Shown here piece after piece: positions 1 to 64,000 of a stretch of 64,000 nucleotides of DNA. Position 1 is the first letter of the stretch, and each line of letters begins with the position of its first letter. Under the pieces are notes generated by a model. The model was not told the DNA's origin, searched no databases, and saw nothing but the letters and a program-made list of their open reading frames with translations. The position numbers and the translations under genes were made by a program. This DNA is from Raillietiella orientalis (Eukaryota), in contig JAYWIR010000076.1 in the NCBI GenBank assembly GCA_036172245.1, positions 248,001 to 312,000 on the forward strand. Direction: 5' to 3'.

Positions 1-1092
1 GTCAAACCCTCGGGCCCCTTTTTAATTGGCTTCCCCGCCGTGACTTTCCACTTTCGGGGCGTTGCGGGCGGGGATGCTTTCTTTTCATCCGCGGATCGCT
101 CGTGGTTTTTTGCGAGTTTTTGCGGACGACGTTTTTTATTTGCCGCTGCGGCTTTTCGTGCAGTGGTCTCTTGAACCCGACGAATTTCTGCTGCGGCTCT
201 TTTTCTTGCAAGTTCCGGGCACTTTTTGATTTCGTGCCCGGAATCTTTGCAATAGCGGCAACTTGGAGAAGGGCACACTTTAATTCGGTGCCCATCCTTG
301 CCGCACTGCTCGCACGCGCGAGTCTGGCCTATGAACCACAGGTGAACGACCGTGCCGTTCACCTGCAGCTGCTCAGGCACTACACGCCTATTCGCGAAGG
401 TGATCCGCGCGGAAACTTGTCCGATGTGGACAGAGGAGAAATCCTTCAAAGGGTTCGGCGTCCTCCAGAGGGCGTGCACGGTGGAGAACTTCGCCAGCAC
501 ACTTACGACATCGCGGTCGGAGATTTCCGGTTCGATGTCGCACAATTGAACGACAAAAGAGTCGTCCATCGCGGTAGGTAGGACTTCCTTGCCATTGATG
601 GTCAACGGAGTACGGAGAAGGCGCTGCACAAGTGCTGCGTTCTTGCACCGAATCTTCGTATATTCCATCCTGCCAGCAGGCATTATGGCAAGGAGTTCCT
701 CCTCGAGAACGCCGATCCGGACGAGCTCATCATTGAGCTCACGACCGATTCTCCCGTTAAGGGGTCAACTGACCTTATAACGGAGTGCAGGCATGTATCC
801 TGATGACACATATGCCTGGAACTCCGAATCGCAGGGTTCTGGTTTTTGGGAGGTAACCGCGGCGTAACTCCTCACCGGGGGCGAGGAAACCATTACGGAG
901 GATGCGGCCGCTTCAAGTGCAGCTGAAGTGCATCCAGTGGCTTGCTCCTCCACACTATCCTGTGTACTGGCCATGTTGCACCATGCTACTTGGCAGATTG
1001 CACAGGAATACACAAGTGCTAGCAAAAACGCAGGCACAAAGTTGCCCGATCGTTGGCGCGGATAGACGCGGAAACACGTCTGCACTGTACGT
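1..1092 (-). mobile_element. 5' part of a B-like L1/Tx1-type LINE (copy E1): 5' UTR plus disrupted ORF1 (ATG at 974), running off the window edge
   Basis: Minus-strand translation gives SEFQAYVSSGYMPALRYKVS and CEQCGKDGHRIKVC / CRYCKDSGHEIKKC knuckles, homologous to ORF1 at 50445. 5' motif CAGACGTGTT at 1073-1082. In-frame stop at 765. Confidence 0.85.
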
Positions 1093-1485
1093 GCGCAGGA
1101 GATGGAGACGATCGCGGGTGGTCGGTTGTATTGGCGATGCGGCCTCCGCAACACCTGCGGGGTCGCGTTCTTCGTGAAGCCAGCGATAGACGCTGCCGTG
1201 AAGGGCGTGCGCTTCGATGACGACGGTCGGATCGGTCAGCTGATTCTCAGCTGGTCCGACTCGATCGACCTAATCGTCACAAACGTGTATGGCCATAGCG
1301 GCAAACAGGGGTACCGCGACCGCACCAGGCTGCTGGAAACCCTGAAACGCGACTGGCTGGCGGATACCAAAGTGCGAAAGGCTCACCTGATAGCGGAGAT
1401 TTCAATCGAGTGCGGACGTGTTTTTCTTCGCTCTCGTCTCCGTGCTTTCATCCGCTTCATCTTGGCGTCGTACATTTTGACGACG

Positions 1486-3449
1486 ATGTCGACCCAACTT
1501 GAAGCTACTGAAGTTGGAGGAACAGCATCCGGATCTGCAATCGCGGAACCGACGGCCGCCTCCACTTCGTGTTGCTCGCCAATGGCGAGAAGTTTTGTTG
1601 ACGTTGCTGCCGCGGCAGCCCTCAAAGGGGTACCACCCAACAAGACGGAGGTGCAGGCCTACGTAGCCCAGGGCTACAATCCTGCACTCCGCAACCAGGT
1701 CAGTGGATTTGTTTCTGTTCGCGACGGTAATTAGTTGAACGATGAACTGACCCGTGTCGGCGTGCGGGAGGAAGACCTACTGGCCATTATGCCCGTCAAA
1801 AGTTTGGGATATTTCAAAGTGCGCTGCTAAGACGCGGCTGTTGTGCAACGCTTGCTGCGCACTCCTTTGTCCATCCGTGGTAAGAAGGTCTTCCCGTCTA
1901 TCATGGATGAGTCGTTCATGAGGGTGCTTTACGGCATCTAACCGGAAGCTTCCGACCGCGAATTGAGGACTGCATTAGCGAAATTCGCCACGGTCCATGC
2001 TCTGAGGAATGTTGGAAGCACCCTTACGGACTTCCTTTCCATCGTCAGCGGTAGTGCCGCGGTTCGACTAACCATGCCGGACCGCCGGCTTCAACCCTCT
2101 AAGATGCAGGTGAACGACGGTGGTTCACCTGTGGTATTCAGGCAAGCCTCGAGTATGCGGAGGATACGGCGAAGTGGGGCATTATCCACAAAAGTGCCCT
2201 TTTGGTAAAGGCCGCTATTGCACGCAATCCGGGCACAACTTGAATAATTGATCGGACCTTGCTAGAAAAAAGGCAGCCGCAAAGCATCAACCTGCGAAAT
2301 ACGTCGCGAAAACGAGAAACGCGCCAGAGGAAAAACAGTGCGCACGGGCTAAGTCTCGTTCCGATGCGAAGCGAAATGCCGGACAACCGCAGCGTTCCTC
2401 GACGTTGAAGCCCCTCGAGTCCCACTTAGCGGCAGGGAAGAAAGAAAACAAACGCAGCGAAAGCTCAAAGGGCGACTCCAGAGCTCGTGTCAACGATCGC
2501 GGAACCGCGGTTTCAACCCAGGGTTAAACGAAGGTTAAGGGAAAAGAACCTCTAAACGGCGATCGCGGTCAAGTGGAAAATAAAGATTCCACGACCTTGT
2601 CCCCTTCAAAGCCGAAGAAGGCCAATGGCCAAAAAAGGAAGGAGGCCTTCGTTCCGGATTCGAAAACCGGAAAAAATAATCGCGCGCCTCGCGGCTGCAC
2701 CCCGTCAACGGAGAAACGCTCTCCGTGCGCACGATCGGAGAGCAAGCTCCCGACTGACAGGGATGCGACCCCGACGGAGACGTCAACGCCTGTCGCGCGC
2801 GCAGCGCCGCTGACAGCCGAGGAGTTAACCTCAGGGGTTTTCGCGGCGCAACAGATCGCCTCAGAATACATCGAGAACGAGTGGACGGTAATGGAGAGGA
2901 GCGGTAAGAAAAAAGCTCCAAAAAACGATCCACAGCATCCGCGGAAAGCGCTCCTGAAGGCGAGGAACTCTCGAATGATGAGAAAGTCTCGCGCGAAAGT
3001 TCCACGTGCAATATCGCGCTCCGAAGTTGACATCGTGGGAGGTGTAAAAACAGCCTCCGAAAAAAGCGATGCCACATTACCAAAGAGCGCAAAAACGATC
3101 GCTGTCCAACAAAAAGACAGCCGTTGCTCTTCGCGTGCCGCGAAGAGCGAGTCACGCGGACGCCATACGGACTGCGCATCGCAGAACGACCCAATTTCCG
3201 AACGTCGAGTAACTCGTTCGGAAACGGAGGCGCGTCGCGTAAAAGACGGCAGGCGAGAGATTTTGCGGCGAAGCAGCTTGAGTTCCCTCCAAAATCCGAG
3301 AAGGAGACACATGGGGTGGGCACCTCAACTGCATGCAGCACGACGGCACGACGGAGGACGGTGGCGACCGTCCCCTCCAGCCGGTCGTGCTGCTCGCCGT
3401 CCGCTCGCCGGATAAAGCGAGCAAAAAGCCGTCGCCTTCCCAGCAGTAA
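1486..3449 (+). pseudogene. B1 ORF1 (gag-like), disrupted
   Basis: Starts MSTQLEATEVGG like the intact ORF1 at 50445. Several stops and frameshifts. Ends at a TAATG overlap (3447-3451). Confidence 0.85.
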
Positions 3450-5382
3450 TGCGGGGAATCGCATTTTCTCGTCGTCTGTCCGTCGCGTGTTGGAACGTCA
3501 ACGGACTGCACAGCGACGAGAAGAGGCGGTTAGTTGCCAACGCCCTGCTCTTCTTCGACCTCGTGCTCCTGCAGGAGATTCACGTAATCTCCGACGAGCA
3601 GGCAGCCGAAATCGAGGAACGCGCAGGCGGAACGTTACGTTGGCGGTGTAGAGACGTTGCACGTGCGGCGGCGCGTTCTCCGTAAAGTGAAAAATGGCGG
3701 AAGCGGTGCGTGGTGTTCGTTTCGACGACGAAGGACGGGTAGCCCAACTTGTCATCAAGTGGTCCGAGTCCATCGATCTCGTCCTTAACAACGTCTACGC
3801 GCCAAGTGGCTCTCGCTACCTCGAAGAAAGAGTAGCTTTCCTTGGTAAGGAGCAGAGCCAATGGCTCAAAAACTTCGGCCCCCAAGTGGCGCACCTAGTC
3901 GCGGGTACTTCAGCGTCCGCCTGCTCTCCGACGATTGGAGCCGCCTCAGGGAGCGCGCGCTGCTCATCGACATGTGCGCGTCGGTGCACGCCGCCAACTT
4001 GATGGTCAGCGAACCTCGAATGCAAAGATCGCTCGATCATGTTTTGTTCGATGAAAACCTGCATTCGCTTGTGAGTAGAAGAGAAAGATTGTTGACTGGG
4101 CTTTCTGACCATCACAGGATGGAATTTGAGCTCCCTCTGCCAGGCAAGGGGCCTCCGTTGCAAAACTGGAGGATGCAGGCGGATTGGGTTAGCCATCCGG
4201 AGGCTGCGAAGCATCTCCGTGAACACCTCCGAGGCTTCGCCATTCAAGAACTCGCAAACTGGGATGATCTCAAAAGACCTTTCCGCGAGTGATGCTGCCA
4301 AATCCCCTTGCACCGGCTTCCACGCGGTTTCGGAGAAGGCGTGGCCAACAGCAGACACTTTCTGCAGGCCCGCAGGTTTTCGAGATGCGCGGATGTCAGG
4401 CGTCTCGCGGAGTACATGGCGAGGGCCAAGCGACAGGTCTGGCAGTTCGGAGCGGCATGCCTGTTGGACGAATAGGGCCAGGAATGTTCGGCCCCAGCCG
4501 AAGTACGCCTAATTGTGAGACGCTACTACTCTTCTTTGTACGAGGAATCACCGACGAAGGATATTCTCTCTGAGATACTCCTGTCTCAGAATGCTCGTGT
4601 TGTCGGCGAGGAGGAACGCGAACGTCTCGACGAGCCCTTCACGGCGGATGAATTTTCGTCCGCCATCGCTGGGCTGAAGAGACGAAAGGCGCCAGGCGAG
4701 GATGGGCTCCCTGCAGAGTTTTATCAGTGCTTCGCAGTGGAGCTCATTCCCTTGATGCTTAAACTCGCGACGCTGATGAGTGAATCCGGGAATGTCCCTG
4801 ATTCCTTCAGCTCAGCGAAGGTGCGTCTCCTGCCGAAAGGCGGAGACTTGCGCCAACTTAACAACTGGCGTCCGATCACCTTGGTGAACTCGGACGTCAA
4901 GTTGTTTTCCAAGCTGTGGGTCGCGCGGTTAGGAAGAATCGCGGAATCTGTGGTGAGCCCGGAACAAACCTACGCGGTTCCGGGACGATCCATGGAGGCG
5001 AACATCCTTTTCGCGCGTACATGGATGCAGCTGCAGGAAGTTGTGGCGCAGCAAAGCCACGCTGTTGCGAAAGTCACAGCCGCAGGCAAGAAGAACAGGC
5101 GCCGACGGCAGGAGGGAACCTCAGGTGCCTTGGTTGTCGCGGTCGATCTCCACAAGGCGTTCGATTTTCACCCGGATTTCGCCGGGGCGTTTATTGAAAA
5201 ATAAACTTTTACAAAGACGTGCGGTGGCTGGACCATTGCTCCAGCCACGCACGAAGAAACACAAAGCCTGCCGGGTCACCGGTTCGCAGACCGGTACGGT
5301 CCACCACGGCAGCAGGGGGAAGGGGGAAAAACAAAAAACAAAACAAAAAAGAAAAGAAAAGTTGGGAGGGTAAGGGAAGGGA

Positions 5383-7310
5383 TCACAGTTGCTGGTGGGG
5401 CCGTTGCATCCTTTGCAGGATGCCGGCAAGCTCCTTCTGTATTCCCGGATCCAGGAAAGGCCATCGGGACGCCCTCTTTAGGAACTGGGAGGCTGGCTGG
5501 ATGGCACCCTGGTCGCGTTGTCCTCACGTCGCCTTGCTCCAAGCGGTGACGATCCCGCGTAGGCAGCACAAAGCTGCTAACGAGGCCGCTGGCCGAAGGG
5601 CGTCGGCAACGAAGAGGGCTTTCAGTGCGTCCCTGGGGATGCCGCAAAGGATTCCGATGGCCGCGGCAAAGCGAAACCAAAGGGGCCGAAGGGCAACACA
5701 ATCCACTAGCAGATGGGGGATGGACTCCCGTTCACCACACCTGACGCAATTGGGGTCCACAGATCCCCAGGTCCAGTGGTGTCGGCGGGCGTTGCAGGGG
5801 AGTCCCCAGTGCTGCAACAGGAGAGCCGACTCCTGCCATTTTAAGGGGAGAACGCAAGTGTTCATGAGCACCGGGGGCCACTTCAGATGTTCAATGGGAA
5901 CATGGAGCAGCGCGCCCCAGCGCAGAAGTCCATTGGGAAGCGTACTCGGGGACGCAGCGTCTGTTAACTGGCCCGTCTTCCACTCCATTATCTTCTTCTT
6001 CTTTCCGGAGATTGTAACTGAAACCTCCCACTTCGTCGCAACATCGCTGTCCAGATCTTGCAACAGGGAGGGCAGCGCAGCAGCGAGAGGGGTTCTTTCT
6101 GCCCACGCTCTCTTCTTTGGATCCTCCAGGAGCTCGCGGAGCGTGCAACTTCTGTAACCCCCAAACAGGAACCTTCGTTCCTGTTGGGAGCGTTGCATGC
6201 CGAACTGTCCCCACGTTCGAACGGTTTCCTGCAACCAGGCACTACCGTTCAACGGGCGACAGGTGAGCAATCCTGGGTATTTCCGATACAGCGCAGCCAC
6301 CCTCCGTAGCTGGAGTCCGCATCGGTTGACGCGGCGACGGAGTGTAAGAAACGACGTCAGTCCCGTCTTGCCGGTGGCTTGCTGGAGAAGGAGACGTGCA
6401 GGGACGCACCAACAGGTGCACCACAACTCTGGAACGAGTGCCGACAAGCGGAACTGGAGCTGAAACTCCAGCCGCTCCAGCGCCAGGAGGCCCAGACCAC
6501 CAACCCGACAACAAGCGCACAAGTGCTTTAAGCGGACTCGGGCCCTCCCGTTGCCCCAAAGGTCGATACGTAGGAGGTCCTTTGTCCGCTTTTTAATTCT
6601 CTCTGTGGGGGGGCAAGCAGAAAACAGGGAACGGAGGAGAGAAGCCGCGAACGTGTTCCAAACCGCGGCCCGTTCAGGCAGGAAAAACCTGCCGCCTCGG
6701 AACGGGCCGATCGCCGTCTCTACTTTTTGGAGGTTGCCGTACCACGCTTCCGCAGGGGAGTAGTCCCCCAACGGCACACCAAGGTACTTGAAGTACCTCA
6801 CCGTAAGGATCCCCAAACGGACCCAGTCCTGCTGCCCTGCCCACGCCGCACCAACTGGCATCACGGACGACTTCTCCCTGTTCACCGTAAGTCCGGTCCC
6901 CGATGCAGCAGGTCGAAGAACTCCTCGACCGCCGCAGCCGGGGTGGACATAGGGAGCAGCAGCAGAAGGTCGTCGGCGTATGCTGAAACGGCCGGCGTAC
7001 CGGCACAGTCGTGCGGCAGGTGCGGCAGAGTTCCCCTGTACGCTCTCAGTACCAACTCAAAGTAGGTACTGCAGAGCAAGGGGCTCAGGCTGTCTCCCTG
7101 CCGGATCCCACGCCGCACCGGCACGCCGTGCACGGTCTGCCCGCTGAAAGTAACAGTGATGAGCGCGTCGCGCCAGCAGGAGCGCAGATAGGCCACTAAT
7201 GAGGCCGGGAAGCCCAAGCGTTCCAGAAGCTCCAGAAGGAGGGTTTAGTCGACGCAATCGAATGCTTTATGCAAATCGACTGGGACCGCGAGGGCTCCTC
7301 TCCCCTCCCG
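5383..7310 (-). pseudogene. A' ORF2 remnant (RT C-half plus zinc finger); endonuclease and RT N-half deleted
   Basis: VDLHKAFDC, GIRQGDSLSP, AYADD, KYLGVP and CVRCGERESIPHLLVDC motifs. Joined directly to ORF1-type sequence near 7310-7360. Confidence 0.85.
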
Positions 7311-7359
7311 ACCATCCCGTCCCCCATTGACGGACGCACAGAAATTCCGGTTGCTTATT

Positions 7360-8865
7360 ATGCTCCTGAGTTTCCCACGCTCATGGCACCCTCGCTTGCG
7401 GAAGCCATGTCTTCCGCTTCGACGGGGGAGATGAGCTTCCTTGGCTTTGTGGAATTACGTCCAGCCTTCTTGCGTGGTGCCGTGGAAACGGAGGCTGCGC
7501 TTCCGGCCTCCACCTCGGGGTCGGAAGTAAGGGACTCCTCAGGGGAGGCCGGACGCCTTACGGCCTTCTAACCAGCCTTGGAGGGTTATGGCTGCAACGA
7601 GGCTGCCAGCTCCTCCGCGGCTCGCGCGAAGGCCACGTCATCGATGGTGGTGCCGATGACGGACGCCGCCGCCGGCTCGCTCCCTTCGCTGTTAACAGAG
7701 TCAACAGAGGGGTTGTCGTCGGTAGCGGTAAGTTCTTTTTTGCAGCAGTCGGGAATACGCTCGATGACAACGCTGCATTCTTTAATTTGCTCGCTTGCCT
7801 GCTGTTTTTTCTGGCGGTGAGCGAGCTTTTTCTCCATCGTCCTCTCCTTCTTTGATTTTTTGGCCTTTGCCACTTGCCACCTAGTCTCCTGGCCGGCTCC
7901 CTCAACTTCTCGGCGTTGGTCGCCGGCGTCTCAAGTGCGGCCTGGGTCTTGGGCGAGGGTGGCACAGCCTTCGCGGCAGCTTTCTCCGCCAGCCTTTTTT
8001 GCAGAAGCCGGGCGCGTTTTTTACGGTTTCTCTTGGAAACCACCCGCACTGCTGCTTTTGGGCACACCTCCCTCGTGTGGCCCATTGTGCCGCATACTTG
8101 GCACTGCACATTGGGACACCTCTTCTTGAGGTGGCCCGACGTATTGCAGAAGCCACAGTATTTCGGCTACCCCACATACCAGAGGTCGACGGTTTCGCCT
8201 TCGACCACCAGTTTGTGGGGAAGAGTGCAGCCCTTCCAAACGGTCACCCGCGCAGCAGTGAGGCCGTGTTGCAGCCCCGTGTAGTCCTCGAAAGGACTTA
8301 CTTTCGTCTACTGCGCGTGGACCGTTCCGAACTGTTCCAAAGCGTCGCGAACCTGTTCTTTGCGCATTCGCGCGGTTACGCCTAACAGGTGGACCACCAT
8401 GCTGCGGTCCGCCGTAGTGGGGAGGAGCCTGCGCGTCTTCATCACAACGGGGGTTTCAAGCAGTCGTTGGTCCAGCTCTGCATGTTTGCAGATGACCTCA
8501 ACCTACTGACCCCTGCTGCGGATGGTCATAGCGCTAAGCTCCTTCTCTTTCACATCGAGAGCGCGCATGCCCTTCGAGAAGGCGCGCGCGCTCTCTAAAG
8601 AATATAAATTGCCTACCTTGTAGAACAATGAGGGGTTGTACCCTTCCTCTACATAGGCCGACAATTCCGCCGCGGCTGCAGGCGATGGTGCCGACACAAC
8701 GGCGTTCCACGCCCGCGCTGCAGCGGGGACCGATTCTGTGGGGGCGGATGCCCCCACCTTTATCGCCTCTAGGGGCAACGTTGCCGCCCCCCCCTGGCTC
8801 TCCATCGCCTCTGGGGGCGGCGTTTCCACTGCCACCTGGCCATTCTTGGTGGTCGCATCAGGCAT
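7360..8865 (-). pseudogene. A' ORF1 (gag-like), disrupted
   Basis: LPHKLVV..VDLWYVG followed by two CCHC knuckles (including CQVCGTMGHTREVC). CSVVIERI and AFARAAEELAA motifs shared with A ORF1s. Stops present. Confidence 0.8.
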
Positions 8866-11142
8866 CGCTGCCTGATCGACCACCGAACCACACGGCGCTT
8901 GCACTGGGGGAGACTTCCTGGCACGAGGAGCACAGAGAAAACACCTCCACCCTGGAGCACACAAGGCGTTCGACTGCGTAAACCAGAAGCTGCTCTTGCA
9001 GCTTATGGAACGCCTAGGGTTCCTAACGCAACTCCTGCTGTATTTGCGCGCGTGCTTGCGCAACGCGCTAACCGGTATCACTTTCAGCGGCTGCCGCATG
9101 TACGGTATTCCCGTGCGTAAAGGCATCCGACAGGGCGACAGCTAAAGCCCGTTGCTCCTTAGCATCTTCTTTGTGTTGGTGCTGAGAGCGTACAGGCTGA
9201 CCCTGTGTTACTTGCCATGCTCCTCTCCGGGTGCGCCTGCCGTGGCCGCCTACGCTGATCACCTGCTTCTTCTGCTACCCATGTCCATCCCGGCGTACAG
9301 TGTCAAGAATTTCTTCGACCTGATTCGTCGGGGAGCGGGCGTGAGCGTGAACAGAGAGAAGAGAGTGGTCGTTCCTGTGGGTGCGTCGTGGGAGGGGCAG
9401 TCAGACTGGATCCGCCTGTAGATCCCCACGGGCGGGTTCTATAAGTACCTTGGCGTTCCGTGGGGCGCTGTTGCCGCAGCCAAAGCGTGGTCGGACTGTC
9501 TTCAGAAAGCAGAGTTGGCCATTAGCCCGTTCATTAACGGAAGGTTTACCTTGCAGGAACGGGCGACTATTTGGAATATCTTTGTGGCCCCCCTCCTCCT
9601 TCCCCTGTTTTTTGTTTTGGACCCCCCTATGCGGCGAAACAGCGGGCTAAACGCCTGCTCAGTAACGCTCTCTGGGGTCCGAAGAGATCCAGGATCCACC
9701 TTAAAGATTCGGTTGCTCCGCGTCGGGATGCTGGTTTTGGTATCCTGACAATTTAGCGAATCGGACTGCAGGTGCAGTTCCCACTGCTGGCACTGTGTGC
9801 CCAGCTATGGACATGCCTCCTGTGTGTGCCAACACGCATTCTCCTTCGAAATTGCGCAGGCAGCGGAGGACTGCTCTCGCTTTTGCCGGGCACCGAATAC
9901 GGGAAGCGAGGTTTCGGGTTTCCATTGCGACAGTTGACCGCACTTCTGGAAGCTCACTCGTGGATCTCCTGCCGCCCAATGAACTTTGAAGCTTGGCGAC
10001 AGGAGTCTGTTGAATCCTGGGCGGCGTTCCAAGGAATACGCTCTAAAGATCTTCGCCCCTCGCGCCAATTTTTTCCACGATCCTTGGAAGAAGTACTGCA
10101 GGACGAGGTGAAGTTCTCTACCCTGGCTGCCACGCCTCTTGCCGCAGCGCTGTCTGCCCTCAGGGCAAGAAACGACAGTTACCAACAGGCGGGGTGGGAG
10201 GCTTTCTGCACGATAGCTAGAAGAACCAGACTCCTTGGCACCTGGAAGACAAGTGAGTTGGCGGACGCCGCCACTCCTCGTGTTACTGCAAAGGGACTCC
10301 TCCGGTGGGCAGAAGAACTTGCTGTCACCCCCGAAGAACTTGTAGTCCCTTCACAGTGTGTTGACAGTTTGCTGCTCTTCCTTGCTTGGAAGAAAGCCGT
10401 GCTGCTTTTCGTCCACTGGGGTTTTCAGTGTAACGAGCGTTGACATCGAGACTCTGGGAGACTTGCATCTGCCAACTGCGTTTGGTGCGGGTCGACGGAG
10501 TCGATCCCGTACCTACTTCTGGACTGCTTTATCCTACAAGGACTGTAGCGTTGGCTGAGAACAGCACTAATGCATCCCGTGGACACCGCAAGAGACTTGC
10601 TGCGACCATTCTTCACGCCGAGCGGGCTGTCAATAAGCGCAACGATTGCAACCATCGGTTGCAAACGCGCGTTATTTTCCGTCCGCCAGGTGCTGGTAAT
10701 CAACAAGCAGCACCAAGAGGTAATCAGGAAAGCATCCTTTTACATGGGAGCAGCCGCTAGATGGCCTCATTTGACAGAGGAGTCAAGAAGAAACCTCTCC
10801 GAAATACACCGCCGGTTTACACACACTCAGCAGCGGCCAACCCAGTGATGAACTTATTTTGTATTTTATTTTACACAACATTCTTATATGCTCCGGAACA
10901 TTTAAGGTGCTCCCTGTTTAAATCCCCGTGACTACGGAGCCTAACCAAAGACCCATTTCCCTTTCCTCCAGTTTTTCAGTTTTGTTTTTTATCCCCTCAT
11001 TTCTCCCACGTTGCGAGCGGTTTGTTTACCAGGCCTGCGTTCCGGTCATTTCTCTATGTTCCCTGTCGTTCTGTTGGTTGAAGACATTGGCCTTGAACAG
11101 TTTATCATTATTAATAAACGCCCCGGCGTGACCGGGTGATAA

Positions 11143-14100
11143 ACTTTAATCTCCTTCTGCTGTCAGGTCAGCCCGAAGCGCAAGAACACACGGACAACGA
11201 GTTGTGCGCTGCCGTGCGCACGCTCAACCCGTTGGCCGACGCGGAGGGAATATACCGCAGCGTCGACCACGTCTTCCTGGATGCCGAGCTGTGCTCACGG
11301 GTCGGCAAACGGGGGAAAGATGCGTCGACGTTGTCGGACCATTCCCGGATAATCGTGGAGGTATGCCCGCCCAACAAAGGACCCCGTCTAAAACGAGGCG
11401 GCTGCCTGGGGACTGGACGCGACTTTCAAGGGCTAAAGAACACCTTTGCTAATTCCGGAGGCGTCACCCTCCGGAATTTTGCTTATTGGGAACTCTTTAA
11501 GGCCACGGTCCGCGAGTTGTGCGTGGAGTTCCCCTTGCACCGCCTGCCCCCGAATTTGGGTTGGGGGCTCGAACCATACGGCCTATTTAGAGTTTCGACG
11601 GTACGAGAGGACCCCCAATGTCCGTCGTCTGGCAGAATATCGAGCCGGGGCCAAGCGTCAAGATTGGCAATCCGTGTCGGTCAGGCTGCTGGACGACCAG
11701 GGCCTGAAGAGCTCGGCCCCACCTGCGATCTGGCACCTTGTGCGACGGTTTTTTTCCTCCCTCTACACCAGGGCACCTTCAGAACGGGATACCTCGCGTC
11801 TCCTGCTTCCGGACAAAGCCCCGGCAATAGGGGGGGACGAAAGGAGGATGAGCCTCGAAGAGCCTTTTACTACCGGTGAAATTCTCGCCGGTATTAAAAG
11901 GCTCAAGAGGCGAAAGGCGCCAGGGGAGGACGGCATGCCCGCGGAGTTTTTTCCTTTGCGTCGCGGCAGGGCTGGCCCCCCTGGTGCTTCGGTTGACCGG
12001 GCTGATCCACGACGGAGGCGACGTTCTTGCCTCGTTTCGGTCAGCCCGATTGAGGCTCCTCCCAAAGGGAGGAGACCTGAGATCACTGAGCAGTTGACGT
12101 CCGGTGAACATTGTGAACACGGACGCCAAGCGAATTGCTGGACTGTGGGCTTCGCGTCTAGGACAGGTGTCAGACTCCATAATTAGCCCGGAGCAGACAT
12201 ACTCTGTTCGCGGGCGAAGTATGGATGCCAACCTGTTCTTCGCGAGCACATCGTTACATGTGCAACACTGCCAAAATGAATCAGGGAGCAAGATTGGCAA
12301 CCTCACTTTGGGGCCGCCAGCGGGGCTGGGAACGGATACCGGAGCTGGAAACGGGGCCCTAGCGATCGCTTTCGATCTGCAGAAGGCGTTCGACTGCGTG
12401 GACCAGGAGCTACTGTTGGAACCCTTGAGCCGCATGGGCTTCCCACCCTCCCTTCTCTCCTACCTTCGCTCCTGCTGGCGCAACGCCATTCTAAACATCA
12501 GTTTTTTGTGTTAAGAGGTTTACAACGTGCCGATGCGGCGATGCATACGGCAGGGTGATAGCCTCAGTCCCCTGCTCTTTAGCACCTACTTTGAGTTGGT
12601 GCTGAGAGCGTACAGGGTGACCTTGGCCCCCTTGCCTAGCTCGTACCCCGGCACGCCCGCTGCTGCAGCATACGCCAAAGATCTTCCGCTGATGTTGCCC
12701 ATGTCTACTTCGGCAGCCGCAGTGGAGGATTTCTTCGACCTGCTAAGCCGTGGGACTGGAATCCAGGTAAACAAGGCAAAGTCGTCGGTGGTACCGGTGG
12801 GTACGACGTGGGCTGTACGGCCTGACTGGATCCGCTTGGGGATCCTCACGGCCAGGTACCTGAATTACCTGAGTGTCCCGCTGGGTACTTCTGCCTCGCA
12901 GAAGCCTGGTCAGGTCGTCTCCAAAAGGTAGAGTTGGCAATCGGCCCGTTCCTGGAAGGCAACTTTCTTCTGCCGAAACGGGCCTCGGTGTGGAACGCTT
13001 TCGCGGATTTCATCCTTCGCCCCCGCTTTTTGTGTGCCCCGTCCTCCGTGACTTGAAGAAGAGGACAAAAGACTTGTCCGCATAGTTCTGTGGGCAGCGG
13101 GAGGCCACGTGCGCCTCTTAAGGACATATGCGCTCCGCGTCTTGACGGAGGTCTTGGCCTCCTGACGTTGGAGTGCCTGGACATACAGCTGCGATTGCGC
13201 ACCCTCGCCATCGCAGCCAAGACCTGGAACACCCCCTTGTGCGCTGCGGCCCGCATCCTCGCCAGCCATGTATCGAAGACGCAAGGACTCGCGTCTTTCC
13301 TTCTGTGCCCCGTCCGGAAGGTCAGGTGATGCGGCCTTCTCCTTGTACGCATCAAAGCTCTAGTGAGGAAAAACGGCTGGAAGATATGCAGCCCCGCAAA
13401 CTCCTCCGCCTGGCTAGAGGAATCCGTTGCAACGTGTGCCAAGCTGAACAACCCAGGAACCGAAAATTGGAACCGCCTGCGATTCGGCCTCACCGCCTGC
13501 TGCACCCTACGGAGCATTCTGGAGTGTCCCGTCAGGAGCACGTGGGCGAAGACCACCCCTTTAGCTTCGACGCTGCCCTTCCTACAAAGGGCTTTAACCA
13601 GCGGTAGGATGCCAAAGTGGCAAGTCTCCTGCCGAATTGCAGGAAAGGAAAAAATGATGAGCGGTTGTACCAAGGGAGAACTGGCAGACGCCACCATCCC
13701 TAGTGCCCTCCCGCGTGGACTTTTGAGATGGGGTGAGCTGCTCGACATCCCGACGGATCACCTGATGTGGCACTTAGTGCTCATCGGATCCAGGCTTCTT
13801 CCTCTAAAGTGGCAAGTGACGGCGCTGCTGCTGTTGCACTGGGGTCTACCCTGCAACGTGCGCCGCTTTCACTGGACGCGGGGAAGTGTAAGGCCTGAGT
13901 GTGCCAGGTGCGGGGAGCGGGAGTCGCGCCCCCACCTTATATTGAATTGTGATGCCCTCCGACCCCTTTGGGAACGGTTCGGGACGACCCTCGGGCTCTC
14001 TACGGGCAGTGCACCCAGAGGCGTTTTCTGCCTCCTCTTCGAGCTGGACGCCCTGCAGCTAGCAGCAGCCCTCGCAGTCCTGTGCTGCGTTCAAGGCATC

Positions 14101-14274
14101 GTGGCATCTTATGGCGATGCCAGCAGCGAAGATGAAGATTGGAACGAGAGGGAAGTCATCCAGCACGCAGTACGCTCCTTGCGGATAGCTGCTCGATGTC
14201 CCCATCTGGGAAATATGCGGAGAGACCTGGAGGGCTTCCTTCGACGGATGGGCCCTAATCACAGCTTCCGGTGA
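11143..14274 (+). pseudogene. A1 ORF2 3' part (EN C-half, RT, zinc finger), frameshifted
   Basis: DHVFLD, LSDH, KAPGEDG, DLQKAFD, IRQGDSLSP and CARCGERESRPHLILNC motifs across several frames. Confidence 0.88.
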
Positions 14275-14491
14275 TCCCCTCCCTGCCCTCGAAACTCTTT
14301 TTTTCTGGTTTATCTCTTTTATTTTTCTGTTTGTTTTTTCCCCTATGCCCTTTTGCTGTCGGGGAGTGCCACGCCGATCTGCGCCTTGGTGTCCCGACAG
14401 ATCGCGTGTCTAAGGCCGCAGTGGGGCCTTATACCACGAATTATAGAGAGTTTTTTCTAAATAAACGCCACGGGCGTACCCTGGTGGCAAC

Positions 14492-17040
14492 ACCAAATCC
14501 TTTCGGGGTACGGTCCATGGGGAACTGCTGGCAGAACTCTCGGACCGAGACTTTCAAATCGTATCAGTAGTCGAGCGTCTGCAGGCTGAAACCTCGCAAG
14601 AACGCGCGGAGGTGTTCCGCTGCGCCTGGCTTCGTCAGCCAGTCCCCCGTTAAACGTCACGCCTGCGAGGGGGGCCCCCTGTCGCGCGGGCGAATGACGA
14701 ATTTCACACGGGAATGATCGGAGACAGCGAACTGTAGCCTACCTCTCCTGCTTACGCAACAGCGCAGGAGATCGTCGAGGAAGACGTGGTCCACGCTGCG
14801 CTCTATCCCGGCGTCCCCGGCCAACAAGTTGGATGCGTGGCGCACATCTTGTTAACCGGGGTGGCCTCTGTATTTGCCGCACCGGATAGCAGGCGAATAC
14901 TAAAATCGCCGGCTATCAGGTGCGCGGTGCGCGCGCCTGCCTCCGATAGCCAGTCGCGCTGGAACGCACGGAAGAATGCCGTCTGTGCAACGCGCGCGTG
15001 ACCGCCGCTCGGAGCGTACACGTTCGTGACGACGAGATCGATCGAGCCGGACCACCTGAAGGTGATTTGCCCGAACCGACCTGTCTCATCCAAACGAACT
15101 TTCCTCACCGAACGTTGCAAGGCAGGCTTTAGAAGGAAAGCGACTCCGCGCGTACGGCGTTGGCCGCATCGCCACATTAGTTGACCACCTGCTATCCTCT
15201 CGATCTCACGCGCATGTTCTGCGGAGATCTTTTGGATCTCCTGCAGCAGCACAAGGTCGAAGGCTTGTAATGTGGCAGCCATGTCTCGTCTCCTGCCGTC
15301 ATCGCAAAGCCCGTTGACGTTCCAACTGGCGATGCGGATTTGACGGCAGGTGGCGAGTCCCGGCATTACTGCTGGGAACGTGATGCGGCGTCTCCCGCCT
15401 CCCAATCGGGCTGGATGCTTTCTTGCTCGTCTGCAGTGGGGGGCGCCTCGACGACACTCTTCGCTTGCATGGGCTGTCTCGACCGGGCTTGGGAGTTCAG
15501 GATTCGTGTCCATTCCTCCTACGCTCGCCGCACCTTCGTTTTCGGAAGATTCCCGCTCCTTGGAGGAAGCGATCCTCCTCGGGTTACGGATTTTCCGTCC
15601 GGTCTTCAATGGGGTTGCAGACACGGATGGTTCGTGTCCGGCCTCCGGGTCCGAGTCCGAGGTCCCGGTCCCCCTCCTTTCGGCCGGACGTCGAGCGGCC
15701 TTCTTCTCTCCAATTGCGGGTGATTGCGGAACGGCGGAGGCGAGCTCGACGGAGGCTTTCGCAAAGTCCGCGTCAACGCGGCTTTCCCCCTCGCCGCAGG
15801 CCTCGGCTGCTGTTCGCACAGCGACGGGGCTGTCGGCGTTGTTGCACAAGGCAACAGCCTGTTCGCATGTCACTTCGGAGTCTGTGAGGCGCTCCAGTGC
15901 GATCGTGCGTTTTTTCAGTCCCTGCTTTTTCGCGGGTGTCGCGGGTTTTGCAGGGACTTTATTCTTCTTTTTTGAGTTCCCTTTTTTGTAGCTGACCTTT
16001 TGCCAGTTTGGCTCTTCTCCTTCCGCCCCGGTCGCCTACGTTTCCGCAGACGGGGTGTTCGGCACGGTCTTTTCGGCTGGCTCCGGGTCAACCTGGTTTT
16101 CGGAGGTTGGCCAGGGCTTGCCAGGTTTCTTTTCATTCGCGTTCGTGCCACTCATGGCAGCAGCCAGCGCGCGCGAAGTCTTTTTCGGGCACATTTCTTT
16201 CGTGTGCCCGGTTGCCTTGCACTTGCGGCAGGTGATGTTGGGGCAATGTTTGTTCACGTGTCCCGTAGCATCACAGAACGCGCAGTATTTGGGTTTACCC
16301 AGATACCAGATGTCGACAGTATTTTCGTCGACAACCAGTTTGTGGGGAATCTTCACGTCCTTGGCAACCGTGATGCGCGCAGCAGCGAGCCCGCTTAGAA
16401 GTCCGTCATAAGTACGGAGTCTGTTGGGCTTCGCCCACAGTGCGCGCACGGTGCCGAATTTGCTGAATTCAGCCTTGACGGCACTCGGGTGCATCCATAG
16501 GGTGATTCCGCGGAGGTAAACAACTATTGAGTTGTCCACCGGGACAGGGAAGATCTGGCGGCCTTCTATCCTAACGGGGGTTCGCAGCAGACTTTGCGCC
16601 AACCCTGCTTCTTTGCAGGTCAGCTCGAAATGCTGCCCCCCGCTGCGGATGGAGAGAATCAACAGATCCTCCTTGTTGACGTTTGAACGGTGCAGCTCCT
16701 GCTCAAAGGAGCGCGCCACACGATCATCGAATACCCGGCCTACCTTAAACAGCAGGCTAGGATTGCAATTATAGGCCTTTTAGGCCTGGGCCTCGGCCAT
16801 GGCAGATGGCGCTGCGACCACGGCGCTGTAGTCCCTCGCTGGAGCGGGGGATGAAGCTTTAGGGGCTAGTGCCCTTACCTCCATGGTGACGTGTGACGCT
16901 CGACCGTGGCCCCCCCACGTTCCCTGGTAACGGGATCAGGCATTTCTGCCATCCTCCAACCACTGAATCACCGCACCACACCAATGAAAACGAAGCGAGT
17001 CAGGAGCGCGCATAGAACACGTCCGACCGACAGCACTACG
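14492..17040 (-). mobile_element. C-family LINE, 5' half (5' UTR, ORF1, endonuclease), truncated by the 3' end of A1
   Basis: CGGACGTGTT at 17016-17025. ORF1 from ATG 16952 with CAFCDATGHVNKHC / CRKCKATGHTKEMC. TAATG at 15364-15368. ORF2 has WNVNGL, LQE, TNVYAP, AGDFS, VDHVF and SDH. Confidence 0.88.
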
Positions 17041-17450
17041 TCCGCGCTGCTGGTGTTGCACTCGGGACTCCCTTGTAGCACCCGTCGGAATCACGGGACA
17101 CTGGGAGCGGTCGACCTCATTTGCAACAAGTGCGGGAGCGTGAGTCCTCCCTCACCTGTTAATGGGTTGTGTGGCTTTCTGGATGCTTTGGAACCACTTT
17201 GCCGCAGCCTTGGTATTCGTTTTCACGGAATTTCGATGCCTGTTTGGCAGTCTGCTCCTTCTTTTGTGTCACTGGTCATCAAAGTATACGGCGCAGTAAG
17301 AGCAATGCTTTCCACTCAACTGCGATGGTGCCTACTTTCTTTCGCGGGAGCCACTGTTATGTGGTGCTTTGCTGAGCTCCACCTCGGTAGCGAAGTTGTG
17401 GTTTAGCAGCCTTCGTTGTCTAAAAGAGCCTTTTAAGCGACCTTCCTGCC
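17041..17450 (+). pseudogene. Decayed A'-type ORF2 C-terminal (zinc finger) fragment; host of the C element
   Basis: Translates to SALLVLHSGLPCSTRRNH..VDLICNKCG..LPHLLMGC, matching LLLQHWGLPCNARRHH..CVRCG..PHLLVDC. End is approximate. Confidence 0.7.
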
Positions 17451-20400
17451 GCGCGAGACTTCGAGAGGAGAAGGCTGCTCCTTTTTTGCGTGTCGCTTTG
17501 CATTTTGAGAGGACTTCTGCCGCAGGTTTTCGTTCGTTTTCTTCATGACTTTTACTGCAACCCAGTTTTTCGGAGCCGCAAAGATATGCCTATTTCTGTT
17601 TCCTGGCAAATTCAGGACACTGTCCTAAATTGTATTATGACTCCTTGGAATGGCGGTATTTTCCTGAGGCATATTTACCAGACGGGGATCCTCTTCGCCG
17701 CACTACACGCACACGCGAAGCTTGCATACGATACACAGGGGAACGAACTGTGCTGTACAGATGAACCACCTGAACTGCGTATTTAATCCGGAGCCACGAA
17801 GACAGATGACGGCAATTCATCTGTTTTGCTGAGGACAGACAAGGAAATCAGTAGAACGCACGACATAATCGAAAAAGTGTGTATCGTGCCAAATTGGTAG
17901 ATCCGTTGACAGGAATTTGAGTCTCAATTTGGTAATGTCCACCAGCAATTTCCATCCATCGCGTCTGAGAAGATTTTCTAGCCACGAATGGGCAATGGGG
18001 AACAAAACCGGGGCTGCACAAGTGCAAAGCATCTTTACGTAAATAATGCCCATTACGGTCATGATGGCGAGGTCTTTCTCTTGCACGCCAATGCAGTTCA
18101 GTTCCTTGAACGACAGTTTCTCGTCGCGATCCCCAGACATGTTTCTAGTGAATTTGTGGTGCTTTTTGATCTCTAAGTACCAGTGACGATTGTTATGCAT
18201 GAAAAGAAAAGAGAAAACTAAGAAAATGCATTGCAAGTACATAAAATGAGAAAGATGATTTTGAAAAAAAACTCTTTCCTATTCCTTTGCATTTATCATA
18301 GGATCCATATTGACTTAAACTGCATGATGACTTGAAAAATTAGTCTAATCGCAGATTCCTCAATATAAGACATTTTCAAAAATCAACATCATCTTTCTCA
18401 TTTTATGTACTATGCAATCACAACGAATTTTTGACGTTTTGCGAAAGAAAACGCAACTAAACATGAAAGCGCGAAGTGACAGCCGAATCCAGGTTTGTTA
18501 TACATACAAAATTATGATTAAAACGGAATGGCATACTATTCTCCCCCTGATTTAATCAACTTTCTTTTTTACAGCAGACTGCTTGCATTCTGGAAACCCT
18601 TCAAATCTGTTTGCATGCATCTTCAGCGCTGTCCTCGAACATTCTGGCAGATCTAATGCCTTCCTGACTGCTTGCGCAAAAGCACCTCTGGCGCCCTCCA
18701 CAATGCATCCGCAAGTGTTCTTTCAGCTGAAAACTAAAATACAGTCTACTAATGTGGTCAACACCGTAAGCAGAGTGCATCAGAAATAACATTGAAGAAG
18801 CAAATCTGTTCCAATCGCAGGGTTTCAGAGAGAGCATTTGGTTTGCTCAAAGAGAATCGAACTGCGGCCGTTATGTCAGATGGACGAGTCTCTCACTGCA
18901 TGCAAGCAAATCTGCAGGAACATGCCAACAGACAGTGGTATCATGGCTAAGAACCGAGCGTTCGACAATAACATTTTGCATTTTTTCGATGCATCTCGCC
19001 ACGATCTTTGCTGCTTCCATTCAGGATACGAGACAATCGGATTCCACTTAGTATGGAAATGAATGGAATCATTATACTCGCGTTTGAAGCAGCAGCAAGG
19101 TGAACTCTGCCGCCTTTCCTGTGATGGAGCTTGGAGATGTCTGCCATTGTGGGCACAACCGTTGAAACACACGCGTGTGCTGCGGTCTCCAGAATCCTGC
19201 CAAGAGTTGTGCGAGTTCATCTTGATCGCATGGTTGTTGTCCAGAAAGAATGCGACTGCTCATCTTTTGGACTCCCTTACATTCATTTTATCTCAGTGCA
19301 AGCACCAGGAAAAACAAGAATTCATCAGAGCAAATGGTTCTTGCAAATGTATTTTGCACTTTTCTCACACATGCTTCCGTCGTGCCTCCCGTGTTGGGTT
19401 CACGTGGACTGGGTTTTTCCGTACTCATCCCGGATAGAATTTTGACAAATGACAATTTGAATGTGCAGCGCAACTCGCCATTTTAAAAGTGACTCCAAAG
19501 TGTGTGCTCTTAATACTGCTGAAGCTGTTTTTTGATACTTGGGTACAGCATTCTTCGTAGTGCTTACTCATTGCTCGTAATCATCTGTTTTCCATGCTGT
19601 GGTGACTAATTAACTATGGTTTTTTCAATGTGCCAAAGCTGGTGACCGCTGTTTGGCAACCAGCATCCGCAGACGATGACCTCTGTTCAACATGACGCTT
19701 AAATGCTCTGCACGCAGAGGAGGTGGAAAATGGAAATTCAGATCTGGTTGCTTACTGAAGAATCAAATGGTTTCCCCCAGGAACACTGCTCGAGCACAGA
19801 CAAGTGTTGCTGGTGTACCTCTATCATGACTACGTAGGAACCCAGACAGCTTGCACACTGCAGCATAGAAGATACACTGCTAGGTTGCATTAAACATGCT
19901 GATGTTCAAATACTGCGAGGTGCGTTCAGAGCTAAAACATTCACCTTGCTTTCCTTTCATGTTGAAAGAATTCAGCGTCGAGCGAATCAATCGAGATCCC
20001 GTCGCAGGCATTGAGGATTACCACGCCTTTTAGCGACGAATGGATGCTTCTACTGTAAGGGGAATACTCTGCTTCGCGACTGTTGCAATCAGCCCACCCA
20101 TGCAAAGGGAATCTCATCAGTTGATGAGAAATGGTCTGGCACCAGGATGGAAAAGAGGAGGCAAAATGGAAACTTGGCACTCCTACTTATTGTGAATGCT
20201 CCTTACTGGCGTGAGCGTGAACGTTTCACTACGTTCCAGAACTTACGAGAGGCCTACAGAGGGCGTTTTATTACTCTGTGCGAGAGAACAAATGTTGCAT
20301 GCCTGAGCGATCTCAGTATTCTGCTCGATTTGCGAAACCGTGACCGCTAGGAGCACCCACGAATTAAGTAAGAAATAAAAAGAAGCCATGTCCTTTGAAT

Positions 20401-23400
20401 TGTCGAAGGATATGGGAACAAAAGAACCGCGGTGAGATGCACTCGCATAGTACGCAACGAGCACGAATTTGACAGCATGATTGAGGGGATAAGAAGGACA
20501 GCAGCGGACAAGCTGCGATTTCTTCGCCACCCGTGATGATTTCAGCACGTTTTCCATCAGATTTCATTTCTTCTGTGTTTGTTCCTTAATGCTTCAATAT
20601 CCTTGCACGAACCTCTTCCGGCAACTTGTTTGGAGCAAACTGTTCCTTAGAGAAGTCGAGAAGAGCTTCATACTGTCATCACAGAAAAACGAAAACACCC
20701 TCTAATAACATACGCATCATTGTTTACGATGGCTTTTGAAGGATTTGTTTTTGCATTTCTTTCCGAAATTTGAAATGCAAATGCAGTGAGCGGCATATTC
20801 CAGTTTTCCATGGAGATATCTCATTTTCTTTGTTTTCTGGAGGTGAGTAGGCCACGCATCGAACCCCTTAACTTTTCTGTGCGTGCCGAATGTAAAAGTA
20901 GCTTCCCCATGCAAGGAGTGGTGTGAGCTTGCGAAAGCAAATTTCACTTCCAGCCTTTGTTCCTTCGTACATGGTTTCCGTGCCCATTTCTTCGCCCTAC
21001 AATAGGCTCTAAACTGTTCGCAGTTGCCGGCTTTTGCCAGTGGTGCGTTCGCTGCGACGGTACAGGTCGTACACTCCTTCGTTGTTGCGCTTGCACACGT
21101 TGTTCTTACATCTGCCCCTATTCGACATGCTCCAGCGGGATCTCTACGCGTTAAGGAGAACCATTTTCTTCACCTTTGGTGTCGGAAAATTCATTTTTCT
21201 CCTGCTGCTGCTTTTCTCCCGTTGCAATTATCTTATGGACGTCTCCTATGTTGTTCAATGCTTTCTCCCAACCTGACTTGAAGGCTGTCATGGGTCGTCA
21301 CCACCAGGAAGCTCTCCGTTCTTTTATGTCGCATGTCATGTTGGAAACTCGTTGAGGTTTCTTCCACACTTCAAGAGCATTCCGTTGACTTTGTTGTGGG
21401 CGAGTTTTCTCGCCAATGTTAATATTTTCTCCGCCTGCGTTCTGCCGAGAACGTCCTCCGATGTGGGAAAGTAAATCATCCGTTCTCTTCCGTAGCATGA
21501 TGAGAGAGGTGGCAGCACTTGTGAGAACAGCGTAAGGGAAGGATGGAGGAGGAAATCCCATGTGCAGGAGGAAACCACGAGTTAATCTGTATATAACCCA
21601 GAGGAGCGTTGTGCTTCTCTCAATCCGCTGCTGAATTCTGTGCCTGTTTTGGCTGATATTTCGAGAGAGAAGATGCTGTCACTTCTATTCAACATCGTAA
21701 GCAGTAGTTGGTTTTCCAATGCATGGTTTTTGTAGGATTTGAGTTTTTGTTTCGCATGCTAGACAAGTTCTGGACACTGTCTACTGAATCCTTGATTTAA
21801 GGGTAAACAGCACGTTGTGGTACGAATCGTTGGGCTTGTCAATTTGAGGGTTTCCTAGTGAGGTAGGTGGTGCTTGTATTCTCACGTCTATGAGTTCGTG
21901 GTGTTTCGAAGTTTTCCCATGATTGGTTTCTTCCGTTGCATTGCCGGTTTCTTCATTTCTGCTTCGAGAAGTCGCGACATCTGTATCATCTTGAAGCTTG
22001 TAACTGCTTTTCTTGATCCAATTCTTTTGGTATGAAGGATTCGTTGCTCTTGTTCTTTCCTCAGTTCTCCTGGATACATCTGGTTGTCTTTTCGTTTCTT
22101 TGGATTATTTTTTGCAGTTCTGCATCCGTTGATCTTAATGGCGAATGCGATGGAAGACTTGCTCTGGCAACTCACGTGTTCTGTCTCTGGAAAGAGTCTT
22201 GTTTTTTTTTTCGAAGGCTGGTACAGGAGTCATGCTCTTGTCAGTCGTTAATGCAGGTAGATCCGTCGTTTGAGGTATTTTTTTTCCGTTCTGCATGGTT
22301 GCTTTGCTTGTGTTACAAGGGTATGACTTTTGTGTAATTCTGAGAAGTTCATCTATGCTACTACTCATTTGCCTAATTGGTTGCAAATATTCACTGTAGT
22401 TGTGGTCTTTTTATGTTGCCACTGTACTTTTGTTTGGCAATGCAATGAGTACTCCTGAGTTTCTGGCGGAAGACATTAATTCTGTTGGGCTTAAAGTTTT
22501 CCCACACGTTATTGGTCTGCGTGCCCCTGTTGGAGGATGCCAATATACCTTTGACAATAGGAACGACACGTGTAAATTCTCTATCAACAGTCTTTCGAAT
22601 AATCTACGTAATGGTCTGTGCACTGCACAACTATATGTAAGTATGTTTTTCTTCGTTCAAAAATCATTGATAATTTTAGGTGAAGGGAAGTCGTCAACCT
22701 ATGGGGGCTACTTTTTTTTTGACCTTTTTCAATGGCGAGTGCGAGCTCGTTTACTCTAGTTGGAGACAGAGGTATGACGTTTTAAGTATTTATTTTACTA
22801 TAAATTCTGTTGTCTTTGAAGAGCATTATGCAAACCATCTTCTAATTGTGTTCCTTTGACTGGTGCAAACCTGTGTACTTCAACTGTATCAATTTGAGCA
22901 TTTCATTGTAATATGTATTTTGCAGATTTGCGAAAGTTGACAGAGTTTGAGTTTCTTTTTAATAGACTCACTTTTTGATCTTATATTCGTTTTGAATATG
23001 CTGAAGATTCCAGGAAATCTGTTAGAATGTTCCTTGGGTATTTGTACTTTTCTTTCTTTCGTTCCTGATCCCTATGTCATTGACAGCATGCTTTATAGCT
23101 AAGGCTTTTGATTCACAATTTTAAACTGGAGGATGGGTGCTTGATTGTAGAACTATTCGAAAATATCGGATACTAGATATTTTGATAGAGTTGATCTTTT
23201 TTTTCCTTAGACTATCCACTGGTCCAAATTCTGGAACAATACCAACCAAGGTATCTTGTACTTGGCGTTCAGGCAACTTACTGAACCTTTTCGTCACGGA
23301 GTGAGGAGTTCATATATTCCTTCTGCGTTTGCATCTGCAAATAACAAAAGAGTTTCTTTATTACATCTTGAGAATTTCTGGGTGGTTCCGTATCATATCA

Positions 23401-26400
23401 AAGTAAAAGAAGCATGGGGAGACCCTCCTTTTTTCACATGCACCTGGAAACTAATTGAGTACAGTTATGTATGCAGATTTCTTTTAAGCAACCCAGTCCA
23501 CATGTCCCATTTGATGAACTTCCGTCCAGGTGGATGCATTCCTTTTCCATCTGGAAACGCTCAATTACCGATAATGTATTTCCATCATTTACTATTCAAA
23601 AATGAACACATGAGGATTGAAGCTGCTTAAGAGAGCACATCTTGTTCAACTCGCTCATGACACTAGTTCTACAGAGTCTTCTCGTCTCTTAGTTGCACTT
23701 GCTTTACTGCGAATTTATCTTTCGCATAATGAAACACTCAACCTTACTTGGAAGTCTTGTATTGGGCAGAATATTTGCAACAGAATTCTACTTTGACATA
23801 CTCTGAAGAAAAATATGATGATTAATTTTTTTCATCAACCGCTCCCTTCATCACGTGCTTCCTGTTTATTCTGAATGCATATTTAAAGGATCACTGCGAA
23901 TCCAATATTTAATGATGATAGAAAAATGCGATTTATTCTGTTCTTCTATTTACTATTCAGATCACTGTCCTGCGTTTCATCATACATTATTACTAAAATC
24001 TTTTTGATACTGATCCTTTTAAGAATAGGAGCTATGTATGGAATTCTGCATAGTCGGGTTTCCCTGAGAACACTTGAATTCCAGTCAACACTAGTTGAGG
24101 ATTGGAATATTCTGGATTGCGCGAATTGTCTCTTTGGACATTTCTCTGATGTCCTTCTTAGACAGATTTATTTCTCCTTGCCTTCGCATGCACACTTCGA
24201 CATCAGTTTGTACAATCTGACAGAAAATGCTGAGTGCACTATGTCTGTCCGAACAGTTTCTGTCGAAATGAAGTTTAGAATATCAGAATATCACTTGGTT
24301 CATTTCATTTTAAACCGCAACCTACGTAACTGAGGAACCCCTTATTCTATACATTTAGGGATAGCAAAATGCTGACTTCTGTTGAAATTGCAAACAAATG
24401 GCGTTAGTTTACTTTAAAATGAAAACAGTTATGGTAGTTTTGTGTTCCAAGCTATAGGCATCAAAGACATTTCTATCTTACAAGAGGATTTACGGGTTCT
24501 TTCAGGACAATTCTGTTTGCAGAAAGAAACCTCATGTTCGAGTTTTTCTTCTCATGTCAAGCGTTCATGTGTTCATTGAGATCCCAACTCAGTTGGTTCT
24601 CTATCGGTCAGTCTGCTTCCATTTGTCTCAAGAATGAGCGCATGAAATATTCTTCAGCATCGTCATACGTTCACAGCTCGTCGAATCTGTCTATGAAACT
24701 CATCTTGTTCACCGCGTGCTTTGCACCTGCTGGAGATAAGTTCGCGATCTGTGCAGCGTACATTTAATGCATCCTTGGAATCCATTCCATTTAGATGAAC
24801 GTCACTAAAGTGCATTCATATCTTTGCAGCAGTTTTAGCAATGCTATTTGCAAGATATCCGCGCGAGAGACTTCCTTTGCTTTCAAAATGATGTTTGCGC
24901 GGGTTGCATCTCCTTTACTGCACTCACATCTGGTGTCAAAATAACCTAAACTATATTCTAGAAATAAACAAATCAAGAGCCGTTGGTCCCATTACTCTTG
25001 AGCACTTCCGAAATATATATTCATCTCTTAAAAGCTTGATTTGAAGCCATGTTCTTGATGGCTCTCCTGCTTTCTAGTAATTCCTGACTTGACGTCTCTC
25101 CCGCACCTCCTCACGACATCTCTATTGCCTTCTTATTGATCAATATATTATCCTTAAGTTTCTTCCTGATGGCCTTAACTTCTGAGCTCCTATACATCAT
25201 TGTGCTGTCCATCAGTCTTGTTCTATGAACGAGTATAGAGGCAGCCCCATCTTATTTGGTTCGAACATCACTTTGTGCATAAAGTGTTTCTCTTTGACGA
25301 CAAAAATGTTTTTTTTCACATTTTTAATTCCACTCAAGTTTAATTATTACACTGACTTTCTTTGCAATGATGAATGTGTGCTTTGAAAGTAGACTTTTGA
25401 GTCGCCCGTTGCCTTAGGCAACACCATGGGAATCAGTGGTATACGAGTGTACTTTTGTATTTAAGTTGATTATACTCTCTGTAGACAATTCCAGAAAAGA
25501 ACTCAAAGAGACGAGGATGACACAATATGCCAATCATTTGGTAAGAGAATGAGCAAGGAAAACACATCACGTACATAGATTCCTAATTCAACTTTCACAC
25601 TTTCTTCAGCTTGATTTGGATAGGAGAAGGATGGGAAGATACAAGAGGATATGCACTCAGCAGCGTACAACGCAAAATTTCGTATGTTGTGTAGTACACT
25701 GCAAACAATGTTCAGCCATTTTGTCATTATGTGGACATGGTAAACACATAATAGTGCGCTCCGGATTACTGCCTACGCTCTTTGTCATTATCACCCTACT
25801 TTTTGTTCGCACACCTTGGGGAAACAGAAAATATGAAAAAAGCCGGGAGTATGGAAGGTTTTGAGCCACAAAGGGGTGTAGCTTCAAACGATGAAGTGCA
25901 TTCAAATTGCAAAGATTTCCATTACTAAGCAACCTGCATAGTAACAGTAGATCCACAAGTTACAAATGCTCTGCACATGCGGCTGTGGTCTACAGACGTT
26001 GTTTCCATTTTGAAGTCCTAAAATTTCACGTGAGGATCCTAAACACAGCGCCTAAAGAGGACATCCCTCGCTGACAAAACAGAAGATGAGAAGATAAGTG
26101 GGAGCAAGTGGTCCAAGATCTTGAACTTTGGCAGTAAATAGCCAGATGATTAGTTTATGTGGTATAGATTTTGTATCATTGTCCGCTGCAGCGTCATTTC
26201 TCTACGAGACCATATTTATTTGAAGATGCTCTCTCTATCCTCGCGCTTGAGGAATAAAATTTTATAATGAAGGAGAATTAGCTTTTCTCTCAGCGTTTCC
26301 TTTTTTAATTGTTTTTTAGTCAAAAAGGTATAAGTTCCACATGTGTCCCCACGTTTCTCATGGTATACGTGGTCATTATAAACATTAAGAGAACATTAAT

Positions 26401-27549
26401 CTGTTTTTGTATCCCATCGTATGTAAAATAGGCGGAGACGTGTGAAGGTCTTCCGTGCACCCTGTTCTCAGGAAAATTGTGGGAGCCATTTCTGTAGAGG
26501 ATGGTACTCGCAGATTCCTTGAAGTAGCAGAAGCGCAAGTGGCTGCGCTGCCGTCCAATGCTCATTTGAAAGTCGCGATAATCGCAATAATTGGTTTGCA
26601 TTTTCGTTGCCAGGCGTGTCAGCATCCTTTGACTCCGTAGTTGGTTCGGCGTGGCAAACCAGTACTCTAGTAACATCTGGTCATTAAATCTACATTGCGG
26701 TGTCGATCGCACCAGGCTTCTTTAAAGCAGAAGTCCATTAACGGAACATCAAGGTAGTTCGATCGCTCCCTCGAGAAGTTCCTCCAGCGGATCCAGTATG
26801 TACATTGAACCAACACCGCATACACATTAAGTACCGATTTTGCTCTGCGTATCCCTGCGTATTCCCTTTGAAAAGGCTCTGACCACGTGTTTTTTGAGAA
26901 CTGTCGAATTTCGACATCAGTTGACATTTTCGCATTCTTTCAATGAGGAAACGAAGGCAAAAATGCTCAAATGCCCTGTGGACAGTATAAGAAAAACAAA
27001 AGACGATCGTCCCCAGGACCTAAGGAAATCAAAACGATTGCATTCCAGCCTTCTGGAGTATTTTTTTGCATATTTGAGAAATTAGTCTTCGGTGTGGAGA
27101 AGCAAGCGGTCTGTGGACACACCGGTGGACTTCAGAAAAATTGAGGATATTTGCTTCCTTTAGTCCTCTTTATCAGATGTCGAGGCGGCCGTACCCACAC
27201 ACTCCTGCGCTCTCACGGCGAGAAGCTGGACTGCAAAAACAGTTACTTACTGTTTTTGCTGTGTGACTAGCTCCATCTGCGGTACCTTAGGCGAAAGATA
27301 CCGCCTATGAGGCACAGGGTTGCAAACGCAGCCTTATTTTTAAAGTATCTGAACATCTCGCTGTAGACACTGCATGTTCTATTGCAAGGAAACATGCAGA
27401 AAATTGACGTACAGGAGGGAAATTATTTCAAGTTCCCTCACCCTGATTATGGTTTTACAACCGCGTGCTCTGGGACGTTTATATCTCTTAGAGTGATCAG
27501 TCAAGCCAGAGGGCTAAATACTCGCAATTATTACATTTAAAGTGGGTGG

Positions 27550-27960
27550 AAGCCAGCAAGGCTCATCACTCTTACAAAGGGAAAAACGGATAAAATAAAA
27601 CAAGAGCAAAATGGCAAACCATAACAATAAAAACAAACCCAAATGTGATTATTTGGGGGAAGGGAAGGGATAACATTTCGCGTTGGGTGAAACTTCTGCA
27701 TCAGTTAAGGGATTTGGGAGAGCTTCTCTTGCTCCGTTTCCACTTGGAACTACCTAGAATATATCTACAGTAAGAGGGTGGCGTGAAGGGCAAACCCCTT
27801 TCGCATCGTCATTCCTCGGTGTCGCACTTTGTCGCGGCGAACCGACACAAAGTACACGCGGCTGCCGCTGAAAAAAATGCTCACTATTGCGCAGTGCCAG
27901 CTAAAGCGCAGACATGGCATGGCATATGTGCGCTTTAGCTGGTCTGCAATCGCAAGTGCC
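27550..27960 (-). mobile_element. Highly decayed A'-like LINE 3' end
   Basis: AAGGGAAGGGATAACA preceded by an A-rich tract resembles 5340-5400. Weak similarity continues upstream. Confidence 0.4.
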
Positions 27961-28439
27961 TTCGAAGCTCGCGGCAGCTTTCTTCGAACGCTCTTATTAT
28001 AAGCGTTCGAAGAAAGCTGCCGCGAAAGATGCGCCACTGGAGCCCTAGGCCAGGACCACATCCGAGAGCGCGCGAATAACACCAAAAAGGTCGAGAAAAA
28101 TGGCCAGAAATCTCTATGGCAGCTGGTAACCTCCAGAAAAGAAAAAAAATAAGCGCTTGCACAACATCCGAGAAAATTAAATGCTGTATCCTTGTGGTTT
28201 TTATCCCGTTTGCGCCGGAACGTCTATTAAAATAAAATTATCTGGGAACATAGTTCTCAGGCAAGGGAAATTGGAATTCAGGGGTGGCGGTTCCTGATAC
28301 AGGATCTTGCATTCTGAGAGATCGAAACAGGAGGAAATGGACAATATATAAATTAAAATAGAGAGGCAGTCAGGGGTAAAGGTCTTTAGCTTATACCGCA
28401 TGCAGGAGATCTTCGTTCTCATTTGGTCGTTGATTTGTG

Positions 28440-29520
28440 CTCACCCGGCAGTCATTCTTAGGTGCTTGCTACAGTGCTGGTGACCGCTGTTGAGGCTGAT
28501 CGCAATTGCATTACGTGGAAAGCCCTAAGAAAGGCGCGGAAGCAACAGATGTTTGAGATGATCTCAACAATCGATGGGCCGTCAGGAGTGGAGAAGCGTC
28601 TCAGTAAGTTCATTGCGCTGTTGTACGGATGCAGGAGCTCTGAAGGTAGCCTCTGCCACTGTCCTTGGAGCGCACTGCAACCGAATAACAAGTGCGGGAG
28701 CAATTCCGGCGCTCTGCAACATTTGCAGTTCGCGGACGCGATTTCTTTGGAAACTAGGTGCGCGCGTAAGTTGCAATAGAAATCCCAATACTCCAGAAGA
28801 AAGGCGTTCCATTTCCAAGAAAGGAAGAACACAGAAGAGTCCTCGAACGAGGGGAAGAGCACAAGTTCTTCCGTGGGCACCCTCAGGAGTTCGTTGCACC
28901 AAGGAAGTCCCACAGATTATGGAGTGTCGTGGCAGCGTCTGCCAGCTCGCTCGTCTTCCAGCCACAAAGGGGTCGGGTTTCGCATGCGATAGCGCACACG
29001 ACCTCCCACCTTGTCGGTAGGCCACTATCCTCTCGTGTGTTTAAGGCCGGCAGCGCGTAGTCGAGGGGCGAAACGCACTTGCGAGTCTACTTATCCTTGT
29101 TCTGCAACGCCTTCTCCACTGGACATGCTGCCTAAAGGTTCACGCTACGAAGTTCCAAACGGCACACGTCCTGTTGTCTTGTCCTGGAAGATAAGACTTT
29201 CTGTCGAAAGGCTTTGAAGTCATCCGACCAAACAGGAGTTCCACGAATGTGCCTTCAGAAGCAAGGCGAGCTGCATCATCGGGAAGCTGAATCCTCTCAT
29301 GGCGCGCTCCGTATGCAGAAGAGGCGAAATAAGTCTGTCGCCAACTGTGCGGCGCTGCAGCAGCAGCTGTGCTTGAGCACAACATGGAGTCGTTTTAAGC
29401 TGTTTCCAAAGTATCGGCATGCAAAACTGCATTAGCAGACCGATCCTTTTCAGCGTCCGCATCCCCAAGCTGCCAGCCCGACGAAGAGCCTCAAAACCCT
29501 TATGGGAGATTCTGGACCTC
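28440..29520 (-). pseudogene. Decayed B-type ORF2 C-terminal fragment
   Basis: ASANCKCCRAPELLPHLLFGCSALQG..LLRRFSTPDG and AKFWAKRPLRN..ARSRI match the B ORF2 C-terminus. Confidence 0.8.
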
Positions 29521-29699
29521 GCGAGTTCCCACGAGGTGTTCCGCAACGGACGTTTTGCCCAAAACTTGGCCGAGTCAGGAAGTGGAGAAACAATAGGTTC
29601 CATGAAATCATCTAATGGATACAAGGAAACGGTTTCCGATCCCGCGATGACGACTACGTCTGCTGGCAGGGAGCCCCTTTCCTTGAAAACAGCGAGGAT

Positions 29700-30450
29700 A
29701 TTCTCCCAGGTCACTGACTTCGCAGCTGCAAAGGGACCTTCGCCCGTCAGCCCTGAGCTACAGGCCTATGAGAAAAATGGCTACACGTTTGCACCAATGT
29801 ATTAGGTGAGTGTTCTCATGTCTGAGAGTGCTGGACACGACTTGAGGCAGAAGATCCAACGTATTGGAGTTGAAACAGCCCAGCTGGATTTCATCATGCA
29901 CATAAGTGGGTGAGGCTAATAAGAAATGTCCTGTAAGGACACTCTCCTGACGCAGCATTTAATGCACACGCTACTGCTTATTCATGGGGAGGGAAAACTG
30001 TTTGACATAGCGGACCATTCTTTCGCGGTGCGGCTAAATGGTGGGAAGAAAACCGTTTAGGATACTCAGTTCATTGAGGCCATCCAAGATTCCGCCATCC
30101 TCCACGCGCTGCTGAGCGTTTCGAAGACCAACTCAGCAGTTCGTGCAATTGCGGATGATGGTGGTGGATCGTGGGGCCATGTCCACTGGACTGCAGGTTG
30201 ACGGAATGACCATTCACCTGTGGTTTGCGAAGCAATCGTGTACCTGCACGGAATGAGATCAAGAGGGACACCACATTATGAAGTCAGCATCAATCGTTTC
30301 AAGTTACTGCCACGAGCCTAGTTACACAAACAGGTGGTCGAAGCTCTTGATTAAATTAGAGAAGCGCCGAAATAAAACGCGTCTTGATTTGCCTGATAAA
30401 AGCCGTGACTGGAAGAGAGAGAATAGTGAGAGCGTTGAAAAGAGCACGAG
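29700..30450 (+). pseudogene. Decayed B'-type ORF1 fragment
   Basis: FSQV..GPSPVSPELQAYEKNGY matches SPELQAYVADGY at about 47060. Many stops follow. Confidence 0.7.
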
Positions 30451-30659
30451 AGTAGACGCGCAAAAATGAACCGCGCAAAAATTGCAAAGCTATTCTAAGG
30501 CCTCGCAGCAAGCCTGAAAAATCAAACTCGAGGGTGCCGAAGGCGAAAACGCTTTCTACTGTTGCGGTCGTGAACTGGCGGCTTCGTGGAGGAACACTTG
30601 GTTCTAACATGCCTGAGGACTTGACGTGGGCCGCTGATGAGACCGGCTAGGTCCTCTCA

Positions 30660-31620
30660 CGAGGCGCAGAGGAAGAGGAAACCGTAACAAAAAGAAACGA
30701 AAGAAAAGTAAAAAGGTCGAAAATGGTTTTGGGGAGGACCGAAGGGCTGGTCTCTCGCATCCCTAGACGCCTGGATTGTTTTTTTTCATCCTATCCAGGA
30801 TGCTGAGAAGTTCTGCTTTTATTCTTGGTGTTGTACCTCACCTTGTAGCCGTCTCCAAAGAGATGGTCGTCTAGTGGATGGCGTCCCTGCATCTCTGGCT
30901 TTTCTACTTGCGTTTCACCTTTGCACGATGATGCGCGCTTAGAAGAGGACTGCTACGGACGCAGCGAGGCGCTGGCCTTCACGCAGAAATAGGTGTAGGT
31001 AAATGTCCTTAGGGTCGCCCACTGGAAGACGAAGCATTTGGGAAAGTCAACTCCACAGTGCAACGAGGGCGACACACTAGATTGTAAGATGCGGGAAGGT
31101 TTCTTTTTCACCGCACTCGACGTATCGGGCATTAACGTTCTTCGGTGTCGGATGAGACAGGCGTGCTCTGCTTAACAGTCCCCAATGCAGAAATAGCAAC
31201 TCCGTCTCCTGCCTCTTCAACGGAAGGGTGCCGCTATCTCAAGACGCTGAGGGCCACTCCATTTTCTCCGGTGGTATTGCGAGCAGCTCTATCCATCGCG
31301 TAAGTACGTGAAGCGGGACGATAAGGGCGGCAGTCTCCGCTAGCTCCCGAGTCGTCCACCCCTTTAGTGGTTTTCTCCTGCTTCCTATGACGCAGGACAC
31401 CAGCCACGATGTCCCGCTCGTAGCTGTTCCTAGTATCCTTGAGTAAGGACAGAACGAGGGCAAAAGGGGTGAAAGAAACCCACAGAAACTTCCGTGGCGT
31501 GTTGACGATCTAAAGCAGCGGCTGTCTAGAGTTGGGAATTTGAGAGAGGCAGTTGTATTCTCTTTCTCTCGCGTCCTTGATGTGCACTCACGCGGAAACT
31601 GAATTCTGAAACCAGGCATT
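30660..31620 (-). pseudogene. Decayed A-type ORF2 C-terminus and 3' UTR
   Basis: WLVSCVIGSRRKPLKGWTTRELAETA..LTRWIELLAIP..WP matches the A1/A3 C-terminal region. Confidence 0.7.
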
Positions 31621-31669
31621 GCAGTTTGCGAACAAGTAGCAGATCAAGGTCCGCATGCCGGCAGTCGCC

Positions 31670-31914
31670 GCATTGTAAGGCGTTATTACTCTTCTCTATA
31701 AGCGGAAGTGCCTACGGAAAATATTTTTCTAAAGAAACTCCTGCTGCAGCATGCGCCCGTTGTTAGCCAAAAGCAACACGCACGTCTAGACAGCTCCATC
31801 ATGGCGGAGGAAATTTTCCCAGCAACCGCGGTGCTGAAGAGACGAAAAGCACCAGGAGACGATCGACTGAACGCGGAGTTTTATCAATGCTTCGCGGCGA
31901 AGCTCGTCTCTTGA
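31670..31914 (+). pseudogene. B-type ORF2 linker/RT-start fragment
   Basis: PTENIF..LKRRKAPGDDRLNAEFYQCFA. Confidence 0.75.
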
Positions 31915-31919
31915 TTCAC

Positions 31920-32450
31920 GCCACGTGGCGCAATCCGAACGCCTTCCGGATAAGGGCTGCCTTCAGCTGAATCGTCGTCGCACGAGTGACCCTTCGCGCG
32001 GGGTACGAACTTCCCCACAAACTCCAGCTCGGCACCGAGTTTGTCGATGTATGGTATTCGGGGAAGTCGAAGTTTTGTGGAATGTGTAAGACGTTCGGTC
32101 ATCTCAGAAAGAGATGCCCTGACGCATTATGCCCCACGTGCGGAGTTAAGGGCCACATTAAAGTGACGTGCCCGATGAACGTCGCTCCACAGCCGTCGGA
32201 ATCTTCCCAAACTGCTAAGGAGAAAATAGTGGCTGAAATAAATGTTTATCTAATCGCGAAACGACCGCCGAACAAAAATTCGTGCAGCAAGAAGCGGACT
32301 CAGTAAAAGCAATTCCGAAACAGACTGCCGACGTGGAAGGCGTGCGACTGGTGTCCCGAAAAATTAAATTTATTAAAAAAACTGCGCCCTTCCCTGCGAC
32401 GATATCCAAAGGCAAGGCCAAGGCCGCGCCTCGCAAAGGCATGAAGAAGT
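31920..32450 (+). pseudogene. ORF1 fragment with two CCHC knuckles (A/C-like)
   Basis: LPHKLQLGTEFVDVWYSGKSKFCGMCKTFGHLRKRCPDALCPTCGVKGHIKVTCP. Confidence 0.8.
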
Positions 32451-32589
32451 TCATCATCCGGATGTGCCAGGGCACTTATTCGGAACAAATAAGAATACAT
32501 GTTACTTTCCTGTGATGAACTCAAGGGCTCACCATCCACAACAGCAAGCTAGTTGCCGGCGCAAACACCGGTGAGGTCCATCCAACGCG

Positions 32590-33584
32590 CATGGTAGGAA
32601 GAATTAAAACAAAAAACAAACAAAAGGGGAGATGTAGAGAGGGCTCGAAGTTTTTTAAGGGAAAAGAGGCGAGGATGGGATCACATTGCGCGTGAATTGG
32701 TCCTCTAGATCCTATTTAGGATCCTATCGAGCTGAGTCCCGTTCACACCCAGGTGGGAATATCTGGAGAGCTTCGTTGCGAATATTCGCGTCCACTGTGT
32801 GGCATCCCTGCCATTCGTGCTTCATCAACACACTTTCCATGCTGCCACGATTCCGCGTATGCAGTACAGCACTGCTGAGGAAACGGCCGGGGCAAGAAGG
32901 CACAGGAGAAGAGTCGCCGGAAAATGTACCTAAGTGTACCTCCGTCAATGTTCAGGGTCGCAGCAAGACGATCCCAGAGGGGGCGGAGGCCGACGCATTC
33001 AACAAGAAGCAGAAGGGAGGCCTTCTTCTATCCGCACTGTGCACAAAAGTCACCCACACTCCGACGAGTTCAGTGGGGCAGCACCGTTGCCAGTGGTGTC
33101 GTCTCCGCCCAAGTGCTTCTGGCGGGACACATGTTCATGTTCCTCAGCGTGCAGCGGGTGTAGATGCCGGTACGCAGGAGGTTGCAGGATTCTCCACTGA
33201 TCTTGTTTAACTTTGTCTACGTTCCAACTGTTTCTACCAGCCATGGGCTGAAGTTGGCGGGGCTGCAGGCCTTCCATCCGTTCTCCGTTGCCAGGGTGAC
33301 CATGCGTCCCAGGAGAAGTCTGCATCTTCATATTTTTCTGCCGGGGCACAGAAAAAAAGATGCGAGTCCTTCAATCCCGGACACACGTCTGGCGAGAAAT
33401 CAAGCCGGAACGCACCAAGGGGTGTTCCACATCTTCGCTGCGATGGCTAGAGTACGCCACCGCATCTGTGTTTCCACGAGCTCCATCGTCAGCACGCTAA
33501 GACCTCCGTCCCGAAGTGAAGCGCACAAGTACTTTAAAGGCACACGAGGCCTGCCGCCTCCCTACAGGGCGATACATAGTAGGT
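32590..33584 (-). pseudogene. Decayed A-like ORF2 C-terminal fragment plus 3' UTR; host of D
   Basis: Minus strand reads LLCIAL*GGGRPRVPLKYLCASLRDGGL..PANFSPWLVETVGT, homologous to A3 at about 58200-58570. Confidence 0.75.
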
Positions 33585-34929
33585 TTTTCACCCGGGTGAG
33601 CCGGGGCTTTTATTACTAAAATTTTTCAATTACAAAAAATTTCATAATATAGTCATATTTCGTCAATAAAGTTTTCTTCAGTCTAGAAACGTTGCCAGAC
33701 TGTCTTGAAGCACTTATCCTTACCGACCCGAAGGCCGATAAGGTCCTCTACACTGGCGAAGGGGCGGGGAACAACAAAAATAAACAAAAAAAAGGAAAAC
33801 GCCTGGGGGGGGCAATGTTCTTCGGGAGGAAGAGGGAAGGGAAGGAATCACGGTACGCCGTGAGGAGGCCTCTGCATCCGGTCACGGATGCGCACGAGTG
33901 CCTGTAAGGGTTTTCCAAGTCGGCGCCAACGGCAGGCCTTCTCCAAGGAGATGGTTGCCCAGTGGATGGCGTTCCGACTGGCATGTCCTCTCCTTAACGC
34001 GGACCACTTGTCCAGTATTCCGCGTATGCAACAGAGCACTGCTACACACCCGGAAGCTGACATGGCGTCCCGCATCAGGAGTCGAAAAATGTTCTTCGTG
34101 TCGCCCCGCGGAATGTTCAAGATCGACGAGAGTCGGTCCAACATATCGCAAAGGGCAACGCACTCAATGATCAAGTGAGGAAAGGTTTCTCTTTCCTTAC
34201 TTTCCGTCGCAGGTGTTGCGGCGTCTTCAGGCATTTCTGGCTTCGAACGGCCGCACTTCCACACACGAAAACTTCCTCCTAGGTTACGCTCTCGCGAGCT
34301 CACCAAAAACGCGTGCGACCACGGCGAAGGTGGGCCGCATTTCAATTCACGGGGTATGGGGCAAACAAAAAGCAGGGGGTGAAGGAGGAGGGATGCGAAC
34401 GCGTTTTACACCGAAGCCCGCTCTGCCAAGTAGAGCTTGCCTTTCAGGATCGCCAGCGATGCTTCTTGGAGACGGTCGGACCAGGCTTCTGCGGCGCAGA
34501 AAATCCCCAGCGGTACGCCAAGGTACTTGATGCACCTGCCCGTGGTGATCCAGAAACGGATACAGTCCGACCGTGGAGCCCACGCTAAGTCCACGAAAAT
34601 TATACACCACTACACCTTCTCACTTCCAGGCTCGTCTCGCGGCGGAACTTGAAGAAATACTCGAACGCGCACGCCGGGTGGACCCGGGGAGCAGCAGCAG
34701 AGGATCGTCTGCCTAGGCCGACACGGCAGACGTGCCGGGGTACGAGCTCGGCAGGATAGACAGAGTATCCCTGTATGCACTCAGCACCAGCTCAAAATAG
34801 ATGCTGAATAGCAAGGGACTCAACCCGGTTCACTGGTCAACAAACTAAAGTTGTGCGCAACCGTGCACACCTTGATGACCAGGACTCTCTCGTGATTCGG
34901 CCCATCTGGTTCAAGGCGAACGTTGAAAT
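33585..34929 (-). mobile_element. D-family LINE 3' remnant with internal deletions, starting exactly at the GDFN codons
   Basis: From 34929 the minus strand reads (D)FNVRLEPDGPNHERVLVIKVCTVAHNFSLLTSEPG, then SPLLFSIYFELVL, KYLGVP and ETFPHLIIEC. 3' end AATAAAAGCCCCGGCTCACCCGGGTGAAAAA. Confidence 0.8.
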
Positions 34930-37900
34930 TTTTCTTACCGGGTCACGCCGGGACGTTTATTGATAAAAACTATCTGGAAAACAAATGTTTCTAGACAACG
35001 ACTGCAAAAACTAAAAACGTAGATTAACCACTGGCACGCTGGCCAGGTAAACTAAAGCACCTGAACGAATGGGGGAAAAGGGGACTACAAACAAAAAAGA
35101 ACAGTCTAAATGGGAGGAATGGGGCAAAGAACTTTGGTGACGCTTCGCAGTCAACAAAAAAAACAGAGCGGAAGCACCAAAGCACAACAGAGCGAATGAA
35201 AGGAGGGATGAGACAACAAAAATACAGTTTGAAGGAAATGAAGGTGGATCACGGGGTTGGTCGTTTGGAACCGTTGAGCATCCGGCGATGAATGCCAGTT
35301 AGCTCCTCCGTTGCGTTTTCACTCAAGTGTCGCCACTGAGCTGCAGCCTTGATTTAGCCAGCAGCATTCCTGCTGACACAACATTGCAGTCCAGTGTTCA
35401 CCAGCACGTCTCGGATTGTGACGATGGCGCGGATGCAACCAAGACTGTCGAAATCAACGCAGCCGTCGAAAGTCCTCGCGGTTGGAGGAACCGTCGCAGC
35501 ACTTCTTGAGCAGTGTCCCCCAGTGCATGGAGAGCTGCTGCACACCTCCGCCAGAGTTCCTGGAGGACACCGCAGTCCATAACAATGTGTCAGAACGACT
35601 CCTTCGCGGGGAAAAGTAGGGTACAGCCAGCCCAACGGCAGCTCGTTGGTGCCGCTCGTTGTAGCGCAAGCGCTAGTGCAAGAAGAGCGAGACGTCTTCC
35701 TTTCATACAAGGGAAAACACTGAACCGTCCAAACACCAGGGAGAGATTATAAGCTCCTCGGTAGAAACACCAAGAGCATCTCCCCAACGAAGTAACCCCT
35801 TTGGTGTAGCACGAAGAGTGGCGTCATCCGCAAGCTCGCTCGTGGCCCATTGGCAAATTAGTTTGGTTCTTTCTGCAATGATGCAGGAGAACTCCTACCT
35901 TACAGGCTGACTACTGTCATTTCCAACCTTGAGGGTAGACAGCTTCGGCAAGGGGCGTGGCGGCCAAGGAGGGAAACTTCACCTCGTCCTCCATGACATC
36001 TTGAAGGGACCAAGTTTGGAATCCACGCAGGGGGCGAAGATCTTCACAGCTCATTCCTAAGAATGCACCCAAAGAATCCATGGATTCCTGCCGCCATGCA
36101 TTATAGTTCATTGGGCAGCAGGAAATCCAGGTATTGGCTTTCAAGAGGGTGGCGATTTACCTCAACGGATAGCCAAACTCCTGTTTCTTGTGCCGCAAGA
36201 CTGGCACCTAGGAAAGAAGTCCTTCACTGCCTGCACACCTCCTTAGGAGGATGCGCACAGGCGCACACAGGGGAGAGTACATAGATCGGCACACAGTGAG
36301 AGCATTCGGAACTGCACTTCCAGTCCGATTCTCTCCATTGTAAGAAGGCCAAGGCCAGCATCCGGAAGTGGAGCAGTGAGGTATTTCAGACGGATCCTTG
36401 ATCGCGGCCTACCGCTGAGAGCGTTCCTTAACAGGGGTTTGCCCCCTTTTTGGCCGCGTAATACGGGTCCAAGATTAATAAAAAGGGTCGAATGAGGGGG
36501 GCCACGAAGGTGTTTCAAATAGCCACAAGTTCCAGAACGGTGAAATTGCCGTTAATGAATGGGCTGGCGACCAACTCTGCCTTAGGAAGGCAGTCCGACC
36601 ACGCCTCGGCAGCGCCCAGGTCGCTCAACGGAACGCAAAGGTACCTGAAGTACCCTGCCCTAAGGATCCCCATGTGGATCCATTCGGACTGCTTCCTTCA
36701 CGACGCTCCTACAGAAACGACCCCGCTCTTTTTCTTGCTTACCCTCGAAGTTCGAAGAAATCTTCAAAACTGGACGTCGGGGTGATCAAGTGGAGCAGAA
36801 TCAGCAGCTCAAATGCATAGACAGTCACTGCAGGTGTTCATGGGCAAGAGCTAAGCAGGTATTCCAGCATCAGCCTGTAAGCCCTCAGCAACAACTCAAA
36901 GAAGATGATTAAGAGCAACGAGCTCCAGCTGTCAACCTGCATGATGCCCCTCCGCACGGGAATAACGTACACGTGACAGCCGCTGAAACAAATGCAAATT
37001 AGCGCGTGAAGCCAGCATGCGCGCAGGTACTTCAGGAGTTGCACCGGGAGACCCAGGCGTTTGAAAAGCTCTAATAGGAGTCCTTGGTTCACGCAATCGA
37101 ACGCCTTGTGCTGGTCGACTGCGACCGCCAAGGCACCCATAGTACCCTCCTGCCGTTTCTGTCGATACCGTGTGCCTTTGGCGGCGGCCTTGGACATGGA
37201 TAGGCTTTGCTGCGCTACGCGTTCCTGCAGCAGCATATAGGTGCGGGCAAACAGCAGGTTCGCGTCCATGGACCGCCTGAAAACACAGTAAGTCTGCTCC
37301 GGGCTTAGCAAGGACTGTGCGATCCTCCCTATCCGCGCAACCCACATGTTGGAGAACAGCTTGACGTCCGAGTTCATCAGGGTGACCGGACTCCAGTTGC
37401 TTAGACGGCGTCCCTCTCCACCTTTTGGCTGGGGACGCACCCACGCTGACTGGAAGGAATTGGGGAAATCCTCGGAATCCCTCATTAACGACGAGAGGCG
37501 AGGCACCAGGGGGACGAGCTTGCCCGCGAAGCACTGTTTGAACTCCGTGGGCAGCCCATTCGCCTGGCGCTTTTCGTTCTTGAGCTTCGCGATGGCGGAG
37601 GAACTTTCCTTCGCCGTGAAGGACTCGTCGAGACGTGAGCGTTCCTCTTCGCTAACAACAGGAGCATCCTGAGACAGAAGTATCTCCGATAAGATATTCA
37701 TCGTAGGCGCTTCCGCGTATACCGAGGAGTAGATACTTTTTAATATGCGGCGAATACCGGATGGTGTCGAGAACTCTAAATCTTTTTTGTCGAGTGAGCA
37801 AGATGCTGCATATTCCCAGTCTTGGCGTTCGGCTCTCCCCTTCTATTCCGCAAGCCGGTTGATATCAGCTAGTCTGGAAAAGGTGCTCGCCTGCAGGAAA

Positions 37901-37938
37901 GTCCCGCTGTTGGCGACCTCTGCTCCGCAGCCCACGGA
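34930..37938 (-). mobile_element. Divergent B-type LINE (copy B4), ORF2 3' two-thirds, truncated by A2
   Basis: ORF 36838-37701 has ILSEILLSQDA..LLQERVAQQS..VAVDQHKAFDCVNQ. 3' end AATAAACGTCCCGGCGTGACCCGGTAAGAAAA abuts ATTTCAACG. Confidence 0.85.
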
Positions 37939-39918
37939 AAGCGGACGTGTTTTTCCTTCGCTCCCGAGAGAGACGAAAGGAAGGCGTTTCTACTGAGTGT
38001 GGTGTCTTATGCACATCGTTGGTGTCCGAAGGAAACCTTGCCTGATAACACCACTGTAGAGGTAGGTGTGGGGAGGCTTATCAATTCCAACAGCCTACAG
38101 AATCATGGGCATCCGCCCAAGAATCGCCCTCAGCACCCAAGGCGAGTATTTGGAGCTCCATGGTATCCGCGCCTAGAGCGGAAGCCATGGCCGAGAAGGC
38201 CGCTTACAAGGCAGTGGAGTATAAACCCTCGCTGGTCTATGAGGTAAGCAACCTTTTCGATTGGCGAACTGCACGCCCCTTTGAGAAGGCGCTGCAGAAC
38301 GCCAATGTTTTGCAGAACGTTCAGCGAGTCGAGATTGTCTGTAAGAGTCTTGGCGCAGAGTCTGATGAGCACCCCGCCTAACTTGGATGGGCACTAGATT
38401 TCGCCAGTCACGATTGACCGCTCCGTAGTGGTCCATCTGAACGGCATCACCAACCGTATGACGCGGTCTGCGGTTGGTGAGGAGTTGAAGAAATCCAGCG
38501 AGTGGAATAAGCTGTGGACTAAACCCACGATCCTTGAAGGCTACAATGGCCTTTTTGGGGACCAGACCGCTGCGCGTGTCACCGTGAAAGAAAATTCTGG
38601 CCTTCCCCACAAACTGGAGGTCGCGCAAGAGAGTGTGGACCTCTGGTAGGTGGGAAAGCCCCGGTACTGCATCTACTGTGATGCCGTGGGACACATTCGC
38701 AAGAGGAGTGCTAACATACAGTGCCACATGTGAGGGGAGAAGGGCCATGTTCGGCGTGTGTGCCCCAAGCGCCCCACCCCGGTTCTACCTGCCGCCAGAA
38801 AAGTTCAGGGGAAACGTGCATGAAAGATCGCAATACCTAAGGAAGAATGTGAACGGCAGAAGCTGCCAGCACTACAACCTGCGGGGTAAAAGTCGTAGGG
38901 AAACCCTTACCACGTAGCAGAAGGCGAAGAGGTCTGGAAGCTTGTTAAGGCCAAAATAGAGAAGGTTCCAATCATGGAACTAGTAAAAACTAGTGTAAAA
39001 CAGGCGATCACAAGGAAAAAACCCGTACCGCGCTCTGAAATCCTCCGTAAGTGCTCGGTGGTACTTGAACGGATTTCCGTTCCTGATGATGCCACTTGGG
39101 CCGACGAGACTCATCTAGCCGTTTCCGCCGCGCTGGAGGTTCGTGACGGCGTTCCCTCTCTTTGCACAGAGGGTAAGCCGCGAGACGCGGGTGTCGAAAA
39201 CGAGGAACCCGCGTTCGCGCAGGCGGCGGAGGAGCTCGCGGCAACACGGGCGGAGCGCGAGAACCCATCGCGCAAGGCAGTGAGAAGGCCGGCTCCGGTG
39301 AAAAAGACCCCCAAAGGTGAGTTCGAACTTGCGGCCGGAAGCTTATCCTTTTCTGCGGAGGCACCCTCCAGAAAGTCGTGACGCAAGTTCCAGAAGCTCA
39401 GGAGGCGCCTCCCCTGCACCAACGAGGAGGAGAAGCCGGAAGGCAGCGGCAGCGTGGAATTTCAGGAGGAAGAATTCCAACGCACGGAAGCCGTGGAGAA
39501 GGTCACCACCATGGAGGAGGGTGAGCAGGGGGGCGATGTCCTCCTTGCTTTCGCCCATCATGCAAAGTCCGCCGATATGGAAGAGGGCCAACAGGTAGGC
39601 GCGACCAAACTTGGGGGTGCACCGACCGACGCGCCGACACCCACGGAGGAGAGGGACCAGGTGCACTCCTACACCAAGCGTTCCGCCCCAGCAGGTGGTG
39701 GACTCCGCACTGCCAGCTTTCCAGGATCAACACCTGGACACGCCAGTCGCCGTCGGATTTGCGCTGCCTGTTGGAATGTCAACGGGCTGCGCCACAATAG
39801 CAACAGGAGAGATATAGCCGACACCCTGCGTCAGCTCGACCTGTCCCTGCTGCAGGATATCCACGTGTCACCAAGGCGGACGTCCAGGAGATCGAGACGA
39901 TCGCGAGGAGTGGGTTGT
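37939..39918 (+). mobile_element. A-family LINE (copy A2): 5' UTR, decayed ORF1 and start of the endonuclease, truncated by E2
   Basis: CGGACGTGTT at 37942. LPHKLEVAQESVDLW, CSVVLERI, AACWNVNGL and LLQD motifs. Colinear with A3. Confidence 0.85.
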
Positions 39919-41527
39919 TTATCAACCGGGTGTGGCTGTACGTTTATTGGAAAACAATCCGAAAACAGCTTTTCCGGACAAAGGATACAGAGAAGACGAA
40001 GGGATCTCCGACACGCAGGTCCGTAAGTCTGGAACGGGAAGGATAGGACCACAAATACACTTCTATAAAAAATAAAAACAAAAATATGGAGAGCAGGGGA
40101 TAGGGGTGAACGCAACAGAGTTCCTGAAGGGAAACATCCTGGTGCATTGCCAGCCATGCAACATGTCCTGATGCCAGGATTCAAAGTTCGCTGGGCCGCA
40201 GGGGGATCCATTGCAGGGCTGCCAGGAGACGGTGTAGCGGATTCATCCGGGAACCGTACCTTCTCGTGGCGAGCTCCTTATGAGGCCGATGCGACAGAAG
40301 TCCATCGCTTTTAGTGCAGCGCCGCAGGAGCAGATGCTCGGAAGCGCACCACGGAGTGAAACATAGCTGGGCGCAAAGTGCCAGCTTGCAGAACTGTACT
40401 AGCAGTACGATCCGCTTGAGCGCCACCATGCCCAATCCTGCATCCCGCCGAGGAGCCGCCAATACCCTAAGGCGGATCCTGGAACTCCTCGGTCCCGACA
40501 AGTCGTTTCGCAACAAGCGTTGCGCCCAAAGCTTAGCCGAGTAGGGAGGGGGACAAACAAAAACGATGGGACGGAGGAGAGTAACAACGGAAATTTTCCA
40601 CACGAAGGCCCGTTCCGACAGGAGGAACCTGCCGCTTAGGAACGGGCCCAGAGCACTCGCGGCATTATAAGGGCAGTCCAACCACGCTTTCGCTGGACAG
40701 CAGGAGCCCAAGGAAACGTCAAGGTACTTCGAGCACCTGCCCGTGGGGATCTCCAGGTGGATCCAGGCGGACTGCCCCTCACACGTAGAGGCAACCGGTA
40801 CAACAGTTGATACCCTTCAATTGACACTCAGGCACGCTCCCCGACGAATGAGCTCGAAGAAGCCTTCGAACAAGGACGCCAAGGTGGACATCGGAAACAG
40901 TAGGAGAAGGTTGTCCGCATCGGCGGTCACGGACGAAGATCCCAGACAGGAGCTCGGCGGATTGGCCAGCGTCAGCCAGTACGCCCTCAGCACCAACTCA
41001 AAGAAAATGCTGAACAGCGGGGAGCTTACACTGTCTCTCTACCTAATACCCCGCCGTATGGGAACGCCGTATACGTTGCGCCTACTGAAAGAGATACAGA
41101 ATAACACGTGGAGCAAGCAGGAACGCAAGTAAGCGATGAGGTGCGTCGAGAGGTCTAGGCGTCCCAGAAGCTCCAGAAAGAGGTCCTGGTTTACGCTGTC
41201 GAACGCTTTTCAGAGATCGACAGCGACCGCTAAGGCTCCCGGCGTTACATCGTGCCCTGAACATCGCCGCTTGCCTTTGGCAGCCGCGCTTTCGGCTGCC
41301 TGGCTCTGTTGCTCCACGCGCTGCTGTAACTCGAACCATGTTCGCGCAAAGAAGAGATTCGCGTCCATGGACCGCCCAGGAACAGCATACGTCTGCCCCG
41401 GACATACCAAGAACTCCGCGATTCTCCCCAGCCGCGCAAAAAGCTTGGAGAACAAATTGACGTCCGAATCCACCAAGGTGATCGGATGCCAGTTACTGAG
41501 GTGGCGCAAATCCCCGCCTTTCGGCAA
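39919..41527 (-). mobile_element. B-like LINE fragment (copy E2): RT region with a deleted C-terminus and 3' end
   Basis: PKGGDLRHLSNWHPITL..LQQRVEQQSQAA..ALAVAVDL. 3' end AATAAACGTACAGCCACACCCGGTTGATAAA. Confidence 0.8.
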
Positions 41528-44500
41528 GGACGCTCGCCCAGGTCGCTGCCCTCGCGGTTACAATGGGAACTTCGCCCGACAGCCCTCAGCTGCAGGCGTA
41601 TGTAGCAAATGGCTACACGCCTGCACTCAGGTATAAGGTAAGTGTCCTTATGCCTGAGCGGGATGAGCGCGAGTTTGCCCAGGAACTCCAACGGATTGGA
41701 GTTCAGAAAGGCCAGCTGGAATCCATCATGCCCATGAGTTTGTGCGGTTACTGGGAGGTTTCCAGTTAAGACGCTCTCCTTACGCAGCGTTTAGTGCACA
41801 CGCCGCTGCTTATTAATGGACAGGAAATACGCCCCACCACCACGGATGAATCGTTTGTTGTCCGCCTAAGTGGAGGGAGCAAGGGCCTTTCGGACCGCCA
41901 GGTCGTGAAGGCCCTAGAAAAATTCGCATCCGTTCACGCGCTTTGGAGGATGCCAAATCCTGCTGCGGGTTTCGGAGACCACAACAGCGGGCTCGCGCAA
42001 GTGCGAGTGACGATGACGGATCGCTGGGCAATGCCCACGCGGCTGCAGGTGGATGCAATGACTGTCCGTCTGTGGATCGCGGGGCAAACTCTTGAGTGCT
42101 CGGAATGCGGGCAGGACGGTCACCGCCTTACGAAGTGTCCATCGGCCGCTTGCTGTTACTTCCACGAGCCTGGGCACACAAATGGAACGTACTCAGAGCT
42201 CCTTTTAAAATACGAAAAGCGAAAGAACGAAGCGCGTTTCGCATCGCGAAATAAAAGCCGCGAATCGAGGGAAACAAACCTCAGAACTTCGAAGAGCGTT
42301 GCAAAAACCGCGAGCGCTCAAGAGCAGAAAACTCTTCGCCCCTCCACAGAAAAGGGGAGAAAAACATGAAAACACTCGTCGCGGCGAAGCTTTAAACTAC
42401 GGAGCCGACGGAAGCCTGCGAAGAATGCAAACTTTCACAGAGACCTCGCAACGAATTTTTCAAAGCATGAGAGAGTGCGCCAAAGGGCAGGAAGCCTCCT
42501 ACTGTCGGCATCGCGACCGCAAAGCTCCCTATCAAGGCCTGGGCAAGTGGCGAGGAATGCGGTCGCTCGCCCGATGCGGGAAAATCGCGCCCGCGGGCAA
42601 ACAACTCCGTGCCGGTTAAACCTGCAGCGGCCACGGTGCCCCAGGCGCCGAGTGCCGCGACGAAACAGCCGGCAAACCCGCAGCCCTCGCGCGCAAACGC
42701 AGCGCCTACTGCGGACAAGGAAGAAACTGCCAGGGCGAGCACAACCGCCACAGCAGCGCTCCCAGCGGTCGCAAAGGCAACGCGCGAATCAACCGATCTC
42801 AAAGAGGCAGCGCCTCACGTGATCGCTACGGGTGTCGCTCACGCCTGCGCGGAGGCAGCACTTCAAGAGCCAGCCAAGGCAGCGCCTCTTACATCCGCGG
42901 ACGCAGCGCCATCTCAGGAGGGTAAACATAACTGCGACGCGAAGGAAGACGGCTGGATGCAGCTGAGAAGGAGAATTAAAAAAAAACCGTCAAGGTCCTC
43001 GCAGCTCTGTGTGAAGGTGAGTGGGCGAAAGAAACCCGCAAAACCATCCCACAAAACAATTGCGATCCTTTCCTCCTGTGCAGTCGTCTTCTCGCGGATG
43101 GATTGCGAAGCTGCTGCTGCGGATAAAAGGAAGAAAGTCCCATCCGCAGTAGCAGAAAGCGCTAAGCAACAGGCAGCAAATGATTTTACCAATTCCGGGA
43201 AACCGAAGCAGCGCCTGGCAATTGCTCGAATGTGGGATTCTGATCCAGAGTCTGACAGAATGAGCACACAGCGGGACACTCGCCCGAAACCGCGAAATCG
43301 GCTCCCGAAGACCGGCAAGCGCGTGGTTCACGGAGAGGAACTGTTCCTGGGGAGCAAAGAGGAGGGAATGGGTCTCACCTCTTAGCTACCGCCAACAATC
43401 AGGGCGGCTTCGAATGGAGATGTCCCCTCTCCAAAATCTGCTTTTCTGTCTCGTGACCACTCGCCGGACAAGGCGAGAAACCTGTGCTCACCTTCCCAGC
43501 CTTAATGCAGGATGTCGCCTCTCTTCGTGGGTTCAGCGTAGCCTGTTGGAACCTTAATGGGCTGCGCAGGGACGGAAAGAGGCGCGGCGTGTCAGACACC
43601 CTGCAACACTTCGACTTGGCGATCCTTCAGGAGATGCATCACATCTCCGACGCCGAGGTTGCCGGAATTAAACAGCGCGCGGGTGGCACCCTTTACTAGC
43701 GAGAAGGTTCTGCGCAATCGTGCGAAGTCGGGTTTGTCGTTAATAGTCGGATGGCGGGAGCGGTGTGCAGCGTGCGATTCGACCAGCATGGGCGAAAAGC
43801 GGCGGAGCATCTTCGCAAGTTCCTTCGCGGCTTTACCATCTGGCTTCTCGCAGACTGGGACCATCTTAAAAGATTAATTCGCGAGTTTTGCGACCGGTTC
43901 CCCCTCCCCCTCCTACCGCGCAGCTTAGAAGAAAGCGTGGCCAATAGCAGAGCATTTCTGCAGGCGCGCACCTTCTCTAGACGTGCGGAAGTCCGGCACC
44001 TCGCAGAGTACAAGGTGAGGGCCGATCGCCAGGTCAGGCAGTCTGGAGCGGCTATTCTGCTCGACGACCGAGGCCGGGAATGCACGGCTCCTGCCGGAGT
44101 ACGGCGAGCACTCAATCGTCACTACTCCTTGCTCTACGCCAAATCCCCGACGGAGAGAATCCTCTCGGAACTGCTTCTGCCGCGGGGTGCACACAGCATC
44201 GGCGAGGAGGAATGCGCCCGTCTCGACGAGCCCTTAACGGCGGAAGAAGTGTCTTCCGCCATCGCAGGACTCAAGAAACGGAAGACGCCAGGTGAGGACG
44301 GGCTGCCCGCGGAGTTCTATCAGAGCTTCGCGGCGGAACTCGCCCCACTGGTGCTCAGACTCTCGACGCTGATGAGGGTGACGGGCGATGTCCCTTCTTC
44401 CTCTCGCTCAGCGAGGGTGCGTCTCCTTCCGAAAGAAAGATATCTGCGCCATCTCAACAACTGACGTCCGATCGCGTTAGTGAATACGGACGTCAAGTTG

Positions 44501-46849
44501 TTTTCGAAGCTGAGGGTGACGCGCCTAAGGAAGATCGCGAGGTCCGTGGTAAGCCCGGAGCAGTCTTACGCTGTACTAAGAAGATCCATGGATGCGAACA
44601 TTCTTTTGGCTCGCATTTGGTGGCAGCTGCAACAGCGCGTTGCGGAGGACAGCCGAACAGCGGCTTGACCTTCTGCTGAGTGCGAGCGCCAGTGCGGACG
44701 GACGGGTGGAAGGCCGGGAGCTTCAGCAGTAGGAGTAGATTTGCATAAAGCAATCGACTGCTTCAACTAGGAACTACCCTTGGAGCTCCTTGAGCGTCGT
44801 GAGTTTCCGAATCAACATCTCCTGTACTTGCGCTCCTGCTGGCGCCACGCGCTCATCCAACTGCATTACAGTGGAACCCGCGTGTACGGTGTGGCCGTGC
44901 GCAGAGGCATAAGACAGGGCGACAGATTAAGCCCGTTGCTCTTCAGCGTCTACTCTGAGTTGGTGCTGAAAGCATACAGGCTGACGCTGGCCGTCCTGGC
45001 CAGCGCCATTCCGTGCACTCCGTTTGCTGCAGCATACGCCGACGACCTTCTGCTTCTGTGGCCCATGTCCACTCCGCCGGACTCGGTCGAAGACTTCTTC
45101 GAGTTGATCCGTCGTGGAGCGGGCATGAGCGTTAACAAGGAAGAGTGCTCCGTCGTGCCGGTGGGTGCGTCGTGGGAGGAGCAGGCCGACTGGATCCGCC
45201 TGGGGATCCCCACGGTCAGGTACTTCAAATACCTTGGCGTTTCGTTGGGCGACTTCTGCTCGTCTGAAGCGTGGTCGGCCTATCTTTAGAAGGCAGAGAT
45301 GGCTCTAGGCCCGTTCCTGGAAGGCAAGTTCGTCTTCCCGAAAGGTCGTGCCTATGGAACATTTTTCTTGCCCCCCTCCTTCGACCCTTATTTTTTGTAT
45401 GTTCGCCTCCTCATGTGATTAAACTCCGGACGCAGCGTGTCCTACGTAAGGACTTGTGGAGCGCTCCACGATCCAGGGTTCGACTTAAAGATTTGGTGGA
45501 GCCATGCCAGGACGCAAGCTTGGGCATTCTGACCATCGAGAAGATTGGACTGCAAGTGCAGCTCCGGCTTCTATCCCTATGTGGGAAATTGTGGTTTAGT
45601 CACTGGTGTGCTCCGGCTCGCCATATCCTCCAGCGTTGTGTGGGCAGTGCAGGACTGCTGTCGTTGCTGCCGCGCAACCTGTGCCGCAGAACTGGGTTTG
45701 GCTACCCACTCAGGTATCTGTCCTCGTTGTTAGCCCATTCCTGGATTTCCTGCCGCCCCTCCAGCTGGAATCCTTGGCAGCAGGAAGCTCTGGAGCACTG
45801 GACTTCCACTTTATTTGTTCGTCCAGAGCAACTGCGGCTTCTAAAGGGCCTCTTACGCAAACCGCTAGGAGTGATCCTACAGGACTGGTCGCTTTGGTCC
45901 CGGGCAGCCGTCTCTCCCATCGCCGCAGCGCTGTCTGCTCTCAGGGCAAACAACGACAGTAGCCAACCGGAAAGGTGGGAGTTCTTCTGCAGCATTGCAG
46001 GAGTGGAAAGACTGCTGAGCGGCTGCAATACAAGCGTGTTGGTAGAAGCTGCCACCTCTCGTTACCCGGCAAAGAGACTCCTTTGGTGGAGTGAGGCTGT
46101 TGGATTACTCCCCGAAGATCTCGTGGTCCCTTCCTTGTGCGTGGACACCTATGTGTTTCCGCTCCGATGGAAACAGGATATTCTGCTTTTCCTGCACTGT
46201 GGATCTCAGTGAAATAAGCGCAGACACTTGGTTTCCTGGGAAGTCGCCTCCCCGAACTGCCTCAGGTGCGGGGCGATAGAATCGCTTACGCACTTGCTCC
46301 TTGAGTGCAGTGACTTGCGGAAGTTATTGCGGAGACTTGCTTTGGCACTTCGTCGTCCCTAGTACATAGTCATCGGCCTGCTGCGATGCTTCTTCAGCGA
46401 AGACGGACTGGATAAAGGCGCTGTGATCGAAACAATCTGTTGCATCCGCGCCATCGTAGCGGCGCTCCGTAAGCTAGAAGGAAGCTCGCAGCGAATATAC
46501 GCCGCCAGGATAGCCGAAAACCTTATGAAGGTAGTTGTCAGGTGGCCTCATCTGCCAAGAAAAGTCTCCACGGAAGTCGTCATCGTCAGACAGCGCTTCT
46601 AGGAAGATGAGAAACGTTTAATACCAAAGATCCCTGACCCCATTCTCCACTGTTTTTCTGTTTGTTCTCTCATGTTTTCTTTATTTTGTACCCCACTCCC
46701 TCCATTCCTTTCTTTTAGAAGGCGGCCTGTGTGCCGGTGATTCGTCCGGGCTGAACTTTCTGTATGGGCCTTTCGTGTGTCTTAAAAGGATGAATCTCAT
46801 TTCAAGATTGTGGTTTGTTTTTACAAATAAACGTCCCGGCGCGACCGGG
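41528..46849 (+). mobile_element. B'-family LINE (copy B5), slightly 5'-truncated and decayed; central endonuclease region deleted
   Basis: ORF1 remnant with CSECGQDGHRLTKC. TAATG at 43503. ORF2 has WNLNGL, LQE, KTPGEDG, GIRQGD and AYADD, to a stop at about 46602. 3' end AATAAACGTCCCGGCGCGACCGGG. Confidence 0.88.
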
Positions 46850-46856
46850 TTCAATC

Positions 46857-47926
46857 CGCATTAGCGTTGTTCGCGTACAGACCTGCTTTTGCGTCGCTCC
46901 GCGTTAGGCTCACTCTTGTGTGTTTTGGTTCTCCTGTGCTTCTGCTGGTACCTCCTCCTGAGATGCCGGTTTCGGCTGCTAGCTAGGAGCCACTGTCCTC
47001 GTCGACGGCAAGGACCTTCGCCCAGGTCGCTTCCTTTGCGGCTACAATGGTACCTTCGTCCGACAGCCCTGAGCTGCAGGCGTATGTAGCAGATGGCTAC
47101 ACGCCTGCACTCAGGTATAAGGTAAGTGTCCTTATGCGTGAGCGAACTGGGCGCGAGTTTGGCCAAGAACTCCAACGAATTGCAGTTCAGAGAGGCCAGC
47201 TGGAGTCCACCATGCCCATGAGTGGATGCGGCTACTGGGAGATGTCCAGTAAGGACGCTCTTCTTCCGCAGCGTTTTCTGCACACGCCGCTGCTCATTCG
47301 TAGGCAGGACATACTTTTCATCACAGCGGACCAGTCGTTCGTTGTCCGGCTGAGTGGAGTGAGCAAGGGCCTTTCGGACCTCCAGGTCTTGAAGGCCCTT
47401 GAAAAACTCGCCACCGTTCACGCGCTTTTGAGTTTGCCAAACCCTGCTAAGGGTTCCGACGACCATCACAGCGGGCTCGCGCAGGTGCGATTGACGATGG
47501 CGGATCGGTGGGCAATGCTCACGCGACTGCAGGTGGATGAAATGACCATCCGCCTGTATTTTGAGGGGCAAACGCTTGTGTGCATGGAATGCGGGCAGGA
47601 GGTTCACCGCCTTACGAAGTGTCCTTCCGCTCTTGTTGTCACCGCCATGAGTCCAGTCACACAAAAAGAGCGTGCCCGGAGCTCTTTTGAAAAGAAAAGC
47701 GCAAGAACGAAGCGCGTATTGCATCGCAAAATAAACGCCGCGAATCGAGAGAAAAACCTCAAAACTTAGGAGAGCGTTGCGAAAACCGCAAGCGCGCATC
47801 TGCAGAACACTGTTATTCTTTTCCACAGAAAAGGGAGGAAAACATAAGAAAACGCTTCGCGGCGAAGCCTCAGGCTACCGAGGCGACGGAAGCTGGCGAA
47901 GAATGCGAACTTTCACCAAACCTCGG
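46857..47926 (+). mobile_element. B'-family LINE (copy B6): 5' UTR plus ORF1 N-half, directly downstream of B5 and truncated by A3
   Basis: ATG at 46963 (early TAG) in frame with ORF 47047-47769, which is colinear with B5 ORF1 (41563-42440). Confidence 0.85.
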
Positions 47927-48019
47927 TTAAGACGGACGTGTTCTTCCTTGGCTACCGAGTGATTCGAAAGGAAGACGCTTTTTTAGTGGTTTATTAGTGT
48001 GAAACATCGTTGACATCCG

Positions 48020-49898
48020 ATGGCCACCTTGCCTGAGGTCACCACGATGGAAGTAGGTGTACGGGAGGCTTGAACACTACCACAGCCTACAGAATCAGGG
48101 GCGTCCGTCCGGTAATCGCCCTCAGTGCCCAAGTCGTGGAGCTGGAGCCCTATAATGGCCGCGCTCAGAGCGGAAACCCTGGGCGAACAAATGGCCTAAC
48201 GGGCAGCTGGTTACAAGTCCAGCTTAGTGTTCCAATTAGGAAACCTATTTGATGGGCGAACTGCACGCGACTTCACAAAGGCGCTGAAGGACGCCAATGT
48301 GTTCTAGAAGCTTCTCGACGGCCTCTGCGTCCTCAGCGGCGGGCAGCGGGTCGAGGTGGTATGCAAGGATATCACCTTGGCCCGACACCTGATCACCGAC
48401 CCGCTGATCGTTGATGGTCGGAAGATCTTGCCGATAACGATGGACCGCTCGGTGGTGGTCCATCTCACTGGGATCTCCAGTCGCAAGACGAGATCAGCGG
48501 TTCGAGAACAGCTACAAAAGCACGGAGAAGTGCACGCGTTGTGGCCCAAGTCCACGATTTTCCAAGCCTACAATAGCCTTTTCGGAGGTCAAGCTGCGGC
48601 GCGTATCACGGTAAAAGAGGGTGGTGCGCTTCCCCATAAGCTGGAGGTCTGCCAAGAAGCGGTGGACCTCTGGTACGTGGGAAAACGCCAATTTTGTGGC
48701 TACTGCAATGCAGTAGGGCATCTACGAAAAAGGTGCTTGAACATTGTGTGCCACCTATGCGGCGAAAAGGGTCACGTTCGGCGCGTGTGCCCCAAGCGCC
48801 TTACCCCGGTGCCCCCTGCCGCCAAAAAGGCGCAGGGAAAACGTGGAAAGCTGGTAGAAAGACCAGCTCGCGAAAATGGTCGTTCCCAACTTCCAGCCTC
48901 CCTTCCTCCCGTACAGACGTCAGAGGAAATAGCTCCAGTGGACGCGGGAATGGAGGAGGGTTGGCAGCTGGTTCAGGCCAAAAAAGAAAAAAAAAAGAAA
49001 TTAATGCCAGGAGAAAAGTCGGAGAAGAAAACTGCCGGCAAAAAGAAAAAAACCGCGCCGCTTTCAAAAAAAAAAACAACTTCGCGAATGCTCGGTGGCA
49101 CTCGAACGCTTAGCCGTTCCTGCCGAGGCCGCGCGCGGCAATGTTCGCGGAACAGCTGATGCGGACGCGATGAATACTCGCGTGGACGAGCCCAATCTAC
49201 GTGTAGAGGGTGAGACGCGAGACTCGCGCGCCGACAGCCAGGACGCCGCGCTCGATAAAGTCGCGGAGGAGCCCGCGGCAACGTTCGCCGTCAACGATGA
49301 CGCCGCGCTCGATAAGGTCGCGGAGCAGCCCGCGGCAACGGTCGCCGCTGGCGAAGACGCGGCCTTCGAGAAAGCGGCGGAGGAGCTCGTAGCAACGCTC
49401 GCCGAGCGCGAAACCCCGTCGCGCAAGGGCGTACGCAGGTCGGCTCCGACGAAGGCCCCCGCAGGTGAGGGCGACCTGGGGGCCGGAAGCAAATCCTCCT
49501 CCTCGGAGGCACCCCACAGGAAGTCGGGACGCAAGTCCCAGAAACCCAGGAGGCGCCTCCCCTCCACCAGCGAGGAGGAGAAACCGGAAGGAAGCGGCAG
49601 CGTGGTAATCCCGGAGGGGGAATACCCACGCCAGGAATCCGTCGAGTCGACCACCCCCATGAAGGAGGGAGAGCAGGGGGGTGAAGTCCTCCCTGCAGTC
49701 GCGAAACCTGAGCAGCCCGAACCCATAGAGAAAGGCGAACATGTAGGCGCGACTCCACCTGCGGGTGATCCGGCCGACGCGCCGGCACCGATGGAGGAGG
49801 AGGAAAAGGTGCCTTCAGTACCTGTCCCCCCTCCCCCTCCACCTAGCGTCCCGCCCCAGCCGGTGGCGGACGCCGCATCGCCGTTTTCCCTGGACTAA
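48020..49898 (+). pseudogene. A3 ORF1 (gag-like), frameshifted
   Basis: CGYCNAVGHLRKRC and CHLCGEKGHVRRVC knuckles. Low-complexity C-tail. Frameshifts, including one in an A-run near 49070. Confidence 0.85.
49242..49412 (+). repeat. 57-bp (19-aa) in-frame tandem repeat, 3 units, in A3 ORF1
   Basis: DAALDKVAEEPAATFAVND / DAALDKVAEQPAATVAAGE / DAAFEKAAEELVATLAERE, with units starting at 49242, 49299 and 49356. Confidence 0.85.
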
Positions 49899-50357
49899 CA
49901 CCTGGGCTCGCCAGTCGCCGTCGGATTCGCGCGGCCTGTTGGAACGTCAACGGGCTGCGCGACGACGGCAACAGGCGAGATACAGCCGACACCCTGCGTG
50001 AGCTCGACCTGGCGCTGCTGCAGGAGATCCACGTGATCACCGCGGCAGACGCCCAGGAGATCGAGACGATCGCGGGGGGTCGGCTGTATTGGCGATGCGG
50101 CCTCCGCAACACCTGCGGGGTCGCGTTCTTCGTGAAGCCGGCCATCGACGCTGCCGTGAAGGGCGTGCGGTTTGATGACGACGGTCGGATTGGTCAGCTG
50201 ATTCTCAGCTGGTCCGACTCGATCGACCTAATCGTCACAAACGTGTATGGCCCCAGCGGCAAACAGGGGTACCGCCACCGCACCAGGCTGCTGGAAACCC
50301 TGAAGCGCGACTGGCTGGCGGATACCAATGTGCGAAAGGCTCACCTGATAGCGGGTG

Positions 50358-50366
50358 ATTTCAATC
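50358..50366 (+). repeat. Target-site duplication ATTTCAATC (second copy at 56274-56282)
   Basis: Identical 9-mer on both sides of B2. Removing B2 restores GCG GGT GAT TTC AAT CTC CGC CTG = AGDFNLRL. Confidence 0.9.
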
Positions 50367-50371
50367 GAGTG

Positions 50372-50381
50372 CGGACGTGTT
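50372..50381 (+). promoter_or_regulatory. Shared 5'-terminal motif CGGACGTGTT, putative internal promoter (representative copy)
   Basis: Found within about 30 bp of the 5' end at 1413, 37942, 47933, 50372 and 17016-17025(-). Variants at 1073(-), 8940(-) and 46878. Function is inferred. Confidence 0.55.
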
Positions 50382-50444
50382 TTTCTTCGCTCTCGTCTCC
50401 GTGCTTTCATCCGCTTCATCTTGGCGTCGTACATTTTGACGACG

Positions 50445-52361
50445 ATGTCGACCCAACTTGAAGCTACTGAAGTTGGAGGAACAGCATCCGGATATGCAAT
50501 CGCGGAACCGACGGCCGCCTCCACTTCGTCTTTCTCGCCAATGCAGAGGAGTTTTGCTGACGTTGCTGCCACAGCAGCCGTCAAAGGGAAACCACTCGAC
50601 GAGTCGGAGTTGCGGGCATACGTAGCCCAAGGCTATAGACCTGCTCTCCGATATAAGGTGAGTGGTTTTCTTTCTGCGCGCGACGGGAATCAGTTCAACG
50701 ATGAACTGACGCGTGTTGGCGTGCGGGAGGAGGACCTCCTCGCCATTATGCCCGTAAAAGACATGGGCTATTTCAAGGTGCGTTGCAAAGACGCTGCACT
50801 TGTGCAACGCTTGCTGCGCACCCCGTTGTCGATCCGTGGCCAGAAGGTCTTCCCGGCCGCCATGGACGACTCATTTGTGGCGGAGATTTTCGACATCGAG
50901 TCGGAAGTCTCCGATACTGATATTCGGAACGCGTTGGCGAAATTCGCCACGGTCCATGCGCTGTGGAGGGTGCGTAGCAACCTCAAGGACTTCCCGTCCA
51001 TACACAGCGGAGTCGCTGGAGTCCGGCTTACAATGCCGGACCGCAGTCTGCTGCCTACCAAACTACAGGTGAATGACACGGTCGTTCACCTGTGGTTCGT
51101 GGGCAAAGTAAAAACGTGCGAGCAATGCGGGAACGAGGGGCATTGTTTTGATAAATGCCCCTCTGGAAAATGCCGTTATTGCAAACTATCCGGGCACCAA
51201 TTGAAAAATTGCCCGGATCTTTTGCGAAAAAAGGCAGCCGCGGAGCTCCATCCTAGAAAACAAAGCGCGGATAAAAAGAAAAAATCTGCGAAAAACCTGG
51301 AGACCCCACGGCAGAAATTCGGTAAAAACGCGAGGCGGAATGTCGCCCCAAAGCAACAGGAAACCTCGAACGCGAAGCCCTGCGCACCCCCTCTCGCGGC
51401 AGGGGAGCCGCAAAAGGAAGGGTGCGGGGAATCCGGGGCAATGGTAAGTCCCCCTAGGCGCAATAGCTGTCCTAACCTAGCACACCCGGCTCTCTCGGAG
51501 TTCGAGCAGCCGGCGAAGAAGCCAATGGACAACGGCGGTAAGGACACTTCCAGTACCGTCAAATCCATTCCTTCACCTCCTGCAGTGGCTGAGAAGCCCA
51601 AATCGGGTAAGAAGGGTTGTGCCGTGTCGACTTCGAAAGTCGGCAAAAAAAAATCCGCGTCGCTATCCAACACCGCGAAAGCGGAGAAAAATCTCACGCC
51701 GTCGCAGTCGGAGAGCAAGCTCTCGACTGGCGCGGATGCCATGCCAACGAAGGGATTAAAAGCCCTTCCGAAAGCAGCGTCCATGACGAGCGTGTCGGAG
51801 CTATCGAAAGTGCTCCCGTCCAAAGACGCGGATGGCTTCAAAGATGGCCATGGAGCACAATCTCCATTTACGGCGCCACGCGAAGTGACGAACCGTAATG
51901 AAGTAAAGAAGACTTCAGCAAACGTCCCTCGTGCAACTGCGCGTGAGCACGCTGAAAACGCGCGCGCCGGGAAAGCAGCCGTCACCAAAAGCGATGCTCT
52001 GGTGACGGAAAACGAAAACAGGACAGCTGTCAATCCAGCAGAACCTGTCACTGCTTCGCGGAAGGCCGAAACCCGATCAAACATGCGCCGGTCGGACTCC
52101 GAAATGGATGCCGTTCCGATCACCGAGACGAGGACAACTCGTTCGAAAGCGTGTGCGCGCCGATCAAAAGTAGGCAGCCAGGCAACGCTCGCCGCGAAGC
52201 CACGCGAAGTCTCCACGAAACCCGACGGGGTTAAGCCTGGCGTGGAGGCATTACATGCATGCAGCACGACAGAGGACGGTGGCGACCGTCCCCTCCAGCC
52301 AGTCGTGCTGCTCGCCGTCTGCTCGCCGGATAAAGCGAGCAAAAAGCCGCCACCTTCTTAG
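50445..52361 (+). CDS. LINE ORF1 gag-like nucleic-acid-binding protein (638 aa), intact
   Basis: Open frame from ATG 50445. CEQCGNEGHCFDKC and CRYCKLSGHQLKNC (CX2CX4HX4C) knuckles. Long basic low-complexity C-terminus. Confidence 0.9.
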   Translation: MSTQLEATEVGGTASGYAIAEPTAASTSSFSPMQRSFADVAATAAVKGKPLDESELRAYVAQGYRPALRYKVSGFLSARDGNQFNDELTRVGVREEDLLAIMPVKDMGYFKVRCKDAALVQRLLRTPLSIRGQKVFPAAMDDSFVAEIFDIESEVSDTDIRNALAKFATVHALWRVRSNLKDFPSIHSGVAGVRLTMPDRSLLPTKLQVNDTVVHLWFVGKVKTCEQCGNEGHCFDKCPSGKCRYCKLSGHQLKNCPDLLRKKAAAELHPRKQSADKKKKSAKNLETPRQKFGKNARRNVAPKQQETSNAKPCAPPLAAGEPQKEGCGESGAMVSPPRRNSCPNLAHPALSEFEQPAKKPMDNGGKDTSSTVKSIPSPPAVAEKPKSGKKGCAVSTSKVGKKKSASLSNTAKAEKNLTPSQSESKLSTGADAMPTKGLKALPKAASMTSVSELSKVLPSKDADGFKDGHGAQSPFTAPREVTNRNEVKKTSANVPRATAREHAENARAGKAAVTKSDALVTENENRTAVNPAEPVTASRKAETRSNMRRSDSEMDAVPITETRTTRSKACARRSKVGSQATLAAKPREVSTKPDGVKPGVEALHACSTTEDGGDRPLQPVVLLAVCSPDKASKKPPPS

Positions 52362-52366
52362 CAGTA

Positions 52367-55300
52367 ATGCGGGGAATCGCGTCTTCTCGTCGTCTGTCCG
52401 TAACGTGTTGGAACGTGAACGGACTGCAGAACGACGAGAAGAGGCGATTAGTAGCCAACGCCCTGCGCCCCTTCGACCTCGCGCTCCTGCAGGAGATTCA
52501 CGTAATCTCCGACGAGCCGACAGCCGAAATCGAGGAGCGCGCAGGCGGAACGCTACATTGGCGGTGCGGCGGCGCACACACGTGCGGCGTCGCGTTCCTC
52601 GTAAGAGGAAAAATGGCGGAAGCGGTGCGTAGTGTTCGTTTCGATGACAACGGACGGATAGGCCAGCTTGTCATCAAGTGGTCCGAGTCCATCGATCTCG
52701 TCGTTACGAACGTCTACGCGCCGAGTGGCTCTCGCTACCTCGAAGAAAGAGTAGCTTCCTTTGGTGAGGTGCAGAGCCAGTGGCTCAACAACTTCGGCTT
52801 CCAAGTGGCGCACCTCGTCGCTGGGGACTTCAACGTCCGCCTGCTCTCCGACGATTGGAGCCGCCCGAGGGAGCGCGCGCTGCCCATCGAGATGTGCGCG
52901 TCCGGGCACGCCGCCAACTTGATGGTCAGCGAACCAGGAATGGAAAGATCGCTCGTTCACGTTTTCCTCGATGAAAACCTGCATTCGCGTGTGGGTAGGA
53001 GAGGAAGATTGTTGACTGAGCTTTCTGACCACCACAGGTTGGAGTTTGAGATCCTTCCGCCAGGCAGGGGGCCTCCGTTGCAAAGCTGGAGGATGCAGGA
53101 GGATTGGCTTAGCCAACCGGAGGCTGCGGAGCATCTACGTGGATACCTCCGGGGCTTTGCCATTCAAGAACTTGCGGACTGGGACGATCTCAAAAGATCT
53201 GTCCGCGAGTTCTGTTGCCAATTCCCCTTGCACCGGCTTCCACGCGGTTTCGGAGAGGGCGTGGCCAACAGTAGAGACTGTCTGCAGGCCCGCACGTTTT
53301 CGAGACGCGCGGATGTCGGGCGTCTCGCAGAGTACAAGGCGAGGGCCGAGCGCCAGGTCTGGCAGTCCGGAGCAGCATGCCTGTTGGACGACAAGGGCCA
53401 GAAATGTTAAGCTCCAGCCGAAGTACGCCACATTGTGAGACGCTACTACACCTCTTTGTACGCGGAATCCCCGACGGAGGATATTCTTTCTGAGATACTC
53501 CTGTCTCAGGATGCTCGTGTTGTCGGCGAGGAGGAACGCGAACGTCTCAACGAGCCCTTCACGGCGGATGAATTTTCGTCCGCCATCGCTGGGCTGAAGA
53601 GACGAAAGGCGCCAGGCGAGGATGGGCTCCCTGCAGAGTTTTATCAGTGCTTTGCTATGGAGCTCATTCCCTTGATGCTTAAACTCGCGACGCTGATGAG
53701 TGGATCCGGGAATGTCCCTGATTCCTTCCGCTCAGCAAAGGTGCGTCTCCTGCCGAAAGGCGGAGACTTGCGCCAACTTAACAACTGGCGTCCGATCACC
53801 TTGGTGAATTCGGACGTCAAGTTGTTTTCCAAGCTGTGGGTCGCGCGGTTAGGAAGAATCGCGGAATCTGTGGTGAGCCCGGAACAAACCTACGCGGGTC
53901 CGGGACGATCCATGGAGGCGAACATCCTTTTCGCGCGTACATGGATGCAGCTGCAGGAAGTTGTGACGCAGCAAAGCCAGGCTGCTGCGAAAGTCACTGC
54001 CGCAGGCAAAAAGAACAGGCGCCGACGGCAGGAGGGAACGCCAGGTGCCTTGGTTGTCGCCGTCGATCTCCACAAGGCGTTCGACTGCGTAAACCAGAAG
54101 CTGCTTTTGGAGCTTATGGAACGCCTTGGGTTCCCGGGGCTACTCCTGCTGTATTTGCGCGCGTGCTGGCGCCACGCGCTAACCTGCATCACTTTTAGCG
54201 GCTGCCGCGTGTATGGTATTCCCGTTCGTAGGGGCATCCGACAGGGCGACAGCTTAAGCCCGTTGCTCTTCAGCATCTTCTTTGAGTTGGTGCTAAGAGC
54301 ATACAGGCTGATGCTGTCTCACTTGCCAAGCTCCTGCCCGGGAACGCCTGCCGTGGCCGCCTACGCTGATGACCTGCTTCTTCTGCTCCCCATGTCCACC
54401 CCGGCGTCCAGTGTCGAGGATTTCCTCGACCTGATTCGTCGGGGAGCGGGCGTGAGCGTGAACAGAGAGAAGAGCGTGGTCGTTCCTGTGGGTACGTCGT
54501 GGGAGGGGCAGTCCGACTGGATCCGCCTGGGGATCCCCACGGGCGGGTACTTTAAGTACCTTGGCGTTCCGTTGGGCGCTTTCGGCGCAGCCGAAGCGTG
54601 CGCGGACTGTCTTCAGAAAGCAGAGTTGGCCATCAGCCCGCTCTTTAACGGCAAGTTTACCTTGCAGGAACGGGCGACTATTTGGAACACCTTTGTGGCC
54701 CCCCTCCTCCGTCCCCTGTTTTTTGTTTTGAACCCCCCCTATGCGGCAAAACAGCGGGCTAAGCGCCTGCTTAGGAACGCTCTCTGAGGTCCGGCGAGAT
54801 CCAGGAGATGCCTTAAAGATTTGTCAGCTCCGCGTCGGGATGCTGGTTTGGGTATCCTGACAATGGAGCGAATCGGACTGCAGGTGAAGTTCCGACTGCT
54901 GGCACTGTGTGCCCAGCTATGGACATCCCCCCTGTGTGTGCCAGCCCGTATTCTCCTGCGGAGATGCGCCGGCAGCAAAGGATTTCTCTCGCTTTTGCCG
55001 GGCACTCAATACAGGAAGCGGGGTTTCGGTTTTCCATTGCGGCAGTTGACCGCACTTCTGGAAGCACACTCTTGGATCTCCTGCCGCCCAATGAACTTCG
55101 AAGCTTGGCGGCAGGAGTCTGTTGAATCCTGGGCGGCGTTCCAAGGAATACGCTTTGAAGATCTTCGCCCCCTGTGTCAATTTTTTCCACGATCCTTGGA
55201 AGAAGTACTGCAGGCCGAGGTGAAGTGTTCTACCCTGGCTGCCACGCCTCTTGCCGCAGCGCTGTCTGCCCTCTGGGCAAGAAACGATAGTTACCAACCG

Positions 55301-55960
55301 GCGAGGTGGGAGGTTTCCTGCACGATAGCGGGAAAAACCAAACTCCTTGGCGCCTGGAAGACGAGTGAGTTGGCGGACGCCGCCACTCCTCGTGTTACTG
55401 CAAAGAAACTCCTCCGGTGGGCAGAACAACTTGCTGTCACCCCCGAAGAACTTGTAGTCCCTCCACAGTGTATTGACTGTTCGCTGCTTCCCCTTGCTTG
55501 GAAACAAGCCGTGCTGCTTTTCGTTCACTGGGGTTTTCAGTGCAACGAGCGTTGGCATCGTGACTCCGGGGGACTTGCGTCTGCGAACTGCGTTCTGTGC
55601 GGATCGACGGAGTGGATTCCGCACCTACTTCTGGACTGCGGTGTCCTACAAGGACTGTGGCGTAGGCTGGCAACAGCACTATTGCATCCCGTGGACACCG
55701 CAAGAGACTTGCTGCGACGATTCTTCACGCCGAGCGGGCTTTCACTAAGCGCAAGGATTGCAACCATCGGTTGCATACGCGCGATAGTTTCCGTCCGCCA
55801 GGCGTTGGTAATCAACGGACAGCACCAAGAGGTAATCAGCAAAGCATCCTTCTACATGGGAGCATCCGCTAGATGGCCTCATCTGACAGAGGAGACAAAG
55901 AGGAATCTCGCCGCAATACACCGCCGGTTTACACACCCTCATCAGCGGCCAACCCGGTGA
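52367..55960 (+). pseudogene. B2 ORF2 (APE endonuclease, RT, CCHC finger; about 1197 codons) with two in-frame stops
   Basis: Three ORF-track pieces in one frame, with stops ending at 53410 and 54787. Motifs WNVNGL, LQE, NVYAP, GDFN, SDH, DLHKAFD, GIRQGD and YADD. Confidence 0.93.
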
Positions 55961-56243
55961 TCATTGCCCTACCCTCCATAAACTAAATTTGTATTTTCTT
56001 TTTACACCCGCGTCCCCATAGGCTCCGGAACATTTTAGGTGCTCATCGTATAAATCCCCGTGAGTACGGAGCCTAACCAAAAACCCGTTACCCTTCCCTC
56101 CAGTTTTTGATTTTTGTTTTTTTCCCCTCATTCCCCCCACGCTGCGAGCGGTTTGTTTACCAGGCCTGCGTGCCGGTAATTTTTCTATGTTCTCTGTCGT
56201 TCTCTTGGTTGGGGACATTGTCCCTGACCAGTTTATTATTATT

Positions 56244-56273
56244 AATAAACGCCCCGGCGTGACCGGGTGATAA
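56244..56273 (+). terminator. Poly(A) signal plus GC stem-loop at the LINE 3' terminus (representative copy)
   Basis: AATAAA-CGC-CCCGG-CGTGA-CCGGG-TGATAA. Equivalents at nine other element ends. Confidence 0.65.
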
Positions 56274-59200
56274 ATTTCAATCTCCGCCTGCTATCAGGTT
56301 AGCCGGAAACACAAGTGAACGCGATGAACGAGTTGTGCGCCGCCATGCGTGCGCGCAGCTTGTTCGCGGGTGAGAAAGGAATGGTCAGCAGCATCGACCA
56401 CGTCTTTCTGGACGCTGACCTGTGTTCACGCGTCGGCAAACGGGGGAGGGTTGTGTCGACGTTGTCGGACCATTCCCGGCTAATTTTCGAGATGCGGCCT
56501 CGCGACAAAGGACCGCCATCCAGGGATTGGCGTCTGCTGGGGGACTGGACGCGACTCTCAGGTGCGAAGGAACACCTTCGCGAATACCTGAGAGGCGTCA
56601 CGCTCCGGAATCTCTAGGACTGGGACCTTTTTGAGGAATCGGTCCGCGATTTCTGTGAGCAGTTCCCCCTGGATCGCCTGTTCCCCGGATTCGGCGAGTG
56701 TGCTCGCAACCATCGGGCCTATTTACAGGCTCGTAGGTACGAGTGAACCCCTAATGTCCGTCGCCTGGCCGAGTACCGCGCCGGGGCCGAACGCCAAGCC
56801 TGGCAATCCGGGTCGGCCAGCTTGCTGGAAGGCCAGGGCCGGGAATGTTCGTCCCCGGCGTCGGTACGGCATCTCGTGCGGAGTTTCTATTCCTCCCTTC
56901 ACGCCAGGGAGCCCCCGGATCGAAACGCCTCTCTATGCTTGCTTCCGGATGGCAATCCGGCAATAGGGGAGGAGGAGATGGAAAGCCTCGACGAGCCTTT
57001 CACCACCGGCGAAATTCTCGCCGTTATCAAAAGGCTCAAGAAACGTAAAGCTCCAGGGGAAGACGGCTTGCCCGCGGAGTTCTCTCAGAGCTTCGCGGAA
57101 GAGCTGCCACCCCTGCTGCTTAAGTTGATCAGGCTGATCCGAGACGAAGGCGATGTTCCCGCCTCGTTTCGGTCAGCCAGAGTGAGGCTCCTTCCGAAAG
57201 GGGGAGACCTCAGGAATTTAAAGAACTGGCGTCCGATCACAATCGTGAATACGGACGCCAAGTTGACAGCAGGGCTATGGGCTTCGCGTCTGGGGTAGGT
57301 GGCAGAATCCGTAATTAGCCCGGAGCAGACTTATGCTGTTCCCGGGCGAAGTATGGATGCCAACCTCTTCTTCGCAAGCACATGGGTGCACCTGCAGAGA
57401 AGGGAAAAGAAAGGGATAGGGAAAGTCGGCAACCCCACATTGGGGCTGCCATCCGGGCTGGGAAGGGACCCCCGGGCTGGGAAGGGGGCCCTAGCACTCG
57501 CAGTCGATCTCCACAAGGCGTTCGACTGTGTAGACCAGGAACTCCTCTTGGAGCTCCTGGGTCGCATGGGCTTCCCACCTTCCCTGAATTCCTACCTGCG
57601 CTCTTGCTGGCGGAATGCGATGATTACCGTCTGTTTCAGTGGACAGAAGGTGTATGGCGTGCCGGTGCGGCGGGGCATAAGGCAGGGCGATAGCCTCAGC
57701 CCCCTGCTCTTTAGCACCTACTTTGAGTTGGTGCTGAGAGCGTACAGGGTGACTTTGGCCCCCTTGCCGAGCTCGTGCCCCGGCACGCCCGCCGTAGCAG
57801 CGTACGCCGACGACCTTCTGCTGCTGTTACCTATGTCCACCCGGCGAAGGCGGTCGGAGACTTCTTCGATCTGCTCAGCCGTGGGACCGGACTGCAGGTC
57901 AACAGGGCGAAGTCGTCGGTGGTGCCAGTAGGTGCGGCGTGGGCAAAGCAGCAGGACTGGGTCCGTCTGGGGATCCCCACGGCGAGGTGTTTCAAGTACC
58001 TTGGTGTGCCGTTGGGGGACTACTCCCCTGCGGAATCGTGGTCCAACTGCCTCCAAAATGTCGAGACGGCGATCGGCCCGTTCCTGGAAGGCAAGTTTCA
58101 CTTGCCGGAACCCGTCGCGGTTTGGAACGCCTTCGCGGCCTCCATCCTCCGCCCCTTGCTTTTTGTTTGCCCCTTCACCGTGAAATCGAAGAAGAGGACG
58201 AAGGACCTCCTAAGGATCGCCCTTTGGGGAAGAGGGAGTCTCCGAGTCCCGTTGATGGACTTGTGTGTTCCGCGTTGGGATGACGGTCTCGGCCTCTTGA
58301 CGCTGGAGCGAGTGGAGACTCAGCTGCGATGGCGTATTCTGGCCATCGCAACGAAGTTATGGAGCACCCCTTGGTGCATTCAGGCCCGCCTCCTAGCCAG
58401 CCGTGTGTTTCGCTGCGATGGACTCGCATCTTTTCTTCTGCGCCCAGGCCAGAAGATAAGAAGATGCGGCCTACTGCTCGGGCGCATGGCAACATTGGTC
58501 AAGGAGAGCGTCTGGATGGCATGCAGCGCGCCAACTCCTCCGCATGGCTGGAGGAATCTGTTGGAACGTGGGCGAGGCTAAATGCCCAACGAGAAGAGAA
58601 CTACAACTGCCTGCTATTCTACAACCGTGCCCACTGCAGCCTGCGGACCTTCTTGCAATGTCCCGCCTGGTGCACGTGGGCCGAGACCACACTCCTAGCT
58701 ACGGCGATGCCCTCTCTGAGGAGGTCGCTCTCCAGCAGCCGCACGCCTAGGTGGCAAGTCTACTGCCGAATCGCAGGCAGAGTGAAGAAGTTAAGCGGCT
58801 GGACCACGGCGCAACTGGCCGATGCCACTACTCGAAGTGTCCTCCCCCGTAATTTAAAGAGATGGGGCGAGCTGCTCGGCATCCCGATGGATGACCTGAT
58901 GTGGCCCCCGGATTTTTTTGGATTGAGGATCCTCCCCCTGTAGTGGCAGGAGTCGGCGCTTCTGCTGTTGCATTGGGATCTACCCTGCAATGCACGCCGC
59001 CACCACTGGACGAGGGGTCGAGTAGATCCTGCCTGCATCAGGTGTGGGAAGCAAGAAACCCTCCCCCACCTTCTTGTTGATTGCGCTACCCTTCGACCCC
59101 TGTGGGAGCGTCTTGGTACCTCCCTACGGCTACAGGAGGCAGCCAGCCCAGAGACGTTTTTCGGCATCTTTTCGTGCTGGATGCCCTGTGACCAGCCGCC

Positions 59201-59398
59201 AACCTATCAGCACTCTGCTGCATCCGAGCGATCGTGACAAGCTGGAGCGATTACAGAAGACCGAGCCACGACAGGGGTGCCGTCGAACTGGCAGTCCGCT
59301 ACCTGCGGCTTGCCACCAGATGGCCCCACCTCGGAATCATTCGGACGGACCTCGAGGGCATCCTGGAAAGGATGGACCCTCCTCCCAGTGGACCGTGA
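56274..59398 (+). pseudogene. A3 ORF2 3' part, disrupted
   Basis: SIDHVFLD, LSDH, KAPGEDG, DLHKAFD, AYADD and CIRCGKQETLPHLLVDC motifs, with stops and frameshifts. Confidence 0.9.
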
Positions 59399-59605
59399 TT
59401 TCTTCCCAGCCCTCCAAATTCTTTTTGTTTTTCTGTTTTCTTTTTCTTTTTGTTGTTCATCACTACCTTCCGCTGCCGAGGACAGTCGCGCCAGTCTGCG
59501 TACCGGCGACCCGGCAGGTTCTGTTGAGTTGGCCGTAGTCTGGCCTAGTACCACTAATTGTAAAGAGAGTTTACAATAAACGCTCCAGCGTGACCAAGTG
59601 GCAAC

Positions 59606-60234
59606 GCAAAGGGAGAAATAATAACTCCGCACGAGATGCCGTACCGACGTCGTGGACGAACATTCCCGGCCCTGGTCGTCCAGCAAGCTGGACGACCCGG
59701 AATGCAAAGCTTGCCGTTCGGCCCCAGCGCGGTACTCGGCCAGGCGACAAACATTAGGGGTTCTCTCGTACCTACGGGCCTGTAAATAGGCCCGATGGTT
59801 GCGAGGACCCTCGCCGAATCCGAGGGGCAGGCGGTCCAGGGGGAACTGCTCGCAGAACTCCCGGACCGAGGCCTTGAGAAGGTCACAATCCGAGAGATTC
59901 TGGAGCGTGACGCCTCTCAGGAATTCGCGAAGGTGTTTCTTCGCACCTAAGAGTCGCGTCCAGTCCCCCAGCAGACGCCAATCCCTGGATGGCGGTCCTT
60001 TGTCGCGAGGCCGCATCTCGAAAATTAGCCGGGAATGGTCCGACAACGTCGACACAACCCTCCCCCGTTTGCCGACGCGTGAACACAGGTCAGCGTCCAG
60101 GAAGACGTGGTCGATGCTGCTGACCATTCCTTTCTCACCCGCGAACAAGCTGCGCGCACGCATGGCGGCGCACAACTCGTTCATCGCGTTCACTTGTGTT
60201 TTCGGCTCACCTGTTAGCAGGAAGAGATTGAAAT
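59606..60234 (-). pseudogene. A-family ORF2 fragment (copy A4), from GDFN into the linker; host of B3
   Basis: FNLFLLTGEPKTQVNAMNELCAAMRARSLF..LSDH..VRHLVRSYY, nearly identical to 56274-56900. Confidence 0.88.
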
Positions 60235-63200
60235 TTATCACCCGGTCACGCCGGGGCGTTTATTAATAATAATAAACTGGTCAGGGACAATGTCCCCAAC
60301 CAAGAGAACGACAGAGAACATATAAAAATTACCGGCACGCAGGCCTGGTAAACAAACCGCTCGCAGCGTGGGGGGAATGAGGGGAAACAAACAAAAATCA
60401 AAAACTGGAGGGAAGGGAAAAGGGTTTTTGGTTAGGCTCCGTACTCACGGGGATTTATACGATGAGCACCTCAAATGTTCCGGAGCCTATGGAGACGCGA
60501 GTGTAAAAAGAAAATGCAAAATTAGTTTATGGAGGGTAGGGCAATGATCACCGGGTTGGCCGCTGCTGAGGGTGTGTAAACCGGCGGTGTATTGCGGCGA
60601 GATTCCTTTTTGTCTCCTCTGTCAAATGAGGCCATCTAGCGGATGCTCCCATGTAGAAGGATGCTTTGCTGATTACCTCTTGGTGATGTCCGTTGATTAG
60701 TAACGCCTGGCGAACGGAAACTATCGCGCGTATGCAACCGATGGTTGCAATCCTTGCGCTTAGTGACAGCCCGCTCGGCGTGGAGAATCGTCGCAGCAAG
60801 TCTCTTGCGGTGTCCACGGGATGCATTAGTGCTGTTGCCAGCCTACGCCACAGTCCTTGTAGGACACCGCAGTCCAGAAGTAGGTGCGGAATCGACTCCG
60901 TCGATCCGCACCGAACGCAGTTCGCAGACGCAAGTCCACCGGAGTCACGATGCCAACACTCGTTGCACTGAAAACCCCAGTGAACGAAAAGCAGCACGGT
61001 TTGCTTCCAAGCAAGAGGAGGCAGCGAACTGTCCATAAACTGTGGAGGGACTACAAGTTCTTCGGGGGTGACAGCAAGTTCTTCTGCCCACCGGAGGAGT
61101 CCCTTTGCAGTAACACGAGGAGTGGCGGCGTCCGCCAACTCACTTGTCTTCCAGGTGCCAAGGAGTCTGGTTCTTCTAGCTATCGTGCAGAAAGCCTCCC
61201 ACCCCGCCTGTTGGTAACTGTCGTTTCTTGCCCTGAGGGCAGACAGCGCTGCGGCAAGAGGCGTGGCAGCCAGGGTAGAGAACTTCACCTCGTCCTGCAG
61301 TACTTCTTCCAAGGATCGTGGAAAAAATTGGCGCGAGGGGCGAAGATCTTTAGAGCGTATTCCTTGGAACGCCGCCCAGGATTCAACAGACTCCTGTCGC
61401 CAAGCTTCAAAGTTCATTGGGCGGCAGGAGATCCACGAGTGAGCTTCCAGAAGTGCGGTCAACTGCCGCAATGGAAACCCGAAACCCCGCTTCCTGTATT
61501 GAGTGCCCGGCAAAAGCGAGAGAAATCCTCCGCTGCCGGCGCATCTCCGCAGGAGAATGCGGGCTGGCACACACTGGGGTGATGTCCATAGCTGGGCACA
61601 CAGTGCCAGCAGTCGGAACTGCACCTGCAGTCCGATTCCCTCCATTGTCAAGATACCCAAACCAGCATCCCGACGCGGAGCTAACAAATCTTTAAGGCGG
61701 ATCCTGGATCTCGCCGGACCCCAGAGAACGTTCCTGAGCAGGCGTTTAGCCCGCTGTTTTGCCGCATAGGGGGGGTCCAAAACAAAAAACAGGGGACGGA
61801 GGAGGGGGGCCACAAAGGTGTTCCAAATAGTCGCCCGTTCCTGCAAGGTAAACTTGCCGTTAAAGAACGGGCTGATGGCCAACTCTGCTTTCTGAAGACA
61901 GTCCGCCCACGCTTCGGCTGCTTCGAAAGCGCCCAACGGAACGTCCAGGTACTTAAAGTACCCGCTCGTGGGGATCCCCAGGCGGATCCAGTCGGACTGC
62001 CCCTCCCACGACGTACCCACAGGAACGACCACGCTCTTCTCTCTGTTTACGCTCATGCACGCTCCCCGACGAATCAGGTCGAAGAAATCCTCGACACTGG
62101 ACGCCGGGGTGGACATGGGGAGCAGAAGAAGCAGGTCATCAGCGTAAGCGGCCACGGCAGGCGTTCCCGGGCAGGAGCTTGGCAAGTGAGACAGCGTCAG
62201 CCTGTATGCTCTTAGCACCAACTCAAAGAAGATGCTGAAGAGCAACGGGCTTAAGCTGTCGCCCTGTCGGATGCCCCTACGAACGGGACTACCATACACG
62301 CGGCAGCCGCTGAAAGTAATGCAGGTTAGCGCGTGGCGCCAGCACGCGCGCAAATACAGCAGCAGTTGCGCCGGGAACCCAAGGCGTTCCATAAGCTCCA
62401 AAAGCAGCTTCTGGTTTACGCAGTCGAACGCCTTGTGGAGATCGACGGCGACAACCAAGGCACCTGGCGTTCCCTCCTGCCGTCGGCGCCTGTTCTTTTT
62501 GCCTGCGGCAGTGACTTTCGCAGCAGCCTGGCTTTGCTGCGTCACAACTTCCTGCAGCTGCATCCATGTACGCGCGAAAAGGATGTTCGCCTCCATGGAT
62601 CGTCCCGGAACCGCGTAGGTTTGTTCCGGGCTCACCACAGATTCCGCGATACTTCCTAACCGCGCGACCCACAGCTTGGAAAACAACTTGACGTCCGAGT
62701 TCACCAAGGTGATCGGACGCCAGTTGTTAAGTTGGCGCAAGTCTCCGCCTTTCGGCAGGAGACGCACCTTTGCTGAGCGGAAGGAATCAGGGACATTCCC
62801 GGATTCACTCATCAGCGTCGCGAGTTTAAGCATCAAGGGAATGAGCTCCACTGCAAAGCACTGATAAAACTCTGCAGGGAGTTCATCCTCGCCTGGCGCC
62901 TTTCGTCTCTTCAGCCCAGCGATTGCGGACGAAAATTCATCCGCCGTGAAGTGCTCGTCGAGACGTTCGCGTTCCTCCTCGCCGACAACACGAGCATCCT
63001 GAGACAGGAGTATCTCAGAAAGAATATCCTCCGTCGGGGATTCCGCGTAGAGCGAGGAGTAGTAGCGTCTCACAATGCGGCGTACTTCGGCTGGGGCCGA
63101 ACATTCCTGGCCCTTGTCGTCCAACAGGCATGCTGCTCCGGACTGCCAGACCTGGCGCTCGGCCCTCGCCTTGTACTCTGCGAGACGCCCGACATCAGCG

Positions 63201-64000
63201 CGTCTCGAAAACGTGCGGGCCTGCAGAAAGTCTCTACTGTTGGCCACACCCTCTCCGAAACCGCGTAAAAGTTGGTGCAAGGGGAATTGGCAGCAGAACT
63301 CGCGGACAGATCTTTTGAGATCGTCCCAGTCCGCAAGTTCTTGAATAGCAAAGCCTCGGAGGTATCCACGTAGAAGCTCCGCAGCCTCCGGTTGGCTAAG
63401 CCAATCCGCCTGCATCCTCCAGTTTTGCAACGGAGGCCCCCTGCCTGGCGGAAGGATCTCAAACTCCAACCTGTGGTGGTCAGAAAGCTCAGTCAACAAT
63501 CTTCCTCTCCTACTCACACGCGAATGCAGGTTTTCATCGAGGAAAACGTGATCGAGCGATCTTTCCATTCCAGGTTCGCTGACCATCAAGTTGGCGGCGT
63601 GCACGGACGCGCACATCTCGATGGGCAGCGCGCGTTCCCTCGGGCGGCTCCAATCGTCGGAGAGCAGGCGGACGTTGAAGTCCCCAGCGACGAGGTGCGC
63701 CACTTGGAAGCCGAAGTTGTTGAGCCACTGGCTCTGCACCTCACCAAAGAAAGCTACTCTTTCTTCGAGGTAGCGAGAGCCACTCGGCGCGAAGACGTTC
63801 GTAACGACGAGATCGATAGACTCGGACCACTGGATGACAAGCTGGCCTACCCGTCCGTCGTCGTCGAAACGAACACTACGCACCGCTTCCGCCATTTTTC
63901 CTCTTACGAGGAACGCGACGCCGCACGTGTGTGCGCCGCCGCACCGCCAATGTAGCGTTCCGCCTGCGCGCTCCTCGATTTCGGCTGCCTGCTCGTCGGA
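60235..64000 (-). mobile_element. B-family LINE (copy B3); 5' part lies beyond the window
   Basis: 3' end AATAAACGCCCCGGCGTGACCGGGTGATAA followed by ATTTCAATC (60226-60234). 3' UTR matches B2. Confidence 0.93.
60548..64000 (-). CDS. LINE ORF2 polyprotein (APE endonuclease, reverse transcriptase, zinc finger); open frame, 5'-partial
   Basis: 1115-aa ORF whose frame stays open to the window edge. GDFN, SLDHVF, LSDH, NWRPITL, DLHKAFD, GIRQGDSLSP, YADD and CVRCGSTESIPHLLLDC all present. Confidence 0.93.
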   Translation of the reverse strand, partial: SDEQAAEIEERAGGTLHWRCGGAHTCGVAFLVRGKMAEAVRSVRFDDDGRVGQLVIQWSESIDLVVTNVFAPSGSRYLEERVAFFGEVQSQWLNNFGFQVAHLVAGDFNVRLLSDDWSRPRERALPIEMCASVHAANLMVSEPGMERSLDHVFLDENLHSRVSRRGRLLTELSDHHRLEFEILPPGRGPPLQNWRMQADWLSQPEAAELLRGYLRGFAIQELADWDDLKRSVREFCCQFPLHQLLRGFGEGVANSRDFLQARTFSRRADVGRLAEYKARAERQVWQSGAACLLDDKGQECSAPAEVRRIVRRYYSSLYAESPTEDILSEILLSQDARVVGEEERERLDEHFTADEFSSAIAGLKRRKAPGEDELPAEFYQCFAVELIPLMLKLATLMSESGNVPDSFRSAKVRLLPKGGDLRQLNNWRPITLVNSDVKLFSKLWVARLGSIAESVVSPEQTYAVPGRSMEANILFARTWMQLQEVVTQQSQAAAKVTAAGKKNRRRRQEGTPGALVVAVDLHKAFDCVNQKLLLELMERLGFPAQLLLYLRACWRHALTCITFSGCRVYGSPVRRGIRQGDSLSPLLFSIFFELVLRAYRLTLSHLPSSCPGTPAVAAYADDLLLLLPMSTPASSVEDFFDLIRRGACMSVNREKSVVVPVGTSWEGQSDWIRLGIPTSGYFKYLDVPLGAFEAAEAWADCLQKAELAISPFFNGKFTLQERATIWNTFVAPLLRPLFFVLDPPYAAKQRAKRLLRNVLWGPARSRIRLKDLLAPRRDAGLGILTMEGIGLQVQFRLLALCAQLWTSPQCVPARILLRRCAGSGGFLSLLPGTQYRKRGFGFPLRQLTALLEAHSWISCRPMNFEAWRQESVESWAAFQGIRSKDLRPSRQFFPRSLEEVLQDEVKFSTLAATPLAAALSALRARNDSYQQAGWEAFCTIARRTRLLGTWKTSELADAATPRVTAKGLLRWAEELAVTPEELVVPPQFMDSSLPPLAWKQTVLLFVHWGFQCNECWHRDSGGLASANCVRCGSTESIPHLLLDCGVLQGLWRRLATALMHPVDTARDLLRRFSTPSGLSLSARIATIGCIRAIVSVRQALLINGHHQEVISKASFYMGASARWPHLTEETKRNLAAIHRRFTHPQQRPTR

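Follow-up and report, generated by a model that had tools for sequence, protein, structure and literature searches.

A B4 3′ junction at the GDFN codons of a sister LINE points to target-specific insertion within a nested cluster of Raillietiella orientalis

LINEs that insert at specific targets have been described from the genes for rRNA, snRNA and tRNA, from spliced-leader exons, from telomeric as well as simple repeats and, in one case or more, from a DNA transposon. The classic LINE that targets another transposon is Tx1L, which resides in Tx1D, a DNA transposon of Xenopus. R1 and R2 of the 28S rDNA use a precise site, form tandem copies around a target duplication and depend on host transcription and flanking homology. 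Outside the LINEs, homing endonuclease genes, inteins and mobile introns occupy conserved active-site codons that the victim cannot easily change.

In the part of their survey considered here, Kojima & Jurka (2015, PMC4640811) count transposons among the known LINE targets and name Tx1 and R1 as specific clades that encode an APE-type endonuclease. For Zepp, the portion of Blanc et al. (2012, PMC3446292) used here describes nested clusters whose G+C content exceeds that of the genome. Within the literature searched (the original description of Zepp lay outside this search), we found no case of one LINE clade homing into the endonuclease of another at the codons of its catalytic motif.

We analyzed a stretch of 64,000 nt from Raillietiella orientalis (GCA_036172245.1, contig JAYWIR010000076.1, positions 248,001 to 312,000 of the forward strand), in the following called the window; every count of junctions, sites and trees given below was drawn from this one stretch. 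Two blocks (1–17 kb and 28–64 kb) consist almost entirely of nested related elements, in the manner of the localized clusters of Zepp/ZeppL, and the nest is also rich in breakpoints other than clean insertions, in inversions and in deletions. The elements were assigned as L1-like. The ORF2 protein of element D3 (P0001, 1150 aa) combines an N-terminal APE-type endonuclease with a reverse transcriptase (RT): it matches RVT_1 with an E-value of 3.4e-20, contains the GDFN motif and matches Exo_endo_phos with an E-value of 2e-4 and 21.7 bits, slightly below the curated 24.5. The zf-RVT family PF13966 is precomputed on the majority of the distant relatives and was unreported at E ≤ 0.01 in P0001; the translations do show Cys/His clusters. 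In the database, the D ORF2 reaches just 21–34% identity to its best relatives, and the ESM Atlas returned generic RT/APE clusters without taxa. Scanning metagenomes with the 25-nt 3′ motif yielded 0 loci, and the corresponding scan for relatives of the D3 ORF2 yielded 12 candidate stretches, one of which passed (L001), an uninformative 24-residue match. The features discussed below are collected in Table 1.

Table 1 Features at the B4 junction and at related sites of the window (positions within the 64,000 nt).
Feature	Position	Strand	Basis
B4 ORF2 remnant, decayed, 5′-truncated, D-clade, L1-like	37932→35255	−	tblastn with D2 ORF2 and trees
B4 3′UTR, 327 nt	34929..35254	−	alignment with D 3′UTRs
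B4 AATAAA, then CG	34961–34956	−	
B4 hairpin TCCCGGCGTGACCCGGT	34953–34937 (CCCGG-CGTGA-CCCGG at 34952–34938)	−	
B4 terminal tail AAGAAAAA	34936–34929	−	
TTTCAAC, target-site copy at the B4 3′ junction (last Asp base plus Phe and Asn codons)	34922..34928	−	
Host H, 35 endonuclease codons after GD (FNVRL...SEPG)	34823..34927	−	tblastn, shuffle tests
RT piece, residues ~635–806, in another frame than the endonuclease piece	34340..34841	−	tblastn; A-clade placement
F, short 5′-truncated element: ORF2 residues 1093–1202, 3′UTR, hairpin, GAAAAA	33575..34339	−	
Host RT continuation, residues 807–977, A-clade	33079..33597	−	tblastn
D1	1407–5164 and 8974–11143		
D1 3′ junction with host A1: CTTTAAT, mutated heptamer copy	11144..11150	+	
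D2, full-length, inside A2, between two TTTCAAT copies	50366..56274	+	
E10 3′ hairpin to Y 5′ end	46835..46880	+	
E3, uninterrupted paralogous site GGCGATTTTAGT (GDFS), empty-site reference	14899..14910	−	
D2's own GDFN codons GGGGACTTCAAC, unoccupied	52823..52834	+	
D3's own GDFN codons, likewise empty	63674–63685	−	

Compared with the D2 ORF2 by tblastn, B4 covers residues 305–1207 in four HSPs of 42–57% identity and contains 13 in-frame stops and at least three frame changes. Trees place it in the D clade but outside D1–D3, and its protein identity to D is only 54%. At residue ~305 it is truncated against an inverted A-like element, whose 5′ end it meets at 37939, leaving the 3′ junction as the only one, as the original prediction had stated. 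With the 5′ junction lost, a target-site duplication cannot be demonstrated for B4, and the G-D codons cannot either. The same prediction had credited B4 with a 3′UTR and a tail of its own, and the 3′UTR is indeed diverged, matching that of D2 at 177 of 312 positions overall and at 30 of 35 aligned positions in the last 40 nt.

This terminal block, with AATAAA, the hairpin CCCGGCGYGACCSGGT and a short A-rich tail, is conserved in D1, D2, D3, B4 and E10, and element-type homology ends at the tail. The hairpin motif has five matches in the window versus 1.13 expected, and the 3′ tails of the elements in the window are A-rich and 0–8 nt long. A consensus fold of nine 3′ ends gave a weak predicted hairpin of six pairs (−1.8 kcal/mol), two of them compensated, which supports a conserved inverted repeat and nothing beyond. 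The boundary between the end of the tail and the start of the target is validated by the sister element E2, which has a clean 14-bp duplication TCGAACGCCTTGTG with D2 as the empty-site paralogue. Together with the 7-bp duplication around D2 described below, the 5′ truncation of B4 and the 3′ tails, this duplication gives the set of traits expected from target-primed reverse transcription.

Past the tail, the minus strand reads TTTCAAC (34928–34922) and then GTTCGCCTTGAACCAGAT; translated from 34927, it gives FNVRLEPDGPNHERVLVIKVCTVAHNFSLLTSEPG up to a stop reached at 34823. These letters and this translation are exactly those first read from the sequence. From the preceding G-D codons, only the T at 34928 could serve, as the final Asp base. 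In a six-frame tblastn search of the window with the 35-aa piece, the top three non-self matches were to the stretches after GDFN in D3, D2 and D1, in end-to-end alignments with E-values of 1.6e-5, 1.6e-5 and 3.8e-4. The local BLOSUM62 score against D was 69, reached by none of 20,000 shuffles; it fell to 58 on removal of FNVRL (0 of 20,000) and to 36 when SEPG was removed as well (26 of 20,000). Against the A hosts, the scores were 34, 29 and 22, reached by 1, 16 and 273 of 2000 shuffles. The DNA match to D is confined to the first 14 nt (13 identical), with a local score of 23, the value of the 99th percentile for random pieces of the window, so the evidence lies at the protein level. A profile of 12 distant L1-like ORF2s aligned a single column and left the piece unplaced, a comparison that is uninformative because the post-GDFN stretch is too variable among distant families. 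An off-frame similarity of the host piece to an RT stretch (tblastn E 0.005, 14 aa) was rejected, since at the DNA level it scores only 12–13 against a null mean of 14.9, and since the host carries that stretch already, at 34603–34540. The alignments to the D copies thus support the predicted identity of the flank of B4 as the post-GD part of an endonuclease domain.

The further claim that this host is not of the A type stands for the 35-aa piece, which is D-like, but not for the two RT pieces that follow, which fall in the A clade and cluster with A1 (UFBoot 96). The continuation downstream of F, which sits in the host RT at residue 806/807, has an amino acid identity of 0.51–0.53 to A1/A2 and 0.32–0.38 to D. 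The first RT piece belongs either to the same host minus residues ~200–634 or to a second element. With a D-like endonuclease piece and an A-clade RT on the same strand, the host is a third A-clade lineage, a mosaic, or composed of parts of two elements. Its 3′ end was sought beyond 31 kb to link the endonuclease and RT pieces, but this region is too decayed.

The B4 junction GA/TTTCAAY (insertion point at the slash) uses the same nucleotide and orientation as D1 in A1 and D2 in A2. D2, composed of a 79-nt 5′UTR, ORF1 (50445–52361), ORF2 (52334–55960, with two in-frame stops), 3′UTR, hairpin and GATAAA, is flanked on both sides by TTTCAAT (50359–50365 and 56275–56281), which constitutes a 7-bp target-site duplication. 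The E10 hairpin ends with GGGT at 46850, followed by TCAAT (46851–46855) and by element Y, whose 5′ end is at 46856; here, two elements of the D clade stand in tandem about the target heptamer. In the window, T(T)TCAAY or a one-base variant follows all five D-clade 3′ ends (D1, D2, D3, B4, E10) and none of the five others (A1, A2, E2, F, E4), and T(T)TCAAT precedes the three full-length D-clade 5′ ends (D1, D2, Y). Endonuclease sites with GATTTCAAY, those of A1, A2 and A3 together with H, which shows the TTTCAAC part, are occupied in four of four cases, versus none of the four variant sites in D1, D2, D3 and E3, the last with a single heptamer copy. D's own site reads GAC TTC AAC, with C in place of T as the junction base. 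Independent copies at one nucleotide of a repeated target and in one orientation are thus represented by D1/A1, D2/A2, B4/H and E10/Y, amounting to at least two and about four independent events at most in this one window.

The heptamer occurs 18 times in the window (21.8 expected), five times at junctions and 13 times unoccupied with unrelated flanks; the pattern GGNGAYTTYAAY occurs 8 times versus 6.9 expected and is not enriched there. On these counts, TTTCAAY by itself is insufficient as the predicted target. They also bear on the possibility that a weak nicking preference for a short motif (TTTCAAY or ..AAC..) led to repeated use of a few sites within a nest of related elements, the position at GDFN being incidental. 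The events are few, and a short motif also recurs in the flanks of A-clade 3′ ends that lie at different places (GCAACACC, GCAACGCA and TCGAACGCC directly after the junction), so a preference for short motifs exists in the superfamily; the A clade seems to prefer antisense GCAACRC. We nevertheless consider this explanation unlikely, because the 13 empty copies of TTTCAAY include some inside elements, whereas all four occupied sites lie in the endonuclease domain in sense orientation. By simple arithmetic, four hits falling on just these four sites among 17 distinct TTTCAAY have a probability of ~0.003.

No site specificity would be needed if there had been a single old insertion, whose composite of element and host was duplicated segmentally or moved by read-through and then diverged, with B4/H as the oldest copy. 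D2/A2 and D3/A3 truly are such a duplicate, D3 deriving from the duplication of D2 and A3 from that of A2, with 0.93–0.97 identity on either side of the junction. B4–D (aa 0.54) and H–A (aa 0.51–0.59) have diverged about equally, and copies 1 and 2 are 0.948 identical in the A-5′ flank and 1.00 in the D 5′UTR. Two simple independent insertions would not give this near-identity, which calls for recombination, gene conversion or a carried-over 5′ flank. The dN/dS ratios of the old pairs (0.32 for B4–D2, 0.34 for A1–A2, 0.32–0.41 for H–A) are little below the 0.54–0.74 of pairs that are necessarily neutral duplicates; with such controls, and with dS near saturation in the old pairs, the signal of selection, which we count toward independence, is modest.

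However, identity between D1 and D2 is 0.908 for ORF2 and 0.874 for the 3′UTR, versus 0.756 and 0.733 between A1 and A2 in A-3′ and 0.695 in the A 3′UTR, and the step in identity falls at the D/A junction. The host tree is (A2,(A1,H)), with UFBoot 96, and the insert tree is (B4,(D1,D2,D3)); hosts pair A1 with H, inserts pair D1 with D2, and this incongruence argues against co-divergence of one composite. Moreover, identity between D1 and D2 drops to 0.579 in the middle of ORF1, with 0.8–0.9 on either side, and E10/TCAAT/Y lies entirely without host endonuclease sequence and therefore cannot be a composite copy. As the original prediction had argued, a duplicated composite is a poor explanation, and we judge a single insertion to be improbable. 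The B4 junction is not, as had also been proposed, the best single argument for independence: the divergence of the A1 and A2 hosts and E10/TCAAT/Y (46850–46856) are at least as strong. It is very unlikely that the junction is a chimera from RT template switching, ectopic recombination between endonuclease-coding stretches or an assembly error in the repeat nest, for although breakpoints, inversions and deletions abound in the region and the host piece spans just 105 nt before a frame-shifted RT piece, the junction has the full architecture of validated insertions (hairpin, short A-rich tail, target heptamer) at the same nucleotide as junctions that bear a target-site duplication, which a random breakpoint would hit in this orientation with a chance of ~1/12000 (simple arithmetic for a 6-kb host and two strands).

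The B4 junction is best explained as a fossil, the 3′ junction left by an independent retrotransposition event, and the LINEs of the D clade are probably specific for one target, the GDFN codons of sister elements, into which they insert by target-primed reverse transcription. B4 would have integrated in sense orientation by this route into the endonuclease-coding region of an element of the same superfamily, at GA/TTTCAAY within the Asp-Phe-Asn codons of the catalytic motif. This target would be shared by D, B4 and E10/Y, with the APE-type endonuclease of D nicking the bottom strand opposite GA/T; its predicted substrate is GGTGATTTCAATCTCCGCC. Annealing at the new target may be aided by read-through RNA from the previous host that carries UUUCAAY..., a sequence kept similar across families by its coding for FN(V/L)RL. 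Each insertion would split the victim's endonuclease at its active site, and the new copy would land in harmless, repeat-only DNA, by which the nest would grow. The C instead of T in D's own GAC TTC AAC may shield D from itself.

More tentatively, and with somewhat less than even confidence, D, B4 and E10/Y could be seen as an obligate "homing" parasite of the sister clade. Insertion at the site would disable a competitor that could hardly escape, the target being its catalytic motif, while the synonymous GAC would protect the parasite's own copy. Given the short 5′UTR of D and the near-identity of copies 1 and 2 in the host flank upstream, the victim's promoter and flanking homology may be reused as well.

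If true genome-wide, such targeting would explain at the nucleotide level how nested LINE clusters grow without damage to genes, would represent competition of transposon versus transposon via an evolutionarily "unescapable" target, and would add a new APE-type endonuclease with a defined site of ~15 bp. Mutual clade-specific targeting would then provide a sequence-level mechanism for LINE-only nests such as those at algal centromeres. Zepp and ZeppL, which form nested centromeric clusters in green algae, resemble the elements of the window, in the parts of their accounts considered here, in being L1-like and in accumulating by insertion into existing copies. Those parts describe arrays mostly of 3′ ends and leave the nucleotide-level target unnamed; the likeness to D is one of description.

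With the Tx1 and R1 clades, the D clade shares an APE-type endonuclease and RT, one nucleotide of a repeated target, one orientation, a short target-site duplication and 5′ truncation, a likeness by features; unlike theirs, its target is the catalytic GDFN codons of a sister LINE clade rather than a DNA transposon, an RNA gene or a simple repeat. It resembles R1/R2 in the precise site and in the tandem E10/TCAAT/Y around the target duplication, and may resemble them in dependence on host transcription and flanking homology, given a 5′UTR of only 79 nt and an upstream host flank of 0.948 identity. At gathering scores, Rfam gave no match in the whole window, with no ribozyme or other family at the D 5′ end, and just one chance-level miRNA hit within 50300–50700. 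Unlike R1/R2, the D clade targets a mobile element and not a host gene. Homing endonuclease genes, inteins and mobile introns follow the same logic as the D clade, in that the target encodes a catalytic motif; unlike them, D would use target-primed reverse transcription without splicing, and its victim is inactivated.

The sequence in the window is eukaryote-like. Two blocks of the window (1-17 kb and 28-64 kb; 52-60% G+C) consist almost entirely of nested, related non-LTR retrotransposons according to self-blastn (56 repeat pairs) and a tblastn map. The region between the nests (18000-28000) is low in G+C (37-46%), has no ORF above ~150 aa and does not resemble the elements; the fragment E4 (minus strand) adjoins it with its 3′ end (28215-28228). 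The best-kept ORF2, with 1150 aa (P0001), belongs to D3, one of three copies (D1-D3) of a family residing in the hosts A1-A3. It contains RVT_1 (E-value of 3.4e-20) and an N-terminal Exo_endo_phos domain (2e-4, slightly below the curated cut-off); Cys-His knuckles are present in ORF1. The closest database proteins to D3 ORF2 (38 at E ≤ 1e-10) are only 21-34% identical and unnamed, most having RVT_1, Exo_endo_phos and zf-RVT; we therefore assign the window elements to an unsampled L1-like lineage. A 5′-terminal motif, (G/A)C(G/A)GAC(G/C)TG(T/C)TT..., is common to the starts of six elements from both major clades, A and D. The element E1 lies antisense within the A1 endonuclease, at residue ~65, and extends past the left window edge.

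Elements, junctions and repeats in the window.
Feature	Coordinates	Strand	Remarks
B4 ORF2, residues ~305-1207	37932->35255	minus	13 in-frame stops, at least 3 frame changes
RT pieces beside the H peptide	34841->34340, then 33597->33079	minus	small inserted element F between
D2	50366-56274		between TTTCAAT copies 50359-50365 and 56275-56281
E2	5165-8959	minus	A-clade, intact 5′ end motif, internal deletion
E10-Y junction	46835-46880	plus	E10 3′ hairpin ending GGGT, TCAAT, Y start
5′-terminal motif sites	975-1095 (-), 37942-37962 (+), 46876-46900 (+), 47933-47953 (+), 50372-50392 (+)		
57-bp tandem repeat	49225-49412	plus	3.3 copies, 77% matches; between A2 ORF1 and ORF2
Inverted duplication	52508-56899 (+), 64000-59609 (-)		95.8% identity, 2.7 kb apart; inner boundary is the A2 3′ end (about 59610)

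Element 3′ ends are marked by AATAAACGYCCCGG, with twelve window matches (≤2 mismatches) against 0.64 expected. We read eleven of them, leaving out 47730 as a match judged to be chance. The match at 27470 has neither hairpin nor tail; the other ten 3′ ends consist of AATAAA, a short inverted repeat and 0-8 A-rich bases. The consensus fold of nine 3′ ends, computed also without 60251, which duplicates the D2 end, is only a weak 6-pair hairpin. As a clean control, E2 interrupts the D1 RT motif ...DLHKAFD in antisense, with a perfect 14-bp target-site duplication, TCGAACGCCTTGTG, on either side, and the empty site is seen in D2; therefore, the target begins directly past the A-rich tail.

The host around D2 reads ...GCGGGTGAT TTC AAT, then D2, then T TTC AAT CTC CGC CTG..., and the uninterrupted A-like relative E3 has a single copy (GGC GAT TTT AGT ATT CGC CTG). 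Judging from these flanks, the D2 insertion point is GA/TTTCAAY with a 7-bp duplication, in the Asp-Phe-Asn codons of the endonuclease catalytic motif GDFN. The last D bases (56253-56274, CCGGGTGAT-AAA) look similar to the host sequence that immediately precedes the insertion point (50351-50365, GCGGGTGAT-TTCAAT), perhaps by chance, perhaps as a functional mimic.

B4, a decayed, 5′-truncated element, joins its host, called H, at exactly the nucleotide where D2 entered A2, and is oriented likewise. Its terminus is AATAAA-CG-TCCCGGCGTGACCCGGT-AAGAAAAA with the last base at 34929 (minus strand). Directly past the tail follows TTTCAACGTTCGCC..., which from 34927 translates to FNVRLEPDGPNHERVLVIKVCTVAHNFSLLTSEPG, a homologue of the segment that immediately follows GDFN in the D endonuclease. 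When the window was searched in six frames with FNVRLEPDGPNHERVLVIKVCTVAHNFSLLTSEPG, the three best non-self matches were the D post-GDFN stretches, end to end (E-values of 1.6e-5, 1.6e-5 and 3.8e-4). None of 20000 shuffles of the H peptide reached its score against D, nor did any (0/20000) for the peptide lacking its first five residues; after trimming of both ends, 26 of 20000 did. Against this, the match between the H piece and D at the DNA level is confined to the first 14 nt. With an E-value of 1.6e-5 and 0/20000 shuffles, the post-GDFN flank of B4 claimed in the original prediction is real. Of the two comparisons proposed for checking it, the D copies in the window identified the segment, whereas a profile of distant L1-like proteins did not place this short and variable peptide, another result that points against it. 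B4 also has, as claimed, its own diverged 3′UTR and end: 177 of 312 positions are identical to the D2 3′UTR, and 30 of 35 aligned positions within the last 40 nt. The ORFs end alike (...KRPTP-stop in B4, ...QRPTR-stop in D).

One correction concerns the host, described as non-A. Its 35 residues are indeed unlike A, scoring 69 to D versus 34, 29 and 22 to the A hosts, but the RT pieces next on the same strand are A-clade. Either H has lost residues ~200-634 and represents a third lineage of the A clade or a mosaic, or its endonuclease and RT come from two elements; in either case it is not A1, A2 or A3. With this change, the analysis supports the earlier interpretation of the B4 junction.

D2/A2 recurs inverted as its duplicate D3/A3 (0.93-0.97 identity on both sides of the junction), so the two represent one event. 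When D1/A1 is compared with D2/A2, the D ORF2s share 0.908 identity and the D 3′UTRs 0.874; at the junction the value falls to 0.756, with 0.733 further into the host and 0.695 in its 3′UTR. D1 and D2 are therefore much younger than the A1/A2 split. Maximum likelihood trees built from residues 400-1000 of ORF2, in which four distant proteins served as outgroup, yielded an A clade of E2, A2, A1 and H (UFBoot 86) and a D clade of D1-3, B4, E10, E9 and E4 (UFBoot 70). Since H is sister to A1 (UFBoot 96; FastTree 0.968) while B4 is placed outside D1-D3, host and insert trees are incongruent. If one composite of insert and host had been duplicated and co-diverged, congruent trees would be expected. 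Their incongruence, which such a composite does not predict, and the identity of 0.908 for D1/D2 versus 0.733-0.756 for their hosts make it a poor explanation, as originally argued.

Identities at first, second and third codon positions were.67/.73/.51 for B4-D2,.73/.76/.56 for A1-A2 and.65-.67/.73-.75/.55 for H-A, with dN/dS of 0.32-0.41 for these comparisons. The selection signal is modest, as the necessarily neutral duplicates D2-D3 and A2-A3 already gave 0.54 and 0.74.

Identity between D1/A1 and D2/A2 is mosaic (around the 5′ junction, 1093-1500 versus 50051-50500). The 300 host nt that precede D1 and D2 (0.948) and the D 5′UTR (1.00) are far above the downstream host; values are 0.80 at the ORF1 start and 0.579 in its middle, 0.91 in ORF2 and 0.73-0.76 in the host 3′ part. 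The tract of high identity runs across the 5′ junction and could stem from recombination or gene conversion there, or from upstream host sequence carried over in a co-transcript, the D 5′UTR being only 79 nt long. Rfam searches gave zero matches in the entire window, and no ribozyme at the D 5′ end was found there or with the D 5′ region.

The heptamer contacts 5/5 D-clade 3′ ends and 3/3 full-length D-clade 5′ ends, versus 0/5 non-D 3′ ends. TTTCAAY itself occurs 18 times in the window against 21.8 expected; five copies sit at junctions, and the other 13 are free of inserts and have unrelated flanks. All four endonuclease sites with GATTTCAAY (A1, A2, A3) or its TTTCAAC part (H) are occupied, and all four variant sites lack an insert (the D2 and D3 elements' own sites, GGGGACTTCAAC; that of D1, GGTACTTCAGC; E3, GATTTTAGT).

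In a third D-related family, E10 and Y (41522-42448 versus 47006-47925, 83% identity), the E10 end ...GACCGGGT, without an A tail, is followed by TCAAT and the 5′ end of Y, which bears the shared 5′ motif; a host endonuclease is absent. This tandem order of two D-clade elements would be expected as the remains of two successive insertions into one target. E10 ORF2 lacks residues ~109-262 at 43795-43796 (+), including its own GDFN site.

The A-clade 3′ ends (14480-14500 (+), 59600-59625 (+)) lack an A tail. They are followed by GCAACACCAAA past A1 (antisense of E3 codons GFGVA) and GCAACGCAAAG past A2 (antisense of A3 codons SLCVA); TCGAACGCC lies past E2. An A-like 5′ end adjoins B4 antisense (37925-37945 (+)), and the homologous Val-Ala codons lie ~24 nt away from it. 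Possibly the A clade has a short target motif of its own, ..AACRC, antisense in ORF2.

B4 is best classed with the target-specific LINEs, here aimed, on the evidence of one window, at the codons for a catalytic motif in sister LINEs. D-clade insertion probably proceeds by target-primed reverse transcription via an APE-type endonuclease with a defined site; in a new target, the bottom strand, once nicked, might then anneal to a read-through RNA that ends UUUCAAY.... This would resemble the Tx1 and R1 clades, given in the introduction of PMC4640811 as the APE-encoding, target-specific groups, with transposons among the known targets. A full-text literature search found no LINE aimed at another LINE's endonuclease motif, the original Zepp description (Higashiyama 1997) being outside its reach. 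For Zepp and ZeppL, nested L1 clusters are reported that "target existing copies" (PMC8226300, PMC3446292, and bioRxiv 2022.06.16.496473, 2024.02.27.582245 and 2025.03.28.645958); the cited portions of these accounts name no nucleotide-level site.

Follow-up and report, generated by a model that had tools for sequence, protein, structure and literature searches.

A LINE clade of Raillietiella orientalis inserted at the endonuclease GDFN codons of other LINE families

Results

The window, the whole stretch of 64,000 nucleotides of Raillietiella orientalis DNA that was analysed, is a nest of LINEs in which E holds A1, A1 holds B1 and B1 holds C, and in which A4 holds A3 and A3 holds B2. The features of B2 and its insertion site are as follows.

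50367–56273, plus strand: B2, a full-length B-family LINE of 5.9 kb with a 78-nt 5' UTR, ORF1, ORF2 and the 3' end AATAAACGCCCCGGCGTGACCGGGTGATAA
50445–52358, plus strand: B2 ORF1, open, 638 amino acids, CCHC knuckles by eye
52367–55960, plus strand: B2 ORF2, two in-frame stops (53408 and 54785)
52823–52834, plus strand: B2's own GDFN codons, GGG GAC TTC AAC, uninterrupted
50358–50366, plus strand: 5' copy, ATTTCAATC, of the 9-bp target-site duplication, codons (G)AT TTC AAT C of the GDFN motif of host A3
56274–56282, plus strand: 3' copy, ATTTCAATC, a perfect match to the 5' copy

The sequence-only reading had given B2 a perfect target-site duplication whose excision restores the host frame, and this is borne out by both copies of ATTTCAATC and by excision in a script. 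Joining 49847–50366 to the sequence from 56283 onward produced a single open frame (...VRKAHLIAGDFNLRLLSG*PETQ...), with the A3 frame ...AHLIAGDFNLRLL regained. The start of 50351 given for the feature is 7 bases early, the 5' copy beginning at 50358 and the element at 50367. One contig of the X1 run joins 50357 to 56274, with nine letters fitting both sides, and weakly suggests an empty A site, its shorter side being only 21 letters long and the presence or absence of further letters between the two sides not being reported. The host sequences and the remaining elements of the nest are listed below.

47933–50366, plus strand: host A3, 5' part, with the 5' terminus CGGACGTGTT..., ORF1 and the N-terminal half of the ORF2 endonuclease up to GDFN
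56274–59608, plus strand: host A3, 3' part, with the remaining endonuclease, reverse transcriptase (RT) and 3' end ...AATAAACGCTCCAGCGTGACCAAGTGGCAAC; degenerate, with frameshifts and a stop 6 codons past GDFN
59609–60234, minus strand: host A4, a stretch of 626 bp running from the GDFN site to ORF2 residue ~364, 93.0% identical to A3
60235–64000, minus strand: B3, cut by the window end, 96.2% identical to B2, ORF2 open for 1150 codons
63674–63685, minus strand: B3's own GDFN codons, the same as B2's, uninterrupted
1091–1407, plus strand: 5' flank of B1, a piece of A3-type endonuclease that ends with ATTTCAATC, 94.1–94.6% identical to the A3 5' flank
1408–5164, plus strand: B1, left part, 79.5–91.7% identical to B2, middle of ORF1 very divergent
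5165–8959, minus strand: C, an A-clade LINE with an internal deletion, lying antisense within B1 and flanked by a perfect 14-bp duplication, CACAAGGCGTTCGA (5151–5164 and 8960–8973)
8960–11142, plus strand: B1, right part, to the 3' end ...CCGGGTGATAA, 88.8% identical to B2
11143–14492, plus strand: 3' flank of B1, host A1, starting ACTTTAATC, 73–74% identical to A3, its 3' end ...GGTGGCAAC adjoining E
14493–15366, minus strand: E, an A-like LINE from another family, ORF2 residues 1–296, site GGCGATTTTAGTATTCGCC (GDFS) uninterrupted
34826–34929, minus strand: host D fragment, starting ATTTCAACG and reading (D)FNVRLEPDGPNHERVLVIKVCTVAHNFSLLTSEP, sharing 62–67% identity with the homologous stretch in A1, A3, A4, B1, B2 and E
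34930–37932, minus strand: B4, a B-clade LINE, 70.7% identical to B2, ORF2 residues ~294–1196 and 3' end ...AATAAACGTCCCGGCGTGACCCGGTAAGAAAA

The same junction had been claimed for B1, B3 and B4, and it is found at all three. The 5' ATTTCAATC of B1 lies at 1399–1407 and its 3' copy, ACTTTAATC at 11143–11151, matches at 7 of 9 positions. The 3' end of B3, whose 5' end lies beyond the window, adjoins an exact ATTTCAATC at 60226–60234 on the minus strand, and that of B4 (...CCCGGTAAGAAAA) adjoins ATTTCAACGTTCGCC at 34921–34929, also on the minus strand, after which some 100 bp read DFNVRLEPDGPNHERVLVIKVCTVAHNFSLLTSEP. In the window, the 3' junctions of all four B-clade copies (B1–B4) are thus positioned at homologous GDFN codons, each B 3' end being joined to A[T/C]TT[C/T]AA[T/C][C/G] in the sense orientation of the host. 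The terminus GATAA is common to B1, B2 and B3, and short hairpins at the B 3' end have z values of -0.4 to -1.7, with no energetic significance. In a tree of the RT core, B1–B4 form one clade (support 99/98) separate from A1, A3 and C.

Three lineages are represented among the four host copies: A3/A4, A1 and D. The 3' flanks A1 and A3 share 73.0% identity over 3369 bp and 74.0% directly past the site, and host D is not A-like, lying at about equal distance from every family. The objection that the D-host junction might not be homologous to GDFN does not hold, with this junction at the homologous codons, (D)FNVRLEPDGPNHERVLVIKVCTVAHNFSLLTSEP. The canonical 3' terminus of A3, GTGGCAAC, adjoins A4 antisense, indicating that A3 and A4 are separate A insertions rather than the arms of a duplication; A3 itself sits as a separate insertion inside A4. 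The flanks of B1 come from two host lineages (5' A3-type, 94%, and 3' A1-type, 74% identity to A3), and the locus is therefore recombinant, with its two junctions not derived from one clean event. It had also been claimed that every A- or D-type GDFN in the window is interrupted. This is correct for A3, A4, A1 and D but not for the A-like E, where at ~14900 on the minus strand AHLIAGDFSIRLLSG is encoded by GATTTTAGTATT, an uninterrupted GDFS (ATTTTAGTA) in an element 63% identical to A3. The bases duplicated around C are codons HKAFD in the RT motif A region of B1.

The Pfam model RVT_1 matched B3 ORF2 with E = 3.4e-20 (73.1 bits; cut-off 29.6). In a phmmer search, residues 1–260 of B2 ORF2 matched structures of the human L1 endonuclease (2v0s, 8sp5 and 1vyb; E = 6e-5 to 1e-4), and the alignment positions aGDFNvrl of B on mGDFNtpl of human L1, GDFN on GDFN, the D and N of which are catalytic residues in L1 endonuclease. 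Exo_endo_phos scored 21.7 bits on the N-terminally cut B3 protein, below its cut-off of 24.5. Knuckles resembling C-x2-C-x4-H-x4-C are visible in the ORF1 translations, and Pfam gave no family for B2 ORF1 at E <= 0.01. As in LINE insertion, B2 has no LTRs and carries a 9-bp duplication, and the 14-bp duplication of C is perfect. With RT, a GDFN endonuclease and these insertion features, B can be assigned to the APE-type non-LTR retrotransposons (LINEs) as an L1/Tx1-like element. Its closest database relatives are proteins of 23–30% identity with PF03372, PF00078 and PF13966, the best named ones being cyprinid fish proteins (E = 1e-38 and 6e-35). The B family looks recently active, because ORF2 of B3 is open over its 1150 codons and ORF1 of B2 is open.

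Counting both strands, the window has four exact copies of the 9-mer ATTTCAATC, every one of them at a B junction. The wobble-degenerate form AYTTYAAYS was found 9 times compared with 7.05 expected; six of these matches are B-clade junction copies, two fall on B2's and B3's own intact GDFN codons, and one (32156) is unrelated and empty. The site in B itself, ACTTCAACG (then TCCGCCTGCT), is very close to the targets used and one base apart from the B4 target ATTTCAACG, yet it is empty in both intact B copies. Four insertions in the same orientation at one homologous nucleotide of ~6-kb hosts are far beyond chance; the sample is four junctions in a single 64-kb LINE nest, which itself biases insertions towards LINE hosts. 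Within the window, the claim that B is a target-specific LINE with its site at the GDFN codons of other LINE families is supported by four of four junctions in at least three host lineages.

Discussion

B1–B3, together with the older branch B4, probably constitute an autonomous LINE clade that inserts site-specifically, through target-primed reverse transcription (TPRT), into the GDFN-encoding DNA of sibling LINE families. The B endonuclease would nick the bottom strand opposite GGTG^ATTTCAATC, cDNA synthesis would begin precisely at the ...GATAA end of B, and the top strand would be cut 9 bp downstream. The target would stay recognisable across hosts of only 62–74% identity, since it codes for catalytic residues whose substitution the host proteins would not tolerate. 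B would thereby gain a multicopy target whose disruption is costless to the cell, with the inactivated host copy as a by-product. It is conceivable that B profits by disabling a competitor's endonuclease, and a multicopy harmless target would explain the pattern equally well.

Target choice by RNA pairing has been proposed for R1, R2 and SART1-type elements. That base pairing between the B transcript and its target picks the site, more than the endonuclease alone, seems unlikely here, although initiation is precise, with B1, B2 and B3 all ending in GATAA. The partner would be either a transcript reading through into downstream A or the 8-nt CGGGTGAT, which is present in the B 3' terminus (56264–56271) and in the host just upstream of the nick (50352–50359). 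Co-transcription with the target is given in the cited section of PMC4494074 as strengthening target-specific integration. However, a terminus resembling CCGGGTGA is also found in family C, whose target differs, so that the match of B to host A may be due to chance, and the B4 tail GGTAAGAAAA lacks the match.

A short-motif preference, with the B endonuclease taking a ~9-bp motif anywhere and LINEs serving as hosts through the nest and the commonness of the motif in LINE endonuclease genes, is quite improbable. Nick-site preferences are only loose in many APE-type LINEs, and the window contains the degenerate motif at least as often as expected by chance. The sole match outside a GDFN context (32156) is nevertheless empty, as are the two sites of B itself, and more than the 9-mer is therefore read; moreover, four of four uses share one orientation and fall in the same register of the reading frame at a homologous protein motif.

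The remaining alternative is that B entered an A copy a single time, at some arbitrary point, after which the composite multiplied by segmental or inverted duplication, retrotransposition in trans or gene conversion, the junction being inherited rather than targeted. B2/A3 and B3/A4 do lie head to head on opposite strands, with A3 and A4 flanks that are 97–99% identical over the first ~400 bp (~290 bp of true flank, the first bin containing ~110 bp of B 3' sequence) and 88–90% identical thereafter. On the 5' side, the flanks of B1 and B2 share 94–97% identity, which continues across the junction into the first 80 bp of B, and the B copies are mosaic (in 55166–55365, B1 and B3 agree at 200 of 200 positions, compared with 90.5% identity for B2 and B3). 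This mosaicism and the high identity of the early flank indicate that gene conversion or recombination makes the argument from divergence less clear for B2 and B3, where identity is 93.0% between A3 and A4 (44 mismatches over 626 bp) and 96.2% between B2 and B3 over 3766 bp (Fisher p = 5e-4). Elsewhere the hosts are also more diverged than the inserts: the B1 3' host flank is only 73–74% identical to A3 whereas B1 and B2 are 88.8–91.7% identical (the left part of B1 falling to 79.5%), and D is 62–67% identical to all families compared with 70.7% for B4 and B2, B4 grouping with B yet occupying the same codons of D. An AATAAA located 25 nt before the B end would also tend to terminate a composite transcript. 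With three host lineages, hosts more diverged than inserts, and A3, bounded by its canonical 3' terminus, separate inside A4, amplification of one A::B composite fails to account for the pattern and is very improbable. For the copies in the window, the earlier proposal of independent insertions is thus upheld by the divergence of the host flanks and qualified by the recombinant B1 locus and the mosaic B copies.

LINEs with one fixed site are well known, and what would be new in the site-specific insertion of B is that the target consists of the codons of another LINE's catalytic motif. Homing endonuclease genes, inteins and mobile introns are located at conserved active-site codons and, like B, are selfish elements reading DNA pinned by catalytic-motif function; they rely on DNA homing or splicing, whereas B would use TPRT, is not spliced out and destroys the host copy. 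The LINE targets given in the sections of the literature consulted are genes for rRNA, tRNA and snRNA, along with microsatellites, telomeres and DNA transposons, and the literature searched contained no report of another LINE's active-site codons as a LINE target. Tx1-clade LINEs are, like B, APE-type elements at one defined position in another multicopy mobile element (Tx1L in the piggyBac-type Tx1D, Tx1-Mar in Mariner-N4_AMi and Tx1-9_AMi in Harbinger elements), with specificity ascribed to the endonuclease in the cited parts of PMC4494074 and PMC6719617. As far as examined, B, a putative member of the Tx1 clade, shares the layout of APE endonuclease, RT and a C-terminal Cys/His motif, with candidate CCHC knuckles in ORF1. 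The targets of these Tx1-clade LINEs are non-coding portions of DNA transposons, whereas B targets a protein-coding stretch, that of a catalytic motif, in sibling LINEs from the same lineage. The classical target-specific LINEs R1/R2 (28S rDNA), Utopia/Keno (U2 snRNA) and SART1/TRAS1 (telomeric repeats) resemble B, in the excerpts cited (PMC4640811, PMC5035012), in their strict site, precise 3' junctions, short fixed duplications and conserved multicopy target, a "harmless niche". Their targets, host RNA genes or repeats, are kept constant by host-level selection; that of B would be held by selection on the enzyme of another selfish element, and B insertion kills the target copy. LINEs piled up in nests or arrays almost wholly of LINEs, as in this window, are described for Zepp/ZeppL of green algae (Coccomyxa, Chlamydomonas) and Cnl1 (Cryptococcus), the cited portions of these accounts reporting clustering and, unlike B, no fixed codon-level target in another family (PMC3446292, PMC8226300, bioRxiv 10.1101/2021.08.11.455996). 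Nested plant LTR retrotransposons also occupy non-random positions inside other retrotransposons; these integrase-bearing elements prefer particular regions, according to the section cited (PMC6911290), whereas B has one nucleotide-precise LINE site.

The site-specific insertion of B might, as a tentative and rather doubtful extension, belong to an ecology of LINE-on-LINE homing, in which sibling families each aim at the catalytic-motif DNA of the others, resulting in self-contained nests and in an arms race fought over wobble positions. The B clade would aim at the endonuclease GDFN codons and C, in one case, at the RT motif-A codons HKAFD with its 14-bp duplication. Catalytic motifs would be the only stretches still recognisable across diverging families, and escape would be available only through synonymous or near-synonymous change, as between GAT TTC AAT (A), GAC TTC AAC (B) and GAT TTT AGT (the uninterrupted E).

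Target-specific LINEs are natural models for programmable site-directed gene insertion and a textbook case of the harmless niches of transposons. If the reading of B as a target-specific clade is correct, B is predicted to have an APE endonuclease that is sequence-specific and recognises a defined site of ~20 bp, and the target families are predicted to carry a measurable signature of selection on synonymous GDFN-codon positions. The catalytic motif of a selfish element would then be a new class of target for LINEs, and there would be direct conflict between transposon families, beyond that between transposon and host, providing a mechanism for the build-up of pure-LINE nests such as those at algal centromeres and fungal subtelomeres.

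Insertion site of the B elements

The target-site duplication (TSD) of B2, the full-length copy of the B clade of LINEs, is ATTTCAATC, found at 50358–50366 and 56274–56282; the sequence-only reading had set the start of the element 7 bases too early. Flanks joined by coordinates in a script gave one frame, ...VRKAHLIAGDFNLRLLSG*..., indicating that B2 splits the host copy A3 directly after GDFN, the catalytic motif of the APE-type endonuclease in LINE ORF2, and that removal of B2 restores the host frame as had been claimed. The B copies and their junctions are as follows.

1408–5164 and 8960–11142: B1; ATTTCAATC on the 5′ side and ACTTTAATC (7/9) on the 3′ side
50367–56273: B2; full-length, with a 78-nt leader, ORF1 open over 638 codons and ORF2 with two in-frame stops
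60226–60234, minus strand: ATTTCAATC, adjoining the 3′ end of B3, a copy cut by the window edge
34921–34929, minus strand: ATTTCAACGTTCGCC, adjoining the 3′ end of B4, the older branch; the next ~100 bp read DFNVRLEPDGPNHERVLVIKVCTVAHNFSLLTSEP

All four occurrences of ATTTCAATC in the window lie at B junctions. The wobble-degenerate form AYTTYAAYS is present 9 times compared with 7.05 expected; B junction copies account for six of the nine and the undisturbed GDFN codons of B2 and B3 themselves for two, which leaves a single unrelated site, at 32156, with no insert. The observation that B copies sit at the GDFN codons of other LINE families was confirmed, and the window gives good support to site-specific homing to these codons of sibling families. 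The A-like copy E, in which AHLIAGDFSIRLLSG is encoded by GATTTTAGTATT, is uninterrupted, and the site of B itself, ACTTCAACG, is empty in B2 and B3 while being one base apart from the B4 target, ATTTCAACG.

Of three sequencing runs, X1 contained a fraction of 0.47 of the sampled words of the stretch, in short contigs, and X2 and X3 contained next to nothing. In one X1 contig 50357 is joined to 56274, with nine letters that could belong to either side. An empty A site would have this appearance, and the contig gives it weak support, the shorter side being 21 letters long with intervening letters possible. Two further X1 contigs match B2 at about 98% identity and extend into A-type flank by 30 nt at the 5′ junction and 19 nt at the 3′ junction; both may represent the same locus in another individual and hence not be independent evidence. 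No loose ends at either B junction were present among the 15 X1 matches listed, a result that carries no weight as evidence.

Independent insertions and possible exchange between copies

In an RT-core tree of ten copies, B1, B2, B3 and B4 form one clade (support 99/98), separate from A1, A3 and C. The hosts are far more diverse than the inserts, as indicated by the pairwise identities.

Pairwise identities of hosts and of the inserts they carry
Hosts A1 and A3: 73.0% over 3369 bp, 74.0% in the first ~418 bp past the TSD; inserts B1 and B2: 88.8–91.7%
Host D and all six other copies: 62–67%; inserts B4 and B2: 70.7%
Hosts A3 and A4: 93.0%, 44 mismatches in 626 bp; inserts B2 and B3: 96.2% over 3766 bp

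For the last pair of comparisons the difference in divergence gave a Fisher p value of 5e-4. The canonical 3′ terminus of A3 (...GTGGCAAC) meets A4 in antisense orientation near ORF2 residue 364, indicating that A3 and A4 are two separate A insertions, one within the other, each with its own B. A single amplified A::B composite fits poorly with hosts that are more diverse than their inserts and with the separate insertion of A3 and A4. We conclude that the B clade inserted into these codons independently at least three times, and probably four times.

The B copies are mosaics. At 55166–55365 B1 and B3 are identical (200/200) whereas B2 and B3 are 90.5% identical, and at 53566–53965 all three copies are 97–99.5% identical, which points to gene conversion or template switching between B subfamilies. 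Between A3 and A4, flank identity is 97–99% over the first ~400 bp, of which ~290 bp is actual flank since the first bin holds ~110 bp of B 3′ sequence, and 88–90% thereafter. The two flanks of B1 differ in host lineage, the 5′ flank (1091–1407) being 94.1% and the 3′ flank (11143–14492) 74.0% identical to A3, with the switch falling exactly at the B1 insertion. An identity of 97% continues from the 5′ flank into the first 80 bp of B1 and then decays to 50–58% in mid-ORF1. Transport of the 5′ flank along with B by read-through was rejected, as the flank is 94–97% identical between B1 and B2 but the ORF1 region of B only 50–88%. Most simply, two B copies lodged in different A hosts may have recombined or undergone conversion, which would also explain the two wobble differences between the copies of the B1 "duplication."

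Junctions of families C and G

Copies C and G show internal deletions, by which they are inactivated, rather than 5′ truncation.

5165–8959, minus strand: C, with ORF1 joined straight to about ORF2 residue 555
41522–46855, plus strand: G, without ORF2 residues 98–251

The same internal-deletion pattern appears in the available text of a report on the rotifer LINE Hebe (PMC2861651). Canonical 5′ termini are kept in A3, A5, E, B1, B2, C, and F.

C, whose family falls in the A clade of the RT tree, lies antisense in B1 between the copies of a perfect 14-bp duplication, CACAAGGCGTTCGA, at 5151–5164 and 8960–8973. This sequence corresponds to the codons HKAFD in the RT motif-A region of B1; C is a further, though single, case of insertion into LINE codons for a catalytic motif (n = 1). 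G is the lineage sister to the B clade. At 46827–46880 the 3′ end of G, ...AATAAACGTCCCGGCGCGACCGGGT, runs into TCAATCCGC, and ~20 nt past this the 5′ UTR of a further G-like copy begins (J1, roughly 46870–47932). Despite TTCAATC past its end, which resembles the B target, G was not counted as a fifth GDFN case, as comparison of its 3′ flank with the post-GDFN regions of six LINEs gave no score above shuffles and no homology.

Organization of the LINE nest

Most of the window consists of related LINEs in a nest, with ORF2-like pieces at 1–16 kb and 28–64 kb (tblastn of B2 ORF2 against the window). The order of nesting is E > A1 > B1 > C and A4 > A3 > B2. The LINE blocks, of 55–60% GC, are separated by a stretch of 35–48% GC at about 17000–28400, which holds no recognisable genes; a Pfam search of 22 frames from 16.9–28.2 kb gave nothing above noise, and Rfam gave 0 matches in the entire window. 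The more distant LINE K, with ORF2 pieces at 28467–29612 on the minus strand, ends near 27482 inside the low-GC stretch; not all families of the group sit in LINEs. Insertion into LINEs is also seen for families other than B, in antisense orientation and at differing places.

14493: 3′ end of A1, in E near ORF2 residue 296
59609: 3′ end of A3, in A4 at about ORF2 residue 364
39915: 3′ end of H, in A5 at about residue 62
1090: 5′ end of F, beside an A fragment at about residue 48

Common to the LINE families are the 5′ terminus CGGACGTGTT, which in B is preceded by GAGTG, and a 3′ end made up of AATAAACG, a short inverted repeat rich in GC and a brief A-rich tail, without poly(A).

Structure and relatives of the B elements

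B-clade copies have 5′ ends of the pattern GAGTGCGGACGTG... and 3′ ends of the pattern AATAAACG[C/T]CCCGGCGTGACC[G/C]GGT..., the 3′ end of B2 being ...CCGGGTGATAA. In B3, which is 96.2% identical to B2, ORF2 is open for 1150 codons to the window edge. ORF2 contains an RT domain (RVT_1, E = 3.4e-20), and its N-terminal endonuclease aligns with the solved human L1 endonuclease, GDFN on GDFN (E ~6e-5). The best relatives of B3 ORF2 in a protein database search are only 23–30% identical and carry the domains PF03372 + PF00078 + PF13966, and protein atlas matches were generic RT/endonuclease clusters only, with no taxa recorded. The 204-aa frame running from the A3 endonuclease through the junction into B2 had 0 matches at E ≤ 1e-5 among proteins of 112–357 aa. 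The B 3′ end, scanned for as an exact pattern, gave 0 matches in metagenome contigs and 0 in genome contigs, and a protein-guided scan of metagenome contigs gave a single irrelevant match of 24 residues (L001).

Proposed mechanism

The insertions are characterized by a 9-bp duplication, sense orientation and a host ORF2 broken immediately past GDFN, and the 3′ junctions of B1, B2 and B3 are precise, with GATAA followed by the target. In the proposed mechanism the B endonuclease would nick the bottom strand opposite GGTG^ATTTCAATC, cDNA synthesis would be primed at the 3′ end of the RNA, and the top strand would be cut 9 bp downstream. The 8-nt string CGGGTGAT is found both in the B 3′ terminus (56264–56271) and in host A3 directly upstream of, and overlapping, the insertion point (50352–50359). 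This match could reflect RNA-target pairing, microhomology used in priming, or coincidence; it may be chance, since family C, whose target differs, has a CCGGGTGA-like terminus too. Folding of six 3′ termini gave short hairpins, none significant compared with shuffles. The 5′-terminal motif common to the families suggests an internal promoter, in which case B need not rely on transcription from host A.

Comparison with known LINEs

Available portions of two reports name Tx1D, Mariner-N4_AMi and Harbinger families as transposon targets of LINEs (PMC4494074, PMC6719617). These are all DNA transposons, in contrast to the LINE coding motif targeted by B. LINE nests also occur as Zepp/ZeppL clusters and Cnl1 arrays, but a codon-level target is not described in the portions available (PMC3446292, PMC8226300, bioRxiv 10.1101/2021.08.11.455996), and no report of a LINE homing to the coding motif of another LINE was found among the open-access papers searched. 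We therefore assign B to the target-specific APE-type LINEs, a kind already known, for which the class of target is new.
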